DNA from: Candidatus Magasanikiibacteriota bacterium | GTDB lineage: Bacteria > Patescibacteriota > Patescibacteriia > Magasanikbacterales > GWA2-37-8 | Direction of reading: 5' to 3' | Assembly (NCBI GenBank): GCA_041666265.1 | Contig: JBAYHH010000001.1 | Location: 72,056 to 136,055 of the forward strand | Length of the DNA stretch: 64,000 nucleotides | Part shown: one piece after another, positions 1 through 64,000 of the stretch | How positions within the stretch are numbered: the first letter of the stretch is position 1 | Layout: each line of letters opens with the position of its first letter | Program-made: the position numbers and the translations under genes | Notes under the pieces: generated by a model | Databases searched by the model: none | The model's input: the letters and a program-made list of their open reading frames with translations, nothing else | What the model was told of the DNA's origin: nothing

Positions 1-632
1 AATCTTTAAAATACTTTTCTCGTAAAAAAACCATCTGGCTCGGTAATCCCGCCCGCCAACTGTCCGGCATTACTCAGGCGGAAGGAAAAAATTTTTTTGG
101 TTTTAAATTCGGCGCGCCGGTCGTTTTTGTGGTTGGCGGCGGCACCGGCAGCGCTCGACTCAATCAGATTATGATTGAGGCCTTGCCCGCTTGGCCCAAG
201 GATTGGCAAATAATTCATCTGGTCGGTCGCGATCGGCCTCGGGAGACAGCGTCCAAAGCGAGTGAGGTTTTTGATAATTATCATGTTTTTGATTTTTTTA
301 CCAAAGAGATGCGTTACGCCTACGCGGCCGCCGATGTGGTGGTGGCGCGGGCCGGGTTCAATACGATTACCGAGCTGGCTTTGTTGTCCAAGGCGGCGAT
401 ATTATCGCCTGCTCCCGGCCACCAGGAAGCCAACGCCGATTTTCTTAAAAAACATGATGCGGCCTGGACGCTCAACCAAAGTCAGGACGGGGGATTGAAG
501 CTGGTGCAGATGGTCAAAGAATTAATTTTGATTCCTCAACGCGGACGCGTGCTTGGCGAAAACATTCATCGCATTTTGCCCATCGCCGATCCCAAAGCCA
601 TCGCTGTAATCGTCGATCGTTTAATAAAATAA
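1..632 (+). CDS. murG: UDP-N-acetylglucosamine--LPS/lipid II N-acetylglucosaminyltransferase MurG, C-terminal part (5' truncated by window edge)
   Basis: Frame is open back to window start (codons from pos 3). GGGTGS glycine-rich loop and the C-terminal GT-B half are typical of MurG. Stop at 632. Confidence 0.75.
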   Translation, partial: SLKYFSRKKTIWLGNPARQLSGITQAEGKNFFGFKFGAPVVFVVGGGTGSARLNQIMIEALPAWPKDWQIIHLVGRDRPRETASKASEVFDNYHVFDFFTKEMRYAYAAADVVVARAGFNTITELALLSKAAILSPAPGHQEANADFLKKHDAAWTLNQSQDGGLKLVQMVKELILIPQRGRVLGENIHRILPIADPKAIAVIVDRLIK

Positions 633-670
633 AAAAGACCTTCCAAGTAATTCGGAAGGTCTTTTTTATT
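631..670. terminator. bidirectional rho-independent terminator between murG(+) and the convergent minus-strand gene
   Basis: AAGACCTTCC-aagtaattc-GGAAGGTCTT perfect 10-bp stem, flanked by A-run upstream and T-run downstream. Confidence 0.7.
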
Positions 671-2987
671 ACTTCAAATTTATCTGATATAATTTATTGT
701 TATTCAAAATATACGCCCGACCATTGGCTTCGTCAATCACCGTGTCGGATGGATTATCCAATTCCGGAGCCATCAGCTGATTTTTTAATCGTCCGTCTTT
801 ACTTAAAACAATCAAGCGTTTGCCGGCGGTATCCAAAACATAAAGATAATTCAAATCAGTATAGGTCCAGATTTTATTTCCATTGGTCAGCGGGGGGTCA
901 ATTCCTTGGATGAAAAATTGCGCCATCGCTCCCGCGTTGAATTTAACAATGGTTCCGTCGGCTTTTTGAACAAATAAATCGCCATCAATCGTGATGCTGT
1001 TGCCGTTTTTTATGTCGACTGATTTATCTTTTAGCCAATTATTACCCCGAGCGAATCCGCCCTTGACTGAATCATGACGGTAGATCGTATTATTGGCAGG
1101 ATCAAGCGAATATAAACGCCGATTGTAAATCACTATACCTTTGATATCGCTATTCAAATCAGCAAACGCGTCAGTGGCGGTTCGCAATGAAAATTCTTTC
1201 GGGTCAAAAAATGCCAATTGATTTTTATTGAAAACAAACAAAATATAATCGTTTTCTTTGGGGGTGGCCGCCGCCCTGAAGCCATCGATACCCGGCAATA
1301 TTCCCGGCACGGTTTTGCTTTCTTTAGTGAGAGCGTCATAGACAAATAGCGTTGAGGTGTTGTGGCTATAAGCAATAATTTTAGTCCCCACTTTGGCCAG
1401 TCCCTCAAAATTTGTTTTACCGGATGCTTCGTTCCAGTCAAATAAAATTTGCGGCGTGACAGTGATGATTTTGCGCAATCGCGTCGCAATATCGTCCAAT
1501 GCCTTATGCATCGTGTTGCAGTCGACAATATTATCTTTGTCCGAGCATTTCAATTTTTCCAATTGCTCGCGCGCGCTCGCGATGTGGGATAGCGCGGTGA
1601 TTTCATCGCCGTAAATCAAGGCGCTTTCGCCGGCGTCTTTTTTGACGACAATCTGATCAAAAACGGTTTTGAAATCAGCTCGCGCCATCGCCCGAGTTTG
1701 TTGATGACGAATATATATGACGCTAAGCACAAAAATAATGGCGATGACAATTGATGAAAAAAGCATTATTTTCGTCATTGATGGCAACTGTTTGAAATAA
1801 ACGACAAAATTTTTCCATTCGCGTCTCCAATTGTCCAAAATCAATCCACGGCGATTTTGCCAATTGGTGACAATCAAAAATAAAAGACCGATCGTATTTA
1901 TCAGGCGGAGCAAAACGGCCCAAATAAAACCAATGATATAAAATAGTATTTTACCAAAAAGCGCTATTGATTTTTTTAAAGCGCGAGCCATCACGACGCC
2001 ATCCAACGATTGAGCAAACGCCTGTCGATTTCTTTTTTCTGAATAGTGGGAGCGCGCGTGAGCGGAGTTGATTTCCGCGGCCGGCGGACGCATTGCGATC
2101 GTTGAGTTTGATTTGGAGGTGCCGCGATTTACTTCGGAAAATCCTGAGAACATCCCTTTGAGCCTATCGTTAATCTTTGGCATCATGGAGGGGGATAAAA
2201 TACTTGAGGTTTGCTTTTCCGTGTCAAAAAAAGAGTTTAACGATTTGGCCGATCCTCCTTTGGGTAAATTTTGTTTGTGATAATGGGCGGTTTCGACGAT
2301 TTTGGCTGATTGGAAAAGATTAATGATCAATCCGCCAAACGAGAATCCGTTTTTCAGTTCGGACAATACGCGTTCGAGATGTTCGGCGCTCTGGCGCGCC
2401 GGCCTCGTGGTCACGATTTTTTCCAATCGGTCCAGATCGAAGTATTGTGTGATATGCGGGGTGCCGACAAATAAAAAGTCGTCCGGACTAATCTTGCCCT
2501 GTACCACTTGGGCAAACAGCGAATTTGACCCGCTGTCGGCATCTCCTTCGATCAAATTTAATTTTTGGTATAAACCGTTTTTATTTTTATAAAAAAGCGC
2601 CATTATCGGCTGGCCGTAAAAAGAAAAAACAATGTTGGATTTGTTGATCACACCAACGACGCAACTGAGCGAAATAGTGTCTTGGAGCAAAGCAAATCCG
2701 GCCGGGTTAATTTTACTGATAGTTTCTTCAAACAGTAAGTCGGGATTGTCGCTGTCCACGGCTTCGTAGTACTCATTCTCAATCTGATCAATAATTTCCT
2801 GTAATTTGAGTATGGTTTTAGTATCGCCGCCGTTGATTTCACAGACGGCAAAAAAATAGCCCCTTTGTCTTTCCTCATCGGTGGCCGGCTCCGTAATGTG
2901 CAAAAGCACATGAGATTTTTGTTGATTCTTCCCCTCTACAAAAAATTCATGGAGGCGCAAAGCATGTTCCATAGTGATTTTTGACAT
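669..2987 (-). CDS. hypothetical membrane protein (772 aa): N-terminal cytoplasmic domain, two central TM helices, C-terminal beta-propeller-like repeat domain
   Basis: long ORF; hydrophobic segments ~aa 330-420; C-terminal repeated D-x-x-N/G-x-x-Y motifs; N-terminal region weakly PP2C-like (FFAVCEINGGD). Confidence 0.6.
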   Translation of the reverse strand: MSKITMEHALRLHEFFVEGKNQQKSHVLLHITEPATDEERQRGYFFAVCEINGGDTKTILKLQEIIDQIENEYYEAVDSDNPDLLFEETISKINPAGFALLQDTISLSCVVGVINKSNIVFSFYGQPIMALFYKNKNGLYQKLNLIEGDADSGSNSLFAQVVQGKISPDDFLFVGTPHITQYFDLDRLEKIVTTRPARQSAEHLERVLSELKNGFSFGGLIINLFQSAKIVETAHYHKQNLPKGGSAKSLNSFFDTEKQTSSILSPSMMPKINDRLKGMFSGFSEVNRGTSKSNSTIAMRPPAAEINSAHARSHYSEKRNRQAFAQSLDGVVMARALKKSIALFGKILFYIIGFIWAVLLRLINTIGLLFLIVTNWQNRRGLILDNWRREWKNFVVYFKQLPSMTKIMLFSSIVIAIIFVLSVIYIRHQQTRAMARADFKTVFDQIVVKKDAGESALIYGDEITALSHIASAREQLEKLKCSDKDNIVDCNTMHKALDDIATRLRKIITVTPQILFDWNEASGKTNFEGLAKVGTKIIAYSHNTSTLFVYDALTKESKTVPGILPGIDGFRAAATPKENDYILFVFNKNQLAFFDPKEFSLRTATDAFADLNSDIKGIVIYNRRLYSLDPANNTIYRHDSVKGGFARGNNWLKDKSVDIKNGNSITIDGDLFVQKADGTIVKFNAGAMAQFFIQGIDPPLTNGNKIWTYTDLNYLYVLDTAGKRLIVLSKDGRLKNQLMAPELDNPSDTVIDEANGRAYILNNNKLYQINLK

Positions 2988-3115
2988 TTTAACTCATAGA
3001 TATTATACTATATGCGTCGATATGCGTAAAGTGGATAAGATGCGGGCGCGCAAACGCGTTAACGGCATTTTTCCTATCATATCATTTTCAATAAAATCAT
3101 TGATCGATCAAAAAT

Positions 3116-3709
3116 ATGCTTGAACACTTTTTTGGTTCAAAGACCCGAGTCAAGTTACTACAGATATTTTTTCGTCATCCGGAAAAACCGTTTTTTGTGC
3201 GCGAGCTTTCTCGCCTGGCTGATTTGCAATTAAATACGATTCGCCGTGAATTGGCCAATCTCGAAGGGGTGGGATTAATCGCGACAGTGGAAGGAGTAGG
3301 TGGATCGGAAGCCACCGGCACGGAGCGATCACGCTATTACAAGCTTAATTCAGCGAATTTGCTCTTGCCCGAGCTTAGAGCCTTATTATTCAAGGCGCAA
3401 GTGCTGGAAGAACAAGAGTTTATCAATATTTTAAAAGATAAAGTCGGTAAATTAAATTATTTTTTGCTTTCCGGTATTTTTTCCAATGCCAGCGACAGCC
3501 AAACCGACATGCTTTTGGTGGGCGATATCAAAGAAACCACGCTGGAGCGTCTCGTAAAAGAATTTGAAAAAGTAGTAAGCGCGCCTATTCGTTATACCGT
3601 AATGACGGACAAAGAATTCGAGGATCGACGGGAGATCGGGGATCGTTTTTTATATAGCGTGCTTGAGGCGAAACATATTTTAGTGATTGACAATTTTAAC
3701 TTAAATTAA
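3116..3709 (+). CDS. hypothetical protein with N-terminal winged-helix-like region (possible DNA-binding protein)
   Basis: 197-aa ORF; N-terminal KTRVKLLQIFFRHPEKPFFVRELSRLADLQLNTIRRELANLEGVGLI resembles wHTH regulators. Confidence 0.5.
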   Translation: MLEHFFGSKTRVKLLQIFFRHPEKPFFVRELSRLADLQLNTIRRELANLEGVGLIATVEGVGGSEATGTERSRYYKLNSANLLLPELRALLFKAQVLEEQEFINILKDKVGKLNYFLLSGIFSNASDSQTDMLLVGDIKETTLERLVKEFEKVVSAPIRYTVMTDKEFEDRREIGDRFLYSVLEAKHILVIDNFNLN

Positions 3710-3711
3710 AC

Positions 3712-4077
3712 ATGCGTTTACTGTTGGACAATTCAAGCAATGACACTATCGTTTGGATGCCGGAGAACGGCGAGTGGTTTGAGTTTGGGCAAAAATTGGG
3801 AGTGCTGGCTGGTTTGGAAGCGTTGTTAAAAAAGAAAAATGTTAAATTGGCGGATGTTTCCGGATTAGCCGTTGTGGTTGGTCGGGGGCGCTTTACCTCG
3901 ACGCGGATTGCCGCGACGGTCGCCAATACCTTGGCTTATGCTTTACAAATTCCAATTGTCGCTGTTAATGACAGCCGAGAAAAATGGTTGGATAAATTAA
4001 GTGTTCAACCGGTCGGTCAATATATTAGCGCGCAATACAGCGCCGAGGCCAATATCGGGAAAAAATTCATCGAATAA
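3712..4077 (+). CDS. tsaB: tRNA threonylcarbamoyladenosine biosynthesis protein TsaB-like (short, N-terminal YeaZ domain only)
   Basis: GVLAGLEALL...LAVVVGRGRFTSTRIAATVANTLAYALQIPIVAVN matches YeaZ/TsaB N-terminal actin-like fold motifs (GPGSFTGLRIG-like). Confidence 0.5.
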   Translation: MRLLLDNSSNDTIVWMPENGEWFEFGQKLGVLAGLEALLKKKNVKLADVSGLAVVVGRGRFTSTRIAATVANTLAYALQIPIVAVNDSREKWLDKLSVQPVGQYISAQYSAEANIGKKFIE

Positions 4078-4078
4078 T

Positions 4079-5563
4079 ATGATTTCTGATTATCAGCGCT
4101 ATCGAATTTACGAAACATTACCCGCTTTGTCTGTTTGGGTTACTTTGATTGGCGGGATATTATTGTCGTTTTTTCAGCCTCTTTGGATGATTTATGCTAT
4201 TTTGGTGTTTGATGTTTATTGGGTTTTGCGTGTGACATATTTTTCTTTTTATTTGATTTTATCATGGACCAGATTTCATCGTTTCGTCCGGATTGACTGG
4301 CATCAGAAGCTACAGCTGGACAAACCGCAGTGGAAAGATAAAATCAATGTTATTTTTTTACCGGTTTATAATGAATCATACGAAGTGGTATCGGCGACTT
4401 TGTTTGGTTTAAAAAAGTCAGTCTTACCGGCCGATAAATTACTGGTTGTTATTTCAGGCGAAGGACGAATGTTGGATCACTGGCAATCTTTGCAAAAACG
4501 AATATCGGCGGAGTTTAGCGGTGTTTTTGCCGATTTGATTTTATACACCCACCCCGATCATTTACCCGATGAGATTCCCGGCAAAGGATCGAATATTCAT
4601 TATGCTGAATTTGAATTTAAAAAATACGCTGACAAAAACGGTTGGAATTACGATGATATCATCGCGTCGATATTTGATGTTGACACCTTGGTTCATCCCC
4701 AGTATTTCGCCCATCTTACTTATATGTATTGCAGTCACGCGCGTCCGACCAGGAGCTCTTATCAACCGGTGACGCTGTATAATAATAATTTGTGGGATTC
4801 GCCGGCAGTTTTGCGGATCATGGCCTTTAGCACCAGCTTTTGGATGCTTTTTAGCTTGGGGCGTCTCGATAATCTGGTGACCTTTTCTTCGCATAGCATG
4901 AGCTTTCGAGCAATTATGGATTGCGGCGGCCACGCCAAAAATATCGTGAGCGAAGACTCGCGCATTTATTTTCAATGTTACTTGCATTACGATGGCGACT
5001 ACGAAGTAACCCCGCTATATATTCCGGTTTCAATGGACACGGTGCGCGACGACAAGATTTGGCGCAGCTTGCGCAATCTTTATTATCAGCAGAGGCGTTG
5101 GGCTTGGGGCGTGGAAAATATACCGTATTTGTTGTGGCAATTTCGTCTGCATCCGAAAATCAGCTTCGTAAAAAAATTTATTTTATTATTTCACGAGTGG
5201 GAAGGCAAGTGGAGCTGGGGAGTGGTCGCGATTTTGATCACGATTCTCGGCCGTTTGCCGCTTTGGGTCGCGCCGGATGCCATTCGACAGAGCGCTTTGT
5301 TTTTTAACACGCCGTTTGTTTTGGAAAATTTGATGCGCCTGGCCATGCTCGGTCTTTTTATTTCGACCATTATGAGCATGCTCATAATGCCGCGTCGTCC
5401 CGATCGCCACTCACCGCACAAATATTTATTTATGATTGCGCAATGGGCGCTTTTACCCATTTCTTTGATTTGTTTTTCTTCGTTGCCGTGTATTGACGCC
5501 ATGACGCATCTCATGTTTGGCAAATATCTTGGTTTTAATGTGTCTGCCAAAAAACGCACCTAA
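4079..5563 (+). CDS. processive family-2 glycosyltransferase (cellulose/chitin-synthase-like), integral membrane
   Basis: VIFLPVYNESYEV (GT2 A-motif), DVDTLVHPQYF (DxD), QQRRWAWG (QxxRW processivity motif), multiple TM helices. Start moved to ATG 4079 to avoid overlap with tsaB. Confidence 0.7.
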   Translation: MISDYQRYRIYETLPALSVWVTLIGGILLSFFQPLWMIYAILVFDVYWVLRVTYFSFYLILSWTRFHRFVRIDWHQKLQLDKPQWKDKINVIFLPVYNESYEVVSATLFGLKKSVLPADKLLVVISGEGRMLDHWQSLQKRISAEFSGVFADLILYTHPDHLPDEIPGKGSNIHYAEFEFKKYADKNGWNYDDIIASIFDVDTLVHPQYFAHLTYMYCSHARPTRSSYQPVTLYNNNLWDSPAVLRIMAFSTSFWMLFSLGRLDNLVTFSSHSMSFRAIMDCGGHAKNIVSEDSRIYFQCYLHYDGDYEVTPLYIPVSMDTVRDDKIWRSLRNLYYQQRRWAWGVENIPYLLWQFRLHPKISFVKKFILLFHEWEGKWSWGVVAILITILGRLPLWVAPDAIRQSALFFNTPFVLENLMRLAMLGLFISTIMSMLIMPRRPDRHSPHKYLFMIAQWALLPISLICFSSLPCIDAMTHLMFGKYLGFNVSAKKRT

Positions 5564-5567
5564 ATTT

Positions 5568-6992
5568 ATGAAATTATTGAAAATCTTATTATTAATATCA
5601 GCAACATTGGCGGTCTTGGGCGCGATCGGAGTTTATTTTTTTCAAAATGGCGTTTTGCAAGAAACTGTGATTAACGAAGCGCGAAAACAAATACCGGCGA
5701 TCGCGACCGCGCCCGATGATCTTATCCAAAATATTTTAGGCCTGAAGGCCACAAGGCATTATTTATTGTTATTTTTAAATAATACCGAAATGCGTCCCGG
5801 CGGCGGATTTATCGGGTCATACGGAGTAGTCAAAATGGAAGGCGGCCGACCGGAAATTTTGAAAGTCGAAGGCACCGAAATTTTGGATTACAGTCAAGAT
5901 GATTTTGATTTGCCGCCTCCACCCCAGCCGATCAGTGAATATTTAAAAGTGAAAAAATGGTATTTTCGCGATAGCAATTGGTCGCCGGATTTCGCGTCAT
6001 CGTCAGAGCGGGCGCTGGATTTTTATCGTCGAGAAAAAGGTTTGGCCGCCGATAGCATCGATGGAGTGATCGGCCTTACTCCGACCGTGATCGCGGAGAT
6101 TTTAAAAGTTACCGGACCGATAAAAATGGGCGGCCTTGAATTTAACAGCGATAATTTTGTGGAAAAGCTGGAGTATCAAGTGGAGTATGGTTACAAGGAG
6201 GATGATATCGCCCACAGTGATCGCAAGTTGATTTTGGGTGATTTGGCGCGCGCTCTCATGCAAAAAATTAAATACGACGCATTTTTAAACTGGAAAAAAT
6301 ATTTCGCTCTGGTCGAGAGATTGATCGCGGAAAAACAAATCATTTTTTATTCGACCGATGCCGGAGAGCAGAAATCATTGATTAATTCTGGTTGGGCCGG
6401 AGAAATGAAAAAATTCGCGGGTGATTATTTATTGTGGGCCGATGCCAACTTGGGCGCGCTGAAGACCGATTTGGCGGTCGAGAAATCGTTATCATATAGT
6501 TTGACCACCACTTCGATTGGCTATGAATCGGAAATTTCGATGACCTATCAACATTCCGGAAACATTGATTGGCGCACCAGTCGTTATCGAACTTACGCCC
6601 GCGCGTATGTGCCGGCGGGCAGTAAATTGGTGGCCGGGCAGGCAAATACCATTGGTTTAAAAACAGTCGAAAAATTAGCCGTTGATCAAGGGGTGGAAAA
6701 TGGTCGGCAGTGGTTTGGCGCTTTTGTGACCGTGGCACCGGGTCAAAGTTTGCGCTTGTCTTTTAAATATGTGCCCGCGCCCGCAATCGTAAAGATGATT
6801 GAAATGAATGATTATGGACTCTTGGTTCAAAAACAATTGGGCAGTGAAAATGTGAAATTAACACTGGGTATGGATTTTGGGAAAAAGGTGGTGTCGGCCA
6901 CGCCGCCTGAAGCTAAAGAAAAATTTGGCGACAACCGCTATGATTTACCAACTGATTTGACCACCGATCGTAAATTTGAAATCAAGTGGTGA
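5568..6992 (+). CDS. DUF4012-like membrane-anchored extracytoplasmic protein
   Basis: N-terminal TM/signal anchor; NNTEMRPGGGFIGSYG motif typical of DUF4012. Start chosen at ATG 5568, just after the GT2 stop. Confidence 0.55.
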   Translation: MKLLKILLLISATLAVLGAIGVYFFQNGVLQETVINEARKQIPAIATAPDDLIQNILGLKATRHYLLLFLNNTEMRPGGGFIGSYGVVKMEGGRPEILKVEGTEILDYSQDDFDLPPPPQPISEYLKVKKWYFRDSNWSPDFASSSERALDFYRREKGLAADSIDGVIGLTPTVIAEILKVTGPIKMGGLEFNSDNFVEKLEYQVEYGYKEDDIAHSDRKLILGDLARALMQKIKYDAFLNWKKYFALVERLIAEKQIIFYSTDAGEQKSLINSGWAGEMKKFAGDYLLWADANLGALKTDLAVEKSLSYSLTTTSIGYESEISMTYQHSGNIDWRTSRYRTYARAYVPAGSKLVAGQANTIGLKTVEKLAVDQGVENGRQWFGAFVTVAPGQSLRLSFKYVPAPAIVKMIEMNDYGLLVQKQLGSENVKLTLGMDFGKKVVSATPPEAKEKFGDNRYDLPTDLTTDRKFEIKW

Positions 6993-7051
6993 TATTTAGA
7001 GCGGTATTTTTGGTTTTTGAAATTTATTTAGAACTTGTAATTTGATCCAGT

Positions 7052-8059
7052 ATGTTTATCAAAAAAATCGGCATCGATCTCGGCTCCAACAATGTTTTGG
7101 TTTATGTTTCCAAAAAAGGAATCGTAGTAAACGAACCGAGCGTCGTGGCTTTGTCCAAGGGCGACGGCAAGGTGCTTGCGGTCGGACTGGAGGCCAAAGA
7201 TATGATCGGGCGCACACCCGATACCATTAGCGCGCAGCAACCGGTCAAAGAAGGAGTGATCGCGAATTATCATATTACCGAAGCAATGTTGCGCTATTTT
7301 GTGAACAAAGCTTTGGGTGGGATGCGTTTGTTTCGGCCGGAAGTGATGATTGCGGTGCCGGCCGGCATTACTTCTACCGAACGCCGAGCCGTGATCGACG
7401 CCACTATCGCCGCGGGCGCGCGCGCCGCTTATATTATCAAGCAACCGATTGTGGCCGCCATTGGAGCGGATATTCCGATTGGCGCCGCGGCCGGTCATAT
7501 GGTCATCGATATTGGCGCCGGCAAGGCCGAAATCGCCGTTATTTCATTGGGTGGCATCGTGACCTGGGGTTCGGTGCGCATCGGCGGCAATAAATTCGAC
7601 AGCTCAATCGTAGATTATGTCCGTCATAAATATAATATGGCTATCGGTGAACACAGTGCCGAAGAGATTAAAATTCAGGTGGGATCGGCAATGTTTATGG
7701 ACAAGCCGATTTCCGTTGAGACCAAGGGTCGCGATATGATTGCCGGTTTGCCTCGTATTATTACCGTTAATTCTGACGATATCACCGAGGCTATTCAGCA
7801 TGATTTGGACCTGCTCACAGACGCTATTAAAGATGTTTTACACAAAACTCCGCCCGAGCTTTCCGCTGATATTATGGACAAGGGCATTATTTTGACCGGT
7901 GGTTCGGCGCAATTGCGTAATATGAGCGCGCTGATCGCGCAGTCCACCGGCGTGCCGACTTATGTGGCCGAAGAGCCCAGCCTATGTGTGGCAAAGGGGA
8001 CGGGCATTGCTCTGGAAAATCTGGAAAATTACAAGCGCAGTATCATGGCTACCAAATAA
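7052..8059 (+). CDS. mreB: rod shape-determining actin homologue MreB
   Basis: IGIDLGSNNVLVYV phosphate-1 motif, DIGAGKAEIAV phosphate-2, LTGGSAQLRN adenosine motif; 335 aa. Confidence 0.9.
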   Translation: MFIKKIGIDLGSNNVLVYVSKKGIVVNEPSVVALSKGDGKVLAVGLEAKDMIGRTPDTISAQQPVKEGVIANYHITEAMLRYFVNKALGGMRLFRPEVMIAVPAGITSTERRAVIDATIAAGARAAYIIKQPIVAAIGADIPIGAAAGHMVIDIGAGKAEIAVISLGGIVTWGSVRIGGNKFDSSIVDYVRHKYNMAIGEHSAEEIKIQVGSAMFMDKPISVETKGRDMIAGLPRIITVNSDDITEAIQHDLDLLTDAIKDVLHKTPPELSADIMDKGIILTGGSAQLRNMSALIAQSTGVPTYVAEEPSLCVAKGTGIALENLENYKRSIMATK

Positions 8060-8088
8060 TTGCCAAGAATCCAAAAAATTGATAAAAT
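8060..8088 (+). promoter_or_regulatory. sigma70-like promoter TTGCCA-17-TAAAAT, giving a leaderless or near-leaderless holB transcript
   Basis: -35 TTGCCA 8060-8065, 17-nt spacer, -10 TAAAAT 8083-8088, ATG at 8095. Confidence 0.45.
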
Positions 8089-8094
8089 ATTACT

Positions 8095-9045
8095 ATGCTA
8101 ATCGGTCACCGGAAAATCGAGCAATTTTTTGATAACGCCAGCGTTTATGGCGGTTTGGGACACGCCTATTGTTTGGTGGGGGTTGAAAGCGTGGGTAAAC
8201 GAGCGTTGGTCGAGCATTTGGCCGCCAAACTGATCAAAATTGCGCCGGAACGCGTTTCATCCCACCCCGACTATTATTATTTGGCGCGTTCGATAGATGA
8301 AAAGACTGACAAATTACACAAAGATATCAGTGTAGTCCAGGCGCGTGATTTGCGTGAACGCCTGCAAAATATGTCTTGGAGCGGGGGGTATCAAATCATC
8401 GTTATCGACGAAGCGGAGTTATTAAGCATTCCGGCGGCCAACGCGCTTTTGAAAATTCTCGAAGAGCCGCCCCAAAAAAGTATTTTCTTTTTACTCACTA
8501 CCGATGAACAGACGATGTTGCCCACTATTCGTTCGCGCTGTCAGCTTTTTTATTTTGCTCTCGTGGATAGTATGGAAATCAGGGCGGGATTGATCGCGCT
8601 CGGTTGCGACGAGGACACCGCGGATACAGCGGCCAAATTATCATGGGGCCGGCCGGGTAGGGCGCTGGCGTTTTGGCAGGATAGCGCCAAGCGTCAACAG
8701 TATTATTTTGAATTAAAAAGATTATCACAAATGATCGGCGCCCCTTTTCATGTCAAAATCGCGCAAGTGGATGAGTTATTTGGGAAAAAAGATGAAGATG
8801 TTCAACTCAAGCGCGGGCGCTGGCGCGAGGTAATTAAAATTTGGCAAATGGTATGGCGCGACGCTTTATTGTCAAAATTATCAGCGGGCAAAGGCGAGAG
8901 CACTGAAAGCGATTTGATAAAATATAGCGCGGTGCCGGCGCAAAAAATCACAATGATTATCGATCGGCTCACGAACGCGGAAAAATTAATGGGAGAAAAT
9001 ATCAATCCGCGTCTGCTTATCGAAGAATTGATTACCGAATTTTAA
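8095..9045 (+). CDS. holB: DNA polymerase III delta-prime subunit
   Basis: clamp-loader AAA+ fold: VGKRALVEHLA (degenerate Walker A typical of delta-prime), IIVIDEAELL (Walker B), LLKILEEPP sensor motif. Confidence 0.8.
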   Translation: MLIGHRKIEQFFDNASVYGGLGHAYCLVGVESVGKRALVEHLAAKLIKIAPERVSSHPDYYYLARSIDEKTDKLHKDISVVQARDLRERLQNMSWSGGYQIIVIDEAELLSIPAANALLKILEEPPQKSIFFLLTTDEQTMLPTIRSRCQLFYFALVDSMEIRAGLIALGCDEDTADTAAKLSWGRPGRALAFWQDSAKRQQYYFELKRLSQMIGAPFHVKIAQVDELFGKKDEDVQLKRGRWREVIKIWQMVWRDALLSKLSAGKGESTESDLIKYSAVPAQKITMIIDRLTNAEKLMGENINPRLLIEELITEF

Positions 9046-9070
9046 AACATTAAAAAATAATTTAATTTAT

Positions 9071-10162
9071 ATGCGGTCAAAAATATTTCTTTTGGGGGCG
9101 CTCGCGGTCGCGACGGTTTTACTTGGCGCGGGTTGTATTTCACTGGGTGGCGGATCTTCGTCGGTGGGTCCGATGGGTATGTTTCGCTCTGTCGATAAAG
9201 GCGATACTTGGTCGGCGATTACCGCCTATCCCACCGCCAAAGGAGTGGGCAGTATTTCCGGTTTAAAAATTTTTCGTCTGTATAATGACCCCACCGATCC
9301 CAATGCCTATTATGCGGCCACGCGCGGGCAGGGTATGTATTTTACCTATAACAACGGCGATAGCTGGCAAACAATTTCCGCTTTGGCCGGCAAGTTTATT
9401 TACGGTTTTGATATCGACTCCAAAGATAAATGCACTCTTTACGCGGCCGACAACGCGCATATATATAAATCCACCGATTGTTCGCGCACTTGGGTGACTG
9501 TCTATACCGAGGAACGACCAACCCAACGGTTTGTGTCGCTCGCGATTGATAAAGGCGACAGTAATTATTTGTATGCCGCTGAAGTGGGCGGAGATATTTT
9601 GCAAAGCAGTGATGCCGGAGTCAGTTGGAAAATTGTCAAGCGATTTGGTTTTGACCTCCAGCATTTGGTGGCGGATCCGCAGTTATCCAAGCGCATCTAT
9701 GCGGCGGCATACCGCAAAGGGTTATTTCGTTCTGATGACGGTGGCGTGACTTGGGTTGATTTGAACGCCGGCCTCAATGCTTATAACGACAGCAAAACAT
9801 TTTATCGTTTGGTGTTAAATCCGGCCCAGACCAACAGTCTGTTTTGGATTTCCAAATACGGTATTTTGCGATCAGACGATGCCGGAGTTACCTGGAGCGA
9901 GCTCAAATTACTGACACCACCGGGTAATGTCAGTATCTATGCTTTTGCCATCAATCCAAAAAATCAAAAAGAAATATATTACACCGGCACTATTTTGGGT
10001 GATAAAAATGTTCATGTCCGTTCCACTTTTTATAAATCAGTGGACGGCGGCATCAATTGGGTGACCAAAAACTTGCCGACTAATACCGTGCCGGCTTCGA
10101 TGCTCATTCATCCGGTCAATACCAAAATTTTATTTTTAGGTTTTACTTTGTTAGATAACTAA
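9071..10162 (+). CDS. BNR/Asp-box repeat lipoprotein (Ycf48/sialidase-like beta-propeller)
   Basis: lipobox LLGAGC; seven S-x-D-x-G-x-T-W Asp-box repeats (SVDKGDTW, YNNGDSW, STDCSRTW, SSDAGVSW, SDDGGVTW, SDDAGVTW, SVDGGINW). Confidence 0.8.
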   Translation: MRSKIFLLGALAVATVLLGAGCISLGGGSSSVGPMGMFRSVDKGDTWSAITAYPTAKGVGSISGLKIFRLYNDPTDPNAYYAATRGQGMYFTYNNGDSWQTISALAGKFIYGFDIDSKDKCTLYAADNAHIYKSTDCSRTWVTVYTEERPTQRFVSLAIDKGDSNYLYAAEVGGDILQSSDAGVSWKIVKRFGFDLQHLVADPQLSKRIYAAAYRKGLFRSDDGGVTWVDLNAGLNAYNDSKTFYRLVLNPAQTNSLFWISKYGILRSDDAGVTWSELKLLTPPGNVSIYAFAINPKNQKEIYYTGTILGDKNVHVRSTFYKSVDGGINWVTKNLPTNTVPASMLIHPVNTKILFLGFTLLDN

Positions 10163-10167
10163 TCCAT

Positions 10168-10719
10168 ATGTTGAACATTAATGATTTCAAGAGCGACTTC
10201 GCCAAAGTGATCGACTTTTTGAAGCAGGATATTTCGGGTTTGCGCACCGGGCGGGCATCGTCGGCACTAGTGGAGGGGATTTTGGTTGAGGCTTATGGCA
10301 CACGCCAGCCGCTCAAGGCGGTGGCCTCGATTGTAGTCCAAGACGCCAAGACTTTGGTTTTGGAGCCGTGGGATAAAACTGTTTTGGCCTCCGTGGAAAA
10401 AAGTATTCGCGAATCCGGCATCGGCATCAACCCCAATAACGATGGACGCATTATTCGTCTGTGTTTGCCCGAGCTCACCGCCGATCGCCGTAGCGAGCTC
10501 ATCAAAGTTTTGCATCAAAAACTCGAATCCGCGCGCGTGTCGGTGCGCAAGGTGCGCGAAGAGGCGCGCGAGATGGTAATCATGGAAGAAAAAGAGAAAT
10601 CCATCGGCGAAGACGAGAAATTTAAATTACTCGATGAGCTGGAAAAAATGGTAAAAGATTTTAACGATCAAATCAAATCCGTAGGCGAGAAGAAAGAGGA
10701 GGAAATCACTACAGTGTAA
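10168..10719 (+). CDS. frr: ribosome recycling factor
   Basis: 183 aa, full-length similarity to Frr (SGLRTGRASSALVEGILVEAYG..., RIIRLCLPELTADRR...). Confidence 0.9.
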   Translation: MLNINDFKSDFAKVIDFLKQDISGLRTGRASSALVEGILVEAYGTRQPLKAVASIVVQDAKTLVLEPWDKTVLASVEKSIRESGIGINPNNDGRIIRLCLPELTADRRSELIKVLHQKLESARVSVRKVREEAREMVIMEEKEKSIGEDEKFKLLDELEKMVKDFNDQIKSVGEKKEEEITTV

Positions 10720-10766
10720 AATTTTTAATTTGTAATTTTCAATTTTTAAATAATTTCCAATTTACA

Positions 10767-10794
10767 ATATTCGAAATTCAAAATTCGAAATTCA
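10767..10794 (+). repeat. tandem 14-nt direct repeat (aTATTCGAAATTCA / AAATTCGAAATTCA) in the glyQS leader, each unit containing a TTCGAA palindrome
   Basis: seen directly; immediately upstream of glyQS ATG at 10800. Confidence 0.5.
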
Positions 10795-10799
10795 TCAAT

Positions 10800-12170
10800 A
10801 TGGCTGATATCGAAAAAATAGTGTCGCTGTGTAAAAGAAGGGGATTTATCTTTCCGGGTTCGGAAATTTATGGCGGTCTCGCCAATACCTGGGATTACGG
10901 ACCGCTCGGGCATTTGCTCAAACAAAACATCAAGTCGCTTTGGTGGAAATTTTTCGTTCAACAGCGCGATGATATGGTGCCCTTGGACAGCGCCATCATC
11001 ATGAACCCGCGCGTTTGGGAGGCTTCCGGGCATTTACAAAATTTTTCAGACGCGCTCGTGGAGTGTAAGGAGTGCCATCATCGGTTTCGCGTCGATCATT
11101 TGCTCGCGGCCAAAGGCATCGAGCCCAAATATGACAAAGAAAAAGTCTTGGTGCCGTCCGAGGTCACTTGTCCGGATTGCGACGGTAGATTGACTGAGCC
11201 AAAGAATTTTAACCTGATGTTTAAGACTTTTATCGGTACCAATGAAGATAGCGCCACTACCGCGTATTTGCGTCCCGAGACCGCCGGTGGGATGTTTGTG
11301 AATTTTAAGAATGTTTTAGGCGTCACGCGCAAGCGCTTGCCGTTTGGTATTGCTCAAATCGGCAAATGCTTTCGCAATGAAATCACTCCCGGTAATTTTA
11401 TATTTCGCACCCGTGAGTTTGAGATCGGCGAGTTTGAATATTTTATCGACCCCAAAGATTGGGAAAAAGTATTTGAGATGTGGCTCGGTGAAATCCGCCG
11501 TTGGTGGAAAGACGCCATGCAGATCAATATGGACAATTTAGTGTGGCACGAGCTCTCGGAGGGCGACCGCGCTTTTTATAGCAAGCGCACGGTGGATATC
11601 GAATACAAATATCCGTTTGGGATTGGTGAGTTGCATGGCATCGCTTATCGCACTGATTATGATTTGTCGCGCCACGAAAAAGTGAGCGGACAGGATTTGC
11701 ACTACACCGATCCCGTGACTAACGAAAAATTTATTCCGCATGTGATCGAGCCCACTTTTGGCATCGATCGTATGTTACTCGTGGCGCTTCTCGAGGCTTA
11801 TCACGAAGAAGATGTGCCGACTGCCGATGAGGGTGAATCAGAAAAGCGTATTGTCATGAAATTTCCCAAACACCTCGCTCCGATCCAGGTGGCGGTGTTG
11901 CCGTTATCCAAAAAAGAACAGTTGTCATCGGTGGCCCGTGATTTGGCCAATGACCTGCGCGCGCTTTACTCGGTGGACTATGATGAGACCCAGAGTATCG
12001 GCAAGCGCTATCGTCGGCAGGATGAAATCGGCACGCCCTATTGCGTGACGGTGGATTTCGACAGTCTCGAAGATAAAAAAGTCACGGTGCGCGATCGCGA
12101 TACTATGAAGCAAGAGCGGGTGGCGATGGCGGAATTATTAAAATATTTACAAGCTAAATTTAATTCATAA
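10800..12170 (+). CDS. glyQS: glycyl-tRNA synthetase, class II (alpha2 dimeric type)
   Basis: N-terminal RRGFIFPGSEIYGGLANTWDYGPLG and class II motifs; 456 aa. Confidence 0.9.
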   Translation: MADIEKIVSLCKRRGFIFPGSEIYGGLANTWDYGPLGHLLKQNIKSLWWKFFVQQRDDMVPLDSAIIMNPRVWEASGHLQNFSDALVECKECHHRFRVDHLLAAKGIEPKYDKEKVLVPSEVTCPDCDGRLTEPKNFNLMFKTFIGTNEDSATTAYLRPETAGGMFVNFKNVLGVTRKRLPFGIAQIGKCFRNEITPGNFIFRTREFEIGEFEYFIDPKDWEKVFEMWLGEIRRWWKDAMQINMDNLVWHELSEGDRAFYSKRTVDIEYKYPFGIGELHGIAYRTDYDLSRHEKVSGQDLHYTDPVTNEKFIPHVIEPTFGIDRMLLVALLEAYHEEDVPTADEGESEKRIVMKFPKHLAPIQVAVLPLSKKEQLSSVARDLANDLRALYSVDYDETQSIGKRYRRQDEIGTPYCVTVDFDSLEDKKVTVRDRDTMKQERVAMAELLKYLQAKFNS

Positions 12171-12180
12171 TATTTATCAT

Positions 12181-12429
12181 ATGGGTTTTGATGCCAATGG
12201 CGAATTTACCATGCCTTCGCGCGAAGAATTAACAGGAAGATTGTCGTTGTTAAAAATGGACCTGGATAAAATTCTTGGGGCGGAAAATTATGCTGTTGAA
12301 TACGACAATTTGGCTAAACGAGTTGTGGTCAACGAACGCAATGTCGAGCTTGATCCCAATACACGCGCTCGGATTGAGCGCATTGAGTCGGAGTTGCAAG
12401 ATTGCAAAGATCTGTTTTTGGGTAAGTAA
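12181..12429 (+). CDS. hypothetical small protein (82 aa)
   Basis: ORF packed between glyQS and the M16 peptidase; host-like codon usage; no recognisable motif. Confidence 0.4.
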   Translation: MGFDANGEFTMPSREELTGRLSLLKMDLDKILGAENYAVEYDNLAKRVVVNERNVELDPNTRARIERIESELQDCKDLFLGK

Positions 12430-12431
12430 AT

Positions 12432-13712
12432 ATGCACAAAATTTCTCAATTAAAAAATGGCATCAATTTGATCACAGTGCCGGTTTCAGGCACTCGAGCC
12501 ATCACTGTGTTGGCACTGTTTCCGGTCGGCTCGCGCTACGAGACTTCGGCGCTTTCCGGCGGGTCGCATTTTATCGAGCACATGATGTTTAAGGGCACCA
12601 GTCGTCGCCCCAACACCCAAGCCATCTCGCGTGAGCTTGATGCCGCCGGCGCCGAATACAACGCTTTTACATCCAAAGACCACACCGGATATTATATTAA
12701 AATCGATTCCGCTCAAAGCGAGCTGGCTTTTGACATGCTTTCGGACATGCTTTTTGACTCTTTGCTCGATGAGCAGGAGATCACCAAAGAAAAAGGCGTG
12801 ATAGTGGAGGAGTTGCGCATGTATGAGGACAATCCCACCATGAGCGTTGATTCGCTATTTGACCAAGTTAGCTTCTCCGGCAATCAGCTTGGTGTTGACA
12901 TTGGCGGCACGGTCGAGAGTGTGCGCGCGCTTAAACGCGACGATTTGCTGGATTATTATCACCGCGCTTATCGACCGAGCAATATGGTGCTCGTAGTGGC
13001 GGGAAATATCAATGCCGCAAAATTGCGTACGGATTTAAAATATTTTGAAAATATCAAAGTGACCCGCGGTGACAAATTTAATCACAAACAATTCGATACT
13101 TTTTCTTGGACTGGTAACTTGTCGGCCGAAAAAAGAGCCAGCGCCAAAGAGCGCAAACTCGATCAGATGCATCTGATACTCGGATTTCCGGGTTTGCCTC
13201 AAAATCACCCGGATCGCTTCGCGCAATCAGTTTTATTAAATATTTTGGGCGGCACCATGAGTTCGCGTTTATTTGAGGAAGTGCGCAATAAACGCGGATT
13301 ATGTTATATGGTGCATGCGAGCGGCAATAGTTTTCGCGATGCCGGCACGGTGCAAATTCAAGCCGGGCTTGATCCGGCCCGTTTACCGGAAGCAATCGCG
13401 GTGATCAAAGACGAATTAAAAAAGATCGCGGAGAAACCGGTGTCAAGTAAAGAACTGTGTGAAGCCAAATCAAATTTTTCCGGTCGCCTGGTGCTCGGAA
13501 TGGAAGAGAGTAGCGCGATGGCTGATTGGTTCGCCAAACAATTTTGGTTCGCGAAAAAAATTCAGACTTATGAACAGGTGCTCGTAAATATCAAAAAAGT
13601 TTCCACCGGCGATGTTGCCCGTCTTGCCAAAAAATTATTTGTCTGGGGCGAGGCGCGTCTCGCGGTGATCGGCAGTGCAGATAAATCAGCCGTCATTAAT
13701 TTACTAAAATGA
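12432..13712 (+). CDS. M16-family zinc metallopeptidase (insulinase/pitrilysin-like)
   Basis: inverted zincin motif HFIEHMMFKGT (HxxEH) plus downstream E; 426 aa. Confidence 0.8.
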   Translation: MHKISQLKNGINLITVPVSGTRAITVLALFPVGSRYETSALSGGSHFIEHMMFKGTSRRPNTQAISRELDAAGAEYNAFTSKDHTGYYIKIDSAQSELAFDMLSDMLFDSLLDEQEITKEKGVIVEELRMYEDNPTMSVDSLFDQVSFSGNQLGVDIGGTVESVRALKRDDLLDYYHRAYRPSNMVLVVAGNINAAKLRTDLKYFENIKVTRGDKFNHKQFDTFSWTGNLSAEKRASAKERKLDQMHLILGFPGLPQNHPDRFAQSVLLNILGGTMSSRLFEEVRNKRGLCYMVHASGNSFRDAGTVQIQAGLDPARLPEAIAVIKDELKKIAEKPVSSKELCEAKSNFSGRLVLGMEESSAMADWFAKQFWFAKKIQTYEQVLVNIKKVSTGDVARLAKKLFVWGEARLAVIGSADKSAVINLLK

Positions 13713-13719
13713 CACGCGT

Positions 13720-14502
13720 ATGAAGGACAAAATTTATTTATTTGCCAACTGGAAAATGTATTTGGATTTTGACGAGAGTAATATTTTGGCCAATGGGCTG
13801 GCCGGCGAAGCAAAAAAATTTGGCCATGAAATCAAAATGGCCATATTCCCGAGCACGCTCTCGCTCTATACCGCGGGACAAGTATTGCGCGATGTGGGAG
13901 TGGGTGTGGGGCCGCAAAATGTTTTTTGGGTGGATAAAGGCGGTTATACCGGTGAGATTTCCGCTTCAATGTATAAAACCGCCGGTTGTGATTACGCGCT
14001 TGTCGGCCACAGCGAACGCCGTCAGCAGTTCCACGAGACCAACCATGAAGTGCGTCAAAAAATGGATGCTTGTTTGTCGGTCGGATTGACACCGGTGCTT
14101 TGCGTCGGCGAGACTCTCAAAGAACGCGAAGCCGGCACAACCGCAGAAGTGGTGGAGATTCAATTGCGTAGCGCTCTCGATAATATTTCTTGGCCCAAGA
14201 ATGTAGCCTTGATCATTGCCTATGAGCCGGTATGGGCTATTAGCAAGGGGGCCGGAGCGGGAGAAGAGGGTCGGCACTGCGACGACATAGAAGCGGAAAA
14301 GATGCATCGACTCATCAAAAAAATTGTGAAAAATTTATTGCCAAATATGGAGCCGGCCGTATTGTTTGGCGGTAGTGTCCGACCAAATACCACCGCTTAC
14401 TATCTTAATCAGCCGTCGATTGATGGCGTCCTCGTGGGCGCGGCTTCGACCAAATTGGACAGTTGGCTTGAAATTGTCAAAAATGCCGGCGCATTGGTTT
14501 AG
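13720..14502 (+). CDS. tpiA: triosephosphate isomerase
   Basis: ANWKMY (N-K catalytic), ALVGHSERR (His-Ser-Glu catalytic), IAYEPVWAI, GGSV phosphate loop. Confidence 0.9.
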   Translation: MKDKIYLFANWKMYLDFDESNILANGLAGEAKKFGHEIKMAIFPSTLSLYTAGQVLRDVGVGVGPQNVFWVDKGGYTGEISASMYKTAGCDYALVGHSERRQQFHETNHEVRQKMDACLSVGLTPVLCVGETLKEREAGTTAEVVEIQLRSALDNISWPKNVALIIAYEPVWAISKGAGAGEEGRHCDDIEAEKMHRLIKKIVKNLLPNMEPAVLFGGSVRPNTTAYYLNQPSIDGVLVGAASTKLDSWLEIVKNAGALV

Positions 14503-14529
14503 TTAATATTTTTGTAATTCTGAATTAGT

Positions 14530-15402
14530 GTGTATATGTTAAATAAAATCGGCTGGGGGATGGTACTACTGATAGTAGTCGCTTTAGGGGGTGCTTGGTT
14601 TTTTCAAAAATATCAAATCGTGTCGCGTCCGCAGGCTTTAGATAGCGCGGCGGTGGCGCCCGCCGAAAATAATATTGCCACCCCCACTTCAACCGAGCAA
14701 ATCGCGCTGGCTCCACTTGACGCGGTCATTCAGTTTGCTTCGTTAGATATGAGCGAAGAGACCGCTTCCGGTACTATTCGCGCGTTTTATCCCCAAATAA
14801 TCAATCCGGCGACTGATGGGCAAAAGAAATTCAACGATACCATCAAGGCGATGGTGGAAAATTTCGTCGCGCAGTTTAAAAAAGAGTCTTTGTCCGCCAT
14901 TGATATTTCCGGCGCTAAAAATTCTTTTACCTGGGCGTATGATTTGAAATATCAGGACAAAAATCTGATCAGCGTCCTCATGAGCGGCGAGCAATATATT
15001 TCCGGTTCCGCTCATCCCTCGCATCCGATGACGGTATTAAATTTTGATTTGACTACCGGCAAGATTATTACGCTTGCGGATATTTTTCAGCCGGAAGCGA
15101 AATATTTGGATACTTTATCCAATTTTTCTCGCCAAGAGCTTGAGACTCGCAATGCCAAAAGTAAATTTACCGATGAAAAGGATATTTTGTCCGGGACCAA
15201 GCCCAAAGATGAAAATTTTGCGATGTTTAATTTGTCGGCGGACGGGCTGGTGATTTCATTTCCCGAATATCAAGTGGCTCCATATGTCGCGGGCATATCG
15301 GTAGTTACTATGCCTTGGTCGGGGCTAAAGGATATTTTGGCGGATAAGGCGCCTTTCAAATGGTTTGCTTCCTCGACTTCTTCGCCGGTTTCGAATAATT
15401 GA
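14530..15402 (+). CDS. DUF3298/DUF4163 (RsiV/PdaC-like) membrane-anchored protein
   Basis: N-terminal TM; AYDLKYQDKNLISVLMSGEQYISGSAHPSHPMTVLNFDLTTGKIITLADIF matches DUF3298. Confidence 0.6.
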   Translation: MYMLNKIGWGMVLLIVVALGGAWFFQKYQIVSRPQALDSAAVAPAENNIATPTSTEQIALAPLDAVIQFASLDMSEETASGTIRAFYPQIINPATDGQKKFNDTIKAMVENFVAQFKKESLSAIDISGAKNSFTWAYDLKYQDKNLISVLMSGEQYISGSAHPSHPMTVLNFDLTTGKIITLADIFQPEAKYLDTLSNFSRQELETRNAKSKFTDEKDILSGTKPKDENFAMFNLSADGLVISFPEYQVAPYVAGISVVTMPWSGLKDILADKAPFKWFASSTSSPVSNN

Positions 15403-15432
15403 TGAATTATCAGGGCTGTTTATTGTTTGCGC

Positions 15433-15460
15433 AAAAAAATCACCTCGCGGTGATTTTTTT
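15433..15460. terminator. bidirectional rho-independent terminator between the DUF3298 gene(+) and tRNA-Lys(-)
   Basis: AAAAAAATCACC-tcgc-GGTGATTTTTTT. Confidence 0.7.
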
Positions 15461-15462
15461 GT

Positions 15463-15538
15463 TGGTGGGTCGGCCGGGGCTCGAACCCGGGACCATCTCC
15501 TTAAAAGGGAGCCGCTCTACCAGCTGAGCTACCAACCC
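15463..15538 (-). tRNA. tRNA-Lys(UUU), CCA encoded
   Basis: minus-strand read GGGTTGGTAGCTCAGCTGGTAGAGCGGCTCCCTTTTAAGGAGATGGTCCCGGGTTCGAGCCCCGGCCGACCCACCA: 7-bp acceptor, GGTTCGAGCC T-arm, anticodon loop CTTTTAA (UUU). Confidence 0.85.
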
Positions 15539-15654
15539 GTTTTCTCGTAAAATCAATGGTTTTTTACCATTGGACTACGCGCGGAATATATGTTACACTA
15601 ATTATCGGGGGAAATCAAGCCCCTTTCAGTGGATAACTCATTCTAACATTTTTT

Positions 15655-16227
15655 ATGTTATCAAAAACCTACATTCAAAAAATCAAAAAAGAGTATCTCG
15701 ATTACGCGGAAAAACGCCGTGATGTGATTAAATTTTCGGGTGACGCGCTCCATTGCGCCAAGCGCGCGATTTTTGCCATGCACCGCCGCGAGACCGATGA
15801 TGCCGGGTCGCGTTTGGCCGAGGCCGAAAAAATCCTTAAACAATTAAATCAAGATTTTTCCGGACAAAATGAATTGTTTGACGAGGGTTCGTATCGCGCC
15901 GCTCTCGAGGAATATGTCGAAGCGAAATTATTTTGTGAATTTGTCATGACCGGAAAAATGAGCGAAATTGACGCCATGCCGGTCGATAGCGATGTTTTTT
16001 TGGCCGGGCTATGCGATGTGCCGGGAGAGCTTTGTCGCTATGCGGTCAATAGCGCCACCAATCGTCAGTTTGACACTGTGGCCAAATGCAAAACTGCCGC
16101 CGAAGAAATTATCGGCGAGCTAATGGAGTTTGATTTGACATCCTATCTGCGCAATAAATTTGATCAAGCCAAAGGCGCGCTTAATAAAATCGAGCAGATC
16201 GTTTACGAAGTGAGTTTGAAAAAGTAG
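15655..16227 (+). CDS. translin-family protein (putative nucleic-acid-binding, alpha-helical)
   Basis: C-terminal FLAGLCDVPGELCRYAV...IIGELMEF resembles the translin/TRAX signature (YLxGLxDLTGELMR). Assigned from memory of the family, not from a search. Confidence 0.45.
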   Translation: MLSKTYIQKIKKEYLDYAEKRRDVIKFSGDALHCAKRAIFAMHRRETDDAGSRLAEAEKILKQLNQDFSGQNELFDEGSYRAALEEYVEAKLFCEFVMTGKMSEIDAMPVDSDVFLAGLCDVPGELCRYAVNSATNRQFDTVAKCKTAAEEIIGELMEFDLTSYLRNKFDQAKGALNKIEQIVYEVSLKK

Positions 16228-16228
16228 C

Positions 16229-17530
16229 ATGAAATTAATTAAAAAAATATATCATTTTATTATTCCCATGCTCGCGGATTGGTTTTATGGTTGTCCCGGA
16301 AAAAAAATGATTGTGATCGGCGTCACCGGCACCAAGGGTAAATCCACCACTTGTCGCTTTGTCGCGTCCGCGCTCATGGCCGGCGGATACAGAGTCGGCG
16401 TTCTTTCCACGGTTGAGTTTCAGATTGGCGATCGACGCGTACTCAATGATAAAAAAATGTCGATGCTGGGCCGGGGCCAAATCCAAAAAATGATGGCCGA
16501 TATGGTCAAAGCCGGATGCCAATACGCGGTGATCGAGACTTCGTCGGAGGGTATTTTACAGTATCGTCACCTGGGGGTTCATTATGATATTGCGGTATTT
16601 ACCAATCTCGGCACCGAGCACAATGAGCGCCACGGCGGTTTTGACAACCTCAAGCGCGATAAAGGAAAATTATTCGCGTCTTTGCGCGGGAGCCGCAAAA
16701 AATTATTTGGTTCAATAATTAAAAAAATCGTTATTGCCAATGCCGACGATGGCCAGGCGTTATTTTATTTGAATTATGAGAGCGATGATAAATATTCATA
16801 TTCGGTTTCGGGATCCGGTATTCATGGCGTTAAAAATTTTAAAGCGGAAAGTGTAAAGCCATTGTCCGATGGGGTGGAGTTTATTTTGGGTGGACAAAAT
16901 TATCGTTTGAATATCCCGGGCGATTTTAATGTGTATAACGCGATGGCCGCTATCACGGTGGCATTGTCGCAAAACATTCCACCGGAAAAAATTGCCGTTG
17001 GACTCGCGTCGGTAAAGAAACTCGAAGGCCGGATGGAGTTTGTCGAAGCCGGGCAAAATTTTAAAGTTATTGTCGATTACGCGCATGAGCCGATTTCTTA
17101 CACGGCTTTGTTTACCACGATGCGCCAACTCGCCGGGGTAAATGGGCGCACGCTCGCGATCATCGGGTCGGACGGAGGCGGGCGCGATATCGGCAAACGC
17201 CGTCAAATGGGACAAATAGCCGGAGAAATTTGCGATATTGTGATTGTCTCCGATGTGAATTGTTTTGACGAAGATCCTCATGCCATCGCGGAGATGCTCG
17301 CCGGCGGGGCGCGCACGGCCGGCAAGCGAGATGGCCAAAATTTATTTATCGAGATTGATCGCGGTCAGGCGATCGAATTGGCTGTTAAAATGGCTCGAGC
17401 CGGTGATGTAGTCGCGATTACCGCCAAGGGCACCGAGCCGCATATCGCCGTGGCCAAAGGCCAAAAAATTCCTTGGAGTGATTACGACATGGCGCGAAAA
17501 GCGTTAATAAATATTGGCGAAAAAAAATAA
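16229..17530 (+). CDS. Mur ligase family protein (MurE/MurT-like; lacks the usual N-terminal domain)
   Basis: VIGVTGTKGKSTT P-loop only ~30 aa from N-terminus, ETSSEG, NLGTEHNERHG, DYAHEP. Confidence 0.6.
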   Translation: MKLIKKIYHFIIPMLADWFYGCPGKKMIVIGVTGTKGKSTTCRFVASALMAGGYRVGVLSTVEFQIGDRRVLNDKKMSMLGRGQIQKMMADMVKAGCQYAVIETSSEGILQYRHLGVHYDIAVFTNLGTEHNERHGGFDNLKRDKGKLFASLRGSRKKLFGSIIKKIVIANADDGQALFYLNYESDDKYSYSVSGSGIHGVKNFKAESVKPLSDGVEFILGGQNYRLNIPGDFNVYNAMAAITVALSQNIPPEKIAVGLASVKKLEGRMEFVEAGQNFKVIVDYAHEPISYTALFTTMRQLAGVNGRTLAIIGSDGGGRDIGKRRQMGQIAGEICDIVIVSDVNCFDEDPHAIAEMLAGGARTAGKRDGQNLFIEIDRGQAIELAVKMARAGDVVAITAKGTEPHIAVAKGQKIPWSDYDMARKALINIGEKK

Positions 17531-17570
17531 TTGTGATATAATTGTTTTGAACAAAATCCGGTTTTGATTT

Positions 17571-17984
17571 TTGAGTTTAATTATGCCGTCTAATCGCGAA
17601 GGCAAGTGGAAAAATTTTTTTTGGTCGCGCTGGTTCATTTTGATGGCCGGAATTTTGTTGATTTTAGTTGCTTTTGCTTTTGGCCGAGCGTATTATCGCG
17701 ATTATTTAGTAGGTCAAGAAATCAAGCGTTTGCAAAGCGAGGTTAATCGATTGGAATCAAAAAAACTGGAGACGGTGGAGGTTTTGAAATATGTTCAGTC
17801 GCCGGCATTTGTGGAGCAAAAGGCGCGGCTGGAATTAAATATGGTCAAACCGGGCGAACAGGTCGCTATTATTGATGGTCAAACTGAATATCAAAACACC
17901 ACTGGACAAGCAACCGCGAAAATGTTAGAATTTAATAAATTGTCCCATCCGTTACAATGGTGGCGGTTTTTTACGGGACGATAA
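17571..17984 (+). CDS. septum formation initiator (FtsB/DivIC/FtsL-like) bitopic protein
   Basis: single TM (WFILMAGILLILVAFAF) followed by coiled coil (IKRLQSEVNRLESKKLE). Confidence 0.55.
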   Translation: MSLIMPSNREGKWKNFFWSRWFILMAGILLILVAFAFGRAYYRDYLVGQEIKRLQSEVNRLESKKLETVEVLKYVQSPAFVEQKARLELNMVKPGEQVAIIDGQTEYQNTTGQATAKMLEFNKLSHPLQWWRFFTGR

Positions 17985-17994
17985 TTTTTTTACT

Positions 17995-19017
17995 ATGGAT
18001 AATCAAATGGATAGCAAGGTTTCGAAAAATGTAAAGTTATTTTTGTTTGGGTTTGCCGGATTGCTGATCACGGCGCTCGTGCTTGTTGTCGGTGTATCGG
18101 CATATCGCGTTTATCATGCGGCCGCGAGCGACCGTTTTACGGTGACCGTCGCCAAGGCATTGCGTTTTCCGGCGTTTAAAGTGGGTGATAAAACTGTTTT
18201 ATACTCCGATTATGTCGAGGATTTGGCCGCTATTCATGTGATGCGCGATTTTGACAAAAATAATGGCGGACAAGGAGCGAGTCTGACCGAGGAACAAATG
18301 TCTGACCAAGTGCTTTGGCGTCTCGCCAACAATGTTTTGATCAAGCAGGCCGCTTTGCAAAATAAAGTAACGGTCGAAGATAAAGATATTGAAGCGATTA
18401 AGAGCCAAGTGCTTCAGCAATTTAAAACAACCGCCGAAGCCGAAACCGAACTTAAACGCCGTTATGGCTGGGATATGGATACTTATGACAAAAAAGTGAT
18501 TCGACCGTATGTTTTGCAAAATAAATTATCCGAAGCGATCGGCACTAATAATCAAGCGCGCGAAATGATGCGTGCCAAGGCGCAAGTGGTTCTCGATGAA
18601 ATCAAAAAAGGAGCGGATTTTGCCACCGAAGCGAAAAAATACGGTAGTGACGGCACCAAAGAAAATGGCGGTGACCTTGGTTGGTTTGGCCGAGGTGATA
18701 TGGTGCCGCAGTTTGAGGAAGCGGCGTTTGCTTTGAAAAAAGGCGAGCTGTCGCCGGAATTGGTAGAGACATCGTATGGTTATCATATCATCAAGCTCGT
18801 CGATACGCGCACTGAAAAAACCAAAGACGAGAAAGGTAAATCAGTGGACACCCCTCAAGTGCGCGCGAGTCACATTTTATTTCCTTTTCCGACCCTGACG
18901 ACTTATCTTGACGAGATTGTCAACAAAGCAAATTTTCATTTGTATCTCAATGTGCACAATCCGTTTGCGGAGTTAAAGAAACAAAAAGCCGCCGCTGCCA
19001 GCTCAACCAATCAATAA
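17995..19017 (+). CDS. parvulin-type peptidyl-prolyl isomerase (PrsA/SurA-like), membrane-anchored
   Basis: N-terminal TM; parvulin rotamase motifs RASHILF...GGDLGWFGRGDMVPQFEEAAF...YGYHIIKL. Confidence 0.75.
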   Translation: MDNQMDSKVSKNVKLFLFGFAGLLITALVLVVGVSAYRVYHAAASDRFTVTVAKALRFPAFKVGDKTVLYSDYVEDLAAIHVMRDFDKNNGGQGASLTEEQMSDQVLWRLANNVLIKQAALQNKVTVEDKDIEAIKSQVLQQFKTTAEAETELKRRYGWDMDTYDKKVIRPYVLQNKLSEAIGTNNQAREMMRAKAQVVLDEIKKGADFATEAKKYGSDGTKENGGDLGWFGRGDMVPQFEEAAFALKKGELSPELVETSYGYHIIKLVDTRTEKTKDEKGKSVDTPQVRASHILFPFPTLTTYLDEIVNKANFHLYLNVHNPFAELKKQKAAAASSTNQ

Positions 19018-19079
19018 TTATTACAGTTTTTAGGGTTTATAGGGGCTTCGACCACATCGAGGCCCCTTTGAAACCAAAT

Positions 19080-19150
19080 GCGGGATTAGTACATCGGTAG
19101 TATGCGTCCTTCCCAAGGATGAGAGGCCGGTTCGATTCCGGTATCCCGCT
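19080..19150 (+). tRNA. tRNA-Gly(CCC)
   Basis: GCGGGAT acceptor stem, anticodon stem CGTCC/GGATG with loop TTCCCAA (CCC), T-arm GCCGG-TTCGATT-CCGGT; CCA not encoded. Confidence 0.85.
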
Positions 19151-19187
19151 CGATTCGGTAAACGACGGAATGGCTAAAATTTGGTAA

Positions 19188-19230
19188 AATATACCCATAT
19201 TGTGGACACCTGTGGATAAGCGGGTATAGA
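19188..19230 (+). promoter_or_regulatory. putative controller-protein operator: inverted repeat ATATACCC...GGGTATAG flanking direct repeats TGTGGACA / TGTGGATAA
   Basis: seen directly ~30-70 nt upstream of the XRE gene start (19259). TGTGGATAAG recurs at 22523 and 22719. Confidence 0.45.
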
Positions 19231-19258
19231 TATTCCAATATCACTATTATTATATCAC

Positions 19259-19468
19259 ATGGCAAATAAACTTCCAAATATCGCCAGAAACATTAAGAAG
19301 TTGCGAAAAGAAAAAGGACTCTCGCAAGATCGTCTTTCAAAAATGGCGGATATAGCCCATCCGACCATTATTAAAATCGAATCCGGCGCAATCCAAAGCC
19401 CGACGGTTGAAACCGCGCAACGAATCGCGCGTGCGTTGGGTGTTGGAATTGATGACTTAATGAAATAA
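19259..19468 (+). CDS. XRE/Cro-type HTH protein, probable controller (C) protein of the downstream restriction-modification module
   Basis: 69 aa; LRKEKGLSQDRLSKMADIAHPTIIKIESG classic HTH_3; sits directly upstream of the MTase-REase pair. Confidence 0.7.
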   Translation: MANKLPNIARNIKKLRKEKGLSQDRLSKMADIAHPTIIKIESGAIQSPTVETAQRIARALGVGIDDLMK

Positions 19469-19475
19469 TTTTTAT

Positions 19476-21251
19476 ATGGCGAAATTAAAAGACACTCCAA
19501 AATTTGATCGACCACGAGAAAAATATATTGAAAAAGGTCCTGACGCGCTAACCGATAGCGAACTTTTGGCGATTTTACTTGGCAATGGCACAAAAGGCAT
19601 GAATGTAAAAGTCGTTGCGCAAAAAATTATAAAAAAATTTGGAACCAATCTGATAAATGTGTCGGTTGACGAACTGAAAGAAATTAAAGGAATTGGGCAA
19701 GCAAAGGCATTACAAATTGTTTCGGTGATTGCGTTGGCGAAACGACTGTTTGATAAGCAAAATGCGCCGGACAATTTAGTTTTATCTGCGCAAGACGCGG
19801 TAAAATTAGTGATAGAATTGAAAGATAAAAAACAAGAACACCTCGTTTGTTTGTATCTTAATGCTCGCAATGCCTTAATTAAAAAGGAAATTGTTTCCAT
19901 TGGAACGCTGGACAAAAGCATTGTTCATCCGCGTGATATTTTTGCATTGGGTTTAGAGTTGCATGCGGCCGGTGTTATTCTCATACACAATCATCCGTCC
20001 GGGGATGTTAGACCAAGCGAGCAGGATAAGCAAGTTGTCAAAAGAATTATTGAAGCTGGGCAGTTAATGGGTGTTAACGTCGTAGATTTTCTCATAGTGG
20101 CCAAGAATGCCACGCATAGCGTGTTGGGTGAAACCAGTAACACCAAGTTAGCCGACATCGAATATGTGGCCGAAGGATTGCAAGCGTCGTTGTTTAGTTT
20201 GCTAACGGAAACAAAGCAGGTTTATTTTTATGGAAACAATTTGATTGATACTTCGCCGACCAGCAGTAAAAGTTTTCGTTTCATTGATTTGTTTGCCGGC
20301 ATTGGCGGTATACGAATCGCTTTTGAACGCAATGGCGGTCAATGTGTTTTCACATCTGAATTTGATGAACCGTGCCAAGTAATGTATGAGGCAAATTTTG
20401 GAGATAAACCACATGGAGATATCACGAAAATTTCTGCCGATGAAATACCGGATCACGATATTTTAACTGGCGGTTTTCCCTGCCAAGCATTTAGTATAAT
20501 TGGAAAGAAACGTGGATTTGCGGATACTCGCGGCACTTTATTTTTTGATGTTGAAAGAATTTTAAAGGTGAAACAACCAAAAGCTTTTCTTCTGGAGAAT
20601 GTAAAACAGTTAACATCTCATGACGGGGGGCGCACATTTAAGATAATTATAGAATCTTTAAAAAATCTAGGGTATTATGTCCATTACAAAGTGCTTAACG
20701 GTCTTGACTTTGGTGTGCCACAAAGACGACAAAGGATAATGATAGTTGGTTTCAAAGAGAATTATCCTTTTGAATTTCCGAAGAGCGGATCGGATAACAA
20801 AACATTAGCCGATATTTTGGAACCGGACGGCAAAATTGATAAAAAACATTATCTAAGCGACAGTTTTCGGAAAAAATTGCAAGAAAGATTAAAAGAACAG
20901 GGCAAAAAGCCTGCACCCCAACCATCTGTTTGGCATGAGAATAAAGGTGGCAATATCGGGATGCACCCTTACTCGTGCGCGTTGAGAGCCAATGGATCTT
21001 ATAATTATTTGACAGTGAACGGAGAGCGACGACTTACACCAAGAGAAATGTTGCGTTTGCAAGGATTCCCAGATACTTTTAGAGTTGTTGTTCCGGATAC
21101 ACAAGTGAGAAAACAAGCGGGCAATAGTGTGGTTATTCCAAAAATTCAAGCAGTCGCGCGCGCTATGGTGGAAGCAATGAAACAGCCAGCAAGGGACGAA
21201 TCACATAAAGTTGGCTCATTAATTAATAAATCTGAAATAATTTATGCCTAA
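19476..21251 (+). CDS. fusion protein: N-terminal RadC (HhH + JAB/MPN, UPF0758) domain joined to a C-terminal DNA (cytosine-5)-methyltransferase
   Basis: aa 1-225: DSELLAILLGNG...GIGQAKALQI (HhH) and HNHPSGDVRPSEQD (JAMM). aa ~260-591: m5C-MTase motif I DLFAGIGG, motif IV GFPCQAFS, motif VI LLENVKQL, motif X QAGNSV. Confidence 0.8.
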   Translation: MAKLKDTPKFDRPREKYIEKGPDALTDSELLAILLGNGTKGMNVKVVAQKIIKKFGTNLINVSVDELKEIKGIGQAKALQIVSVIALAKRLFDKQNAPDNLVLSAQDAVKLVIELKDKKQEHLVCLYLNARNALIKKEIVSIGTLDKSIVHPRDIFALGLELHAAGVILIHNHPSGDVRPSEQDKQVVKRIIEAGQLMGVNVVDFLIVAKNATHSVLGETSNTKLADIEYVAEGLQASLFSLLTETKQVYFYGNNLIDTSPTSSKSFRFIDLFAGIGGIRIAFERNGGQCVFTSEFDEPCQVMYEANFGDKPHGDITKISADEIPDHDILTGGFPCQAFSIIGKKRGFADTRGTLFFDVERILKVKQPKAFLLENVKQLTSHDGGRTFKIIIESLKNLGYYVHYKVLNGLDFGVPQRRQRIMIVGFKENYPFEFPKSGSDNKTLADILEPDGKIDKKHYLSDSFRKKLQERLKEQGKKPAPQPSVWHENKGGNIGMHPYSCALRANGSYNYLTVNGERRLTPREMLRLQGFPDTFRVVVPDTQVRKQAGNSVVIPKIQAVARAMVEAMKQPARDESHKVGSLINKSEIIYA

Positions 21252-22302
21252 CATTAGAATGTCAAAAGAGGCGATAGATACAATTATCCGCAAGTCGCGC
21301 GTCCATTTGTATAAGCCAATCCAAATTGCCGAATTACTATATCATCACAGAATAGATAAAAAACGATGGGACCTGCTTGATCTGGAATCGTATCGCAATG
21401 TATCAAAAAGATGGCGCGACGAAGTGTCCAATCGTTTGGTTGGCAGAATTTGCACATCAAGTCAAAAATTTCAAGATAATATTTTTGATACAAACGCAAT
21501 GCCGCCCAAGTTGCTGCGCGATTTAGGTCTTTTCAATAAGCGACGCAATGGGTTCGTAGAAGCGTATATTTATAATGCCTTAAATGAAAGACTGTCATCG
21601 GTGCATGATGTAAACACTTACATTCACAAATCAACAGCGGTGAGTTTTGATTTAAAAAAGATAGTCGCTTTGTTTGAGTTGAGCCCGGGATTAAAAAGAA
21701 GTGTGGACAAAATTTATGAAATTCTTGTATATGCGTTATTTTCTACTATCGTAAGAGCTCTACGCGCCCAAATAACACTTGAAATTTTGAACGAAGACAA
21801 GCAGCTGCTTAAAGATTTTGAGTCCTTTATTAAAATGGTGATGGGTATTGATGCCAAGAATACAAAGATAATATTGCCTGCAGCTTTATATAGAGCCGGT
21901 GTCGCCAATGCCGCAGATAGAGGGTTGGATATGTGGGCAAATTTCGGTCTGGCTATTCAAGTTAAACATTTAACACTTACGCCGGAATTAATGGAGGATG
22001 TGGCGAATGAAATAGCGGCGGATAGAATGGTTGTGGTTTGTATAGATTCCGAGAAAGAGGCCATAAATAATTTATTATCGCAAGTTGGTTGGGGAGAAAA
22101 AATCCATGGGATTATCACCATTGATGATCTGGATCAATGGTATAAAATTTGTCTTAGCGATAAGTATAGAAGTAATTTAGGTAAAAATTTATTGAAGGAT
22201 GTTGAAAGAGAGTTTGGTCTGGAATTCCCATCAAATTCTGAATTGATTCCATTTATAAACGAACGCGGATACGCGAAATTTAAGACGGATTTTAAATGGT
22301 AA
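21244..22302 (+). CDS. putative type II restriction endonuclease (unknown specificity), translationally coupled to the MTase
   Basis: 8-nt overlap with the MTase gene; AT-rich (~38% GC, estimated by eye); 352 aa with no similarity to housekeeping families. Assignment is by gene context. Confidence 0.45.
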   Translation: MPNIRMSKEAIDTIIRKSRVHLYKPIQIAELLYHHRIDKKRWDLLDLESYRNVSKRWRDEVSNRLVGRICTSSQKFQDNIFDTNAMPPKLLRDLGLFNKRRNGFVEAYIYNALNERLSSVHDVNTYIHKSTAVSFDLKKIVALFELSPGLKRSVDKIYEILVYALFSTIVRALRAQITLEILNEDKQLLKDFESFIKMVMGIDAKNTKIILPAALYRAGVANAADRGLDMWANFGLAIQVKHLTLTPELMEDVANEIAADRMVVVCIDSEKEAINNLLSQVGWGEKIHGIITIDDLDQWYKICLSDKYRSNLGKNLLKDVEREFGLEFPSNSELIPFINERGYAKFKTDFKW

Positions 22303-22446
22303 AGTATAAATTGTCAAACACATTGATGATGAATGGTTGTTTAAATAAAAAACAACCCCTTGCGGGGATGTTTCCAACCTTGTTTCCTAGACTGGTGACC
22401 CAGCCACGCCACCATCCGGTGACAGTTCGGAGAACAGGTTTTTGTA

Positions 22447-23301
22447 ATGCTATTATATACTGCAAACAAGCACTTGTCAATAGAAAATTTTGATATTTTA
22501 TCTAATATTAGCCAAAAGGGGCTGTGGATAAGTAATAATATGTCCGAATATTACACCCCTCAACGCACTAAAAATTTATACGACCCAAAATCACTGGACT
22601 CTTTTAAACTCTCGCGTTCCAAGATAGATTTGTTTTTAGAGTGTCCGCGTTGTTTTTATTTAGACCGTCGTTTAGGTGTGGGCCGACCGCCCGGATTTCC
22701 ATTTGCACTTAATTCGGCTGTGGATAAGTTGCTCAAGAAGGAATTTGATATCCACCGTGCTAAAAAACAGGCGCATCCATTGATAACCCACTACGGCGTT
22801 GACGCAGTGCCAATCGCGCACAAAGATTTGGATATCTGGCGTGAAAATTTTAAAGGCATACAATATTTACACGAGCCAACCAATTTGGTTATCACCGGCG
22901 CTATTGATGATCTCTGGCAAAATTCAAAAGGGGAGTATATTGTGGTGGATTATAAGTCCACATCCAAGGACGAAGATATTACCGAGCTTAATAAAGATTG
23001 GCAAGGCGGCTATAAGCGCCAAATGGAGGTGTACCAGTGGCTATTACGCCGGAATGGATATAAAGTGTCTAAGACTGGGTATTTTGTTTATTGCAATGGC
23101 CAAACCGACCGCAAGGCGTTTGATGCTAAGTTGGAATTTGATATCACTTTAATTGCCTACAAGGGCGATGATTCTTGGGTGGATAAAGCTGTTATTGGCG
23201 CGCATAAGTGTTTGAATGGCAATAAAATTCCAAAATCCGGCGCGGATTGCGATTATTGTGCGTATGTACAGGCGGTAGAAAGTAAAACATTGTTGACTTA
23301 G
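22447..23301 (+). CDS. Cas4/RecB-like PD-(D/E)xK nuclease with predicted Fe-S cluster cysteines (start uncertain; alternative ATG at 22540)
   Basis: N-terminal CPRCFY; AIDDLW...YIVVDYKST (D...D/ExK); QMEVYQW (QxxxY); C-terminal C-x14-CDYC cysteine cluster. Confidence 0.65.
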   Translation: MLLYTANKHLSIENFDILSNISQKGLWISNNMSEYYTPQRTKNLYDPKSLDSFKLSRSKIDLFLECPRCFYLDRRLGVGRPPGFPFALNSAVDKLLKKEFDIHRAKKQAHPLITHYGVDAVPIAHKDLDIWRENFKGIQYLHEPTNLVITGAIDDLWQNSKGEYIVVDYKSTSKDEDITELNKDWQGGYKRQMEVYQWLLRRNGYKVSKTGYFVYCNGQTDRKAFDAKLEFDITLIAYKGDDSWVDKAVIGAHKCLNGNKIPKSGADCDYCAYVQAVESKTLLT

Positions 23302-23417
23302 TGCGTTATTTTTAGTATTATCCTATCGAGTCGTATTTGTGAAATCGTCGGATCCGAGCCGTTATCGGTATTTTTCGTAAAAATGGGTTCTAACTTTTTC
23401 ATAAATACAGCTCCAAC

Positions 23418-23490
23418 GCCGCCTTAGCTCAGTTGGTAGAGCGACACATTCGTAACGTGTAGGTCTCGGGTTCGATTCCCGAAGGCGGCT
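23418..23490 (+). tRNA. tRNA-Thr(CGU)
   Basis: GCCGCCT acceptor, TAGCTCAGTTGGTAGAGC D-arm, anticodon loop TTCGTAA (CGU), T-arm TCGGG-TTCGATT-CCCGA. Confidence 0.8.
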
Positions 23491-23543
23491 CGATTTATAC
23501 ACAGCGCCATCTTGCCGATTGGCTTTTTTTGTTTTTGAATGTG

Positions 23544-23552
23544 TGGTATAAT
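23544..23552 (+). promoter_or_regulatory. extended -10 element TGGTATAAT upstream of ftsE
   Basis: TGnTATAAT consensus match; ATG at 23569. Confidence 0.45.
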
Positions 23553-23568
23553 AATATCATTACTGCTT

Positions 23569-24249
23569 ATGATTAATCTCAAAAATGTCACTAAGATTTA
23601 CCCGACCGGCACGGTTGCTTTGCGCAATCTAAATTTGCATGTGGCGCCGGGCGAATTTTTATCGGTTATCGGTCAGAGCGGGAGCGGCAAGACTACTCTC
23701 GTGAAATTACTCATTGTCGAAGAGCGGCCGGACAAGGGTCAAATTTCGATTGGCGATTGGGATATTGACCGCATCAGTTTTAGCGAAGTGCCATTTTTGC
23801 GTCGGCAGATTGGCGTTATTTTTCAGGATTACAAATTGTTGCCGCAAAAAACCATTTTAGAAAATGTGGCGTTTGCGCTTGAGGTGGCCGGAGAACCGCA
23901 AAAACACATTCATCAGGTTGTTCCCCAAGTACTTGAAATCGTTGGTTTGCACAAAAAAGCCAAACATTATCCGACTCAACTTTCCGGTGGCGAGCAACAA
24001 CGCGTGGCGATCGCGCGGTCACTCGTGCATCGCCCCAAGATTATCATCGCCGATGAGCCGACCGGAAATTTAGACACGATCAACACCGAGGAAATTATTG
24101 AGATTTTGAAAAAAATCAACGAAGTCGGCACCACTATTTTACTTTTTACCCACAACCGCGAGATCGTCAATCGTCTGCGCCGGCGCGTGATCACGCTCCA
24201 CAATGGCGAGATCACCATGGATCAAGCGGAAGGGAAATATGTTCTCTAA
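23569..24249 (+). CDS. ftsE: cell-division ABC transporter ATP-binding protein FtsE
   Basis: Walker A GQSGSGKTT, ABC signature LSGGEQQRVAIAR, Walker B IIIADEPT; start chosen at MINLKNV. Confidence 0.85.
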   Translation: MINLKNVTKIYPTGTVALRNLNLHVAPGEFLSVIGQSGSGKTTLVKLLIVEERPDKGQISIGDWDIDRISFSEVPFLRRQIGVIFQDYKLLPQKTILENVAFALEVAGEPQKHIHQVVPQVLEIVGLHKKAKHYPTQLSGGEQQRVAIARSLVHRPKIIIADEPTGNLDTINTEEIIEILKKINEVGTTILLFTHNREIVNRLRRRVITLHNGEITMDQAEGKYVL

Positions 24250-25159
24250 TATGCTATCACTTTGGCGCATTATCAAATCCGCTTTTCAAGATATGGCTCG
24301 CAATATCGGGTTGTCTTTTATGACGATCTTGATGTTGGTTTTGATGCTCCTGTCGGTCAATGTTTTACTGGCGGTGGACAATGTCACCAAAGAGGCGGTG
24401 CGACTGGTAAAAGATCAGGTAAATGTGAGTCTGTATTTTGCTGCTGACGCGGGCGACAAAGACATTGGCGAGGTGCGTAATTATATCAGCGAATTTCCCG
24501 AGGTGATTGATGTGAAATTGCTCACGCGCGAGGAGGTTTTGAGTTCGTTTCAAAATCGCCACAAAGCCAGCCCCGAGGTTCAGCAGGCGCTCATCGAGCT
24601 CGGTGCCAATCCGTTTGGTCCGACGATGATCATCAAAACCAAAGAACCGGGTGACTACAAGAAAATTTTTGAGGCGATCAATGTGCCGGAATACGAGCAT
24701 TTTATCGAGGCCAAAAGTTTTGATGGCAATGAAGAAGCCATCAGTCGTATTCAAAATATCACCAATCGCGTCGAGCGCATCGGGTTTGGGTTGTCGGCGT
24801 TATTCGCGGTCATCGCGTTTTTTATTATTTTCAATACCGTGCGCGTGACCATCAGTTCCCAAAAAATCGAAATAAGCATCAAAAGACTGGTGGGGGCGAG
24901 CACCTGGTTTATTCGCGGGCCGTATTTGGTGGAGTCGTTGGTATTTACTTTGGTGGCGGTCGGGCTAACGATCGCTTTGATTTATCTGGGTTTGCAGTGG
25001 GTCGATCCGTATTTGACGGTGGTTTTTCCGAGCGGGTTCTCCTTGACAAATTATTATAATTCGCATATCCTGTATGTGTTTGGCATCCAGGCAATTGCGG
25101 TCTTGCTTCTGACGATAGCGAGCAGTGGCCTGGCCATGCGCAGACAGCTAAAGGTGTAA
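24239..25159 (+). CDS. ftsX: cell-division ABC transporter permease FtsX
   Basis: four TM helices with a periplasmic loop, RLVGAS motif; overlaps ftsE by 11 nt. Confidence 0.8.
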   Translation: MFSNMLSLWRIIKSAFQDMARNIGLSFMTILMLVLMLLSVNVLLAVDNVTKEAVRLVKDQVNVSLYFAADAGDKDIGEVRNYISEFPEVIDVKLLTREEVLSSFQNRHKASPEVQQALIELGANPFGPTMIIKTKEPGDYKKIFEAINVPEYEHFIEAKSFDGNEEAISRIQNITNRVERIGFGLSALFAVIAFFIIFNTVRVTISSQKIEISIKRLVGASTWFIRGPYLVESLVFTLVAVGLTIALIYLGLQWVDPYLTVVFPSGFSLTNYYNSHILYVFGIQAIAVLLLTIASSGLAMRRQLKV

Positions 25160-25163
25160 AAAT

Positions 25164-25234
25164 TCCGGGGTCGTCCAACGGCAAGACAGCGGGCTTTGAA
25201 TCCGTTTATCCTGGTTCGAATCCAGGCCCCGGAA
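25164..25234 (+). tRNA. tRNA-Gln(UUG)
   Basis: U1:A72 acceptor (TCCGGGG/CCCCGGA), anticodon stem GCGGG/TCCGT with loop CTTTGAA (UUG), T-arm CCTGG-TTCGAAT-CCAGG identical to the E. coli tRNA-Gln T-arm. Confidence 0.8.
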
Positions 25235-25250
25235 CAATGGGAATAAAAAA

Positions 25251-25300
25251 GGCGAACCGCAGGGTTCGCCGTTGTGTTGGCGGCCGATTAGGCCGCTTTT
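25251..25300 (+). terminator. two tandem GC hairpins after tRNA-Gln, the second followed by TTTT
   Basis: GGCGAACC-gcag-GGTTCGCC, then GCGGCC-gatta-GGCCGC-TTTT. Confidence 0.55.
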
Positions 25301-25479
25301 CGGTGTTCGAATATTTCTTCGTAGACAACCGGCCGACAAGCGGCCATTTCGTCCGCGAAAAAATTTCGGGCTCCGGGCGTCCACTCGTCGCTGGTTTGGA
25401 GCCAGCACTCGCGGACGAAATCATCGCTCGCTTCGCGCGAGCGGATGAGCCCAAGCAGTTGATAAAATGTCACCTTCAT
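25288..25479 (-). CDS. hypothetical small protein (63 aa) with a canonical GGAGG Shine-Dalgarno sequence
   Basis: ATG at 25479 preceded on the minus strand by GGAGGAAAAAAA. Most neighbouring genes lack SD. No recognisable motif (J-domain-like start but no HPD). Confidence 0.3.
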   Translation of the reverse strand: MKVTFYQLLGLIRSREASDDFVRECWLQTSDEWTPGARNFFADEMAACRPVVYEEIFEHRKAA

Positions 25480-25549
25480 TTTTTTCCTCCCCAGGAAAAT
25501 TCGCGTGCCCCGTGCGCGCGACTCTTGAATATAGCACAAAATACCAAAT

Positions 25550-25578
25550 TTGTCAAGATACCCGCTTTTTGCTAAAAT
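25550..25578 (+). promoter_or_regulatory. strong sigma70-like promoter TTGTCA-17-TAAAAT, giving a leaderless FkbM-MTase transcript
   Basis: -35 at 25550-25555, -10 at 25573-25578, ATG at 25586. Confidence 0.55.
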
Positions 25579-25585
25579 ATACCCC

Positions 25586-26287
25586 ATGGAAACCACAAAA
25601 ATAAAATTTGGCAAATCAGAGTTTACCTTGCATTTGCGTGACGAGGCGGACATTTCCGTGATGCGCGAGATTTTTAAGTTGCGCGAATATCGCATCGCCG
25701 AAGAAGCGATCAAATCCGCCGCCGACCCAATATTTGACATTGGCGCTCACGCTGGATTTTTTAGTATATATTGTCGGGCGCTCAACCACCAAGTCGAGAT
25801 TGTTGCGCTCGAGCCCGAGCCTGATAATGTGAAAATATTTAAACAACACCTCAAAGATAATAAAATTGCGGGTGTGAAAGTTATTTCCGGCGCGTTGGCC
25901 GGTCAAACAGGGGATAGATGGTTGCGAATTTCTATTGACAGTCATAATCATGCCTTGACGGACAGCCCAACGGTCAGTGAATCGGCATCCATCAAAGTTC
26001 ACGCGTTTTCTTTGCGTGATTTTTGTAAAAATGAGAAAGTCAAAAAAATATCACTTTTAAAAATGGATATTGAAGGCGGGGAATACGAAGTGCTCGAAAA
26101 TCTCACCCCGAGCGATTATCGTCTGTTCAAATACGCAATTTTGGAGTATCATGATAGTCAGAGACGAAATTTCAGGGTGTTGGAAAAATTATTGCGGGAA
26201 AACGGTTTTGGGGTGCAGATATTTCCATCCAAATTTGATAAAAACATGGGATTTATTTTTGCTTCTAACAAAAGAGGGGTTGTATGA
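25586..26287 (+). CDS. FkbM-family SAM-dependent methyltransferase (Methyltransf_21)
   Basis: FDIGAHAGFFSIY glycine-rich SAM-binding motif typical of FkbM. Start set at 25586, downstream of the promoter; the ORF track has 25550. Confidence 0.7.
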   Translation: METTKIKFGKSEFTLHLRDEADISVMREIFKLREYRIAEEAIKSAADPIFDIGAHAGFFSIYCRALNHQVEIVALEPEPDNVKIFKQHLKDNKIAGVKVISGALAGQTGDRWLRISIDSHNHALTDSPTVSESASIKVHAFSLRDFCKNEKVKKISLLKMDIEGGEYEVLENLTPSDYRLFKYAILEYHDSQRRNFRVLEKLLRENGFGVQIFPSKFDKNMGFIFASNKRGVV

Positions 26288-27606
26288 TCGAAAAAGCTTG
26301 GATCGTCACGGTCGACATGGGCTATGGGCATCAGCGCGCCGCCTATCCTTTGCGCGGTTTGTCTCCGACCGGTAAAGTCATCGTAGCCAATAATTACGCC
26401 GGTATTCCCAATAGCGATCGGCGCATTTGGGAATCTTCGCGCAAATTTTATGAATTTGTTTCTCGATTTACCAATATTCCCTTGATCGGGCGCCGACTTT
26501 TTAAATTTTATGATCAGATCCAAAAAATTCCCGAGTTTTATCCGCGCCGAGACATGTCCAATCCGAGCTTACAGGTGCGTCAGATGTATCGGCTGATTGA
26601 TACTGGTTGGGGTAAAAATTTAATCGAGTATCTAAACACTGAAAATGTGCCATTGATTACAACTTTTTTTACCGTGGCATTCATGGCGGAGGAACACAAA
26701 TTTAAAAATGATATTTATTGCGCGCTTTGCGACGCGGATATTTCTCGCACCTGGGTCGGTCTTCATCCCCATAAAAGCCGGATCAAGTATCTGGCTCCCT
26801 GTCGGCGCGTAGTGGAGAGGTTGAAATTATACGGTGTTAAGCCGGAAAATATTTTTTTAACCGGCTTTCCCTTGCCCGAAGAAAATTTAGGCCGAGAATT
26901 AGACGCTCTTAAAAATGATTTGGCCGAACGCATCGTTAATCTCGATCCCGAGCATCGCTATCGCTATAAATACGGCGAGACCGTGAAGCATTTTCTCGAA
27001 GGAATAAAAATTAATGCTCATCACCACCATCCATTGACCATCACCTTTGCGGTGGGTGGAGCCGGAGCGCAAAAAAATTTAGCATCCGATATTTTACGGA
27101 GTTTGCGCAAAAAATTACTTAAAGGAGAAGTTAATTTAAATTTGGTTGCCGGTGTGCGCAATGATGTTTATTTGTATTTCAAAAAAGAGATTGCGCGACT
27201 GAAACTCAACAAAGTTTTTGGCGAGAATCTAAATATTTTGTTTTCACCGGACAAAGAAGATTATTTTACCAAGCTTAATGCTTGCCTGCGTTCGACTGAT
27301 ATTTTTTGGACCAAACCGAGCGAATTGGTGTTTTATAGCGCCCTGGGCCTGCCGATCGTGATGGCGCCGTCAGTGGGGTCCCAGGAGGACTTCAATCGGC
27401 TGTGGCTAAAGACCATAGGGGCCGGAATATCGCAAAATAACCCCCGCTACACGCACGAATGGCTGTTTGATTGGATTCGGTCCGGTTGGCTGGCCGAAGC
27501 CGCTATGGCGGGCTTTTTGGATGGCCGGCAGTGGGGTGTGCACAACATCAAGCAGGTGGTATTTCACGGGGTCAAAGAACCGGCCAAAAACCATCAATTA
27601 TTGTAA
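26284..27606 (+). CDS. GT-B fold glycosyltransferase (GT28/MGDG-synthase/MurG-like)
   Basis: N-terminal DMGYGHQRAAYPL matches the G-x-G-H-x-x-A motif of MGDG synthase/UgtP/MurG N-domains; C-terminal LGLPIVMAPSVGSQEDFN. ATGA overlap with the FkbM gene. Confidence 0.55.
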   Translation: MIEKAWIVTVDMGYGHQRAAYPLRGLSPTGKVIVANNYAGIPNSDRRIWESSRKFYEFVSRFTNIPLIGRRLFKFYDQIQKIPEFYPRRDMSNPSLQVRQMYRLIDTGWGKNLIEYLNTENVPLITTFFTVAFMAEEHKFKNDIYCALCDADISRTWVGLHPHKSRIKYLAPCRRVVERLKLYGVKPENIFLTGFPLPEENLGRELDALKNDLAERIVNLDPEHRYRYKYGETVKHFLEGIKINAHHHHPLTITFAVGGAGAQKNLASDILRSLRKKLLKGEVNLNLVAGVRNDVYLYFKKEIARLKLNKVFGENLNILFSPDKEDYFTKLNACLRSTDIFWTKPSELVFYSALGLPIVMAPSVGSQEDFNRLWLKTIGAGISQNNPRYTHEWLFDWIRSGWLAEAAMAGFLDGRQWGVHNIKQVVFHGVKEPAKNHQLL

Positions 27607-27620
27607 GTTTAAAAATAAAA

Positions 27621-27650
27621 AACGGTGGCGATAAGCCATCGTTTTTTTTG
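27621..27650 (+). terminator. rho-independent terminator of the FkbM-GT operon
   Basis: AACGGTGGC-gataa-GCCATCGTT-TTTTTTTT. Confidence 0.75.
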
Positions 27651-27709
27651 TTCACTACTTTTGAAAAAATACGAACGGATTTTACCGAAAATATGGGGTG
27701 AACCCACAT

Positions 27710-27769
27710 ATTTGCTTCGCTCGCTCGGAAATGAAAATTAATTTTCATTTCCGAGCGAGCGAAGCAAAT
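27710..27769. repeat. 60-nt perfect palindrome (ATTTGCTTCGCTCGCTCGGAAATGAAAATT|AATTTTCATTTCCGAGCGAGCGAAGCAAAT)
   Basis: reverse complement checked base by base for the central 56 nt; extends to 60 nt; lies in a convergent intergenic region. Confidence 0.9.
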
Positions 27770-27774
27770 TAACT

Positions 27775-27806
27775 GGGCGGGCGGAAGGAAGGGGTGTGAG
27801 GAGGGA
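27775..27806 (+). repeat. G-rich tract with four G3+ runs (GGGCGGGCGGAAGGAAGGGGTGTGAGGAGGG), potential G-quadruplex
   Basis: seen directly. Confidence 0.5.
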
Positions 27807-27860
27807 ATTCTGCTCGCCTACCGTGGCCCTGTTAGGATTGTCGATTTTAAGTTTTTACAT

Positions 27861-27896
27861 TAAAAAACAAAAGACAACCGTGATTGTCTTTTGTTG
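27861..27896 (-). terminator. rho-independent terminator of the DUF4325/GHKL operon (minus strand)
   Basis: minus-strand read ACAAAAGACAA-tcacgg-TTGTCTTTTGT-TTTTTA immediately after the stop codon. Confidence 0.7.
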
Positions 27897-28259
27897 TTAG
27901 CACGAACATTTCGCTAACGCATTAATATCTGTTTTTTCAATCTGAATATTTATTTCACTATTTCTCGGCACTGCGCGATTGGCTGCCACTATTCGGAACA
28001 TCTCTTGTACATTTTCGATAGTATTTACGAAAGTTATGTATTTTTTGTTCAACCATTTTCTTTGTAAATCTTCTTTCATTAAAAGCAGTGCGTGAGCAGC
28101 CGAACGAGAAACAAATTCAACCTCGGAAAAGTCTAAATCAACCGATTGAGCATCGGCCTTATTTACCGCTTCGACCAAAACCGGCATCAAATCGCGAGAT
28201 CCCACGATCGGGGCCAATGTCTTGGCCACATTGATTGTTATTTTGTCTTGTTTAGCCAT
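27897..28259 (-). CDS. DUF4325 (STAS-like) domain protein
   Basis: 120 aa; ITINVAKTL...SVDLDFSEVEFVSRSAAHALL...ITFVNTIENVQEMF follows the DUF4325/STAS-like pattern (V-x-x-DF-x-x-V-x-x-x-S-S-F-x-x-E). Confidence 0.55.
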   Translation of the reverse strand: MAKQDKITINVAKTLAPIVGSRDLMPVLVEAVNKADAQSVDLDFSEVEFVSRSAAHALLLMKEDLQRKWLNKKYITFVNTIENVQEMFRIVAANRAVPRNSEINIQIEKTDINALAKCSC

Positions 28260-28287
28260 ATAATTTTAGTATACCAGAAAAAGTATA

Positions 28288-29142
28288 TTATTCCAAATAA
28301 GGAGAAATGTCAACTGGACCGAGCGGTTTTGGTATGCGATACGCGACAACAACGCCTTGCCAATAAAATCCGGGTAAGTCCACAATTTTTTGATCTTTAC
28401 CACTTGCCACTAAGGCAGACGAACCAGATAAAAGCACAAATTCGCCACCCAAACATTCACAAACTACTTTTTTTGATGTGCGCACGCCATAACCGCGCTC
28501 CACGCTTGGTTTGGTGGAGTGACCTTTCAAAACTTCCACTATTGAATCCGCGTCGGATAATTTTAATCCTTTCTCCTCTTCATAAGTTTTAGCCAATCCG
28601 CGCCCACAGTCAACGATGCAAATATCCAAATAATTTTTCTTGGGATAAAATTGTCCAAAGATAAAGCCTTTATCTTGTTTGCTGTGATCAAAAATGTTGG
28701 TAACGAGTTCTGTAATCGGATAATGCACCGCATTTTGCGCGCCGGCTACTGAACCCAAAACGCTGTACACCATCATAGAAAAAAGCGACTCCAATCTTTC
28801 TCGCTCCGGCCCTTTTTCTTTTTTCAAAATACTAATCGGAATATAACTTTTGTGCGCTTGGATTTGTTGTTGGAAAACCGAAACGCTATCAACTCCATAT
28901 GGAAAATTTATTGCGTTTAAATATGAGTGGTTGACATTGTTTTCGTCCTTACAATGGCGGCTGTTATAACAGTTTATATGTGCGCTCAACGGTAAGATTA
29001 AAAGAGGATAAAACCAATCTACATTAGAGATATCAAAATCACGTTGGTCAGAAAAATTAGTATCCTTAAAAACTTTATATAAGCACACCAGTTGAGCGAC
29101 TAACGAGCTATCGTTTGGTTTGGGAACAATGTATTTTTCCAT
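28288..29142 (-). CDS. GHKL-superfamily ATPase (HATPase_c, RsbW/anti-sigma-kinase-like) with a ~130-aa N-terminal domain of unknown function
   Basis: N-box ITELVTNIFDHS, G1 box IVDCGRGL, G2 box KGHSTK...GYGVR; AT-rich coding sequence. Confidence 0.65.
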   Translation of the reverse strand: MEKYIVPKPNDSSLVAQLVCLYKVFKDTNFSDQRDFDISNVDWFYPLLILPLSAHINCYNSRHCKDENNVNHSYLNAINFPYGVDSVSVFQQQIQAHKSYIPISILKKEKGPERERLESLFSMMVYSVLGSVAGAQNAVHYPITELVTNIFDHSKQDKGFIFGQFYPKKNYLDICIVDCGRGLAKTYEEEKGLKLSDADSIVEVLKGHSTKPSVERGYGVRTSKKVVCECLGGEFVLLSGSSALVASGKDQKIVDLPGFYWQGVVVAYRIPKPLGPVDISPYLE

Positions 29143-29254
29143 ACATTAATTATATCATATTGTTATTTTATCCTAAATATTACAAAATAACAAGCTTTTT
29201 TAAACTTGTCTACGATAGTGAGTCGCCGCCGAAATCGGGCCCTATTCAACTGTG

Positions 29255-29325
29255 TTCCGAGACTAGGATTCGAACCTAGATAACGAGATTCAGAGTCTCG
29301 TGTCCTACCATTAGACGATCTCGGA
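29255..29325 (-). tRNA. tRNA-Gln(CUG)
   Basis: minus-strand read TCCGAGATCGTCTAATGGTAGGACACGAGACTCTGAATCTCGTTATCTAGGTTCGAATCCTAGTCTCGGAA; anticodon stem CGAGA/TCTCG with loop CTCTGAA (CUG). Confidence 0.8.
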
Positions 29326-29336
29326 GTAATAATTTC

Positions 29337-30158
29337 TTATTTAGAAATACGCGTCGTGCCCAAAGGGATGGATTCCAGCCACTCCTTCGAAACAATGCGC
29401 ACCCAATTCCATTGCCATTGGTGGTTTTTGAACACTTGCGGATTGTCGATGCCGTAGCGCTTGCCATACTGCAAGTAATACACGCCTTTTTCACCGGCCA
29501 ACCGCACTAATTTCGGGGCGGTAAAAAGCACTCGCGCCGGACCGTCGGCTTTACCGGTGGCATGGTCAAAATCATGTAAACTGCTCGTTATGGTAGCATA
29601 TTGATAGCGATAGTCAAGACCGGAGCGGTGGTTTCCCGGGTCATCAACAATGAATTCCATTTTTATCGGGTCGTATCCCGTAATCGGCATCACATGGTAT
29701 GACGATCCGCCTCGACGCCAGGGGATATTCGGGTTTTTTAAATCATAGCCGTAATGAAAAGAAATCACCGGTCGCCCCGCGTCTAATTCGGCAATGATAT
29801 CATCAATAGCGGGGTCACTTTTGATGTAAGCGGACATCGAAGTATAATCATTGATTATTTTGGCGGTTCTCGCCGCGTCAGTATCGGCGCTGTTTTTCCA
29901 CAGTTTTTCTTCGATGCCAAATAAGGGCCACATTAGTTTTTTGGCATTGGCACGCGTCAGACGAGCGTCGTGATTGCCGGCATAAAATTGCTCGATCATC
30001 ACGATTGCGGCTTCCTCACAGGCGTTATTCCATGGTTTGATCCACCGGCCATCGGGAATTTCCGAAGTATAAGGGACACTCAAATTGACCGTCGTGGTCG
30101 CGGCGTTCGTAAAAAGCGGAGTATATAATAGCGCCAAAAATAAAAAAATTTTTTTCAC
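29337..30158 (-). CDS. secreted papain-like cysteine peptidase, Peptidase_C39_2-like
   Basis: signal peptide; catalytic Cys context PWNNACEEAAIVMIEQFYAG and His context SYHVMPITGYD. Confidence 0.55.
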   Translation of the reverse strand: MKKIFLFLALLYTPLFTNAATTTVNLSVPYTSEIPDGRWIKPWNNACEEAAIVMIEQFYAGNHDARLTRANAKKLMWPLFGIEEKLWKNSADTDAARTAKIINDYTSMSAYIKSDPAIDDIIAELDAGRPVISFHYGYDLKNPNIPWRRGGSSYHVMPITGYDPIKMEFIVDDPGNHRSGLDYRYQYATITSSLHDFDHATGKADGPARVLFTAPKLVRLAGEKGVYYLQYGKRYGIDNPQVFKNHQWQWNWVRIVSKEWLESIPLGTTRISK

Positions 30159-30216
30159 AAAAATTATTATATCAAAATCGGATTATTTTTTATATTTGAT
30201 ATATAGATTGGATTTT

Positions 30217-31806
30217 TTATTCGCTTACCACTTCACCGCCAAAATCGGCCGCGACGACATTGATAGATTCATTGTCCAAGGTATTTTTTGCCGGCTGGCC
30301 ATCAGATACCACCGAGCAGGCGATCGCGATGCGTTCACCGCATAATTTTTCCAAACAATCTTCAACCGCGCGCTTATTTTTTTTGTCATTGATTTTTTCT
30401 TGGTGAAAAGAATAGGGGACGCTAATATTCAGGTGGCCACTATCGGTCGATAACAAGTCACACAGTTTTAATACAAAAGTCAACGAATGGTTGCCGGTAT
30501 CGAGTTGTTTGATCATCTCGTCCCACCGAATTTTTATTTCATCAAGTGAGATTTTGATCGGATGATGCGAGTGAGCAATCGACGAAATTGCCGATTTGAT
30601 TGACGATGTGATCGATGTCGACTTGGGTGGCGGGAGAGATTCGGACGGGGCAACAATGGTCACCGGGGCGACCGGCGTTGCCGTTTTTGTCGCATTTTTT
30701 TCCGTATCGTTTATCGCATCAATCGGAGCGGTCATTTCGATCGCCAATAACTCGAGCGGCAGTTGCGGGATGGGCGCGGATTTGATTTCGTGTTTGCGCG
30801 CCAAGAGGCGATCGATAAAAAATACCAACCGAGCCGGAGATAAAGTTGCAGAAATTTTACGAACGCGCTTCAAAACATCTTCGCTGTAATCGGTGTTTAC
30901 CGTGTTTTGTCCGCTTTGCAAAATCATCGTAACGCGCAATATTTCAATCGCGTCAAAAGCGAATTCATCGAGATTGACTCCGTCGGCGACACTGTCCGCG
31001 ATGATTTTGATGGCCTCCGCCGGCGTGCCGGCCACGATGTGCTCGATAAAACCAATCACAGTACCGGCGTCCGACACCGGTAAGATCATTTCCGCGTCCG
31101 CTACCCCGATTTTTTTGAGATTTAACGACATGATTTGTCCGAGCAAACTCTCGGCATCGCGCAGGCAGCCATCGCTTTTATTGATCACGCGTTCGATGAC
31201 CGCTTTGTCCACTGCAATTTCTTCTTGCGCGCAAATTTCAATCAGCCGTGTTTTCATTTGTTCAAACGGCACTTTTTGAAAAGCGAATCTCTGACACCGC
31301 GATACGATAGTCGGTAATATTTTGTGTAATTCGGTCGTGGCTAAAATAAAAATGACATGCCGGGGTGGTTCTTCAATGGTTTTTAGCAAAGCATTAAAAG
31401 AACTGGTCGAAAGCATGTGCACTTCGTCGATAATAAATACTTTGAAAGGGGATTTGGTGGGTTTAAATTGCGCGTTTTCGACAATATTTTCACGCACATC
31501 ATCCACGCCGGTGTGCGACGCGGCATCAATCTCGATCACATCGATGTTTCGTCCCTCGGTGATTTCTTTGCACGAAGAACACTCGTTGCAAGGCTCGAAT
31601 TTATCCGTCGGACGATTTTGGCAATTGACCGCCTTGGCCAGGAGTCGGGCGATGGTGGTTTTGCCCACTCCTCTCGGGCCCGAAAACAAATAAGCCTGCG
31701 CGACTTTGCCGGTGGCGATTTCGTTAGTGATGGTTTGGATGATGTGTTGTTGTCCGGTAATACTCGCAAAAGATTGCGGTCGATATTTACGATATAATGT
31801 GGGCAT
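30217..31806 (-). CDS. dnaX: DNA polymerase III gamma/tau subunit
   Basis: YRPQSF...GQ, Walker A GPRGVGKTT, zinc-module CNECSSCKEI, Walker B IIDEVHML, SRC motif VSRCQRF. Confidence 0.9.
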   Translation of the reverse strand: MPTLYRKYRPQSFASITGQQHIIQTITNEIATGKVAQAYLFSGPRGVGKTTIARLLAKAVNCQNRPTDKFEPCNECSSCKEITEGRNIDVIEIDAASHTGVDDVRENIVENAQFKPTKSPFKVFIIDEVHMLSTSSFNALLKTIEEPPRHVIFILATTELHKILPTIVSRCQRFAFQKVPFEQMKTRLIEICAQEEIAVDKAVIERVINKSDGCLRDAESLLGQIMSLNLKKIGVADAEMILPVSDAGTVIGFIEHIVAGTPAEAIKIIADSVADGVNLDEFAFDAIEILRVTMILQSGQNTVNTDYSEDVLKRVRKISATLSPARLVFFIDRLLARKHEIKSAPIPQLPLELLAIEMTAPIDAINDTEKNATKTATPVAPVTIVAPSESLPPPKSTSITSSIKSAISSIAHSHHPIKISLDEIKIRWDEMIKQLDTGNHSLTFVLKLCDLLSTDSGHLNISVPYSFHQEKINDKKNKRAVEDCLEKLCGERIAIACSVVSDGQPAKNTLDNESINVVAADFGGEVVSE

Positions 31807-31809
31807 AAT

Positions 31810-34365
31810 TTAAAGACTGGCTTCACTTAAATCATTTTTTACCGTTGCGGGCGCGCCCAGTTGCGAGCGCTCCATAATTTCGGATTCGACGATTTCGCGC
31901 GGTCGGCCGTATTTGAGGCGAGATAGTTCTTTGATGGCGGCGGCCAGCTCGAGGTCGCCTTTCTGCGGGGGGAAGGTCATCATATTAAACGGCTTACAAG
32001 CAGTATTGTCAATAAGCAATTTAATGTAGGCGGTGTATTGCTCGACATTGATGAGATCGTGCGCGTTGAATACCGGCATAAATTCTTTTTGCAAAATCTC
32101 GGCATCATCCGGGCCGATGCGAAATGTCACGATCGTGCCGGCGTTGCCGATCACCGCGTCTCGGACCGTATTCTTTCCTTTATTGTCTACCAGCTGTCCC
32201 ATATATTGGTGGGCGATGATTAAATCGAGGCGGTATTTGCGCGCTTCAGACAAAATCGTAGCGATCGAATCGGTGATGAAATTTTGAAACTCGTCGATGT
32301 ATAAATAAAAATCGTGGCGATCGTCTTCGGCGAGGCTGGCGCGCTCCATCGCGGCCATTTGGAGTTTGGATACGATGATCATGCCGAGCATGTTGGAGTT
32401 GATCTCACCCACGAGACCTTTGGCCAAATTTACCAATAATATTTTTTTGTTATCCATCACTTCGCGAAAATTAAATCCGGAATGCGATTGGCCGATAATA
32501 TTGCGCATCATCGAGTTTTCGACAAAACGGCCGACTTTGGAAATCAAATAACCAAGCATTTCCGATTTGTGGAAATCAGATGTTTTGGCCATTTCTTTGT
32601 CCCAAAAGGCCATTACTACCGGATCTTTGAGTTTCTTTTTCCAACCGGCGACAAAGGCGTCATCGGTGAACATGCGCGGGACTTCGGCGATTGTGCCGGG
32701 AGTTTCGAGATCAGACATGAGGGTAAGCATTACATTGCGCATGTTGTGCTCAAACATCGGGCCGATCATTGACGGGTCCGTCACCATTTTATAAAACATG
32801 GCGATCATTTCTTGGGTGGCAAAATCTTTTTGTTCTTCGGATTTGACTTCAAGCATGTTGAGACCGACCGGACGATCAGTATCGGACGGATTGAAATAGA
32901 TCACATCATCGGCGCGTTCTTTGGGGACATGCTGTAAAACATATTCCACAAAATCCCCGTGCGGATCGATGACACACACGCCTTCGCCGTTAATCACATC
33001 TTGCACCGCCATGTTTTGGATAAAGACCGATTTACCCACACCGGATTTACCGATGGTATAGACATGGCGCCGGCGATCCGGTTTTTTGATGCGCACGGCT
33101 ACTTCTTCGCCGCGATAGACAGATCGCCCCAAGATGATGCCCTCGGTAGGCATATTGGTGGGCGGGGGAGCCTTGCGCGCGCCGAGCCAGTTGATGTGCG
33201 GGGTCTCGGTGCCCGGATTGGGCATGTGCCAGAGTGAGGCCATCTCCTCGGTATTGACCACCATGTATTTGCGTTCATTGAAAGAGCGGTAAATCGATTC
33301 GCGAATTAGACTGCTCGGACGGCTCGGCACTTTGGCGACAAAAGAATTGCCATAACGATAAATATTATACTGGCCGTAAGCGTTTAAAATATTTTGCAAA
33401 GTCAGAATGGCTTTTTCTTTGTTGCCGGCCGCCGTCACGACGCGCACATTGAGCTCCAGTCCGCCGTGGCTAAGTTTTTCCTCCATACTTTTGACCATTT
33501 CCTCTTCCATTTGGGTCAAGTGATACGATTCGCCAATGCCGCCTTGTTTGGAAGCGTCTTTGTCTTTGGGAAAAAATGTTTTTCTCCAGCGATAAAATCC
33601 ACGCATCAGCCAGCCGCGCTGAGCGACATATTCAAATTTTTGTCCTTCGCGAATATCGCGAATCATGTGCACGCCTTGCCGACGCCATTTGGCGCTGGCC
33701 GGTCGAACTATGTATTGGATCATCGCGCCCTCGTCGTCGGGAATTTTACTAAGCGGATTGAGCAGTGACAGCAAGGGGTCGCTTTCCATTTTTTTGAAAG
33801 TTTTGAAAGGAAAAGCCGATTTAAATTTATTCCACAGATGGGCGCCCACGATATGGCTATTGGGTTTGAAGATATTGTAATCAGGCTCTTCGGTGATTTC
33901 AGCGTGCGGATATTGCGCGTGGATTTGTTGCTCCACGAAATTGGTCAGTTTATCCGGCACGGCCACATAAAAAGATATTTTTCCACCGGTGGCGACAATC
34001 TCGAATGATAAATGATCATTGCGACCGCGCAACCAAGACAAAAATCCGCTTTCGCGCTTGAGTCCGGCAACGGCGGCAAACAGCGAATCGGCCACGGCGA
34101 TAACTTCACGCGTTAAATTAATGTTTTCCGACTGATTGGCCATGTTTGGATTTTCGTTTTTCTTTTCTTTTGGCACCTTGATCAAGATAATCGTGCGATG
34201 GAAGGCCTTGCCGGATTTATTGCGAGCGCGCCAAAAACCACGAATCACATGTAACGCCATCACCGCTCCAATGATCGCGATCAAGCCCAAAAAAAACAAA
34301 AAGACGGTCGGATGGGATCCGAGCCATTCGCTAAAAACGACAAGCAAATTAATTAGGTCGCTCAT
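31810..34365 (-). CDS. membrane-anchored FtsK/HerA-superfamily ATPase, type IV secretion coupling-protein (VirD4/TraG/TrwB)-like
   Basis: N-terminal TM (FLFFLGLIAIIGAVMAL); C-terminal ATPase with Walker A TIGKSGVGKS followed ~20 aa later by VIDPHGDF (T4CP DPxGE-like motif); SEARKYRLDLIIAHQ arginine-finger region. Confidence 0.6.
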   Translation of the reverse strand: MSDLINLLVVFSEWLGSHPTVFLFFLGLIAIIGAVMALHVIRGFWRARNKSGKAFHRTIILIKVPKEKKNENPNMANQSENINLTREVIAVADSLFAAVAGLKRESGFLSWLRGRNDHLSFEIVATGGKISFYVAVPDKLTNFVEQQIHAQYPHAEITEEPDYNIFKPNSHIVGAHLWNKFKSAFPFKTFKKMESDPLLSLLNPLSKIPDDEGAMIQYIVRPASAKWRRQGVHMIRDIREGQKFEYVAQRGWLMRGFYRWRKTFFPKDKDASKQGGIGESYHLTQMEEEMVKSMEEKLSHGGLELNVRVVTAAGNKEKAILTLQNILNAYGQYNIYRYGNSFVAKVPSRPSSLIRESIYRSFNERKYMVVNTEEMASLWHMPNPGTETPHINWLGARKAPPPTNMPTEGIILGRSVYRGEEVAVRIKKPDRRRHVYTIGKSGVGKSVFIQNMAVQDVINGEGVCVIDPHGDFVEYVLQHVPKERADDVIYFNPSDTDRPVGLNMLEVKSEEQKDFATQEMIAMFYKMVTDPSMIGPMFEHNMRNVMLTLMSDLETPGTIAEVPRMFTDDAFVAGWKKKLKDPVVMAFWDKEMAKTSDFHKSEMLGYLISKVGRFVENSMMRNIIGQSHSGFNFREVMDNKKILLVNLAKGLVGEINSNMLGMIIVSKLQMAAMERASLAEDDRHDFYLYIDEFQNFITDSIATILSEARKYRLDLIIAHQYMGQLVDNKGKNTVRDAVIGNAGTIVTFRIGPDDAEILQKEFMPVFNAHDLINVEQYTAYIKLLIDNTACKPFNMMTFPPQKGDLELAAAIKELSRLKYGRPREIVESEIMERSQLGAPATVKNDLSEASL

Positions 34366-34874
34366 TTTTTATTTTTTAGCAATAGAATTTTGTCGGTTTT
34401 GATTTTTGCTTCCTGCTCCAAGAAAAATTTATTAATACCGGGCAACATTTTGAGCCACTCGTATATCAGCCGAAAAATTTTACGCACTTTTATATTGGTA
34501 GCTTCGAGTAATTCACGAATTTTATCAGCGGTTTCTTCTCCTTTGAGCTTAAACTCTTGTTTGGCGACAGGAGACAGCTTTTCGTAAGATTCAAGCAAGT
34601 CTTCGGACATGAGTTTTTCAATTTTGGCGGTCACTTCGTCGCGCATTTTGGGCATGATCGCCGATGGTTTGCCGAACGCAGGCAATTTCAAGGACGGCTT
34701 GCCTGACTCGGCGCGCGTACTGTGTTTGCCCGGAGTAGTTTCGGGCGCGTCCTCGATCGGCTGTTCGGTCTCCGGTGTGATTGATTCGGGTGATGCCGGA
34801 GACAACAAGCTTTCCGGAAGCGGACGAGTAGCTTCGGGCAAGTCAACTTTTTCTTCTTTTTTTAAGGTATTCAT
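34362..34874 (-). CDS. hypothetical protein (~170 aa): disordered Pro/Glu/Ser-rich N-terminus and helical C-terminus; first gene of the T4CP-like/dnaX operon
   Basis: start chosen at ATG 34874 (MNTLKKEEK); ATGA overlap with the downstream ATPase gene. Confidence 0.45.
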   Translation of the reverse strand: MNTLKKEEKVDLPEATRPLPESLLSPASPESITPETEQPIEDAPETTPGKHSTRAESGKPSLKLPAFGKPSAIMPKMRDEVTAKIEKLMSEDLLESYEKLSPVAKQEFKLKGEETADKIRELLEATNIKVRKIFRLIYEWLKMLPGINKFFLEQEAKIKTDKILLLKNKK

Positions 34875-34982
34875 AGCGTAATAATTATAGCACATTTGGC
34901 CGGCGGTCGCAAATATCCTTGGTGGATAAATGGAAATGTGGTATAATACAATTATTAAAAAATTGTCAAATTGTTTTAGTGT

Positions 34983-35909
34983 ATGAAAAACATTCAAGAA
35001 ATTCAATTTAACGGGTTGCTTTGGGTGAATGTCACCAAGCAAGCGGAAAAAGAATTGGCGGAAGTGCAAAAACGCTTTGGCTTCTTGGAGTCGGATGTAA
35101 CCGAAAGTTTGCCTCCGTTTCAACGCCCCAAGATCATGAAGCGTGAGAATTATTATTTTGTGGTATTGCATTTTCCGGTTTTTGATCGCGAGACGCGCCG
35201 GCTCGGTTTTACCGAGGTGGATTTTTTTCTAAATGGCAATAATCTGATCACGGTGCATAGCGATAAATTACATGTGATTGAGGAGTTGTTTAATCAATGC
35301 CGTAAACACGAGGATCAACGCGCGCTATATTTTTCCGGCACCGCCGTGCATATTTTATTTGAATTACTCAATCGCTTGCTTGAGGGGATTTTTCCGATCC
35401 TCTTGCATGTCAACGATGACATCAATCTGGTGGATAAAAAATTATTTTCTCAATTGCCCAGTCGTCAAATGGCCGAGGAAATTTTACGCCTCAAGACCAA
35501 TATCGTCACCTTTCGACGCACCATGCAGGGGCATCGCACCGTGCTCGAACGCCTCATTATGTATAGCGGGCGCGATTTGGATATTGGTTCTTTTCAGACC
35601 TATATCAATAATTTGCGCGAGTTTACCAACGAGATTTGGCACATGCTCGAGAGTCAGAAAGAGAGCATCAACGCCCTCCATGAGACCAATGAGTCGCTTG
35701 TTTCTTTGCGCACCAGCGAGATTATGAAGACATTGACGATTATCTCGGTAATCACTTTTCCGCTGACACTATTTGTGGCTTGGAGCGATGTGGGGGTTCG
35801 CGGCAATTTCTTCGGCATGATTCCGGGCGGATTCGCGGTTATTTCACTCTTGATGCTTTTGGGCGCTTCGTATATGATTTATTTTTTTAAGAAACGAAGT
35901 TGGATGTGA
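34983..35909 (+). CDS. CorA-family divalent cation transporter-like protein (degenerate GMN motif)
   Basis: 308 aa with two C-terminal TM helices; FPLTLFVAWSDVGVRGNFFGMIPGG aligns with the CorA FLPxT...YGMNF region. Confidence 0.55.
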   Translation: MKNIQEIQFNGLLWVNVTKQAEKELAEVQKRFGFLESDVTESLPPFQRPKIMKRENYYFVVLHFPVFDRETRRLGFTEVDFFLNGNNLITVHSDKLHVIEELFNQCRKHEDQRALYFSGTAVHILFELLNRLLEGIFPILLHVNDDINLVDKKLFSQLPSRQMAEEILRLKTNIVTFRRTMQGHRTVLERLIMYSGRDLDIGSFQTYINNLREFTNEIWHMLESQKESINALHETNESLVSLRTSEIMKTLTIISVITFPLTLFVAWSDVGVRGNFFGMIPGGFAVISLLMLLGASYMIYFFKKRSWM

Positions 35910-37281
35910 CCACTGCGCCGTCATTGGTGTCCTTGACATTATATCCGAGCGTCTCGAGTTTTTCCCGCAGTTCGTCGGATAATCGCCAGTCTTTATTCGC
36001 CCGCGCTCGATCGCGTTCGGCGATTAACATTTTGATGCTATCCGGCAAATCAGATTTTGGCTCTGAAAGTCTGGCAATTTGCCTTTTTAAATCCAACCCC
36101 AATACCTCGTCAATCAAAAAGGCTGTTTTTTGTCCAATTATTTTTTTGTTAAGCGCGTTCCAGAGTAGGCCGAGCGCTTCCGGTATATTTAGGTCATCAT
36201 TAATGAGAGAGATGAACTGCTCAATAAATTTTTTTTCTTGCGCGCCATCGACGACAGTCGGAATATGCGCGATCGCGTTTACCAATCGTTCCAATCCGGT
36301 TTGAGCCGACGCGACCGCGTCCCAAGAAAACATCAATTGCTTGCGGTAATGCGTTTGCAATAATAGATAGCGATAGGACAGGGGTCCAAAACTCTTGTTT
36401 TTTAAGACCTGCAAAGTCAAAAAGTTGTCACCGGATTTGGCCATCTTATCTCCATTCGCGATTATCAAAAATTCACCATGCATCCAGTAATTGGCCAATG
36501 CTGTGCCTTCAGCCGCTTCGCTTTGAGCGATCTCGTTGGTGTGATGAACCGGCACATGATCAATACCGCCGCAATGGATATCAAAAGGCTGGCCAAGATG
36601 TTTGGTCGCCATGGCGCTGCATTCCACATGCCAACCCGGGAAACCGATGCCCCAGGGGCTGTCCCATTCCATCTGGCGTTTGACGAGCGGTGGAGAAAAT
36701 TTCCAAAGCGCGAAATCGGCCGGGTTGATTTTGTCGCCAACGCCTACTCGCACGCCGGCGCGTAAATCTTGTTTTTTGAGATTGGCCAGCTTGCCGTAGT
36801 CCGCAAGTTTGGTGGTATCAAAATATATTCCATCCAAAGTTTGATAAGTAAATCCTTTTTTCTCCAATTTTTTGATCAGCCCAATTTGTTCCTTGACATA
36901 TTCAGTCGCTCGGCACCAGATGTCCGGCTCTTCAATATTTAATTCCTGCATGTCGCTTCGAAACGCTTCGGTATAAAAATCCGCGATTTGCCAGGCGGTT
37001 TTACCTTCGCGAATAGCGCCTTTTTCCATTTTATCATCGCCCTCATCGGCATCGCTGGTCAGGTGGCCGACATCAGTGATATTCATGACATGTTTCACTT
37101 TGAGGCCGTTAAATTTCAAAACCCGCTTCAAAATATCTTCAAAAACATAAGTGCGCAAATTACCAATGTGCGCGAAATTATATACCGTCGGTCCGCAAGT
37201 ATACAAACCCACCCGGCCTTTTTTAATCGGCTTAAATTCTTCGATTTGACGCGACATGGTATTGTATAGTTTGATCGGCAT
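35887..37281 (-). CDS. cysS: cysteinyl-tRNA synthetase
   Basis: HIGN (HIGH-type) motif in LYTCGPTVYNFAHIGNLR, KMAKSGDN (KMSKS); start set at MPIKLYNT (37281), shorter than the ORF-track start. Confidence 0.9.
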   Translation of the reverse strand: MPIKLYNTMSRQIEEFKPIKKGRVGLYTCGPTVYNFAHIGNLRTYVFEDILKRVLKFNGLKVKHVMNITDVGHLTSDADEGDDKMEKGAIREGKTAWQIADFYTEAFRSDMQELNIEEPDIWCRATEYVKEQIGLIKKLEKKGFTYQTLDGIYFDTTKLADYGKLANLKKQDLRAGVRVGVGDKINPADFALWKFSPPLVKRQMEWDSPWGIGFPGWHVECSAMATKHLGQPFDIHCGGIDHVPVHHTNEIAQSEAAEGTALANYWMHGEFLIIANGDKMAKSGDNFLTLQVLKNKSFGPLSYRYLLLQTHYRKQLMFSWDAVASAQTGLERLVNAIAHIPTVVDGAQEKKFIEQFISLINDDLNIPEALGLLWNALNKKIIGQKTAFLIDEVLGLDLKRQIARLSEPKSDLPDSIKMLIAERDRARANKDWRLSDELREKLETLGYNVKDTNDGAVVTSNFVS

Positions 37282-37380
37282 AAAAAATTCAATTATTACC
37301 ATCATAGTATATCCTAACCCGCTGAACTTATCAACAGGGTGGGTGGCGGAGTGGGTGGAAAAATGGTATAATGAAATCAT

Positions 37381-38541
37381 ATGTCATTATTCTTTCAACC
37401 AAAATCAGGTCTCGGGGTTGATTTGGGCGCGGGCGGGGTCAAGCTTGTCGAGTTGCGTCAGATCAAACATCGTCCGGTATTACAGACATACGGCTATACT
37501 TCCGAGGCGGATAAAAATGCCGTGCAGTTGGATAATTTTTTTCGCGCGGTGACGGCGCAGTCTCTATTGGAGCGCAAAAATACCGAGCGGGTCAGAGTGG
37601 ATAGTGTCTTGGCTGCGGATATGTATTTCAGCGACGCGCAGGTCAAAGAACACGCCGGGATTTTGAAGGCTGTATACAAACAGAGCAAAGCTACCGCCAA
37701 ATCCGCCGTGGTTAGTTTGCCGGCCTCGGCTGTTTTTCACACCCTCGTCACGATTCCCAAGACCGATAAAGAAGAATTCAATTCAATTTTGCGCGCCGAA
37801 GTTAAAAAATTATTGCCAATGTCTCTATCGGACATGATGCTTGATTACCAGATTTTGCCGGGTGCCAAAGAAGACAAAAATCAACGCGTCCTCGTCAATG
37901 CCGTGCCTCGGTCGCTCGTGGTGTTTTATTCCCAAGTATTTAAACGCGCCAATCTCAAGCTCGACGCGCTCGAGCCCGAGTCCACTGCGCTCGCGCGTTC
38001 GCTTGTCGGGCGTGACAATTGCCTCGCTATGATTGTGGACATTGGCGCTGAGCGCACGAATTTTTTTATCGTGGATCAAGGAGTGCCCGTGACTCATCAT
38101 AGCTTAGAGATCGGCGGTACTCGTTTCGGCGCGATTTTACGCGATACTCTCGGTATTGATGAAAATTTGGTCGAACAAGTGAAATATGATTTGTCGGTCT
38201 ATGTGGAGCAGTTGAGCGATCAGCTATCTTCATCCGCCGATTTTTTAAAGATTTTTATGCCGGTAGTGGAGCCTATTACCAAAGAGATCCGATATGGTTT
38301 TGATTTGTATCTGCATCAGATGGTCAATGAGGGTAAACGACCGGAAAAAATTATTTTGACCGGCGGCGGGTCTCTTTTGCCATACTTATCCGAGTATTTC
38401 GCAGATCAATTTAAAATAAAATGCTATGTTGGCGATCCGTGGGCGCGCGTGATTTATCAAGATGGCCTGCGTCCGCTTTTGAGCAAGATTGGCCCGCGCC
38501 TGTCGTCATCTATTGGACTGGCTTTGCGCGATATGGTATAA
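37381..38541 (+). CDS. pilM: type IV pilus assembly protein PilM (actin-like ATPase)
   Basis: GLGVDLGAGGVKLVEL N-terminus; 386 aa actin/HSP70 fold. Confidence 0.75.
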   Translation: MSLFFQPKSGLGVDLGAGGVKLVELRQIKHRPVLQTYGYTSEADKNAVQLDNFFRAVTAQSLLERKNTERVRVDSVLAADMYFSDAQVKEHAGILKAVYKQSKATAKSAVVSLPASAVFHTLVTIPKTDKEEFNSILRAEVKKLLPMSLSDMMLDYQILPGAKEDKNQRVLVNAVPRSLVVFYSQVFKRANLKLDALEPESTALARSLVGRDNCLAMIVDIGAERTNFFIVDQGVPVTHHSLEIGGTRFGAILRDTLGIDENLVEQVKYDLSVYVEQLSDQLSSSADFLKIFMPVVEPITKEIRYGFDLYLHQMVNEGKRPEKIILTGGGSLLPYLSEYFADQFKIKCYVGDPWARVIYQDGLRPLLSKIGPRLSSSIGLALRDMV

Positions 38542-38589
38542 TTATTCTTAAGGGAAAAAGGGGTCCCGCTTTTTTAGAGTAAATACATT

Positions 38590-38976
38590 ATGACGAATAA
38601 TAGCGACACAACCGTATTGATAGTTGAGGATGATGTTTTTCTTTCTCAAATTTATCAAAAAAAGTTTGAGATAGAAGGGTTTAAATTGGTTACCGCCGAC
38701 AATGGCGAGAAAGCTTTTACCGAGGCCAAAAAGAAAAAACCGGATATTATTTTGTTGGATATTCTTTTGCCCAAGATGGACGGATTCGCGGTTTTGGAAA
38801 AAATAAAAAACGATCGCGAAATTCAGAATATTCCGGTGATACTTTTGACCAATCTCGGGCAAAAAGAAGATGTGGACAAGGGGCTTGAGGTGGGCGCGGC
38901 CGACTATCTCATCAAAGCGCATGTCAAACCCTCGGAAGTGGTGGATAGAGTGCGAAAGATTCTGAATTTAAAATAG
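38590..38976 (+). CDS. single-domain response regulator (CheY-like receiver)
   Basis: LIVEDD...DIILLDILLPKMDG with conserved Asp pocket and Lys. Confidence 0.8.
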   Translation: MTNNSDTTVLIVEDDVFLSQIYQKKFEIEGFKLVTADNGEKAFTEAKKKKPDIILLDILLPKMDGFAVLEKIKNDREIQNIPVILLTNLGQKEDVDKGLEVGAADYLIKAHVKPSEVVDRVRKILNLK

Positions 38977-39042
38977 TAATAATCGTATAAGGTTGCGCAA
39001 GCAACAATACATTATGCAAAAATTTCGAAAGGGGGTGAGAAT

Positions 39043-39465
39043 ATGAATAAGAAAGGTTTTACTTTAATCGAATTATTGGTGGTCATCGCCATTATCGGTT
39101 TGTTGTCCACTCTTGCTGTGGTCGCTTTGGGACAAGCGCGCTTAAAGGCTCGTGATTCCAAAAGACTCGCCGATCTCAAGCAAGTCCAAACCGCTTTGGA
39201 GCTATATTACACGGATAACAATGCTTATCCGACTGGTTCCGGGCTGTCTTTGGGTGTGGACGCTGGTGCTAAATGCTTGGACAATGAAGGGTTCGATGCC
39301 ACTTGTGGCGCGAATGCTTATATGGGCCTGGTTCCGAAAGATCCGTCCACCGGCACCTATATCTATACTGCCGCTTCCAGCTCATACTCAGTAGTTGCCG
39401 CTCTCGAGGGCAATGTCAATGGTTTGGATGGCGCTATCACCTTATCTCCGGCCGGAATTCAATAA
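39043..39465 (+). CDS. type IV pilin / pseudopilin (N-terminal methylation motif)
   Basis: KGFTLIELLVVIAIIGLL prepilin class III signal with Gly-Phe cleavage site and Glu+5. Confidence 0.85.
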   Translation: MNKKGFTLIELLVVIAIIGLLSTLAVVALGQARLKARDSKRLADLKQVQTALELYYTDNNAYPTGSGLSLGVDAGAKCLDNEGFDATCGANAYMGLVPKDPSTGTYIYTAASSSYSVVAALEGNVNGLDGAITLSPAGIQ

Positions 39466-39478
39466 TTATATTTCGGGA

Positions 39479-39525
39479 AACCACTTCACTCCGAGAATTC
39501 GGGACTGGAGTGGTTTTTGTTTTTA
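39479..39525 (+). terminator. rho-independent terminator after the pilin gene
   Basis: imperfect 12-bp stem CCACTTCACTCC...GGACTGGAGTGG with loop around an EcoRI-like GAATTC, followed by TTTTTGTTTTT. Confidence 0.55.
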
Positions 39526-39590
39526 GGTATTTGAAATATTAGTAAATATTTGATATAATAAGCGGGTATCATATACTCAATTTTCAAAAT

Positions 39591-42881
<3,291 letters not shown>

Positions 42882-42987
42882 AATAAAGCCTATTGACAAA
42901 ATATCGTGTTTTTGCTATACTTAGACCACTATTTGAAATTCCGCGGAGTTTATCTTAGACCGTGGATGCGTAATTAATTAAAATTTT

Positions 42988-43293
42988 ATGTTCGCAGTAA
43001 TTGCTACCGGTGGTAAACAATATTTAGTGAAATCCGGCGATACTCTCAAAGTTGAAAAATTGGCTGTGAGTGAAGGTGAGAAATTCGCTTTTGACCAGGT
43101 TTTGATGACCGCCAAAGACGACGGTTCTGATGCCAAAGTCGGCACGCCGTATTTAGCGGGTGTAAAAGTGGAAGCCACTATCGTCAAACAAGGAAAAAAC
43201 CGCACCTTACTGGTAGAAAAATTCAAAAATAAAATTCGTTATCACAAAGCTCATGGCCAGCGCCAGAGATTTACGGAAGTGAAGATCGCTTAG
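42988..43293 (+). CDS. rplU: 50S ribosomal protein L21
   Basis: MFAVIATGGKQYLVKSGDTLKVEKL; 101 aa. Confidence 0.9.
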   Translation: MFAVIATGGKQYLVKSGDTLKVEKLAVSEGEKFAFDQVLMTAKDDGSDAKVGTPYLAGVKVEATIVKQGKNRTLLVEKFKNKIRYHKAHGQRQRFTEVKIA

Positions 43294-43302
43294 TTATAAA
43301 AT

Positions 43303-43357
43303 AAAAAAACGGAGTAGAATACAATGAAAAAAATATTCTACTCCGTTTTTTTATTTT
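43303..43357. terminator. bidirectional terminator shared by rplU(+) and recR(-)
   Basis: AACGGAGTAGAATA-caatgaaaaaaa-TATTCTACTCCGTT flanked by A-run and T-run. Confidence 0.75.
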
Positions 43358-43953
43358 CGGTTTTTGAGCGCGGAAGCGAGGGTGATCTCGTCGGCGTATT
43401 GGAGATCGGATCCCATCGGCAGTCCGCGGGCGAGGCGAGTGACAATAATTTTTGGATTGATTTTTTTGATCGTTTTTTCCAGATACATCGCGGTGGTTTC
43501 ACCGGGTAAATCCGGATTAAGAGCCAAGATGATTTCTTGAATAGTTGTTTTGGCGCTCGGATGCGCGCGTTTGAGCAGCTCGCGAATTTTTGTTTTTAAA
43601 AAATTTTCTTCATCGGCGATCTCAATCACTCCGCGGAGCACATGATAAACTCCGCGATGAGCGCCGGATTTTTCTATCGCCGGCACATCTTGGGGATCAG
43701 CGACTACACAAACGATAGTGTGGTCGCGCTTCGAGTCTTTGCAAGTATGACAAGGCGATGTATCCGCGAAATTCCAACAAATTTCACAACTTTTGGTATT
43801 TTTGAGCAATTCATCCAAGGCGGATTTTAATTCATTGACTTCACCCTTGCCGCCTTTGAGCAAACTAAAGACATACCGTTCAGCAGTGCGTTCGCCAACC
43901 GATGGTAGTTTTTTTAGGGCGTGGATGAGGTTGGTGATTGTCCGGGAGTACAT
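43351..43953 (-). CDS. recR: recombination protein RecR
   Basis: HhH LPSVGERTAER, C4 zinc finger CEIC...C..C, Toprim domain. Confidence 0.9.
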   Translation of the reverse strand: MYSRTITNLIHALKKLPSVGERTAERYVFSLLKGGKGEVNELKSALDELLKNTKSCEICWNFADTSPCHTCKDSKRDHTIVCVVADPQDVPAIEKSGAHRGVYHVLRGVIEIADEENFLKTKIRELLKRAHPSAKTTIQEIILALNPDLPGETTAMYLEKTIKKINPKIIVTRLARGLPMGSDLQYADEITLASALKNRK

Positions 43954-44043
43954 AGTTATCGATTTTAAATAAGATAATTCTTCGACGCAGTGAATTTTTC
44001 GAAAAATTCAAGCGTCTCAGAACTATCTTATTTAAAATCTCAA

Positions 44044-44358
44044 TTATTTCATCCCCGGCAGTCCCAATCCTTCCAACCCGCCCATTTCCTGCATCTTGCT
44101 CGCCATCACGCGTTGAATTTTTTTGATTGCGTCCGCGTGCGCGTCTTTAATGGCTGTTTGAAGTTTTTCTTTTTTGGTCGGATTGAGCAAATCATCAGCG
44201 ATCGATAATCCGGTAATCGACATGTTGCCATCCATGGTTAAGACCACGCTGTCGCCGGCCGCACGCACAGTTACCGACTCTTTAGACATTACACCCTGGA
44301 TTTTTTTTCCTTGTTCGCGTAAATCTTTAAACTGTTTTAGTTTGTTGAGTAATGACAT
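44044..44358 (-). CDS. ybaB: nucleoid-associated protein YbaB/EbfC
   Basis: 104 aa; MSLLNKLKQFKDLREQGKKIQ... matches the YbaB family. Confidence 0.85.
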   Translation of the reverse strand: MSLLNKLKQFKDLREQGKKIQGVMSKESVTVRAAGDSVVLTMDGNMSITGLSIADDLLNPTKKEKLQTAIKDAHADAIKKIQRVMASKMQEMGGLEGLGLPGMK

Positions 44359-44393
44359 AAAATACGATTATGATTAAAATTTTTTAAGAATTA

Positions 44394-45881
44394 TTAATAA
44401 ACCGGATCGGGCGCGCTCGCGGTGGCGGAATAATTCGGTTTAGTAAAAGCGGATTTGGGCTTGAGCGCGGGTGCGACCGGAGCGCTGGCTGTGGGAGTAG
44501 GAGTGTGAAATTGTTTATCCATACTGCGAAAACTGGTGGTCGGTTCGTTAAAAATCAATTTTACCAAACCGGTTGGTCCGTTGCGGTGTTTGGCGATGTG
44601 AATTTCCGCCAAAAAGCGTTCATCGGGCGGAATATCTTCGACGCGGTAATTGCGATCGGCTGATTTACGGTAGATAAATAATACCACATCCGCGTCTTGT
44701 TCGATAGACCCCGACTCGCGCAAGTGAGATAATTTCGGAATGGCCGGTTTGCTCTGCTCGACCGCGCGCGATAGCTGTGACAAGGCGAGCACGGGCACAT
44801 TAAGCTCGCGCGCGATGCCTTTTAGTCCGCGCGTGATTTCCGCGACCTCTTGCACGCGATTTTCCTCCTTATTTTTTCCGCGCGATTCCATCAGCTGTAA
44901 ATAATCGATTACGATTAGTCCGAGCCCATGCTCCATTTGCAGGCGACGCGCTTTAGTGCGTATTTGCATGACATTGACATTGGGGGTGTCGTCGATAAAA
45001 ATCGGCGCTTCCGACAGTGTGCCCATCGCGTGGCCGATGCGGGGAAAATCGTCGGATTCAGGTCGATCAGAAAGCCGACCGGTGCGCATGCGCCACAGAT
45101 CGATGCCGGCTTCGGCGCAAAGTAATTTATCCACCAATTGTTCTTTGCTCATTTCCAGTGAAAACATACCCACCGCCTTTTTTTGTTTGGTGCCGACATG
45201 GCGCACGATATCGAGCGCGAGCGAGGTTTTGCCCACACTGGGACGAGCCGCCAAAATCACCAAATCGGATTTTTGCAATCCGGCGAGCAAATTATCGAGA
45301 TCGGTAAAACCGGTCGGCACGCCTCGTAATTGACCTTTATTGCGATGCAGTTCGTCGATTCGGTCGAAAGCATCGGCCAAAACACTGCGAATGGGCGCGA
45401 ACGCCTGTTTCATAAAAACCTGCGACACGCCAAAAATTTGTTTCTGGGCGTCGTCTAACACTTTTTCCACATCGCCGTCGTCCTCTTGAAAGCTCAATCG
45501 AGTAATTTCTTGCGAAGCGGCGAGCAGGCGTCGGCGCGTGGCCTTGCGGTGCACGATTTCGGCATAGTGCACAGCATTGCTTGAGGTCGCGACCACATTG
45601 GTGAGAGTGGCGAGGTAAGTGCGCCCGCCCACTGATTCGAGGATTCCTTTTTCTTCGAGGCGATTGGATAAAGTCAATAAATCAATCGGTTCGTTTTTCG
45701 CGTAAAGCTCGACAATCACTTCGTAAATGCGGCGATGACCGTCTTTGTAAAAATCTTCCGGACCGACAATATCTGATACGCGCAACATGGTGTCTTTGTC
45801 AATCAAAATAGAGCCTAAAAGGGACATTTCGGCTTCGATATTTTGGGGAGGAATCCGTTCGAGATTGGTGATATCAGACAT
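44394..45881 (-). CDS. dnaB: replicative DNA helicase DnaB
   Basis: N-terminal PPQNIEAEMSLLGSIL, Walker A AARPSVGKTS, RecA-like C-terminal domain. Confidence 0.9.
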   Translation of the reverse strand: MSDITNLERIPPQNIEAEMSLLGSILIDKDTMLRVSDIVGPEDFYKDGHRRIYEVIVELYAKNEPIDLLTLSNRLEEKGILESVGGRTYLATLTNVVATSSNAVHYAEIVHRKATRRRLLAASQEITRLSFQEDDGDVEKVLDDAQKQIFGVSQVFMKQAFAPIRSVLADAFDRIDELHRNKGQLRGVPTGFTDLDNLLAGLQKSDLVILAARPSVGKTSLALDIVRHVGTKQKKAVGMFSLEMSKEQLVDKLLCAEAGIDLWRMRTGRLSDRPESDDFPRIGHAMGTLSEAPIFIDDTPNVNVMQIRTKARRLQMEHGLGLIVIDYLQLMESRGKNKEENRVQEVAEITRGLKGIARELNVPVLALSQLSRAVEQSKPAIPKLSHLRESGSIEQDADVVLFIYRKSADRNYRVEDIPPDERFLAEIHIAKHRNGPTGLVKLIFNEPTTSFRSMDKQFHTPTPTASAPVAPALKPKSAFTKPNYSATASAPDPVY

Positions 45882-46084
45882 ATGACTACATCATATCTAA
45901 TTACTCGTAACCCCGCAAGCGGGGAGGTGTGAGCAATTTGGGGAGAGAGTGTGAGGAATTATAATGGGTAGGCCAAGCTGATATTTAATTGAGCGGGTTA
46001 TGGTCCCGCAGGACCATCCCCGAGCGCTCGCGCGCGAGGAAAGTGAATGAGTATGTCAATTTTGGCTAAAAGAAGTCGAAGCTC

Positions 46085-46113
46085 TTGAAAATATATCATG
46101 GACATGATAGGAT
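46085..46113 (+). promoter_or_regulatory. candidate promoter TTGAAA-17-TAGGAT for tRNA-Pro
   Basis: -35 at 46085-46090, -10 at 46108-46113, tRNA 5' end at 46125. Confidence 0.4.
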
Positions 46114-46124
46114 GATGTGGCAAT

Positions 46125-46200
46125 CGGGCTGTAGCTCAGTTGGTAGAGCGCGTGCATGGGGTGCATGAGGCCGCAGGTTCAAGTCCTGTCAGCCCGACCA
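46125..46200 (+). tRNA. tRNA-Pro(GGG), CCA encoded
   Basis: CGGGCTG acceptor, D-arm GCTCAGTTGGTAGAGC, anticodon stem CGTGC/GCATG with loop ATGGGGT (GGG), T-arm GCAGG-TTCAAGT-CCTGT, 3' ACCA. Confidence 0.8.
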
Positions 46201-46205
46201 AGGTT

Positions 46206-48272
46206 ATGCTTTCAACCATCAAAATATTATCAAATTTGTCCGCTCGACGATTTTTGGTTAAATTTTTTAATTTTGAAGACAATGGCCGGACCGGTTGGCT
46301 GGGGATTTTGCTAATATTATCACTATCGTCTTTTGTTTTGGGGGCGATTAGCGTGTTTTATAAATTAACCGCGGGAGCGATCACCGGCGGTTTTATTTTT
46401 GTCGGTATATTGTTGGTCGGCTTAAATATTTGGTCGCGTCATTTGAAATGGGCGCCGACTAATAATAATACTGTCAATCAAAATTTCGCCATGCGTCCAC
46501 CCGGGTTTTTGTTGGCTATTATTTTATTTTTGCTCATAATGGTCGGCCTGTATTTATTACATCGATCCGAAACGACTTTGCCAATATTATCACCATGGCA
46601 GGAGATTACCCCCTCATATATATATGTATTTTTCGGGGCGACTGTTATCGCGGGTTTTTTGATTTTTACGCGATTAAGCGTTAAAACACTTTTGGTTTTA
46701 CTGGCCGGATATTTATTTTTACAGCACAGTTATTTACCCCTGTCTCATCAATTGTTTTATGGTGCCGACCAGTGGCGTCATCTGGCCACCGAGGTGCGCA
46801 TGGTTAGAGAGTTACCGATTGAGATTGCTTCGCCCGATGTGACCAAGCCGTTATTTTTGACTACTGCCCCGGGAAATGTTTTTTATAGTAATTTTTGGGC
46901 CGTGAGCGCGGTATTGGTTCGGGTTTTCAATTTTGATTTGATCAGTATAGTAAAATGGTTCATGCCGATAGTATGGTCACTATTTATTCCGGTTTTATTA
47001 TTTGAGCTGGGGCGCGCGCTAAATTTTACCAAAAAAGAATCATTGTTTTTAGTCTGGCTTTCGGCGTTGCCGTTTGCTTTACAATTTGCCGGAGCAGTGA
47101 CTGTGCCCAATAGTTTCGGATTGGTAATCTGGTTATTTTTTGTTTTGGCGATGATAAAAATAGGCGATAGATGGCGTTGGCAACAGTTGACTGTATTAGC
47201 GGCGACAGGGATCGCTTCAATTTTTGGTTACGGATTGTATGTGCTGTTGTATTGGGTCGGGCTATCGGTGTTCATGATTTTGACCGGGCGGGTCGATGTA
47301 TTGCAAAAATTTAATTCGGCCAAAAAAGGGATTTTAATGGCTTTGGTGGCGGTGTCAATTCCGGCAGTTGAAATAATTGTTAAATACAGTAATTGGCCGA
47401 AGGATATCAATATTTTAGCGTCGGTCAAACAATTCATCGGTAATCTGCTCGGATGGTATCTGTCAACCGGACCGCGTCCGCACGATATCACCGGTGGTAA
47501 TATAATTTTCAATCAAATTCCCGTTTCATCTTTTACTTCCAATATATTTACCCATAATTTATGGTGGGTAGTGGTATTTATGGTTTGTATGTGGGCGGTA
47601 ATCGCGTTCGGCTGGATCAAAACTTGGCGCGCCAAAAATGTGGCCGAAAATTGGATAGCGATTATGTCAGTCGGAGTTTTGGGCGCTTATTTTATCGGCC
47701 GATATATTTTGGTCGGCGCCTCGATCATCAGTCGTCGTTTGGACGGCGTGTTGGCGATATTTTTGATAGTTTTATTATTATTTGGCATCAAAGAAATCGT
47801 TCGAGTATTTTCTGATAAATTTACCAGTCAATCAATCAGGGGAGTAGTAGTTTTTTCAACCACCATCATATTTTCTGTGGCTATCACTGCCTCATATAGT
47901 CTTGGTCCGGATTTGCCATCGGTCGGCGTAGATCAATATAATGCCGCCAAATATGTTTGGGAAGAGGGTGGGCGATGTGTGATCGCCGATCCGTATACGC
48001 TCTTACCGCTTGAATATTATTCTCAAAAACAAGTGGTGGGCGGGGGTTTTCCGATGGAGCAGTATTTCGGTCAACCGCAACTGTTGGAATTACTATCTGA
48101 AATGAAGGCTGACCCCGATCCAAGTGTTTGGGACAAAGCGCGCGCTCTTACCGGTGTTGATCGCTGTTTTTTTGTTGCCAACACCAAAGAAATTCATTAT
48201 AATGATTATACCTATAAAGAAGGTGGCCGCTGGAAAATTTTTGGCGATATAATAGTTTGGCGAAGTAATTAA
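46206..48272 (+). CDS. large polytopic membrane protein (~14 TM) with a C-terminal extracytoplasmic domain; possible GT-C-type glycosyltransferase
   Basis: start trimmed to ATG 46206 (MLSTIK...) so it does not overlap tRNA-Pro; many hydrophobic helices; the GADQWRH loop motif loosely resembles GT-C first-loop acidic motifs. Confidence 0.5.
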   Translation: MLSTIKILSNLSARRFLVKFFNFEDNGRTGWLGILLILSLSSFVLGAISVFYKLTAGAITGGFIFVGILLVGLNIWSRHLKWAPTNNNTVNQNFAMRPPGFLLAIILFLLIMVGLYLLHRSETTLPILSPWQEITPSYIYVFFGATVIAGFLIFTRLSVKTLLVLLAGYLFLQHSYLPLSHQLFYGADQWRHLATEVRMVRELPIEIASPDVTKPLFLTTAPGNVFYSNFWAVSAVLVRVFNFDLISIVKWFMPIVWSLFIPVLLFELGRALNFTKKESLFLVWLSALPFALQFAGAVTVPNSFGLVIWLFFVLAMIKIGDRWRWQQLTVLAATGIASIFGYGLYVLLYWVGLSVFMILTGRVDVLQKFNSAKKGILMALVAVSIPAVEIIVKYSNWPKDINILASVKQFIGNLLGWYLSTGPRPHDITGGNIIFNQIPVSSFTSNIFTHNLWWVVVFMVCMWAVIAFGWIKTWRAKNVAENWIAIMSVGVLGAYFIGRYILVGASIISRRLDGVLAIFLIVLLLFGIKEIVRVFSDKFTSQSIRGVVVFSTTIIFSVAITASYSLGPDLPSVGVDQYNAAKYVWEEGGRCVIADPYTLLPLEYYSQKQVVGGGFPMEQYFGQPQLLELLSEMKADPDPSVWDKARALTGVDRCFFVANTKEIHYNDYTYKEGGRWKIFGDIIVWRSN

Positions 48273-48291
48273 TTTTTTAAAATTAAATTTT

Positions 48292-48693
48292 ATGGATTGC
48301 CTATTTTGTAAAATCATCGCCGGTGAAATTCCGTGCCATAAAGTTTTTGAAAATGAAAGCGTGTTGGCCTTTTTGGATATCCACCCTTGTTCGAAGGGTC
48401 ACACCGTAGTGATCCCCAAAAATCACGCCAAAAATATCGAAGAAATTTCGAGTGATGATTGGCAAAAATTAGCCGTGGGATTAAAAATCGCGGTCGCGCG
48501 GGTGCAGGAAGTTTTGAAACCGGCTGGTATGAATATTGGATTGAATAACAATGAAGTTGCGGGACAAGCGGTTCCGCATATTCACTATCATATTATTCCG
48601 CGCTACGATGGCGATGGGGGAGGAAGTATGCATTCCATCGTGCGCGCGCCCGTCTTTCCGCCAGTATCCGATGTGGCCAAGCTGTTTGAATAG
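48292..48693 (+). CDS. HIT-family (histidine triad) nucleotide hydrolase
   Basis: HIHYHIIPR histidine-triad motif; 133 aa. Confidence 0.85.
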   Translation: MDCLFCKIIAGEIPCHKVFENESVLAFLDIHPCSKGHTVVIPKNHAKNIEEISSDDWQKLAVGLKIAVARVQEVLKPAGMNIGLNNNEVAGQAVPHIHYHIIPRYDGDGGGSMHSIVRAPVFPPVSDVAKLFE

Positions 48694-48710
48694 TGGTATA
48701 ATATACCCAT

Positions 48711-50825
48711 ATGGTTGAGGAGGCACCAAACAATCCAACGCCGGCGAAACCGGTGGTCAAAGTTGATTCCGAAATCAACTATTTTGGCATGACTAATTTT
48801 CGCAATCAGAATCGTCGCTTTGGCATCAAAATCGACGATCGCCGCCGTCACATGTATACCGTCGGCAAGACCGGTATGGGCAAGACCACCATGTTGGAAA
48901 ACATGGTGCTCAATGATATTTATGCCGGTCATGGCGTGGGCGTGGTGGATCCGCATGGTGATTTTGCCGAAAAAATCATCGACTTTATTCCGCCCGAACG
49001 CATCAACGATGTTGTCTATTTCAATCCGGCCGACATGGACTACCCGATCGGTTTTAATATTTTGGAAACGATTCGTCCCGAGCAAAAACACCTGGTCGCC
49101 TCCGGTCTCATGGGCGTATTTAAAAAAATCTGGCCTGATGTCTGGAGCGCCCGCATGGAATACATTTTAAATAATACTTTGCTCGCTCTCCTGGATTTTC
49201 CGGGCACGACTTTACTTGGCATCAATCGCTTGCTCGCGGACCCGGAATACCGCGGGCGCGTGATCGGCAATCTCAAAGACCCGATTGTGAAGTCGTTTTG
49301 GAACACGGAGTTTGCCGGCTACAATGATCGTTACAAGCAAGAAGCGGTGGCACCGATCCAAAATAAAATCGGGCAATTTATGTCGGCGTCAGTGATCCGA
49401 AATATCGTGGCGCAAGTCAAATCGCGCATCAACATTCGCGAGATCATGGACACGCGCAAGATCCTCATCATGAATCTTTCCAAAGGACGCATTGGCGAAG
49501 ACAACTCGCGCTTGCTCGGCGGTATGCTGATCACCAAGATTCAGCTCGCCGCCATGGAGCGCGTCGATACCCCCGAGAAAGATCGCAAAGATTTCTTTTT
49601 GTATGTCGATGAGTTTCAGAATTTCGCGACCGAGAGTTTTTCCAATATTTTGTCCGAAGCGCGCAAATACCGTTTGGCATTGATCATGGCGCATCAATAC
49701 ATGGAGCAGCTTGAAGAGGAAGTGCTCGCCGCCGTCATCGGTAATGTGGGCACGATTGTTTCGTTTCGCGTCGGCTCGACCGATGCCGAGATTTTAGCCA
49801 AAGAATTTATCCCCACATTTTTGGAAACCGATATTGTAAATTTGGCGAAATATCAAGTATTTTTGAAATTAATGATCGACGGTATTTCGTCCCAACCATT
49901 TTCGGCCATGACATTGCCGCCGATTTTTTCTCAATCGCAACATAGCGCCGAAAAAGTGATCAAAGTTTCGCGCGAACGCTATGCGGTACCCAAAGAAAAA
50001 ATTGAAAATAAAATTGCGCGCTGGAGTGGAATGACCGATGGGGTGGATGATGACGATGAAGATGGTGATGGCATGGGAAATCTTCCGCCGGTGACATCGG
50101 TACCGAAGCCAGCGACAACGAGAGTCGAGGCGCCACGGCCGTCATTTAATAAACCGGCGCCCGTTCGGTCGGCGCCGGCCTCCCGACCACCATTTTCGCG
50201 TAGTCCGCAACCGCGCCCGCCACAAAATATTTCTACGCCCAAAAATATTAGTTTTTCACCGCCACCGGTCAAATCCGGACGGCAAGATAAAAATATTTAT
50301 CAGCGTCCGCCATCAGCGCCTGTTAAAAATCAACAACCGCAAAAACAATTCGTTAAGCCTGCCCCCAAACAAAATGATATTCCGGTGAGTGCTAGCGAGC
50401 CGATTGTTCTCGTGGATACCGCGCAAAAAGGACTTTCTCTGGCCGATGCTTTTAAACCGCGTGAGTCAGCTGTCAAAAAAGAAAATAAACGATCGAATTT
50501 TGTATCTGATACCAGCATAGAAAACGATCAACGCGATGCTACCGCTAAGGCATTGAACAAACAAATTGAACAAACGCCCAACCGCGATGATCACGGCAAT
50601 CTGATGTCCCAGCCGATTAAGCTCTCGTTACCCAAGCCGAATTCATCCACCGCTGTCATTTTGAGCCCTGCCTACCGGCAGGCAGGTGAAACGAAGAATC
50701 TCTCGTCGTCGCAATCTCCCAAGCCCGCCAATCAAAAGACCGACCGACCGACGATTATCCAGCCGGGCGTGGTCACCAAGGTCGAAAATAATGACGAAGA
50801 TGACGCTTGGCGATATGATAAATAA
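48711..50825 (+). CDS. cytoplasmic FtsK/HerA/T4CP-like ATPase with a ~300-aa Pro/Gln/Ser-rich disordered C-terminal tail; paralogue of 31810..34365
   Basis: Walker A TVGKTGMGKT followed by VVDPHGDF, SEARKYRLALIMAHQ; no TM segment; C-terminus is low complexity (PRPSFNKPAPVRSAPASRPPFSRSPQPRPPQN...). Confidence 0.6.
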   Translation: MVEEAPNNPTPAKPVVKVDSEINYFGMTNFRNQNRRFGIKIDDRRRHMYTVGKTGMGKTTMLENMVLNDIYAGHGVGVVDPHGDFAEKIIDFIPPERINDVVYFNPADMDYPIGFNILETIRPEQKHLVASGLMGVFKKIWPDVWSARMEYILNNTLLALLDFPGTTLLGINRLLADPEYRGRVIGNLKDPIVKSFWNTEFAGYNDRYKQEAVAPIQNKIGQFMSASVIRNIVAQVKSRINIREIMDTRKILIMNLSKGRIGEDNSRLLGGMLITKIQLAAMERVDTPEKDRKDFFLYVDEFQNFATESFSNILSEARKYRLALIMAHQYMEQLEEEVLAAVIGNVGTIVSFRVGSTDAEILAKEFIPTFLETDIVNLAKYQVFLKLMIDGISSQPFSAMTLPPIFSQSQHSAEKVIKVSRERYAVPKEKIENKIARWSGMTDGVDDDDEDGDGMGNLPPVTSVPKPATTRVEAPRPSFNKPAPVRSAPASRPPFSRSPQPRPPQNISTPKNISFSPPPVKSGRQDKNIYQRPPSAPVKNQQPQKQFVKPAPKQNDIPVSASEPIVLVDTAQKGLSLADAFKPRESAVKKENKRSNFVSDTSIENDQRDATAKALNKQIEQTPNRDDHGNLMSQPIKLSLPKPNSSTAVILSPAYRQAGETKNLSSSQSPKPANQKTDRPTIIQPGVVTKVENNDEDDAWRYDK

Positions 50826-50856
50826 GCCTTGAAATCCGAGCCCCCAAGCTCGGATT

Positions 50857-51900
50857 TTGGTGTTGCATAGAAAAGAAAATTTAGATATAATGTACTCTAT
50901 GTCTCACATCAAATTTTTCAAGCAAATTTCCAAAGCCGATGTCGCCATCGCCGGCGGCAAGGGAGCGAGCCTCGGCGAGATGACGCAGGCGAAAATTCCG
51001 GTTCCGCCCGGTTTTGTGATCCTCGCCGGCGCGTTTGATCGTTTTTTGACGGAAACCGGATTAAACCAAGAAATCAAGGCGCGCCTCAAAGAAGTGAGTC
51101 TCGACGATACTAATTCCATCGATAAGGCCAGCAATGTGATTCGCGATGTCATCCACGATCGTCCTTTTCCCAAAGATTTGGCCAAAGAAATTTTGGACGC
51201 ATATGATAAATTGATTAGCTCGGATAATAAAAAGATCCTTCGTGTTGCTCAGGATGACAGGTGTTTAGTCGCTGTGCGCAGCAGCGCTACCGCCGAAGAT
51301 GGCGCGGTGGCGAGTTGGGCGGGTGAGCTCGAAACATATCTCAATACTTCTAAGAAGGATTTGATTGTGCGTGTGCGCGAGTGTTGGTCATCATTATTTA
51401 CATCACGCGCGATTTTTTATCGCCATGAAAAAAAGCTGATTGATCACGATGTCTCGGTCGCGGTAGTGGTGCAAGCGATGATCCAAAGTGAGATCTCCGG
51501 CATCGCGTTTACCGTGCATCCGGTTACCGAAGACCCCAACCAAATGATAATTGAGGCCGGCTATGGATTGGGCGAGGCGATTGTGTCGGGGCAAATAACC
51601 CCGGATAGTTATGTGATCGGTAAAAAAGATTTGAATATTATCGATATCAGTATTGGCGAGCAGACGAGGCAATTGGTTAAATTAAAATCAAAAAACGCTG
51701 ATGGCGAATCTAATGGGTGGGTCGAACTGGGACCCGAAGGCGTAAAACAAAAATTATCCGAAAAGCAAATCATCGCGTTGGCCAAAATATGTCAAAAAAT
51801 TGAAAACCATTACGGTTTTCCTTGCGATATCGAGTGGGCGTTTGCCGGCGGTAAATTTTATATTACCCAAAGCCGTCCGATCACTACTTTAAAAAAATAA
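50857..51900 (+). CDS. standalone PEP-utilizing-enzyme N-terminal ATP-grasp domain protein (PPDK_N-like); start codon uncertain
   Basis: ADVAIAGGKGASLGEMTQAKIPVPPGFVI is characteristic of the PEP synthase/PPDK/rifampin-phosphotransferase nucleotide-binding domain; no swivel or His domain follows. Confidence 0.6.
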   Translation: MVLHRKENLDIMYSMSHIKFFKQISKADVAIAGGKGASLGEMTQAKIPVPPGFVILAGAFDRFLTETGLNQEIKARLKEVSLDDTNSIDKASNVIRDVIHDRPFPKDLAKEILDAYDKLISSDNKKILRVAQDDRCLVAVRSSATAEDGAVASWAGELETYLNTSKKDLIVRVRECWSSLFTSRAIFYRHEKKLIDHDVSVAVVVQAMIQSEISGIAFTVHPVTEDPNQMIIEAGYGLGEAIVSGQITPDSYVIGKKDLNIIDISIGEQTRQLVKLKSKNADGESNGWVELGPEGVKQKLSEKQIIALAKICQKIENHYGFPCDIEWAFAGGKFYITQSRPITTLKK

Positions 51901-51909
51901 TTTTCATTC

Positions 51910-52734
51910 ATGTCAATATTACACGCCATTGTTTTTGGTATGGTCGAGGGAATCACCGAATTTTTGCCGATTTCATCGACCGGCCATCTGATCTTGACCG
52001 CGGATATATTACGCCTGCCATCAAATGAGTTTCAAAAAAGTTTTGAAATTATTATTCAGTTGGGCGCGATTTTGGCGGTGGTGGTTTGGTATTGGAAAAA
52101 ATTATGGCAGTGGGAAACGATCGCAAAATTAGCGGTCGCTTTCGCGCCCACCGCAGTTTTGGGATTGGCGTTTTACCGCGTCATCAAGCATTTTTTATTG
52201 GGCAATACCATGGTGGTGTTGGGTGCGTTGTTTCTGGGTGGGGTTTTTTTGGTAGTTTTTGAGTGGTATTTAGGACAGCGCTTAAATCGTCCGTTAAGTA
52301 TTTCGAAAGACAAAGTCGAGCCGGCATTATTGATACTGTCCGATACTAACAGTATTCAAACTGTTGGTTATCTTCAATCATTTATTATCGGTTTGTTTCA
52401 ATCAATCGCGATGATTCCAGGAGTATCGCGTAGCGCCGCCACCATTGTTGGCGGGTTAATTTTAGGTTTAAATCGTCAGACTATTGTTGAGTTTTCCTTT
52501 CTTTTGGCTGTGCCCACCATGCTCGCGGCCAGTTGTTTGGATATTTATAAATCAGCCGGCAGTTTTGCGGGCGCCGACTATTGGGCATTGGGTGTTGGTT
52601 TTGTGGTTTCATTTTTTGTTGCTTTGGCGGTTATTCAATGGCTTTTGAAATATATTCAAAAAAACTCTTTTATTTCTTTTGGAGTGTATCGTATTATTAT
52701 CGCGGTGTTATTTTGGGTTGTCCTGATATTGTAG
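51910..52734 (+). CDS. uppP: undecaprenyl-diphosphate phosphatase
   Basis: GMVEGITEFLPISSTGHLIL and PGVSRSAATI motifs of BacA/UppP. Confidence 0.85.
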   Translation: MSILHAIVFGMVEGITEFLPISSTGHLILTADILRLPSNEFQKSFEIIIQLGAILAVVVWYWKKLWQWETIAKLAVAFAPTAVLGLAFYRVIKHFLLGNTMVVLGALFLGGVFLVVFEWYLGQRLNRPLSISKDKVEPALLILSDTNSIQTVGYLQSFIIGLFQSIAMIPGVSRSAATIVGGLILGLNRQTIVEFSFLLAVPTMLAASCLDIYKSAGSFAGADYWALGVGFVVSFFVALAVIQWLLKYIQKNSFISFGVYRIIIAVLFWVVLIL

Positions 52735-52739
52735 TTGAT

Positions 52740-53492
52740 ATGTTTTCCGCTGATGATGTTTCGACAATACACCGTGAATTGCAGAGAATTTTTTATAATG
52801 GAAAAGTATATTTGGGCGGAAGTTATTTGTATAATGAAGCGAATCAAGACAGCGATGTTGATTTCTATTTCGTCGGATCAATCTTCGCTTGTTTTTTTCA
52901 TAAACGCCAAAAAGCCAGGGTGGCTGATTTAAAAACTCGCTACCCGTATTTTTCTATCATGCTTTTGCCGAAGTTATCGGTTAGGTTCGGTATTTTTTAT
53001 TTTTACGGGCGTGATCTTGACGGTCGATTGCGTTATGCCACGCCCAATAAACGATTGGTAATCGGCAATTGTATTAAATTTGCATATTTTAATTATTTGC
53101 GTAGTTTGCTTGGTAGTGCCAAAAGCGGACGCTGTCTGCGCAAATCCTATTTACAGCTGGCGGCCGCTCGCTGTATCGCGAGTGATCCGGATTATCGCGA
53201 ACCAATATTTTCGCGCCAGTATTTGCGCGCGCACGGGTATTGGTATGAGGGGGAATTTTGCGATTTTGTTGATCAGCTTACTCTAAGTTTGAATAAATAT
53301 CTTGGTTTTTCATGGTTGAATTACATTATTTACAATGTTCGTTTCGGTCTGTTGGGGAATTTTGAATTCATCGGCCGCAATCCCGATCGCTGGATCGTGG
53401 GCTGTCTTCAAGAGGGCTTGAAAGATAATCGAAATTTTGATAAACTCTTGGAGCGCATCCGGCGCGTGATTTTTCCGGTAATTATCTTATGA
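52740..53492 (+). CDS. nucleotidyltransferase-fold (Pol-beta-like) domain protein
   Basis: GGSYLYNEANQDSDVDFYF (GS...DxD NTase motif); start set at ATG 52740, directly after the uppP stop. Confidence 0.5.
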   Translation: MFSADDVSTIHRELQRIFYNGKVYLGGSYLYNEANQDSDVDFYFVGSIFACFFHKRQKARVADLKTRYPYFSIMLLPKLSVRFGIFYFYGRDLDGRLRYATPNKRLVIGNCIKFAYFNYLRSLLGSAKSGRCLRKSYLQLAAARCIASDPDYREPIFSRQYLRAHGYWYEGEFCDFVDQLTLSLNKYLGFSWLNYIIYNVRFGLLGNFEFIGRNPDRWIVGCLQEGLKDNRNFDKLLERIRRVIFPVIIL

Positions 53493-54616
53493 ATTATATT
53501 TTGCATGTCGATGAAATTTTTCTCAAAGGCAATAATCAGCCCTTTTTTTATCGCGCCCTGATCAGTAATTTATTAAATACTTTCGCCGGTGTGGAGGTAA
53601 AAAGGATCGAGGGGGGAGTATGGCTCAAAAATCTAAGCGAGAATGATTTGGATATTTTAAAATGCTTTCCCGGCGTGGCCAATTTTGCCCTGGCGGAAAA
53701 ATGCGAAACCGGCATCGAAAATATCAAAATAGCTGTTGATAAATTACTGGTCGGCGATGAATATCGGACTTTTCGGGTCTCGGCCAATCGTTCTGACAAA
53801 AAATATCCGTTGACCTCGGGCGAGATTGAACGAGCGATCGGCCAGTATATAGGTGAAAAGTATCATTGGAAAGTTGACTTGAAAAAATTTGATCAAGAAA
53901 TCAATATCAATGTCGGGTCTGATGGGGCCATAGTATATGGAAATTTAATCGAAGGAGCCGGTGGTTTACCGGTGGGCACTACCGGCAAAGTGCTGTGCCT
54001 TTTGTCCGGCGGCATTGATAGTCCGGTGGCCGCTTATGAAATGATGAAACGGGGGGCGGAAGTGGCATTTGTCCATTTCATGAATCAAACCGCCGTCAGC
54101 GAGTCAGTTGGTGAAAAAATTTTTGATTTAGTGCGCCTGCTCGCTCGATTTCAGGGCCGGTCGCGTTTGTTTGTTGTTCCATTTGCTGATCTGCAAAAAG
54201 AAGTGGTAATGAAAGTGCCGTCCGGTTATCGCATGATTATCAATCGTCGCCTATTTTTACGAATAGCGGAAAAGATCGCGCAAAACGAAAAATGCCTGGC
54301 TTTGGTCACGGGGGATAGTCTGGGTCAGGTGGCTTCGCAAACTTTGGAAAATATGAGCGCGATTCAAAGCGCTTCCGCCATGCTCAAGCTGTCGCCACTG
54401 GTCGGGACCAATAAACGAGAGATAATTAATCGCGCTCGCGCTATCAAAACACTGGATATTTCCCACCGTCCCTACGAGGATTGCTGCAGTTTGTTTGTGG
54501 CCAAACACCCCGAGACCAAAGCGAAGCCTTTGGTCATAGAAAAGATTGAACAGAATCTTGATTTTACCCGGCTTGACAAAATTCAACCTATATCATACTA
54601 TATTAGTAGTAATTAA
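53489..54616 (+). CDS. thiI: tRNA 4-thiouridine synthase ThiI
   Basis: THUMP-like N-terminus, PP-loop LLSGGIDSPVAAY; 375 aa. Confidence 0.8.
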   Translation: MNYILHVDEIFLKGNNQPFFYRALISNLLNTFAGVEVKRIEGGVWLKNLSENDLDILKCFPGVANFALAEKCETGIENIKIAVDKLLVGDEYRTFRVSANRSDKKYPLTSGEIERAIGQYIGEKYHWKVDLKKFDQEININVGSDGAIVYGNLIEGAGGLPVGTTGKVLCLLSGGIDSPVAAYEMMKRGAEVAFVHFMNQTAVSESVGEKIFDLVRLLARFQGRSRLFVVPFADLQKEVVMKVPSGYRMIINRRLFLRIAEKIAQNEKCLALVTGDSLGQVASQTLENMSAIQSASAMLKLSPLVGTNKREIINRARAIKTLDISHRPYEDCCSLFVAKHPETKAKPLVIEKIEQNLDFTRLDKIQPISYYISSN

Positions 54617-54622
54617 CAAACT

Positions 54623-55213
54623 ATGAATGAAATCGTCTTTGACATTGAAACGCAAAATACCTTCGCGGAAGTGGACAATGATTTTAAAAAATTTAAAATT
54701 TCCGTAGTTTCGATTTATAGCTATGCCACCGATGTTTATCAAAGCTTTACCGAACACGAATTGACGAAACTTTGGCCGATACTTGAGCGCGCCGATCGCA
54801 TCATCGGGTACAATAGCGAGCATTTCGATTTGCCGATTTTACACAATTATTATCTCGGGCATCTGGACCAGATACCCCATCTGGATATCATGAAATGCGT
54901 GAAGGAGGCTCTCGGCTTTCGATTAAAGCTCGATGACTTGGCTCAAGCCACCCTGGATGGGGTGCAAAAGAGCGCTGACGGGCTTCAGGCCATTCGCTGG
55001 TATCGCGAGGGAAAAATCGATGAGATCAAGAAATATTGTGAAATGGATGTCAAAATAACCAAGGAAATTTACGATTTTGGCCGAGCCAACAAACAATTGT
55101 TTTATAAAAATTTAAAAGGAGAAGAAATTCCTTTTGCCGTGAATTTTGAACCGGTCAAAAATTCATCCGATCATTCCATGGCCAATAAGATCAATTTAAC
55201 ATTGCCGTTTTAA
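54623..55213 (+). CDS. DEDD-family (DnaQ-like) 3'-5' exonuclease
   Basis: Exo I VFDIETQ, Exo II GYNSEHFDLPIL, Exo III YCEMDVKITKEIY. Confidence 0.65.
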   Translation: MNEIVFDIETQNTFAEVDNDFKKFKISVVSIYSYATDVYQSFTEHELTKLWPILERADRIIGYNSEHFDLPILHNYYLGHLDQIPHLDIMKCVKEALGFRLKLDDLAQATLDGVQKSADGLQAIRWYREGKIDEIKKYCEMDVKITKEIYDFGRANKQLFYKNLKGEEIPFAVNFEPVKNSSDHSMANKINLTLPF

Positions 55214-55214
55214 T

Positions 55215-55604
55215 ATGTTGTCACTGCGTCGCGAGACCGAATACGCTGTCCAGATGTTGCGCGTCTTGTCAAAATCAAATAAAGACACCAGCCTAAAAGA
55301 TGTTTCCGAAGAAATCGGCGCGTCATTTTTATTTTTGCAAAAAATCGCGCGCAAACTTCGGCAAGCTAAATTGATCAGTGCCGGCAAAGGCGTCAATGGC
55401 GGTTATAGTTTATTGATTTCGCCAAAAAAATTATCTTTGGGTAAAATTATCGCGGTTACCGAGAATGCTTGCGAGCTTTTGCCGTGTTGTCAGAAGAAAT
55501 TTTTATGTTCCAAATCAAAAAATTGCGCGCTTAAAGGCAAGGTTTTGAAAGTTAACGACGCGCTTAATTCCATGTTGGCAAAAATTAAATTAAGCGACCT
55601 GTAA
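55215..55604 (+). CDS. Rrf2-family transcriptional regulator (IscR-like)
   Basis: wHTH LSKSNKDTSLKDVSEEIGASFLFLQKIARKLRQAKLI...GGY and C-terminal Cys residues. Confidence 0.75.
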   Translation: MLSLRRETEYAVQMLRVLSKSNKDTSLKDVSEEIGASFLFLQKIARKLRQAKLISAGKGVNGGYSLLISPKKLSLGKIIAVTENACELLPCCQKKFLCSKSKNCALKGKVLKVNDALNSMLAKIKLSDL

Positions 55605-55605
55605 T

Positions 55606-56838
55606 ATGTTGGCCAAACCAAAGAAAATTAAAAGTATTTATCTCGATCACGCGGCGACGACCTATGTGGATCCGCGCGTTTTAGAGTCGATGATGCCGTA
55701 TTTTACCAAAAATTTTGGCAATCCGTCCTCGCTTTATCGCAAAGGGCGCGAAGCTAATGGCGCGGTTAATGACGCGCGTCGATCAGCGGCGAGCATTTTT
55801 CACGCGCTTCCGGAAAATATTATTTTTACCGGCGGGGGCACCGAATCAGATAATTTGGCGATTTTTGGCGTAGCGCGGGCGCATTCCACCAAAGGCAAGC
55901 ATATTGTTTCGACACCCATCGAGCATCATGCTGTCCTGCACGCTCTTGACGACCTAAAAAAACAAGGCTGGGAAATTACTTATTTAAAAGTGGACAAGGA
56001 TGGTCAAATTGACCCGCACGCAGTAATTCAAGCAATTCGCCCTGATACAGTATTGATCTCTATCATGTATGCCAATAATGAAATCGGCACGATTGAGCCG
56101 ATTGCCGAGATTGGACGAGCGCTTTTGAAATATCGTCAAGCCAATAATACACCGTATCCGTATTTTCATAGCGATGCTTGTCAGGCGGCCGGATATTTGA
56201 GTCTGGATGTTGAAAAACTACATGTTGATTTGATGACGATCAATGGCAGTAAAATTTACGGTCCCAAAGGAGCGGGGGTATTATATGTGCGTCGCGGGGT
56301 CAAGGTGTCGCCATTGATTGTGGGCGGGGGACAAGAACGCCGTCTGCGCGCCGGCACGGAAAATGTTCCCGGTATCGTCGGGTTGGCTCGAGCGCTTGAA
56401 ATGGCGCATCAGAACGCTGAAAAAGAAAGCGCGCGCGTGCGTGATTTGACCAAAAAATTGTGGAGTGAAATTCAGAATTCGATCACCCATGTGAAACTCA
56501 ATGGGCCCGAAATTGGCGAGGCGCGCCTACCCAACAATCTCAATGTCACTTTTCTCGATGTTGAGGGGGAGGCGATGTTACTTTACCTCGATGAATATGG
56601 GGTGATGTGTTCGACCGGGTCGGCGTGTACTTCCGAGTCGCTCGAGCCCTCGCATGTGCTTTCCGCTTTGGGGTTGCCCTACGAATACGCCCATGGCAGT
56701 ATCAGATTTTCATTCGGTCATTGCAATTCGGAGTTGGAAATCAAATACCTGATGAAATACTTGCCGGCAATAGTGGCGCAATTGCGCGAAATGAGCCCGA
56801 CCAATATTACCGGTGAAAAACATGCTCGCTATAAATAA
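55606..56838 (+). CDS. iscS: cysteine desulfurase (IscS/NifS class)
   Basis: PLP-Lys region SINGSKIYGPKG, active-site loop STGSACTS. Confidence 0.9.
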   Translation: MLAKPKKIKSIYLDHAATTYVDPRVLESMMPYFTKNFGNPSSLYRKGREANGAVNDARRSAASIFHALPENIIFTGGGTESDNLAIFGVARAHSTKGKHIVSTPIEHHAVLHALDDLKKQGWEITYLKVDKDGQIDPHAVIQAIRPDTVLISIMYANNEIGTIEPIAEIGRALLKYRQANNTPYPYFHSDACQAAGYLSLDVEKLHVDLMTINGSKIYGPKGAGVLYVRRGVKVSPLIVGGGQERRLRAGTENVPGIVGLARALEMAHQNAEKESARVRDLTKKLWSEIQNSITHVKLNGPEIGEARLPNNLNVTFLDVEGEAMLLYLDEYGVMCSTGSACTSESLEPSHVLSALGLPYEYAHGSIRFSFGHCNSELEIKYLMKYLPAIVAQLREMSPTNITGEKHARYK

Positions 56839-57523
56839 TATTATGCCCAATAAATCAATTAAACAAGAAAATTTGTCCGCGCCCGTCGATATCCGTTCTC
56901 AAGATGGCGGTGGCTGGCTTTATTCCGATATCGTCAAAGATCATTTTTTTAATCCGCGCAATTTCATGCATTATGGAGAGGAAGAGAAGTTTGAATTTAA
57001 CGGCCTGGGTCGGGTCGGCAGTCCGGCTTGCGGTGATGAGATGGTGCTGTGGATTTGGGTGGATAAAAAATCTGACAAAATAAAAAATTGTCGTTGGCGA
57101 ACTTTTGGATGTGGTAGCGCTATCGCGTCGACCAGCGTGCTTTCGGAAATGATCATAGAAAATGACGGAATGTCAGTCAAAAAAGCCTTGGAAATCAAAC
57201 CGCAAGATATTTTGGCGCGTTTGGGAGGGTTGCCGGATCGCAAAATTCATTGTTCTGTCTTGGGTGACAAAGCGCTTCAGGCCGCGGTCAATGATTTTTT
57301 TCGTAATACCGATCAGCACGATCGGGTGGTGACAGCCGGCGCCAAAGTGATCGATGCCGATTTGCATATCACCGATCATGATATCGAAGAAGCGGTGCTG
57401 GAAGGCGCGCAAACACTCGAAGATTTGCAGAAAAAACTGAAAGTAGGCGTGATTAACAAACAATCAATTCCTCAAATTGAGGATTTATTAAGATTTTATC
57501 AAGAAAAATACTATGGGAACTAA
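56813..57523 (+). CDS. iscU: Fe-S cluster assembly scaffold, NifU/IscU-like with an N-terminal extension (start uncertain; alternative ATG at 56843)
   Basis: three conserved Cys: GSPACGDEM, FGCGSAIAS, HCSVL. Confidence 0.8.
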   Translation: MKNMLAINNIMPNKSIKQENLSAPVDIRSQDGGGWLYSDIVKDHFFNPRNFMHYGEEEKFEFNGLGRVGSPACGDEMVLWIWVDKKSDKIKNCRWRTFGCGSAIASTSVLSEMIIENDGMSVKKALEIKPQDILARLGGLPDRKIHCSVLGDKALQAAVNDFFRNTDQHDRVVTAGAKVIDADLHITDHDIEEAVLEGAQTLEDLQKKLKVGVINKQSIPQIEDLLRFYQEKYYGN

Positions 57524-57692
57524 AATAGATAAAGAAAAGTGTATTGGCTGTGGCACCTGTGTGGCGCTCTGTCCCAATGTTTTTAAAATGGAAGACGACG
57601 GCAAAGCGATTGTTCTTGATGAGGCGGGCGATACTGCCGACAACATCAAAATGGCGAGTGACTCATGTCCGACCCAAGCCATCAGCGCTTAA
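57513..57692 (+). CDS. single-cluster [4Fe-4S] ferredoxin (59 aa, Bacillus thermoproteolyticus type); absent from the supplied ORF track
   Basis: MGTKIDKEKCIGCGTCVALCPNVFKMEDDGKAIVLDEAGD...DSCPTQAISA: CxxCxxC...CP cluster motif plus distal CP. Overlaps the iscU 3' end by 11 nt in another frame; followed by a terminator. Confidence 0.7.
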   Translation: MGTKIDKEKCIGCGTCVALCPNVFKMEDDGKAIVLDEAGDTADNIKMASDSCPTQAISA

Positions 57693-57703
57693 GGTTGGGT
57701 TTT

Positions 57704-57737
57704 AAAAAATACGCGATTTTGTTGCGTATTTTTTTAT
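57704..57737 (+). terminator. rho-independent terminator ending the isc-ferredoxin operon
   Basis: AAAAAATACGC-gattttgtt-GCGTATTTTTTT. Confidence 0.75.
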
Positions 57738-57791
57738 TTATGATAAACTATAATCGGCGTTCTTTTATTAACCTCGAATCGGGAGCGGAAA

Positions 57792-58124
57792 ATGGAGGGT
57801 GGCCCGCAACCGAAAAGGGCTCCGATTTCCAAAGCGACCTTCTTGTCGCTTCACAAGGGTGATTTGATGGTTGGCTTGCGCCACCGTTATTTGGTGCGAA
57901 GCCATCCCGGCTTCACGACCCGCAGTGAATACATCGGTCTTTGCTGGGTCAAAGTCGGCACCCACAACGAAGCCACCGGAGAGACGGTTTGGGAGGAAGG
58001 GGCCGAGGGCTTGGCTTGGGACAAAGAGCGTGACTGTATCGTCGATGTCTTTGCTGATCGTGGCAAGGAAATCTGCGTCGATCTCACGCCCGGGGTCGCG
58101 GAAGCTTGGCTTTTCGCGGCCTGA
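57792..58124 (+). CDS. hypothetical small protein (110 aa, or 85 aa from the internal Met) in a locally GC-rich segment
   Basis: ~43% of codons start with G in this frame and codon choice resembles host genes; several other frames are also open here, so the call is tentative. Confidence 0.35.
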   Translation: MEGGPQPKRAPISKATFLSLHKGDLMVGLRHRYLVRSHPGFTTRSEYIGLCWVKVGTHNEATGETVWEEGAEGLAWDKERDCIVDVFADRGKEICVDLTPGVAEAWLFAA

Positions 58125-58198
58125 CCAAGGCAAGACAAATTTAATTTCGGGTACCATGGGCGCGCACGGAGGGCGCCCATTACTAAAATTCAGCCATT

Positions 58199-58873
58199 AT
58201 GGCAACCGGAAAACTCTATATCGTCGCCACGCCAATCGGCAATTTTGGCGATATTACACTACGAGCACTCGAAACGCTAAAAAGCGTTGATTTGGTATTG
58301 TGCGAAGATACCCGCATGACCAGGCGCCTGCTTGACCACTACGCGATTGAGAAGCCGACCAAAAGCTATCATCAGCATAGTACTGCTCGAGATGTCAAAG
58401 ATATCGTCGCTATATTGGAGCAAGGTAGTGATTTGGCGCTTGTTACCGATGCCGGCACACCAGGTATTTCTGATCCCGGCAATCTCTTGATCAAAGCGCT
58501 TGTGCATAGCGCGCCCGCTATCGCGATTGTGCCGATCCCCGGTCCATCGGCCGTGATTGCAGCGTTGTCAATTTCCGGTTTTGCGACCGATAAGTTTGTC
58601 TTCATGGGTTTCCCGCCTCATAAAAATAAACGCCAAAAATATTTCAAAGAGGTGGCGATCCAAGATCATACCGTGGTATTTTACGAATCCGGTCATCGGA
58701 TCGCGAAGTGCATTACCGAATTATCCGAAGTACTGGATCCTCATTGTCAAATCATGGTTGGGCGAGAATTAACTAAAATGTTTGAAACCATTTATCGTGG
58801 TAACATTGCTGAAATCATAGCGCAAAAAATTGACGAAAGAGGGGAATTTGTTGTAGTGATATCTCAAAAATAA
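58199..58873 (+). CDS. rsmI: 16S rRNA (cytidine1402-2'-O)-methyltransferase RsmI
   Basis: LYIVATPIGNFGDITLRALETLKSVDLVLCEDTR tetrapyrrole-methylase-fold N-terminus typical of RsmI. Confidence 0.85.
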   Translation: MATGKLYIVATPIGNFGDITLRALETLKSVDLVLCEDTRMTRRLLDHYAIEKPTKSYHQHSTARDVKDIVAILEQGSDLALVTDAGTPGISDPGNLLIKALVHSAPAIAIVPIPGPSAVIAALSISGFATDKFVFMGFPPHKNKRQKYFKEVAIQDHTVVFYESGHRIAKCITELSEVLDPHCQIMVGRELTKMFETIYRGNIAEIIAQKIDERGEFVVVISQK

Positions 58874-58946
58874 ATTTAAATATTAATGTTACCGCGAAAA
58901 TGATTTTTTCTATATCGGATATTTGATTTTTTATTTTTGATTTATT

Positions 58947-60485
58947 ATGTCGAAATACTATCTCACCACCACTTTACCATATGTGAATGCCAAGCCCCAT
59001 ATCGGTCATGCTTTGGAATTTATCCAAGCTGATGTTTTGGCCCGTTATCACATGCTTTTGGGTGACGAGGTTATTTTTAATACCGGCACCGACGAACATG
59101 GGGTAAAAATTTATCGCAAAGCGATCGAAGAGGGCAAAGATCCGCAGGCCTATTGCGATGAATACGCGGCTAAATTTGACGCTCTTAAATCGGCTTTTAA
59201 TTTGAGTTACAACAAATTCATTCGCACTACCGATGCTCATCATATTACCGGCGCGCAGGAATTTTGGAAACGCTGTGAGCAGAACGGTGATATTTATAAA
59301 AAACAATACCAGGTTAAATATTGCGTTGGCTGTGAATTGGAAAAAACCGATTCGGAGCTCGTCGATGGCAAATGCCCTGTCCATCCCAATCTCGAACTCG
59401 ATTTAATTGATGAAGAAAATTATTTTTTTCGTTTTTCGAAATTTCAACAACCGCTTTTGGATTTTTACGATAGTCATCCGGATTTTGTAGTGCCGGCCAA
59501 TCGCCTGCTCGAGATTCGCAATTTCGTCTCTTCCGGTCTGCAAGATTTTTCGATTTCGCGTCTCAAATCCAAGATGCCTTGGGGGATCGCTGTGCCCGGA
59601 GACGAATCACAAGTAATGTATGTTTGGTTTGACGCGCTCGCGAATTATATCACCACTTTGGGTTGGCCCGAAGATGTCCAAACTTTTAATGATTTTTGGC
59701 CGGGTTATCAGATGGCCGGCAAAGACAATCTGCGTCAACAATCCGCGATGTGGCAAGCGATGTTGCTCTCGGCCAAGCTCCCGCCCTCGAAACAAATTTT
59801 TATTCACGGCTTCATCACTTCCGGCGGACAAAAGATGAGTAAGTCGCTCGGCAATGTTATCGACCCGATGGATCTGGTCGCCAAGTATGGGACAGACGCG
59901 GTGCGGTATTATTTGCTCGGGGCGGTGCCGTCCTATGACGATGGCGATGTGACTGATGAAAAAATCGCCGAATTTTTTAACGCGCAATTGGCCAACGGGA
60001 TCGGTAATTTAAATTCGCGCATCATGACGATGGTGGAAAAATTTCAAATAAAAAATGAAATAACCGGCCGCGAGCCGGCAATTGCAAATATCAAAAATTC
60101 GAATAATAGTTATATAGCAAAATCAGTCGCCATTTTTTGGAATAAATATCTCGTTGCCATTGATAGGTATCAATTTGATAACATATGTGATGAAATTAGA
60201 ATTTTGACGGCTATTTTAGACGGGGTTATTTCTGAACAGAAACCATGGGAGAAAGATAAAAAAGGTGAAGATATTTCCGGATTACTTTATGAGATGGCGG
60301 AGGCTTTGCGCCACATCGGCGTAGCCCTTCTGCCGATTATGCCGGCTACCGCCGAAAAGATTTTAGCCCAATTTGGCATTACCGTTGATTGGAAAAATTT
60401 TGATTGGCAGAGCGCGATCAAATGGGGTGGACTTGGATCCGGGAACAAAATCACCAAGTGTAGCGCTCTTTTCCCGCGATTGTAG
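58947..60485 (+). CDS. metG: methionyl-tRNA synthetase (short form without C-terminal tRNA-binding domain)
   Basis: HIGH motif PHIGHALE, zinc knuckle CVGCE...C..H, KMSKS. Confidence 0.9.
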   Translation: MSKYYLTTTLPYVNAKPHIGHALEFIQADVLARYHMLLGDEVIFNTGTDEHGVKIYRKAIEEGKDPQAYCDEYAAKFDALKSAFNLSYNKFIRTTDAHHITGAQEFWKRCEQNGDIYKKQYQVKYCVGCELEKTDSELVDGKCPVHPNLELDLIDEENYFFRFSKFQQPLLDFYDSHPDFVVPANRLLEIRNFVSSGLQDFSISRLKSKMPWGIAVPGDESQVMYVWFDALANYITTLGWPEDVQTFNDFWPGYQMAGKDNLRQQSAMWQAMLLSAKLPPSKQIFIHGFITSGGQKMSKSLGNVIDPMDLVAKYGTDAVRYYLLGAVPSYDDGDVTDEKIAEFFNAQLANGIGNLNSRIMTMVEKFQIKNEITGREPAIANIKNSNNSYIAKSVAIFWNKYLVAIDRYQFDNICDEIRILTAILDGVISEQKPWEKDKKGEDISGLLYEMAEALRHIGVALLPIMPATAEKILAQFGITVDWKNFDWQSAIKWGGLGSGNKITKCSALFPRL

Positions 60486-60555
60486 GTAAATTATTTGTAA
60501 GCAATGTCGTGTTACATATATTTAATTTTTGATTTAATATTTTTGATATAATCAT

Positions 60556-61080
60556 ATGTCGTATTTCGACATCGCGCTCATCGTCATCATCGCCGGTTTT
60601 GGATTTTACGGATTGTGGCGGGGGATTGTCTATGTTTTGATTTCCCTCGCGGGCTTGGTGGCGTCTTTGTATTTAGCCGTGAGATATTACGATGTGGGCG
60701 CGGCGTGGCTTATGAGTATCACCGGGTGGCAAGCGAATTTTTCCAAAGTGATTATTTTTGTTATTTCATTTATTGTCATTAATCGCTTGGTAGTGCTCAT
60801 ATTCTGGTTTATAAATAAAGCTCTCACCGCCATTACCCATTTGCCGATTATTCGGGGGCTCGATCGTTTGGCTGGATTTCTATTTGGAGTCGTTGAGGGA
60901 GCTTTGACCCTTGGAGTGATTTTCTATTTTATTGCGCGTTTTCCACTGGGTGAATCGTTCATGGGTTGGATGAGCAGTTCTATTATTGTCCCACATACCG
61001 TCACTATGGCCGGTGTATTTCTTCCTCTTATTCCCGATGCCCTGAAAACCATCAGGAGCACTATCGAAGGATTGTTGTAA
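60556..61080 (+). CDS. cvpA: CvpA-family membrane protein
   Basis: four TM helices; MSYFDIALIVIIAGFGFYGLWRG N-terminus typical of colicin V production protein family. Confidence 0.7.
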   Translation: MSYFDIALIVIIAGFGFYGLWRGIVYVLISLAGLVASLYLAVRYYDVGAAWLMSITGWQANFSKVIIFVISFIVINRLVVLIFWFINKALTAITHLPIIRGLDRLAGFLFGVVEGALTLGVIFYFIARFPLGESFMGWMSSSIIVPHTVTMAGVFLPLIPDALKTIRSTIEGLL

Positions 61081-61088
61081 TACATCAA

Positions 61089-62906
61089 ATGAAAAAATTA
61101 TTTTTGATTGTCTGCGCATTAGTATTTTTGACCGGATGTAATAGTCCGATTGTTTATGACAATTTGAATAATGGTCCAACTTTACAAAAGAAAACGAAAG
61201 GAATAGTACAGACATCAATTGAAACCTATCAAATAATACCCGGCGGAAATGAGTCGTTATACGATCGCGCTTTTCAAAATCGCTTACCGGCGGGGGACCT
61301 GGGGACTATTCGGGGTGGCATTGTGCCTCATCATTTGGTTGCGGGATATATTCCGGCTACTTTTTTTGAATATATTGGCCGACAAAAACCATCAACCATT
61401 GTGCTCTTTTCTCCCAATCACCGGCGCGCCGGACCAGGCAATATTATCACTGGCATCGTAGATTGGCAGACGGCTTACGGGGTCGTCAATGTCGATCGCA
61501 ACATTATATCAAAATTAAACGATGCATCGGTTTTAAAAATTGATGAAAAAACCATGGCTGATGAGCACGGTATTTATGGGCTTTTGCCGATTATTGCAAA
61601 GACCAATCCGTCAGTCAAAATTGTTCCGATATTATTTGACTGGGATACGCCGACCAGTTCAATCGACGCCTTGCTGGCGAAGCTTTTTCCACTTTTACCA
61701 AGAGACACCATATTTGTCGGATCAGTGGATTTTTCGCATTATCAGACTTGGCCGGTGGCCAATTTTCATGATGAGTATACGCGCAGTGTAATTCGCAATT
61801 TTGATTTTGACCACATATGGGATACAGAAATTGACTCACATCCCAGTGTTTACGCCTTACTGCGATCAATGGAGCATGTGGGCGCGCAAAAGATCGTCAA
61901 TGAAATCAACGATAACTCCGCTTCATTGTTTGGTCGATCGGATATCCCAGAGACTACCAGCTATTATAGCCCTTGGTTTACCGACGGACACCGGTCAACA
62001 AATTCCGACATGGTCTCGCTGCTTTTTTTTGGTGATATGATGCTTGATCGAAGTGTGAAAATACGAATCGATGAACACGGTCCGGATTGGATATTTGAGA
62101 AATTGGCTGGGGGAGAAGGCAGGTTTTTCACGGGGACAAATTTTGTTCACGCCAATCTCGAAGGCCCGTTTGCCGATAGTCGTCGCGCTACCACCAAAAC
62201 AATTGCTTTTCGTTTTGATCCGTTTTTGATTCCGACTTTAAAAAAATATCATTTTAATATTTTTACGGTAGCCAACAATCATACTCTCGACATGAGCGCG
62301 GCCGGACTGCAAGAGAGTTTGGTCAATTTGGACAAAGCCAATATCGACCACTATGGCGACGGCTACGGTATCGGCAAAGACGCCGTCATATTTAAAGATG
62401 TTAATGGTATCCGCCTCGCTTTTGTGGGTTTTAACGATACATATTTTAGATTGAAAAAAGATGAAATTTTCTCAACAATAAAAGACGCGAAGTTAAAATC
62501 AACGAGAGTGATTGTAAATATTCATTGGGGTGATGAATACCAAGAAATAAGTAATACTAATCAGCGAGATTTGGCGCATCTGATGATCGATGCTGGCGCG
62601 GACATTATCATTGGCCACCATCCTCATGTGGTGCAAGAGATGGAGATTTATAAGAATCGCCCGATTTTTTATTCACTTGGTAACTTTGTCTTTGATCAAT
62701 ATTTTTCCATACCTACCCAACAAGGTCTCGCGGTCGGTATCAATCTGACCACTTCGACGATATCGGCATATGTATTTCCGCTTCAATCTGCAAAAAGTCA
62801 AATCAGTCAAATGAATTATATCGACGCCCTTCGGTACTTGAATGAGTGGCAAAACAAGAGTAGGATTAACTCAAAGGCATTTAGTAATTTTAATATCACT
62901 ATATGA
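61089..62906 (+). CDS. lipoprotein fusing an N-terminal Memo/AmmeMemoRadiSam-B-like domain to a C-terminal CapA/PGA_cap metallophosphatase-like domain
   Basis: lipobox LTGC; GIVPHHLVAGY...LFSPNH (Memo-like His cluster); LLFFGDMMLDRS, HWGDEYQE, IIGHHPHVVQE (CapA-type metallophosphoesterase motifs). Confidence 0.6.
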   Translation: MKKLFLIVCALVFLTGCNSPIVYDNLNNGPTLQKKTKGIVQTSIETYQIIPGGNESLYDRAFQNRLPAGDLGTIRGGIVPHHLVAGYIPATFFEYIGRQKPSTIVLFSPNHRRAGPGNIITGIVDWQTAYGVVNVDRNIISKLNDASVLKIDEKTMADEHGIYGLLPIIAKTNPSVKIVPILFDWDTPTSSIDALLAKLFPLLPRDTIFVGSVDFSHYQTWPVANFHDEYTRSVIRNFDFDHIWDTEIDSHPSVYALLRSMEHVGAQKIVNEINDNSASLFGRSDIPETTSYYSPWFTDGHRSTNSDMVSLLFFGDMMLDRSVKIRIDEHGPDWIFEKLAGGEGRFFTGTNFVHANLEGPFADSRRATTKTIAFRFDPFLIPTLKKYHFNIFTVANNHTLDMSAAGLQESLVNLDKANIDHYGDGYGIGKDAVIFKDVNGIRLAFVGFNDTYFRLKKDEIFSTIKDAKLKSTRVIVNIHWGDEYQEISNTNQRDLAHLMIDAGADIIIGHHPHVVQEMEIYKNRPIFYSLGNFVFDQYFSIPTQQGLAVGINLTTSTISAYVFPLQSAKSQISQMNYIDALRYLNEWQNKSRINSKAFSNFNITI

Positions 62907-64000
62907 GCAATATCCGTTTTAGTAAGCAGCAGTGGATTTCGACCGGTCTTGGCCTGGTAATTTTAGTGAGTGTCTTAGCGATATTTTCTTATCGTTACTG
63001 GCAAGGAACCAAGCAGTTGATTGCGACGACCGGCATACCCCAGACAATCAATCCGGCTGATCTATCGACCGCCGAGAAACAAAAAGCGCAAGCCGATCAA
63101 GATGAACGACAAAAACAAATGGCCTACTACGAAGATTTACGCATGAGCGCCACCACCACCGTCGGCGCCGACACCGTCGGTAAATATTTGGAAAAAAATT
63201 CAGTCAAGGATTATTCGCAAAATTTTCCAAATTTGAAAATTGATTGGAATGCCAAACCGGTAGTTTATGGCGATCAACAGACAATCGATTTTTTGTCTAA
63301 AAGTATTTCGGATTATTCGAGTGTGCTCGCCGATTTCAACAAAAATTGCTGTGTTGGCACTAAGTGTTCCATCATCAGTACTCCACCACTTTGCACTCAT
63401 ATCAATGTCATTGAAATGGGCAAGGTTGGGTCACCCGGTACATTATCTGGGAAAGTGGTTTATCTTATCCAATTTCCACCTTATTTTCAAGACATGTTTG
63501 GAGAGGATGGTGGAAAGTTAGCCGTATTTGACGACCAATCGAAAAAATTTATTCAATTGACCGCAAATATTTCAGATATATTTACTCGTGATCCGGTTCG
63601 ATTTGTGGACGGTCTTAAGTATAGTTTAAATTCCGGCGGTCCAATCATGTACTTTGAGCTCAATGACCGCCGTTGGTTTTCCGGTGTAATAGATTTTGAT
63701 TATGATTATCGCGAATTTTTTGATTTTCCGGCGTTTTTAACTATTCCCGACAAGAGTATTCGTTTAATGTATTTTCAAAAAACAGACTGTTCGGAGTCGG
63801 GTGGAAGCAGTTGTGGGATTGGCTCGCTAAATAGCGACCGTCTCAATATTTTAGAAAGTTTGTCTGATAAACAATTGGTTTATAGCGATGACAAACTGGG
63901 TACAATGTATTTTACGACCAGTTGTTTCAAGCTGGTGATGCCCAATGGATCGGTCGGTAGTTATGAATTGGTGCCGCCGTTCTTTAAAAATGTAAATTCG
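62903..64000 (+). CDS. hypothetical membrane-anchored, Cys-containing extracytoplasmic protein (3' truncated at window edge)
   Basis: ATGA overlap with the previous gene; N-terminal TM; frame open to the end of the window. Confidence 0.5.
   Translation, partial: MSNIRFSKQQWISTGLGLVILVSVLAIFSYRYWQGTKQLIATTGIPQTINPADLSTAEKQKAQADQDERQKQMAYYEDLRMSATTTVGADTVGKYLEKNSVKDYSQNFPNLKIDWNAKPVVYGDQQTIDFLSKSISDYSSVLADFNKNCCVGTKCSIISTPPLCTHINVIEMGKVGSPGTLSGKVVYLIQFPPYFQDMFGEDGGKLAVFDDQSKKFIQLTANISDIFTRDPVRFVDGLKYSLNSGGPIMYFELNDRRWFSGVIDFDYDYREFFDFPAFLTIPDKSIRLMYFQKTDCSESGGSSCGIGSLNSDRLNILESLSDKQLVYSDDKLGTMYFTTSCFKLVMPNGSVGSYELVPPFFKNVNS

Follow-up and report, generated by a model that had tools for sequence, protein, structure and literature searches.

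A Stand-Alone Cas4-Like Nuclease Family Common in Defence Islands, with a Member Downstream of a HaeII-Type Restriction Operon in a Candidatus Magasanikbacteria Genome

In the stretch of a Candidatus Magasanikbacteria genome analysed here (the window, 64,000 nucleotides), the plus strand carries an unbroken open reading frame at 22447..23301, the coordinates given by a first, sequence-only reading of this DNA. Its conserved motifs and its predicted fold support an assignment of the encoded protein to the PD-(D/E)xK nucleases of RecB/Cas4 type. A comparison of homologous loci showed that members of the nuclease family are habitual residents of defence islands, where the nuclease gene is usually distal and runs in the same direction as restriction-modification (RM) genes (types I to III) upstream of it, and that RM is not an obligate partner of the nuclease.

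Gene Neighbourhoods of the Nuclease Family

RM genes (types I to III) preceded the nuclease in 20 of 77 loci (26%), a raw cluster-based count within 8 kb over loci that are not phylogenetically independent. All of the RM components scored (28/28) were upstream, 26 of them co-oriented with the nuclease and none downstream, and this polarity was repeated in independent nuclease loci; in locus L231, for instance, a type I RM system precedes the nuclease gene. The link between nuclease and RM that had been drawn from the window alone gains support from this polarity across the family, but most loci do without it, since by the same cluster-based measure about three quarters lack RM genes within 8 kb.

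In other loci the nuclease gene adjoins genes of AbiP2 or UG13b reverse transcriptases, TIR, HerA or Gabija, and HsdR, GajA/OLD, HerA, Fic and reverse transcriptases are among the genes directly next to it. The gene orders 'type III RM, AbiP2 reverse transcriptase, nuclease, TIR' and 'UG13b reverse transcriptase, nuclease' have gaps of 4-5 nt. The closest homologues are found after UG13b (nuclease 93% identical) or AbiP2 (81%) reverse transcriptases instead.

A single conserved partner gene was rejected, as the top cluster in an all-against-all clustering of 1085 neighbouring ORFs from 80 loci was present in only 9/80. Likewise, tRNA-linked integration as a rule was rejected, only scattered tRNA genes being found near the nuclease in 60 loci. 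Large serine recombinases are encoded 5-7 genes downstream of the nuclease in 7 of the 8 loci where this was scored, and within 8 kb of it in 9/80 loci. No shared motif was found in the 75 nt upstream of the nuclease gene in 86 distinct loci. A mobile cassette with conserved cis elements was dismissed on the same ground and because homology between the closest loci ends at the ATG and 24-44 nt past the stop codon. A perfect TTATCCACA stands 17 nt before the nuclease ATG in the window and in locus L008 only; its confinement to these two loci led us to reject a DnaA-box regulator of the nuclease.

Family Assignment, Cysteines and Predicted Fold

The protein matches the Pfam profile PDDEXK_1 (PF12705) over residues 98-243 with 60.7 bits against a cutoff of 22 (E 2.8e-16), and its homologues carry the same precomputed domain. 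The Cas4 profiles PF01930 (17.0, threshold 22.7) and TIGR00372 (32.4, threshold 65) stay below their thresholds and the PADLOC Cas4 models give only 30-32 bits; by score, the nuclease is not a true Cas4. The profile comparison that the sequence-only reading had suggested therefore came out for PDDEXK_1 and against both Cas4 profiles. That reading had also named what would speak against it, namely best hits to a housekeeping RecB/AddB fragment or cysteines out of line with Fe-S ligands. On these points the outcome is mixed: a general RecB/AddB-type profile does score best, yet the family is full-length and stand-alone, not a fragment, and only three of the four ligand positions match.

The family comprises more than 8000 clusters at 90% identity and is centred on CPR bacteria/Patescibacteria. 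The dN/dS values of 0.037 and 0.07, obtained at a dS that is near 1 or saturated, indicate strong purifying selection. Given the PDDEXK_1 score, the number of homologues and the low dN/dS, the reading frame is real, far beyond chance.

Motif conservation was determined in a sample of 114 full-length sequences, each representing a cluster at 50% identity. The RecB-type motifs D...(D/E)xK and QxxxY, which are D123, D137-x-K139 and Q161-xxx-Y165 in the window protein and had been recognised from its sequence, proved to be conserved throughout this sample (D123 100%, D137 as D or E 99%, K139 99%, Q161 and Y165 96% each). Two cysteine pairs, C35-x2-C38 and C237-x2-C240, are conserved as well, all four Cys being present in 101/114 representatives, whereas position 224 has Cys in only 56% of them and position 185 in 30%. 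A Cys six residues past C240 was found in 0 of 42 aligned sequences. Because C224 is variable while C35/C38 and C237/C240 are conserved, the pattern is 2+2 and not the 1+3 of Cas4 and AddB. Both CxxC pairs noted at first thus hold, but the cysteine placed before the C-terminal pair does not belong to the conserved set, and the cluster differs in pattern from that of Cas4 and AddB. With respect to the canonical Cas4 signature C...CxxCx5C (PMC12094033), three of four ligand positions are matched by the family; the fourth is missing and a second N-terminal Cys is present instead. Since this fourth canonical ligand is lacking, Fe-S binding is proposed by analogy.

The AlphaFold2 model of the nuclease has a pLDDT of 94.5. 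One of the CxxC pairs is predicted at the kink between two N-terminal helices and the other where the last helix starts, and an extra N-terminal helical region carries the invariant residues K66, R73 and W100. The best Foldseek matches of the model in the PDB were the AdnA nuclease domain, MGME1, Cas4 Pcal_0546, RecE, type I-C Cas4, lambda exonuclease, SSO0001, EXO5 and AddB. For the AdnAB entries 7sjr_A, 6ppr_A and 9np6_A, E was about 2e-5 at a query-normalised TM of 0.45-0.51, and for AddB (3u44_B) E was 0.0098. At the sequence level, a PDB search with the single nuclease sequence returned no chain below E = 0.36, and with the family profile the best match reached E = 0.005, nothing being judged significant. 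The nuclease is a single domain, and an SF1 helicase is neither fused to it nor a conserved partner (PIF1-like genes within 8 kb in only 6/80 loci).

The protein belongs to a kind already known, the solo Cas4-like nucleases, here with a predicted variant metal site. Solo Cas4 and Cas4-like PF12705 proteins have been linked to CPR genomes and RM neighbourhoods (Hudaiberdiev et al., 2017; PMC5704561). The window nuclease resembles them in being stand-alone, in its RecB-type motifs, in having Cys near both termini and in the lack of a CRISPR-cas link; like them it is over-represented in small-genome CPR, is found beside RM (type III Mod/Res, Dcm) and other defence genes, and evolves as an ordinary conserved gene. 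It differs from them in its 2+2 Cys pattern, and it has no helicase, whereas the RM-linked PF12705 group of that study is a UvrD-Cas4 fusion.

CRISPR Cas4 proteins (SSO0001, 4ic1; Pcal_0546, 4r5q; type I-C Cas4, 8d3l) align with the nuclease in their fold and in the motifs G-x-x-D, (D/E)xK and QxxxY, and share the N-terminal Cys in an 'S-R-S...C-P-R' helix as well as a C-terminal CxxC-x-Y. However, the Foldseek TM is only 0.35-0.47, both family thresholds are missed, the third C-terminal Cys of Cas4 (x5-C) is absent with C38 present instead, and the extra N-terminal helical region sets the nuclease apart. Neither cas1, cas2 nor a CRISPR array lies alongside it in the window: none of the 39 other window ORFs of at least 150 aa matched a Cas model, and tandem and spaced repeat scans and the Rfam CRISPR models found no array, as the sequence-only reading had stated.

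The best structural match is the AdnA nuclease domain of AdnAB (E 1.8e-5, TM 0.51). The Foldseek matches also include AddB, EXO5 and ACE1, an Argonaute-associated Cas4-family enzyme (9iab/9iac) whose C-terminal 'CRYCAF' aligns with 'CDYCAY' of the nuclease. ACE1 shows that a small Cas4-family nuclease can be accessory to another defence effector, and in both ACE1 and AddB one N-terminal and three C-terminal Cys hold a [4Fe-4S] cluster (PMC12094033). The nuclease of the window, by contrast, has no helicase fusion and no Argonaute gene nearby, and its Cys are arranged 2+2 instead of in the 1+3 of ACE1 and AddB.

The Restriction Operon and the Small RNA Gene Upstream of the Nuclease

The features of the locus are listed in Table 1. 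The nuclease start was assigned to 22540, giving a protein of 253 aa, because the homologues are 249-253 aa long with the N-terminus MSEYY and because DNA homology between the window and other loci has its left edge at 22539/22540. The sole exception upstream of this edge is L008, where the homology is that of the small RNA block. Of the two starts that had been left open, 22447 and 22540, the former is further disfavoured by the overlap of the resulting extension with the minus-strand promoter of the small RNA gene.

Table 1. Coordinates of features at the nuclease locus (window positions).
Feature	Position	Strand	Details and evidence
tRNA-Gly(CCC), left bound of variable region	19080-19151		
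RadC-like JAB domain + C5 cytosine DNA methyltransferase fusion, RM modification gene	19476..21251	+	591 aa; Pfam, NCBIfam
HaeII-family type II restriction endonuclease gene	21244..22302	+	352 aa; Pfam RE_HaeII 4.1e-127; PADLOC REase_II 5e-120
DUF3800 gene 3'-end remnant	22310..22348	+	12 codons plus stop, IVKHIDDEWLFK then stop; tblastn with L008 DUF3800 protein
Small RNA gene, DUF3800-IX (Rfam RF02968)	22346..22445	-	About 100 nt; Rfam match 22372-22440
Terminator hairpin of small RNA gene	22355-22369	-	Followed by U-run to about 22346; terminator-like site
Spurious N-terminal ORF extension, outside gene	22447..22539	+	31 codons; missing in all homologues
Sigma-70-type promoter of small RNA gene	22452..22480	-	TTGACA, 17 nt, TATAAT; perfect, 12/12 in promoter scan
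Cas4-like PD-(D/E)xK nuclease CDS, stand-alone	22540..23301	+	253 aa plus stop; PDDEXK_1, homologue lengths, DNA homology
Nuclease catalytic codons	D123 22906-22908; D137 22948-22950; K139 22954-22956; Q161 23020-23022; Y165 23032-23034	+	
Nuclease conserved Cys codons	C35 22642-22644; C38 22651-22653; C237 23248-23250; C240 23257-23259	+	
tRNA-Thr(CGU), right bound of variable region	23418..23491	+	ARAGORN, Rfam

The HaeII-type endonuclease gene overlaps the methylase gene by 8 nt. The methylase fusion protein contains the Pfam domains UPF0758_N, HHH and RadC over residues 5-216 and DNA_methylase over 267-565 (2.1e-95), and its NCBIfam matches are dcm and RadC. GC content is 37-41% in the RM operon, 42.7% in the nuclease gene and 45-48% in the flanks. 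In L021 the corresponding gene order is PrsA, tRNA-Thr, FtsE, FtsX, tRNA-Gln, with no insert between PrsA and tRNA-Thr and with the nuclease gene after tRNA-Gln.

A gap of 237 nt separates the endonuclease gene from the co-oriented nuclease gene. The DUF3800 protein of L008, which ends in ISKHIDNEWLFK before its stop codon, matched the window at 22259-22345 in a tblastn search (E 0.028) that found no other DUF3800 gene within the window, and the DNA of the window and of L008 is homologous from 22315 onward. The small RNA encoded on the opposite strand scores 53.4 bits with RF02968 (gathering threshold 36.8, E 1e-8), covers the full model (1-67) with all pairs canonical and has a folding energy of -40.6 kcal/mol (z -3.2). 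L008 has an almost identical RNA gene, differing by one compensatory pair change, upstream of its nuclease gene; there the block of small RNA and nuclease stands behind a different RM system (type III) plus a DUF3800 gene.

Several DUF3800 motifs are RNAs that end in a terminator (Weinberg et al., 2017; PMC5737381); the window RNA exceeds the Rfam threshold and shares this terminator, but the full DUF3800 gene is missing. At DUF3800-IX RNA loci, a convergent DUF3800 gene is located 14-57 nt from the RNA 3' end in 55/80. As only 12 codons of the adjacent gene are left in the window, the RNA there is orphaned. The nuclease gene is near a DUF3800-IX RNA in only 4/80 RNA loci (adjoining in the window and in L008, 1.7 kb off in L019). 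Set against the 55/80 with DUF3800, this led us to reject a functional coupling of nuclease and RNA in favour of co-residence in islands.

The bulk of the DUF3800 gene appears to have been lost or replaced by the RM operon. Since the operon has a lower GC content than the nuclease gene and the flanks, and since an intact antisense DUF3800-IX RNA gene and what is left of a DUF3800 gene lie between operon and nuclease gene, the operon appears to be a later cassette that took the place of the DUF3800 gene beside a pre-existing nuclease gene. The initial description of the nuclease as appended to an RM operon is overstated: the nuclease gene is co-oriented with the endonuclease gene, but the 237 nt between them contain the remnant and an independent small RNA gene. 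The promoter scan of the window gave no plus-strand promoter for the nuclease gene, which is probably expressed alone or by read-through.

Possible Roles of the Nuclease

The reading that we favour, with somewhat less than even confidence, is that the nuclease is a metal-dependent accessory of defence islands with a RecB/Cas4/AddB fold that processes or degrades DNA ends. By analogy with the iron-sulfur staple of Cas4 and AddB, its four cysteines would bind one metal centre (Fe-S or zinc) and staple the protein ends together. The enzyme may thread single-stranded DNA or a DNA end into its active site and degrade it, probably 5' to 3' as do Cas4, AddB and lambda exonuclease, exonuclease polarity and metal identity both being taken purely from such analogy. 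Its substrates would be linear fragments from neighbouring defence systems, and nucleotide recycling is also conceivable. Slow evolution and GC amelioration, which are more typical of housekeeping genes, count against a defence role, as does the lack of a conserved partner; the upstream polarity could reflect a core gene flanking a hotspot of island insertion.

It is possible, though we consider it less probable, that the protein is a housekeeping nuclease that serves DNA repair, recombination or the salvage of nucleotides. As part of the CPR core it would resect or degrade DNA ends, such as those of broken chromosomes or imported DNA, in small genomes that may lack RecBCD or AddAB, and would have defence neighbours only because it flanks an insertion hotspot. 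This would agree with dN/dS of 0.04-0.07 at saturated dS, with the very wide distribution over CPR lineages and with a conservation higher than that of MurE, FtsE and FtsX of the same genomes: between L021 and the window the nuclease is 72% identical, FtsE 64% and FtsX 35%, and at the 120th best match the nuclease is 78% and MurE about 60% identical. The GC content of the gene is ameliorated to that of the host (r = 0.82); a few outliers were seen (L004, L002, L021, L042 and L090). A recent horizontal sweep behind the high identity was rejected in general, as dS is about 1 or saturated and GC tracks the host. Ordinary housekeeping genes (TypA, LepA, SerRS, RsuA, TspO) are among the neighbours, and a nearby PNP gene and the NUDIX and HD fusions, which like those to TIR are rare, would fit nucleotide metabolism. 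Solo-cas4 genes, moreover, evolve mostly vertically and under median selection pressure (PMC5704561).

On the other hand, synteny is lacking even among close homologues: the 93% identical nuclease of L081 has another upstream gene, with homology stopping at the ORF borders, and relative to the ftsEX backbone the nuclease lies on one side in the window and on the other in L021. The downstream neighbours are variable and island-like (TIR, HNH, RmuC, PIF1, GIY-YIG, serine recombinases), one MAG holds two nuclease copies (L016 and L022), and homologues of about 70% identity in Nitrospiraceae, Scalindua, Ignavibacteria and Omnitrophota suggest transfer. The housekeeping reading also leans on CPR genomes perhaps lacking RecBCD or AddAB, for which a literature search gave no usable evidence.

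A bolder form of the defence-accessory reading, which we regard as unlikely, would make the nuclease a 'post-cleavage' module common to CPR defence islands. It would be an exonuclease that works without a helicase, has a rearranged 2+2 Cys metal staple and, in bacteria that may lack RecBCD or AddAB, takes over their part after restriction. Unrelated systems (type I, II and III RM, AbiP2 and UG13b reverse transcriptases, TIR, HerA, Gabija, and DUF3800 with its RNA) would have recruited it downstream, and it would destroy or recycle the DNA ends that they make.

A narrower reading, which builds on the second effector suggested from the sequence, is very improbable. It would make the nuclease a dedicated second effector of the HaeII-type RM operon, co-transcribed with it and specific for HaeII cleavage products. 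The co-orientation and the 237-nt distance, the 26% of family loci with RM genes upstream and a possible read-through, the intervening hairpin having no U-tract on the plus strand, are in line with this. The endonuclease is, however, a singleton cluster among the 80 loci, with no other locus pairing the nuclease with a HaeII-family enzyme, and the gap is occupied by what remains of the DUF3800 gene and by a convergent small RNA gene that has a consensus promoter and a terminator. The GC content of operon and nuclease gene differs, L008 has the same RNA-nuclease block with another RM system, and the window shows no avoidance of HaeII sites (94 observed, 66 expected).

Least likely of all is that the nuclease gene is not cellular but was brought by a virus or an integrative mobile element, as cargo or for replication and recombination, akin to phage Cas4-like or RecE-like exonucleases. 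In line with this are a match to phrog_31195 over nearly the full nuclease length (3.1e-17), the large serine recombinases within 8 kb in 9/80 loci and 15 hits in IMG/VR. A viral origin was nevertheless rejected because those 15 were the only relatives that a single peptide pattern scan gave among the 2.9 million viral contigs; moreover, phage structural or replication genes stand beside the nuclease in 0 annotated contexts, its GC content is ameliorated to that of the host and its window neighbours are tRNA and ftsEX genes.

If the nuclease is simply a housekeeping enzyme, our finding amounts to an ordinary refinement of annotation. The locus itself illustrates the turnover of defence cassettes, an RM operon having come in for a DUF3800 gene while an apparently intact DUF3800-IX RNA gene remained as an orphan. 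With its 2+2 Cys, the family is a test case set by nature for which parts of the 'iron staple' geometry of Cas4 and AddB are indispensable. In CPR/Patescibacteria, CRISPR-Cas is rare and the reliance on restriction-modification is heavy. The nuclease, being among the most conserved CPR proteins and distal in many defence operons, is a candidate for finishing off cut DNA, and it may also let these reduced genomes salvage cut DNA for nucleotides.

The nuclease gene and its protein

The sequence-only reading had left the start of the nuclease gene ambiguous between 22447 and 22540. The gene is real: the frame is uninterrupted, the shorter form, read from 22540, scores 60.7 bits with Pfam PDDEXK_1 (threshold 22; E = 2.8e-16), and a search of 5.8 billion proteins returned at least 8000 candidates. 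The best 120 of these at least 8000 matches share 74-93% identity with the nuclease, are 249-262 aa long and begin with MSEYY, and in 90 other loci the DNA similarity to the window begins at 22539/22540. Both observations fix the start at 22540, the later of the two candidates, and make the 31-codon stretch from 22447 a spurious extension. Since PDDEXK_1 was passed and the Cas4 models stayed below threshold (PF01930, 17.0 against 22.7; TIGR00372, 32.4 against 65), the protein is a stand-alone Cas4-like nuclease, not a Cas4.

In an alignment of 42 homologues with identities down to 36%, C35, C38, K66, R73, W100, G120, D123, D124, K139, Y165, W213, P231, C237 and C240 are invariant, and S25, R26, D137 and Q161 nearly so. 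In 114 full-length sequences that stand for clusters at 50% identity, conservation of the RecB-type catalytic residues is 96-100%, which bears out the RecB-nuclease motifs noticed earlier, and C35, C38, C237 and C240 are all cysteine in 101 (89%). The alignments thus show four co-conserved cysteines near both termini, forming the two CxxC pairs that had been read from the sequence, whereas the additional C-terminal cysteine of that reading, C224, is present in 56% (C185 in 30%). A cysteine six residues past C240 occurs in none of the 42 aligned sequences. Together with the four conserved positions, this points to a putative metal site with the signature CxxC ... CxxC rather than C ... CxxCx5C, the canonical pattern of Cas4, AddB, Dna2, EXO5 and ACE1 (PMC12094033). 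The proposed likeness to the Fe-S nucleases Cas4 and AddB therefore extends to cysteines near both termini, not to the ligand pattern, which is 2+2 here. By analogy, the metal may be Fe-S or zinc, and any cutting polarity assigned to the enzyme would likewise come from analogy.

In the confident AlphaFold2 model (pLDDT 94.5, pTM 0.90), the pair C35/C38 sits at the kink where helix 26-34 meets helix 36-45, and the pair C237/C240 sits where the last helix (238-250) begins. A Foldseek search of the PDB gave AdnAB entries at the top (chain A; best E = 1.8e-5, TM 0.51), with further matches to a DinG chain, MGME1, Cas4 Pcal_0546, RecE, type I-C Cas4, lambda exonuclease, SSO0001, EXO5, AddB and ACE1. 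Searching PDB chains by sequence returned nothing below E = 0.36; the family profile aligned its core motifs weakly to SSO0001 (E = 0.005) and its C-terminal C-x-x-C-x-Y weakly to ACE1. The conserved residues, the model and the Foldseek matches establish that this is a nuclease of the RecB/Cas4 fold whose active site is intact. Rare nuclease-domain fusions are found in four distant relatives (P0123, P0149, P0151 and P0197), with NUDIX, HD_4 (RelA/SpoT-type), GYF plus TIR, and a DUF2779 Cas4-like domain among the partners.

The restriction operon and the gap before the nuclease gene

Features of the restriction operon, the gap and the nuclease gene (window positions)
Feature	Position	Strand	Remark
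RadC-like JAB domain fused to C5 cytosine methyltransferase	19476-21251	+	591 aa
HaeII-family endonuclease gene	21244-22302	+	8-nt overlap with methyltransferase gene
DUF3800 gene remnant	22310-22348		last 12 codons, IVKHIDDEWLFK and stop; just past endonuclease stop codon
Whole small RNA gene	22346-22480	-	includes promoter and terminator
Intrinsic terminator of small RNA	22369-22346	-	hairpin and U-run
DUF3800-IX RNA (RF02968)	22372-22440	-	Rfam 53.4 bits, gathering score 36.8
Promoter, 5' of small RNA	22480-22452	-	TTGACA-17-TATAAT, perfect sigma-70 consensus
Nuclease ORF	22447-23301	+	open without interruption

The GC content of the restriction operon is 37-41%, that of the flanks 45-48% and that of the nuclease gene 42.7%; the operon thus lies 5-8 points under its flanks, consistent with recent acquisition. 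Its methyltransferase, a single ORF, also bears UPF0758_N and HhH beside the RadC-like JAB domain. The window as a whole shows no avoidance of HaeII sites (RGCGCY; 94 observed, 66 ± 8 expected); none lies in 18078-22896, a 4.8-kb stretch that spans the operon and the small RNA and reaches 357 nt into the nuclease gene. Another ORF, at 15655-16227 (+), matches the Translin family (Pfam, 1.7e-20), which is unusual in bacteria; its NCBIfam matches are weak, below cutoff, and to models named 'haloacid dehalogenase superfamily protein'.

The 237 nt separating the endonuclease and nuclease genes are occupied by a small RNA gene, whose transcript of ~100 nt has a folding energy of -40.6 kcal/mol (z = -3.2), and by a gene remnant. 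The nuclease gene had been described as appended to the operon. It does lie downstream on the same strand, but the small RNA gene and the remnant intervene and speak against operon membership. Read-through transcripts from the operon may reach the nuclease gene.

A DNA-pattern scan of metagenome contigs yielded 80 loci of the DUF3800-IX RNA, of which 55 also carry a convergent DUF3800 protein gene, separated from the 3' end of the RNA by 14-57 nt. The window RNA is orphaned from this usual partner, of which IVKHIDDEWLFK is left, to be compared with the C-terminus ISKHIDNEWLFK of the DUF3800 protein in L008, a Nomurabacteria MAG locus. In L008, genes for type III Mod, Res and DUF3800 are followed by the RNA, encoded on the other strand, and then by the nuclease gene. 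Its RNA region is almost identical to the window's, and its arrangement looks like the older layout. The simplest history of the gap would be a replacement, in which a DUF3800-plus-RNA module adjoined the nuclease gene and the lower-GC restriction-modification cassette later took the place of most of the DUF3800 gene.

Three further RNA loci, L171 (6772-8239), L146 (76-1804) and L152 (1497-2596), have the nuclease gene directly upstream of a co-oriented DUF3800 gene (27-nt gap in L171), on the side opposite to that in the window and L008. Nuclease and DUF3800-RNA module co-occur more than expected of two rare elements, in no fixed order. In L019, the RNA (10368-10478, -) lies between genes for a PIF1-like helicase and an NYN-domain protein, 1.7 kb downstream of the nuclease gene and with no adjacent DUF3800 gene. 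A perfect match to the DnaA-box consensus (minus-strand sequence TTATCCACA) is present at window 22514-22522 (+), just past a short hairpin and 17-18 nt upstream of the nuclease ATG, with a counterpart at about 7207-7215 in L008. Found in these two alone among 86 distinct upstream regions, it may reflect lineage-specific regulation or chance.

Neighbourhoods of the nuclease across the family

The window comes from a Candidatus Magasanikbacteria (CPR/Patescibacteria) MAG. No CRISPR array was found across it, Rfam gave no CRISPR match there, and Cas models matched none of the other 39 ORFs that reach 150 aa, in agreement with the earlier statement that CRISPR-cas is absent from the window.

No single neighbour accompanies the nuclease throughout, even the commonest cluster being present in 9 of 80 loci, but the kinds of neighbours are not random. 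The families recurring most within 8 kb are a large serine recombinase, an ABC ATPase, Dcm, a small GIY-YIG protein and type III Mod, together with HsdM, HsdR, a PIF1-like helicase, a glycosyltransferase and RmuC. Among the genes directly beside the nuclease are those for HsdR, GajA/OLD, HerA, Fic, AAA_21 and reverse transcriptases. The closest homologues follow a UG13b reverse transcriptase at a distance of 4-5 nt (L081). Others stand within the order type III Mod, Res, AbiP2 reverse transcriptase, nuclease, TIR, seen on the contigs of four different close homologues (P0005, P0006, P0012 and P0060, the last lacking TIR and having a shorter reverse transcriptase), two of which bear Taylorbacteria and Magasanikbacteria source names. 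This island may be a composite defence element moving between CPR genomes. It recurs in L082 (4137-12054), L083, L084, L086, L087, L088, L089 and L228, is partial in L085 and varies in L230. Its gaps are all ~5 nt; the Res protein has a weak TnsA-like N-terminal match, the reverse transcriptase is AbiP2-like, the TIR protein (432 aa) is PADLOC candidate PDC-S66, and a large serine recombinase follows several copies.

Restriction-modification components captured by neighbour clusters were counted in 77 loci, which are not independent and were set against no matched background for defence-gene density. All 28 components (Dcm, 7; type III Mod, 5; type III Res, 3; HsdM, 7; HsdR, 6), from 20 loci, are found on the upstream side, one to six genes before the nuclease (positions -1 to -6), and none downstream; 26 of the 28 share its strand. 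Serine recombinases lie mostly 5-7 genes downstream. A conserved core gene beside an insertion hotspot could yield the same polarity. However, the downstream neighbours are equally variable and island-like, the position shifts between close relatives (in the window and L021 the gene is on opposite sides of ftsEX), and one MAG holds two copies (L016 and L022). These two copies, on contigs of CAZVMH01, are each 75% identical to the window protein and differ in neighbourhood, one following HsdR and the other HsdM and an EcoEI-type HsdR. Across these loci the family shows a directional association with defence genes, those of restriction-modification among them, and the nuclease habitually resides at the distal end of defence gene clusters. 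The link to restriction-modification that had been drawn from the window gains support at the level of the family.

Distribution, constraint and role

Scanning GTDB with one genome per species gave at least 591 matching stretches, which among the matches listed are mostly from CPR bacteria (Magasanikbacteria, Buchananbacteria, Falkowbacteria, Nomurabacteria, Taylorbacteria, Yonathbacteria, WWE3, Peregrinibacteria and others). Copies of ~70% identity occur on a 3.2-Mb Nitrospiraceae chromosome and in MAGs labelled Scalindua, Ignavibacteria, Omnitrophota and Thermodesulfobacteriota, and 325 clusters (50% clustering) match at E <= 1e-30. Against the closest copy (protein identity 93%, dS 0.98) dN/dS is 0.037, and against the next-closest 0.07; farther out dS is saturated. 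The GC content of the nuclease gene tracks that of its flanks (r = 0.82). Between L021 and the window, identity is 72% for the nuclease, 64% for FtsE, 35% for FtsX and 21% for a PrsA-like protein; at the 120th best database match, it is ~60% for MurE and 78% for the nuclease. The divergence is therefore old and under very strong constraint, and purifying selection on the nuclease is strong. A recent sweep as the source of the high identity is in general ruled out by the dS values and the GC tracking.

A housekeeping repair or salvage nuclease is a possible reading of so constrained a gene, though one we hold less probable than a role in defence. That it is the dedicated effector of the window's HaeII operon is improbable; the two share strand and direction, with another gene and a remnant between them. 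A viral or mobile-element gene is the least likely reading of the four, with only 15 relatives turning up in a scan of IMG/VR by a single peptide pattern. A small share of the probability goes to none of these readings.

Solo Cas4 genes are common in CPR genomes, and some adjoin restriction-modification genes; PF12705-type Cas4-like domains, as UvrD fusions, adjoin type III Mod/Res and Dcm, and solo Cas4 and Cas4-like genes evolve like ordinary genes (Hudaiberdiev et al., PMC5704561). Solo Cas4-like nucleases in CPR genomes and beside such genes are thus already known. One solo Cas4, from an archaeon, is a demonstrated [4Fe-4S] DNase (PMC12501428), and ACE1 provides an earlier example of a small nuclease of the Cas4 family that aids another defence effector (PMC12094033). 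In contrast to these, the present family has the 2+2 cysteine arrangement, an extra N-terminal region with invariant K66, R73 and W100, a different degree of conservation, and a polar placement behind all three restriction-modification types. We found no published description of these four features, and an earlier one may exist.

We tentatively favour an accessory nuclease of defence islands, while giving this reading somewhat less than an even chance. In such an enzyme the cysteines would hold one metal centre, tying the N- and C-terminal helices together, and the active site would work on DNA ends or single strands. Its role would be to process or destroy linear DNA from the neighbouring systems.

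Follow-up and report, generated by a model that had tools for sequence, protein, structure and literature searches.

In the 64-kb stretch of DNA that was analysed (the window), two convergent genes, at 26284–27606 on the + strand and at 27897–28259 on the − strand, are separated by a gap of 290 bp. The left neighbour encodes a 440-residue DUF6938 protein and the right neighbour a protein of 120 residues. Both genes possess an intrinsic terminator of their own, one at 27612–27652 (+), found from the sequence and inverted-repeat scans, and one at 27863–27898 (−), found by terminator and inverted-repeat scans and also delimited as 27895–27866. The canonical terminators that the initial annotation had assigned to both flanking operons are therefore real. 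Within the gap, positions 27710–27769 form a perfect palindrome of 60 nt without spacer, consisting of ATTTGCTTCGCTCGCTCGGAAATGAAAATT followed directly by AATTTTCATTTCCGAGCGAGCGAAGCAAAT; the exact self-complementarity that had been described there was confirmed. The palindrome stops at these positions because the outer neighbours, 27709 and 27770, are T and T, which cannot pair. The second-longest perfect palindrome of the window measures 22 nt, and the longest found in each of 200 composition-preserving block shuffles of the window was 12–24 nt. Folded as single-stranded DNA, the palindrome has an energy of −36.9 kcal/mol (z = −11.6). No second occurrence of its half-site was found in the window. 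An intrinsic terminator was considered and rejected: the palindrome is flanked by CACAT and TAACTGG, there is no U tract, and the terminator scan makes no call at this place. As had been proposed, the palindrome is not needed for termination, since it lacks a U tract and each neighbouring gene is served by its own terminator.

Synteny with relatives stops at the palindrome on both sides. The whole element is absent from relatives of the left gene (88, 84 and 73% identity) and of the right gene pair (79–75%): none was found at the left-gene loci of L009, L007 and L008, nor at the right-pair loci of L129–L134 (50 kb). The palindrome, for which a comparison of syntenic regions had been suggested, is lacking in the relatives and so is not conserved. 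The intergenic flanks had no significant BLAST match to any locus. Directly to the right of the palindrome, a G-rich tract at 27775–27806 (GGGCGGGCGGAAGGAAGGGGTGTGAGGAGGG) is likewise not conserved in relatives, and none of the loci contains a match to it. No integrase, transposase, recombinase or telomere resolvase is encoded within 10 kb of the palindrome, nor is a RAYT (Y1 HUH transposase). An integration or recombination junction of an AT-rich segment had been put forward; the end of synteny on both sides speaks for this suggestion, and the lack of an integrase, transposase or resolvase within 10 kb speaks against it. The notion that the AT-rich segment is foreign had to be dropped, as the segment is actually a conserved two-gene cassette of Patescibacteria.

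The cassette, at 27897–29142, comprises the gene of the 120-residue protein and that of a 284-residue GHKL-like protein, which form a tightly linked pair. The larger protein has weak similarity to HATPase_c and to the N-terminal part of DrmA. The pair is found with 55–81% identity across Patescibacteria, in a different neighbourhood in each relative (L129–L134). A tRNA-Gln island was also considered and rejected, as the tRNA end is without a direct repeat and the pair occurs in varied contexts without an integrase. In the 79%-identical relative (L129/L130), the 120-residue protein gene is followed by a long hairpin, at about 6260–6375, in which tandem CCTGCCTGCCG repeats face GTAGGCAGG repeats. 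Beyond it, at about 6660–6680, is a 20-nt perfect palindrome, CCTGCCTGCCGGCAGGCAGG. These two features constitute a different palindromic repeat system in a position equivalent to that of the palindrome in the window.

Two other regions of the window were recorded. A further long quasi-palindrome, which measures about 79 nt (43961–44039), with 28-nt arms that are 89% complementary and an internal 20-nt perfect palindrome (43991–44010), lies between ybaB (44044–44358, −) and recR (43351–43953, −); its sequence is unrelated to the hairpin family presented below. A restriction-modification island (19476–23301) encodes a RadC-JAB/C5-methylase fusion, a HaeII-type endonuclease and a PD-(D/E)XK nuclease, and contains a DUF3800-IX RNA (22372–22440, −, 53.4 bits). 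Comparison with the syntenic relative L009 shows the island as an insertion between rotamase and ftsE.

The palindrome was examined in three assembly records. The window is contained in contig k141_1549520 (175 kb, a MEGAHIT-style name) of ENA record ERZ27249449, which spans the whole palindrome with unique flanks and whose proteins carry the NCBI annotation Candidatus Magasanikbacteria. The JGI contig Ga0376277_0290312 (L004), assembled separately and with its own sample record, covers the entire intergenic region; over 400 nt that include the palindrome and unique flanks, its identity is 100%. Two Logan contigs of SRR6484324 (L002 and L005) stop at 27739 and 27740, each with the 30-mer half-site as its end. 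The Logan assemblies are built with k = 31. In a graph with k = 31, a unitig that enters a palindrome must halt k−1 = 30 nt in, and contigs that break at the palindrome centre are therefore the expected signature of a true palindrome. The canonical copies of the family described below have a palindromic core of only 24 nt, for which no branching is expected at k = 31. As both Logan contigs end in the same 30-mer and a canonical copy would not branch, the right arm CCGAGCGAGCGAA, joined to the right flank, is present in the reads.

The 60-base palindrome is thus real, with a small residual doubt. The doubt relates to an artefact of assembly or library, by which a canonical quasi-palindromic copy would have been made perfect through in vitro template switching of the polymerase or through a graph error. 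Genuineness was judged from short-read de Bruijn assemblies, the three records perhaps represent one physical sample, and the half-length of 30 nt equals k−1 of the Logan assemblies. These points are outweighed by the MEGAHIT and JGI contigs, which cross the palindrome from one unique flank to the other, and by the common 30-mer at the ends of the Logan contigs, where a 24-nt core would have caused no branching, so that an artefact is considered very improbable. Because k = 31 Logan assemblies break exactly at perfect palindromes, such loci are fragmented in large public assembly sets.

The half-site was searched in other genomes, as had been recommended. A 20-mer that covers its loop and P2 portions, CGCTCGCTCGGAAATGAAAA, is matched exactly in at least 119 metagenome contigs, once in each, mostly from Patescibacteria, and the context of the matches is conserved. 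Among the matches listed, one architecture is common to all but three of 99 distinct contexts of the 20-mer. The canonical element usually begins with a mini-hairpin, AGGGTATTAAACCCT, followed by GTG and the 5′ strand of an outer stem, P1 (e.g. TTATC, TTGAC, TTGCC). Two linker bases and the invariant CGCTCGCTCGG lead to the inner stem, P2, formed by GAAATGAAAA and TTTTCATTTC, which encloses an apical loop that varies from a few nucleotides to a few tens. The element is completed by the 3′ loop strand CnCTCGCTCGCT, the 3′ strand of P1 (GATAA, GTCAA, GGCAA) and a T-AA tail. Between the two stems is an internal loop of 12 × 12 nt, with CGCTCGCTCGG on the 5′ side and CnCTCGCTCGCT on the 3′ side. 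Both loop strands are conserved and they are not complementary; as direct rather than inverted repeats, they are unable to pair.

Stem P1 is supported by covariation. In 94 distinct copies, 100 double-change cells were counted against 20.8 in shuffles, and none of 500 shuffles reached 100. Pairing holds in 93.8% of the cells, against 44–57% when the partners are slid by 1–3 columns. The base of P1 is predominantly a G·T pair (58 G·T and 19 A-T of 92 cells), an excess which suggests that one particular strand folds. A covariance model, R1, consists of 94 copies, with the copy of the window left out. Canonical copies score 60–89 bits with this model, and its use in searches brought about 25 further copies that had not been selected via the 20-mer. 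In copies found without the 20-mer, P2 displays compensatory changes (AAATGGAAA/TTTCCATTT, AAAAGAAAA/TTTTCTTTT and CCCGCC/GGCGGG), and the loop strands are still conserved.

The copies are intergenic, occur in both orientations and can be numerous: L074 has four within 14.5 kb, and L053 has three within 12.5 kb. A position at most 150 nt downstream of a long open reading frame on the same strand is found for 44 copies, 20 of which are 11–18 nt after the stop codon; 29 copies are downstream of a gene on the opposite strand. Two of the four copies in L074 are sense and two are antisense to co-directional genes, and such antisense copies argue against a purely sense-RNA role. Inverted pairs, with a few hundred nucleotides between the copies, are seen in L015 and L123, among others. 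The genes that flank canonical copies are core genes, such as those of L2, SecY, MraY and ParB. By exact-protein look-ups, the host contigs belong to the Patescibacteria group, Moranbacteria and Parcubacteria, with one metagenome-assembled genome (MAG) labelled Elusimicrobiota. The latter corresponds to L040 (contig Ga0265292_1000094, 188 kb), which harbours two copies and encodes a PilC-like protein annotated as Elusimicrobiota at NCBI; either the family reaches beyond Patescibacteria, or the MAG is mislabelled.

Some canonical copies are close to stable-RNA genes: they precede tmRNA by about 40 nt, tRNA 5′ ends by 15–27 nt, 16S rRNA by about 350 nt and, in antisense, 23S rRNA by about 50 nt. 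These copies upstream of tmRNA, tRNA and rRNA genes are found in L016 (2159–2231), L028, L034, L032 (453–526) and L044 (179–260), and at least some copies would therefore belong to stable-RNA precursor transcripts. In one sub-lineage (L074 at 12192–12254, L018, L091, L124 and L039), two or three additional GC hairpins with CAAG loops precede the element and form a composite of about 150 nt with it. The composite of the L074 type has a sub-threshold, cloverleaf-like Rfam match to Entero_5_CRE (27.5 bits). Tandem copies of the element with a common ATAA junction are present in L093 (9849–10008) and L025 (about 11910–12110), and one tandem unit of L093 has CCCGCC/GGCGGG in place of P2.

Other readings of the canonical element were rejected. 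Its 3′ end resembles a promoter (TTGATA/GATAAT), but it is often followed, after 0–20 nt, by a start codon or a tRNA 5′ end, and separate consensus promoters are found downstream of some copies (L102, L093). A small open reading frame through the hairpin is precluded by apical-loop lengths that vary out of frame. At the gathering threshold, no Rfam 15 family was detected on the window or on 20 loci with canonical copies. Permissive Rfam scans gave sub-threshold miRNA-like hairpin matches on the copy of the window, a sub-threshold match in the upstream flank of L074 and none on the L053 copy. No description of the element was found in the literature searched. Viral contigs scanned with two half-site patterns gave no hit, nor did blastn against a phage collection. 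A scan of GTDB genomes with another 20-mer, GCTTCGCTCGCTCGGAAATG, which includes copy-specific P1 bases, returned a single match, beside a tRNA in an Acidobacteria MAG; it scores 10.3 bits with R1 (E = 0.36) and was dismissed as chance low complexity.

The palindrome of the window is matched by R1 over its full length on both strands (27706–27772), with 53.6 bits on the + strand (E = 1.7e-14) and 51.4 bits on the − strand. On the + strand, the family alignment places the 5′ strand of P1, ATTTGC, at 27710–27715 (by covariance-model alignment). The 5′ internal-loop strand TTCGCTCGCTCG (27716–27727) comes next, with the TT linker and the family-invariant CGCTCGCTCG(G). The P2 hairpin core (27728–27751, GAAATGAAAATT followed by AATTTTCATTTC) is itself a 24-nt perfect palindrome and is the same, apex included, as in L039, L046 and L060. 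After a 3′ loop strand at 27752–27763, the 3′ strand of P1, GCAAAT, is at 27764–27769 (by family and model alignment). The flanks also resemble those of the family: a mini-hairpin, ATGGGGTGAACCCACAT, at 27693–27709 (+), is the counterpart of the AGGGTATTAAACCCTGTG module that precedes most canonical copies, a module which is not universal in the family, and the end reads AAT-TAA where the family has AAT-AA. Over 27710–27751 and 27764–27769, there is no mismatch to the consensus features (P1, P2, CGCTCGCTCGG and the GAAA...TTTC base of P2).

The sole deviating segment is the 3′ loop strand at 27752–27763. It has the canonical length of 12 nt, but reads CGAGCGAGCGAA in place of (T)CTCGCTCGCT(T) and is the exact reverse complement of 27716–27727, so that the unpaired CnCTCGCTCGCT of the family is absent. 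Counted on alignment columns, 12 of the 12 loop positions pair in the window copy; the 94 canonical copies have 0–5 pairs, and no register gives them more than 6. Its longest perfect arm, in the window, measures 30 bp, compared with 4–13 bp in 119 copies. The RNA folding energy over the model span is −47.1 kcal/mol, compared with a family median of −18.6 kcal/mol. Among 128 loci, the 20-mer is present on both strands only in the three that derive from this genome. By its sequence, the window palindrome is an aberrant, derived member of the Patescibacteria family of CGCTCGCTCGG-loop hairpins.

The initial annotation had supposed that the palindrome belongs to a dispersed hairpin repeat family. 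The guess was correct in spirit, as the family exists in other Patescibacteria genomes, but the proposed relatives were wrong and the window holds a single copy, the next-best R1 match reaching 18.8 bits. The GC-rich modules at 25422–25440 and 46021–46040, which had been taken as relatives, score only 13.2 bits (E = 0.2) and 9.3 bits (E = 3.5). The former hairpin lies in a GC-rich region (25237–25575) downstream of tRNA-Gln(ttg), which overlaps a 112-residue open reading frame without Pfam match and contains nested inverted repeats (25277–25303/25333–25359 and 25339–25358/25409–25428).

It is proposed that the window copy arose from a canonical element by template switching and is now a dead or altered relic, a reading given a probability of about 0.6. 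The canonical element is a typical quasi-palindrome, in which two perfect stems bracket a 12 × 12 mismatch block. In a single mutational event, the 12-nt 3′ loop strand would have been replaced by a sequence exactly complementary to the 5′ loop strand, and P1, the loop and P2 would thereby have been zipped into a perfect stem of 30 bp. The event would most likely have been an intrastrand or cross-fork template switch in replication, the nascent strand pairing via P2, copying the opposite arm and returning via P1. That template switching perfects quasi-palindromes and creates hairpins is established experimentally and by comparative genomics (PMC8794818, PMC7202029, PMC5941160). The hallmark of such an event is seen in the window, where 27752–27763 is the reverse complement of 27716–27727 and is bounded by the pre-existing P2 and P1. 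A single copy suffices, which agrees with the lack of any other copy in the window and at the loci of relatives. Several points call for caution. No unconverted orthologous copy was found, the closest relatives being devoid of the element altogether, and the ancestral state was therefore deduced from paralogues in other genomes. As the scores of the + and − strands are nearly equal, the flanks are weak evidence for a single + oriented ancestor. A conversion of 12 nt also exceeds most quasi-palindrome events observed experimentally, which counts against a template switch.

The main rival to the template switch, which ranks as most likely, is a head-to-head fusion. Both convergent genes would once have had their own canonical element, and a deletion between the identical 24-nt P2 cores, by slippage or recombination, would have joined the two 5′ halves. 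The product would be P1-a-core-rc(a)-rc(P1), and the palindrome would be a recombination junction. Indeed, it lies exactly where a + strand block meets a − strand block, with synteny to relatives ending on both sides. The family favours sites just downstream of a gene on the same strand (44 versus 29), inverted pairs at a distance of a few hundred nucleotides do occur, as in L015 and L123, and the P2 core, being a 24-nt perfect palindrome, can serve as a direct repeat. The fusion requires, on the other hand, two copies with an identical 8-nt P1 and linker (ATTTGCTT), when there is no other copy in the 64 kb and the relatives of both flanking genes are without the element. The right flank, read on the − strand, has no upstream mini-hairpin and carries an A at a position at which T is conserved in the family at 90% or more, and the + orientation scores 2 bits higher. 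A fusion is thus regarded as unlikely. An inversion was rejected as the origin, as the reciprocal 3′–3′ junction that it predicts is absent from the window.

Whatever its origin, the perfect palindrome itself might have been selected, either as a cruciform or dimer-binding DNA site, or because it would provide the same RNA hairpin to both convergent transcripts. Either strand reads as a canonical 5′ half and R1 matches both. The AT-rich centre and the energy of the DNA hairpin favour extrusion, and as DNA the window copy could extrude a cruciform. The palindrome is also unchanged in three assemblies. It is, conversely, unique among about 120 copies of the family, and its place outside both terminators probably leaves it poorly transcribed. 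Moreover, no recombinase or resolvase is encoded within 10 kb, the half-site is found nowhere else in the window, and relatives do not conserve it. Selection of the perfect form is accordingly held to be rather improbable.

The reading retained for the window copy, a template-switch product, has consequences for its function. Placed outside both terminators and deprived of the conserved unpaired loop, the copy is thus probably a relic, most likely functionally dead or altered, and not a terminator, operator or resolution site. A role of the perfect palindrome in protein binding, as a resolution site or as a small RNA seems unlikely, because perfect pairing destroys the unpaired loop, which is the most conserved feature of the family.

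That feature directs attention to the canonical elements. Their conserved single-stranded (CGCT)n loops are probably a recognition surface for a putative protein acting on folded RNA or single-stranded DNA. The tiny genomes of these bacteria (CPR) contain hardly any spare non-coding DNA. With up to one copy per 3–4 kb and conservation at the nucleotide level across lineages in such genomes, the element likely does something. It is tentatively proposed, at slightly less than even odds, that the element conserved across the Patescibacteria superphylum is a new class of functional RNA or of recognition module in single-stranded DNA, its covarying stems exposing two invariant, unpaired (CGCU/CGCT)n strands. 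Such a module could act as operon punctuation, as a processing site, or as the substrate of a putative hairpin-specific enzyme. If this is true, the window copy is a natural loss-of-loop mutant.

Taken alone, the palindrome is a mutational curiosity, and its kind is already known. As a clean natural case of a quasi-palindrome turned into a perfect palindrome of 60 bp that persists in a wild genome, it bears on the birth of hairpins by template switching and on the tolerance of reduced genomes to palindromes. The family is the more valuable lead: conserved, structured, multi-copy and not in Rfam 15, it appears to be new.

Several known systems share features with the palindrome or with the family. 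The palindrome has in common with quasi-palindrome template-switch mutations (the Ripley model; E. coli reporters, PMC7202029; hairpin creation, PMC8794818) that the cluster of changes is the exact reverse complement of an arm between pre-existing stems. It differs from those reported in that 12 contiguous nucleotides are converted, in a natural genome, and in that the ancestral allele is deduced from paralogues. Like a bidirectional intrinsic terminator, the palindrome is a hairpin in a convergent intergenic region; unlike one, it has no flanking U/A tract, its apex is AT-rich, and both genes have canonical terminators. Protelomerase (telRL-type) targets are also perfect palindromes of about 50–60 bp. 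Such a site or hairpin telomere was rejected, as no telomere-resolvase Pfam family was found on genes within 10 kb and the palindrome is internal to a 175-kb contig. A further difference is that the half-site comes from a hairpin family in which canonical members are imperfect palindromes.

The canonical element shares with integron attC sites two stems with an unpaired central spacer, a variable terminal structure and a frequent location directly after a stop codon. An attC identity was rejected: the R''/R' consensus (RYYYAAC...GTTRRRY) is not found, P1 being GTTRNC...GNYAAT with the opposite polarity, the flanking genes are core genes, and there is no integrase within 10 kb. The closest parallel is with the REP/BIME, BOX, RUP and Correia repeats, which are also multi-copy, intergenic, often just past gene 3′ ends and present in both orientations, and which are also imperfect palindromes with covarying stems, conserved unpaired nucleotides and modular accessory hairpins. 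By this analogy, the family resembles a REP/BOX-type intergenic hairpin repeat located at gene 3′ ends. The copy number is REP-like in L074 (up to four copies in 14.5 kb), compared with the single copy in the 64 kb of this genome that were analysed, and the 5′ GTAG tetranucleotide that heads REP sequences is absent from the family alignment. In contrast to REP/BOX-type repeats, the same core sequence is found across many Patescibacteria lineages rather than in one genus, and it is a symmetric internal loop, composed of direct (CGCT)n repeats, that is conserved.

Follow-up and report, generated by a model that had tools for sequence, protein, structure and literature searches.

What is the role of a two-gene cassette, encoding a GHKL-type ATP-binding protein and a small STAS-fold partner, in the genome of a CPR bacterium? 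The pair, here called A and B, lies in a Candidatus Magasanikiibacteriota assembly (GCA_041666265.1, contig JBAYHH010000001.1), within the 64,000-nucleotide stretch analyzed here, hereafter the window. The answer reached below is that A–B is a relative of an anti-phage switch, one that senses DNA damage, described in 2026, without the cis-encoded effector found in VapKSC and CapKS. In that work, GHKL-kinase/STAS pairs were shown to act as ssDNA-activated switches, CapKS controlling immune operons and VapKSC a PIN toxin (PMC13373217); anti-phage VapKSC comprises the kinase VapK, the STAS antitoxin VapS and the PIN toxin VapC (Chambers et al., EMBO J 2026, PMC13373217). In the literature searched on DUF4325 and on STAS and GHKL proteins in defense, this was the only relevant paper.

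The two genes form a tight, co-directional bicistron on the minus strand, with an intergenic gap of 28 bp. The cassette and its immediate surroundings are laid out as follows:

26284-27606, plus strand: convergent DUF6938 gene, separated from gene B by a 290-bp spacer
27866..27895, minus strand: intrinsic-terminator-like hairpin of the A–B operon (13-bp stem, 4-nt loop, T-run)
27897..28259, minus strand: gene B, an ORF of 120 aa for the STAS-fold partner, which ends in a short tail
28288..29142, minus strand: gene A, an ORF for a 284-aa STAS-GHKL kinase-like protein of VapK/CapK-type architecture
29165..29193, minus strand: candidate sigma-70-type promoter for A–B (TTGTTA, 17 nt, TAAAAT), in the interval between tRNA-Gln and A
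29254-29325, minus strand: tRNA-Gln, its 3' end toward the A–B cassette

Both ORFs, their sizes and their convergent layout are exactly as given in a first-pass annotation of this DNA, and so is a terminator belonging to the pair itself: the hairpin begins 2 nt past the stop codon of gene B. Assignment of the promoter is weak, coming from a consensus scan in which the candidate matches 9 of 12 positions; chance alone would put 5.1 such sites in the region, which has 9. A search for RNA elements in the spacer gave only spurious miRNA-type matches in Rfam, on a 60-nt palindrome. The pair had also been called much more AT-rich than its neighbors. It is AT-rich, with the second and third lowest GC among the 56 genes of the window (0.395 for A and 0.394 for B, where the genes average 0.454, sd 0.037), but moderately so (z about -1.6, or about -2 for GC3), and the genes at 19476-22302 equal it. 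The neighbors in the window are housekeeping genes: no integrase or phage genes were seen in the window neighborhood, and nowhere in the window is the pair linked to a sigma factor or PP2C phosphatase, to a PIN toxin, or to an HTH domain, in keeping with the earlier statement that a sigma factor or phosphatase partner is missing. Integration at tRNA-Gln was considered and rejected, the pair having no flanking direct repeat of the tRNA 3' end and no integrase nearby.

The gene A product is 100% identical to a Candidatus Magasanikbacteria protein and belongs to a family of very uniform length, with more than 260 conserved clusters in public data; the kinase profile finds about 960 clusters (50% identity) at E<=1e-10. 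Sequence conservation inside the CPR is high, at 53-81%. Two domains and two residues of A matter for what follows:

28291..28752, minus strand: A residues 131-284, GHKL (Bergerat-fold) ATP-binding/kinase domain, assigned from motifs and fold matches
28753..29142, minus strand: A residues 1-130, N-terminal STAS-like domain, assigned from the AlphaFold2 (AF2) pattern and profile matches
29005-29007, minus strand: A P46, invariant, aligned with VapK P57 and CapK P97
29014-29016, minus strand: A W43, aligned with VapK F54

The C-terminal HATPase_c fold with N, G1 and G2 boxes, proposed at first pass, is borne out by the family alignment and by structure. The N-box (E145/N149/H153), G1 (D178-x-G180-x-G182) and G2 (G217-x-G219) are invariant; a basic pair (K168/K169) is present too, the Y-L-E at the C-terminus is conserved, and in Foldseek the AF2 model (pLDDT 88.7) matches GyrB, Hsp90, CheA-P4 and histidine-kinase ATP-binding domains. 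In Pfam the match to HATPase_c, over residues 137-237, is sub-threshold (21 bits, E=4.6e-4; gathering score 26.4), and the full-length A family profile found no match among PDB sequences. With every ATP-binding motif invariant, the GHKL domain is, as far as sequence can tell, catalytically intact.

The N-terminal 130 residues, previously left unassigned, turn out to be a STAS-like domain: strands and helices alternate in the AF2 model, and the top solved-structure match of the N-terminal profile is VapS (PDB 9z7o, E=0.0024), with the STAS protein TM1442 also matched (E=0.28). Aligned by hhalign with the B family, this domain gives E=0.0017, but a probability of 15%. A joins a STAS-like and a GHKL domain in one protein, which is the architecture of VapK and CapK. 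Because of this N-terminal domain, the kinase is to be classed as VapK/CapK-type and not, as first read, RsbW-type; the RsbW-type Pfam model, HATPase_c_2, reaches only 12 bits (E=0.2). Position 43 is W or F in 29/29 CPR members and aromatic in 12/13 diverse relatives. Since an aromatic residue here is frequent in STAS beta-3 as part of the structure, W43 does not point specifically to ssDNA binding.

Gene B, with more than 140 conserved clusters in public data, encodes the presumed substrate. Its AF2 model (pLDDT 85) matches STAS structures only, at TM-scores of 0.5-0.58, among them TM1442, SpoIIAA (in complex with SpoIIAB), RsbS and SLC26 STAS. The Pfam matches to STAS_2 (PF13466, 17.7 bits, E=0.004) and STAS (PF01740, 16.6 bits, E=0.007) are sub-threshold, and many members of the B family have precomputed PF01740/PF13466 matches. 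Pfam finds no HTH in B, which consists of the STAS core and a tail of ~24 aa (residues ~97-120, with a modeled helix at 112-118). The suggestion that B is DUF4325/STAS-like stands as to the STAS fold and fails as to a direct DUF4325 match, there being none at E<=1 (PF14213, gathering threshold 23 bits). The relation to DUF4325 is correct all the same, because B is clearly related to ORFC of Methanothermobacter phage psiM100 (BLASTP 1e-10; 48 bits to the B profile, which gives 45 bits for gp42 of Bacteroides phage BF1-TP2), and ORFC itself clears the DUF4325 cutoff, with 29.4 bits; just under it lie the P0301 partner (20.5) and gp42 (17.3). Judged by such transitive homology, B is a divergent relative of DUF4325 and not a scoring member. 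Direct homology was rejected in two comparisons: hhalign of the B family with Streptococcus DUF4325 proteins gave 1.2% probability, and VapS reaches no more than 4 bits with the B profile; the links to VapS or DUF4325 that hold are transitive, via psiM100 ORFC and gp42. The idea that B is a basic nucleic-acid binder was likewise dropped as not robust (family median pI 9.7, B of the window 7.8, range 6.6-10.4).

One short motif in B deserves separate mention:

28101..28109, minus strand: B S51-R52-S53, located where helix alpha-2 starts, the canonical position of the phospho-acceptor in STAS domains

The motif is invariant in 29/29 sequences, and in the model helix alpha-2 begins at residue 52. 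In the alignment CapS S54 falls on B S53, while VapS S48 and SpoIIAA S58 fall on R52. Candidates for the phosphorylatable Ser/Thr that the first-pass annotation had proposed to look for in B are S51 and S53, but the position of VapS S48/SpoIIAA S58 is taken by Arg. Because this Arg is invariant, it is uncertain which residue would accept the phosphate, and B may even escape phosphorylation altogether.

How constant is the pair? A is followed by B in 35/35 related CPR loci, at gaps of about 1-70 bp, and the gene after B is mostly more than 100 bp off or on the opposite strand. The same 35 loci show no conserved third gene and no recurrent flanking gene; sigma factors and PP2C/SpoIIE are absent from their recurrent neighbor clusters and 25 most frequent Pfam families, and PIN domains are not among their most frequent neighbor families. 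The early view that this is not an ordinary stress-sigma partner switch agrees with the lack of a linked sigma factor or PP2C both in the window and across these loci. Distribution is sporadic (search patterns matched 35 of 185,579 species genomes), and the closest relatives, at 75-78% identity, have wholly different neighbors and no synteny. Given these differing neighbors, the sporadic distribution and the low GC, the cassette looks mobile, which supports its proposed horizontal acquisition. A peptide-pattern search of IMG/VR viral contigs found no member of the CPR subfamily. Enrichment in defense islands, raised at first pass as something to survey, is seen in part: defense and toxin-antitoxin genes beside the CPR cassettes are modestly and suggestively enriched, as judged after the fact, but the window's own neighborhood is housekeeping. 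A defense role in the Magasanikiibacteriota genome is plausible, in a local context of housekeeping genes. Both proteins are of uniform length with dozens of invariant residues, including all catalytic motifs, a pattern of conservation from which both are judged to be under strong purifying selection.

Among more distant relatives, too, the two-gene form is found, in Bacteroides phage, Alistipes, Bacteroidales and Streptococcus contexts. In Bacteroides phage BF1-TP2 the pair gp43/gp42 follows the endolysin (gp43 scores 174 bits with the A profile), and identical copies are present on 68 IMG/VR contigs; an S. agalactiae prophage carries the pair as cargo, with the lysin on one side and paratox on the other, and elsewhere in Streptococcus it follows hsdRMS, a type I R-M operon. 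In Alistipes it adjoins an integrase and a WYL/WCX regulator on an integrative element that occupies differing chromosomal sites. The archaeal phage psiM100 carries it in the inserted fragment IFa, where ORFB (102 bits with the A profile) and ORFC are similar to MTH315/MTH316. As a side observation, psiM100 ORFD gives a weak PIN alignment (E=0.15) with no PDB match, a hint only.

B-like partners likewise come after distant A-like proteins, the helicase fusion P0298 among them; B and the partners of these distant kinases have in common the signature F-x-S-R-S-[FAP]-A-[HD], and the kinases the C-terminal Y-L-E. Membership of A in DISARM as DrmA was considered and rejected: A matches only positions 103-244 of the 1750-position PADLOC model (28 bits) and lacks a helicase domain, and its neighborhood holds no DISARM genes. 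The PADLOC DrmA model does contain an A-like N-terminus, and A-like modules are fused to helicases, as in P0298. Uncharacterized "ATP-binding protein + DUF4325" pairs, such as gp43/gp42, ORFB/ORFC and the Streptococcus prophage or hsd-linked pairs, represent this same cassette and are the true family nearest to A–B; they lie on recognizable mobile elements, whereas the CPR copy lies between tRNA-Gln and housekeeping genes. No experimental study of such pairs was found in the literature searched.

What, then, might A–B do? It is probably a phospho-switch of the same class as CapK/CapS and VapK/VapS, self-contained and horizontally mobile, with A as the sensor kinase and B as its dedicated substrate. 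By analogy with these systems, kinase activity on B, an ssDNA trigger and an output of the pair may be expected, along the following lines. A trigger would bind in the groove between the two domains of A, as in VapK and CapK, and turn the kinase on; the trigger would most likely be ssDNA from DNA damage, phage replication or incoming DNA, and the groove may be lined by the conserved W43 and the basic K168/K169. Active A would phosphorylate B on S51 or S53, where helix alpha-2 begins, and phosphorylated B would then have altered binding partners. Since there is no cis-encoded toxin or DNA-binding domain, either the pair itself would provide the output or a target encoded at another site would. 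In the version preferred here, unphosphorylated B would restrain A, making the pair a minimal toxin-antitoxin-like module of abortive-infection type. A bolder proposal, doubtful though worth stating, is that the S-R-S cassette is an autonomous, minimal immune or addiction module across bacteria, archaea and their viruses, with A as both nucleic-acid sensor and effector, acting as a promiscuous kinase or ATP-consuming enzyme, and B as antidote or pseudo-substrate.

One alternative would be an ordinary partner switch of the RsbW/RsbV or SpoIIAB/SpoIIAA type. The pair would then serve the CPR cell in housekeeping, as a stress regulator, and would not be a conflict module; A would hold back a transcription factor from another locus (e.g., a sigma factor), which unphosphorylated B would set free. 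The best structural matches of B, which are anti-sigma-factor antagonists and stressosome STAS proteins, lean this way, as do the labels "anti-sigma regulatory factor" and "anti-anti-sigma regulatory factor" given to some members by some sources, the housekeeping neighbors in the window and the degree of conservation in the CPR (53-81%). We nevertheless consider it improbable. No sigma factor or PP2C/SpoIIE recurs near the 35 CPR loci; the extra STAS-like domain of A is foreign to RsbW and SpoIIAB (HATPase_c_2 E=0.2); the cassette is sporadic, AT-rich relative to its host and without synteny even at 75-78% identity; and homologous cassettes are found in archaea and their viruses, where sigma factors do not exist.

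Loss is another way to account for the missing effector: the pair could be what is left, orphaned or in decay, of a VapKSC- or CapKS-type system with three parts, deprived of its PIN toxin, helicase or immune operon and hence a sensor pair with no output. All characterized relatives do have a cis effector (PMC13373217), and in the window there is no third gene and a terminator follows B directly. Such an origin is very hard to credit when the two-gene form is the rule (35/35 CPR loci, and the Bacteroides phage, Alistipes, Bacteroidales and Streptococcus pairs as well), and purifying selection, uniform length and invariant catalytic motifs do not fit decay. A quite improbable reading, with a different biochemistry, makes A an ATPase and not a protein kinase, with B as its regulatory or activating subunit, R52 inserted in the ATP site and B never phosphorylated; the pair would then be an ATP-driven switch or an ATP-consuming effector. 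It would explain the invariant Arg aligned with the phospho-serine of SpoIIAA and VapS, and it suits the top structural matches of A, the GHKL domains of GyrB, Hsp90 and MutL, which are ATPases. Set against it are the closest characterized homologues, which are Ser kinases acting on STAS partners (PMC13373217), and the two invariant serines that flank R52, the second of them (S53) aligned with CapS S54.

The A–B locus belongs to a much larger, uncharacterized sister family of CapKS/VapKSC, in which the sensor pair travels alone, with no linked effector, on phages, on integrative elements and in the chromosomes of bacteria and archaea. Representative homologues number roughly 3,400. Is it a portable, general-purpose sensor of damage or infection to which host targets are coupled, or does the pair by itself make up a complete, minimal defense or addiction module? 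The output of the pair would tell these apart. Defense repertoires and stress signaling of the CPR are poorly known, and the cassette is a conserved, experimentally tractable candidate. If the autonomous-module proposal were true, toxin-antitoxin or abortive-infection systems would gain a new, kinase-based type, and the reduced-genome CPR episymbionts would gain a previously unrecognized sensor of phage or foreign DNA.

Among known systems, RsbW/RsbV and SpoIIAB/SpoIIAA resemble A–B in joining a GHKL-type kinase to a STAS-fold partner. An RsbW-type kinase is, however, a single HATPase_c_2 domain of about 140-160 aa, whereas A has 284 aa and the additional N-terminal STAS-like domain; and RsbW/SpoIIAB modules are linked to sigma factors and PP2C/SpoIIE, whereas A–B is not, and has relatives in archaea and viruses.

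CapK/CapS stands closer: a STAS-GHKL kinase is encoded with a downstream STAS substrate that has Ser at the start of helix alpha-2 (CapS S54, B S53), and ssDNA activates CapK, which phosphorylates CapS S54 (PMC13373217). The two systems also differ. CapK has an N-terminal HTH, its about 57 extra N-terminal residues lacking any counterpart in A, where A begins at its STAS-like domain, and CapK W68 has no aligned counterpart in A; CapS has a C-terminal winged-helix DNA-binding domain, which B lacks, and releases operator DNA (PMC13373217). CapKS directly precedes an immune operon (CBASS, Bub, Thoeris and others), and A–B precedes none. Some distant A–B relatives lie directly downstream of R-M operons, as do some capKS pairs (88/443; PMC13373217).

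VapKSC has a kinase of the same architecture as A. VapK and A both consist of a STAS-like and a GHKL domain in about 300 aa, without an HTH; the A profile scores 31 bits with the VapK GHKL domain (E=7e-12, in a two-sequence test), and the N-terminal domains align in register, weakly (-2.8 bits for the segment). A N149 aligns with VapK N160 and with the catalytic Asn of CapK, N218, and the basic pair K168/K169 with VapK K180/K181 and CapK K239/R240. VapS and B are both small STAS-fold proteins with a short C-terminal helical tail, encoded immediately 3' of the kinase. VapS is a strong DUF4325 member (62.7 bits), whereas B has no direct match, and B has S-R-S where VapS has A-S48-P. In VapKSC, protection against phage is lost with VapK F54A, a change in the conserved aromatic residue needed for responding to ssDNA, or with VapS S48A, and on phosphorylation VapS, the counterpart of B, releases the PIN toxin (PMC13373217); that toxin, VapC, is encoded by a third gene, for which A–B has no equivalent, a terminator following B and the next gene being convergent. 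CapK/CapS and VapK/VapS/VapC, both systems of anti-phage immunity (PMC13373217), are the closest characterized relatives of A–B.

The 284-aa gene A and the 120-aa gene B lie on the same strand with a gap of 28 bp and, as the first-pass annotation had it, form a two-gene unit with a terminator of its own:

29254-29325, minus strand: tRNA-Gln (anticodon CTG), ending 111 bp upstream of A
28288-29142, minus strand: gene A, ORF of 284 aa
27897-28259, minus strand: gene B, ORF of 120 aa
27895 to 27866, minus strand: terminator-like hairpin (13-bp stem, then a T-run), starting 2 nt past the B stop codon

The low GC content that had also been pointed out is genuine, yet moderate: values of 0.395 (A) and 0.394 (B) compare with a mean of 0.454 (sd 0.037) across the 56 genes of the window, among which they rank second and third lowest (z about -1.6 for GC and about -2 for GC3), but the genes at 19476-22302 are just as low in GC. 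The window is from a Candidatus Magasanikbacteria (Patescibacteria/CPR) genome; a protein of that organism is 100% identical to A, and the neighbors are of housekeeping type (FtsE/FtsX, an FkbM methyltransferase, a DUF6938 protein, a C39-like peptidase, DnaX, a TrwB/VirD4-like ATPase and a PD-(D/E)XK nuclease).

The 290-bp spacer between the pair and the convergent gene at 26284-27606 contains a perfect 60-nt palindrome (27710-27769; 30-nt arms without a loop), which occurs once in the window and adjoins a GC-rich run at about 27780-27840. Rfam returned only spurious miRNA-type matches for it; it may serve as a bidirectional terminator or insulator, bind a protein, or be left over from a mobile element. 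A second tRNA-Gln gene (anticodon TTG; 25164-25235, plus strand) lies about 4 kb from the one immediately upstream of A, on the opposite strand; the latter may be co-transcribed with A. The type IV coupling-protein ATPase related to TrwB/VirD4 (851 aa; 31810-34365, minus strand) and the PD-(D/E)XK nuclease gene (22447-23301, plus strand), both less than 6 kb from the cassette, may be linked to DNA uptake or transfer in the host CPR genome.

Protein A is a STAS-like domain joined to a GHKL domain. The HATPase_c fold with N, G1 and G2 boxes noticed earlier is well founded, despite a Pfam match that stays below threshold (21 bits): all Bergerat-fold motifs are invariant among 29 aligned family members (E145, N149 and H153; D178-x-G180-x-G182; G217-x-G219), and the C-terminal half of the AlphaFold2 model (pLDDT 88.7, pTM 0.89) resembles the ATP-binding domains of GyrB, Hsp90, CheA (P4) and histidine kinases, none of them closely. 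The N-terminal 130 residues, previously left unassigned, are modeled as an alternating beta/alpha domain, and can be called STAS-like because, for a profile made from diverse relatives, the top match among solved structures is the STAS protein VapS (PDB 9z7o, E=0.0024); the profile also picks up the anti-sigma antagonist TM1442 and aligns with the B family over the STAS beta-3/alpha-2 motif.

For protein B, described at first as DUF4325/STAS-like, the STAS fold is predicted and the relation to DUF4325 is indirect. In Pfam, STAS and STAS_2 fall below threshold and DUF4325 gives no score, and many of the 143 relatives of B do have STAS matches. In the model (pLDDT 85), the core runs beta-beta-alpha-beta-alpha-beta-alpha and carries a flexible tail with a short helix at its end; the model matches STAS structures alone (TM-scores 0.5-0.58). 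The DUF4325 connection is transitive, through ORFC of Methanothermobacter phage psiM100, a B-like protein that passes the DUF4325 threshold; VapS is itself a strong member. An invariant S51-R52-S53-A-A-H stands precisely at the start of helix alpha-2, and the signature F-x-S-R-S-[FAP]-A-[HD] is common to all scored B-like partners.

With each GTDB species represented by a single genome, a scan yielded 35 CPR loci from many classes, among them Magasanik-, Nealson-, Staskawicz-, Moran-, Komeili-, Kerfeld- and Uhrbacteria and Paceibacterota. In every one of the 35 loci B lies downstream of A, on the same strand (four seeming exceptions are ORF-calling shadows or contig ends), at a distance of about 1-70 bp; beyond the pair there is usually a gap of over 100 bp or a gene of opposite orientation. 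Flanking genes are unconserved, even for copies 75-78% identical to those of the window. The pair is thus an obligate, self-contained cassette without a fixed genomic address, in keeping with its earlier description as mobile-looking; the CPR subfamily was absent from IMG/VR viral contigs in a peptide-pattern search. Among its 123 nearest neighbors, which are mixed and largely housekeeping, neither a sigma factor nor a PP2C or PIN family turns up repeatedly or among the 25 most frequent Pfam families, in line with the initial impression that a sigma factor or phosphatase partner is missing. These neighbors hit 62 PADLOC models, as against 32 for a control set of 123 genes at a distance of 5.5-10.5 kb within these loci. 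The toxin-antitoxin/defense-type minority comprises Fic/SoFic (3), DUF3800/PDC-S04 (3), AbiEii (2) and a type II restriction enzyme (1), the first three being absent from the controls; this enrichment, assessed post hoc, is suggestive. Fic/DOC-family proteins (PADLOC SoFic, about 310-350 aa) directly adjoin the cassette in CPR loci L010, L011 and L033, and one lies near an A-like/DUF4325 pair in Streptococcus (L038); they may be occasional effectors or mere neighbors in the same accessory region. In L033, a Paceibacterota contig, a 3086-aa ORF (30-9290) lies 77 bp upstream of the pair.

The wider family is large: among 1.84 billion representative proteins, the A profile matched 3,393 with E<=1e-3, 960 of them with E<=1e-10, most being 280-310 aa long and matched over their full length. 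Relatives on mobile DNA are tied to the window's genes by their profile scores. Bacteroides phage BF1-TP2 carries gp43 (“ATP-binding protein”; 174 bits with the A profile) and gp42 (“DUF4325”; 45 bits with the B profile) after its endolysin, with identical copies on 68 IMG/VR contigs; in psiM100, ORFB (102 bits) and ORFC (48 bits) lie within the annotated “inserted fragment IFa” (record 6786-9578). A Halobaculum plasmid encodes a further relative (102 bits). In Streptococcus (70 bits) a pair is directly downstream of hsdR-hsdM-hsdS, an S. agalactiae prophage has one between lysin and paratox, and in Bacteroidales the pair occupies a variable region beside hipBA. In Alistipes (L050-L053) an integrase gene is followed by the A-like kinase, the B-like partner, a convergent WYL/WCX regulator and several unknown genes; this arrangement is repeated at differing chromosomal sites, which indicates an integrative element with candidate defense cargo. 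P0298 is a 1266-aa DEAD/Helicase_C protein with an A-like C-terminus, followed by a B-like protein of 117 aa (26 bits; the partner of another relative, P0301, scores 50), and the PADLOC DrmA model PDLC02567 has an A-like N-terminus; judging from these fusions, the sensor pair appears to have been re-employed to regulate helicase-type effectors. IFa, whose insertion sets psiM100 apart from psiM2, also holds the 492-aa ORFD. The PIN profile aligns over its entire length, but weakly (E=0.15), to the ORFD N-terminus, and a PDB sequence search with ORFD gave no match; ORFB, ORFC and ORFD of this archaeal virus may be a trio of the VapKSC kind.

Of the readings considered, a kinase-STAS phospho-switch activated by a trigger has the best support. 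The architecture, homology, intact catalytic site, obligate pairing, conserved Ser-Arg-Ser and mobile contexts are shown; A would phosphorylate B, with ssDNA as the putative trigger. The output of such a switch is probably independent of any lineage-specific partner, since the unit occurs in CPR, Bacteroidales, streptococci, methanogens, haloarchaea and viruses. A minimal toxin-antitoxin-like arrangement, with B holding A in check, is tentatively favored, although the data fit equally well with a target that is encoded elsewhere or is universally conserved. Less well supported than the phospho-switch are a housekeeping partner switch of the sigma type, the decayed remains of a three-gene system, and an ATPase whose partner supplies an Arg finger. 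The evidence partly supports the conflict-module proposal: the pair is not of sigma-B type, looks mobile and is kin to immune switches, but a defense role in the Magasanikbacteria genome is only a plausible candidate.

Those immune switches are the ssDNA-responsive CapKS and VapKSC systems (Chambers et al., EMBO J 2026; PMC13373217). CapK (HTH + STAS + GHKL), activated by ssDNA, phosphorylates S54 of CapS (STAS + winged helix), splitting the CapS dimer and de-repressing a downstream immune operon; VapK is STAS + GHKL, and VapS is the antitoxin of the PIN toxin VapC. Protection against phage Bas42 is lost with VapK F54A and with VapS S48A (PMC13373217). VapK and VapS sequences were taken from that paper's AlphaFold3 files, and its GenBank file supplied those of CapK and CapS (PMC13373217); the transcribed CapK W68, N218, K237 and K239 and CapS S54 agree with its numbering. 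VapK scores 32 bits with the A profile, and the aligned positions are:

Aligned residues of A, VapK and CapK
A N149: VapK N160, CapK N218
A W43: VapK F54, CapK I94 (no aromatic counterpart)
A P46: VapK P57, CapK P97
A K168/K169: VapK K180/K181, CapK K239/R240

A search for a phosphorylatable Ser/Thr in B had been suggested, and S51 and S53 are invariant; CapS S54 falls on S53, but VapS S48 and SpoIIAA S58 fall on R52, which narrows the putative phospho-acceptor only to S51 or S53. In the SpoIIAA sequence used, S58 lies in the expected FMDSSG motif. Unlike VapKSC, A-B has no PIN third gene; CapK has an HTH that A lacks, CapS a winged helix that B lacks, and CapKS a downstream immune operon without counterpart here. 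With these defining output parts absent, A-B resembles the sensing half of these two systems and belongs to neither: it represents a branch of the CapK/VapK-type kinase-STAS modules that has no effector, HTH or PIN part, and is a member of a large and so far uncharacterized family.
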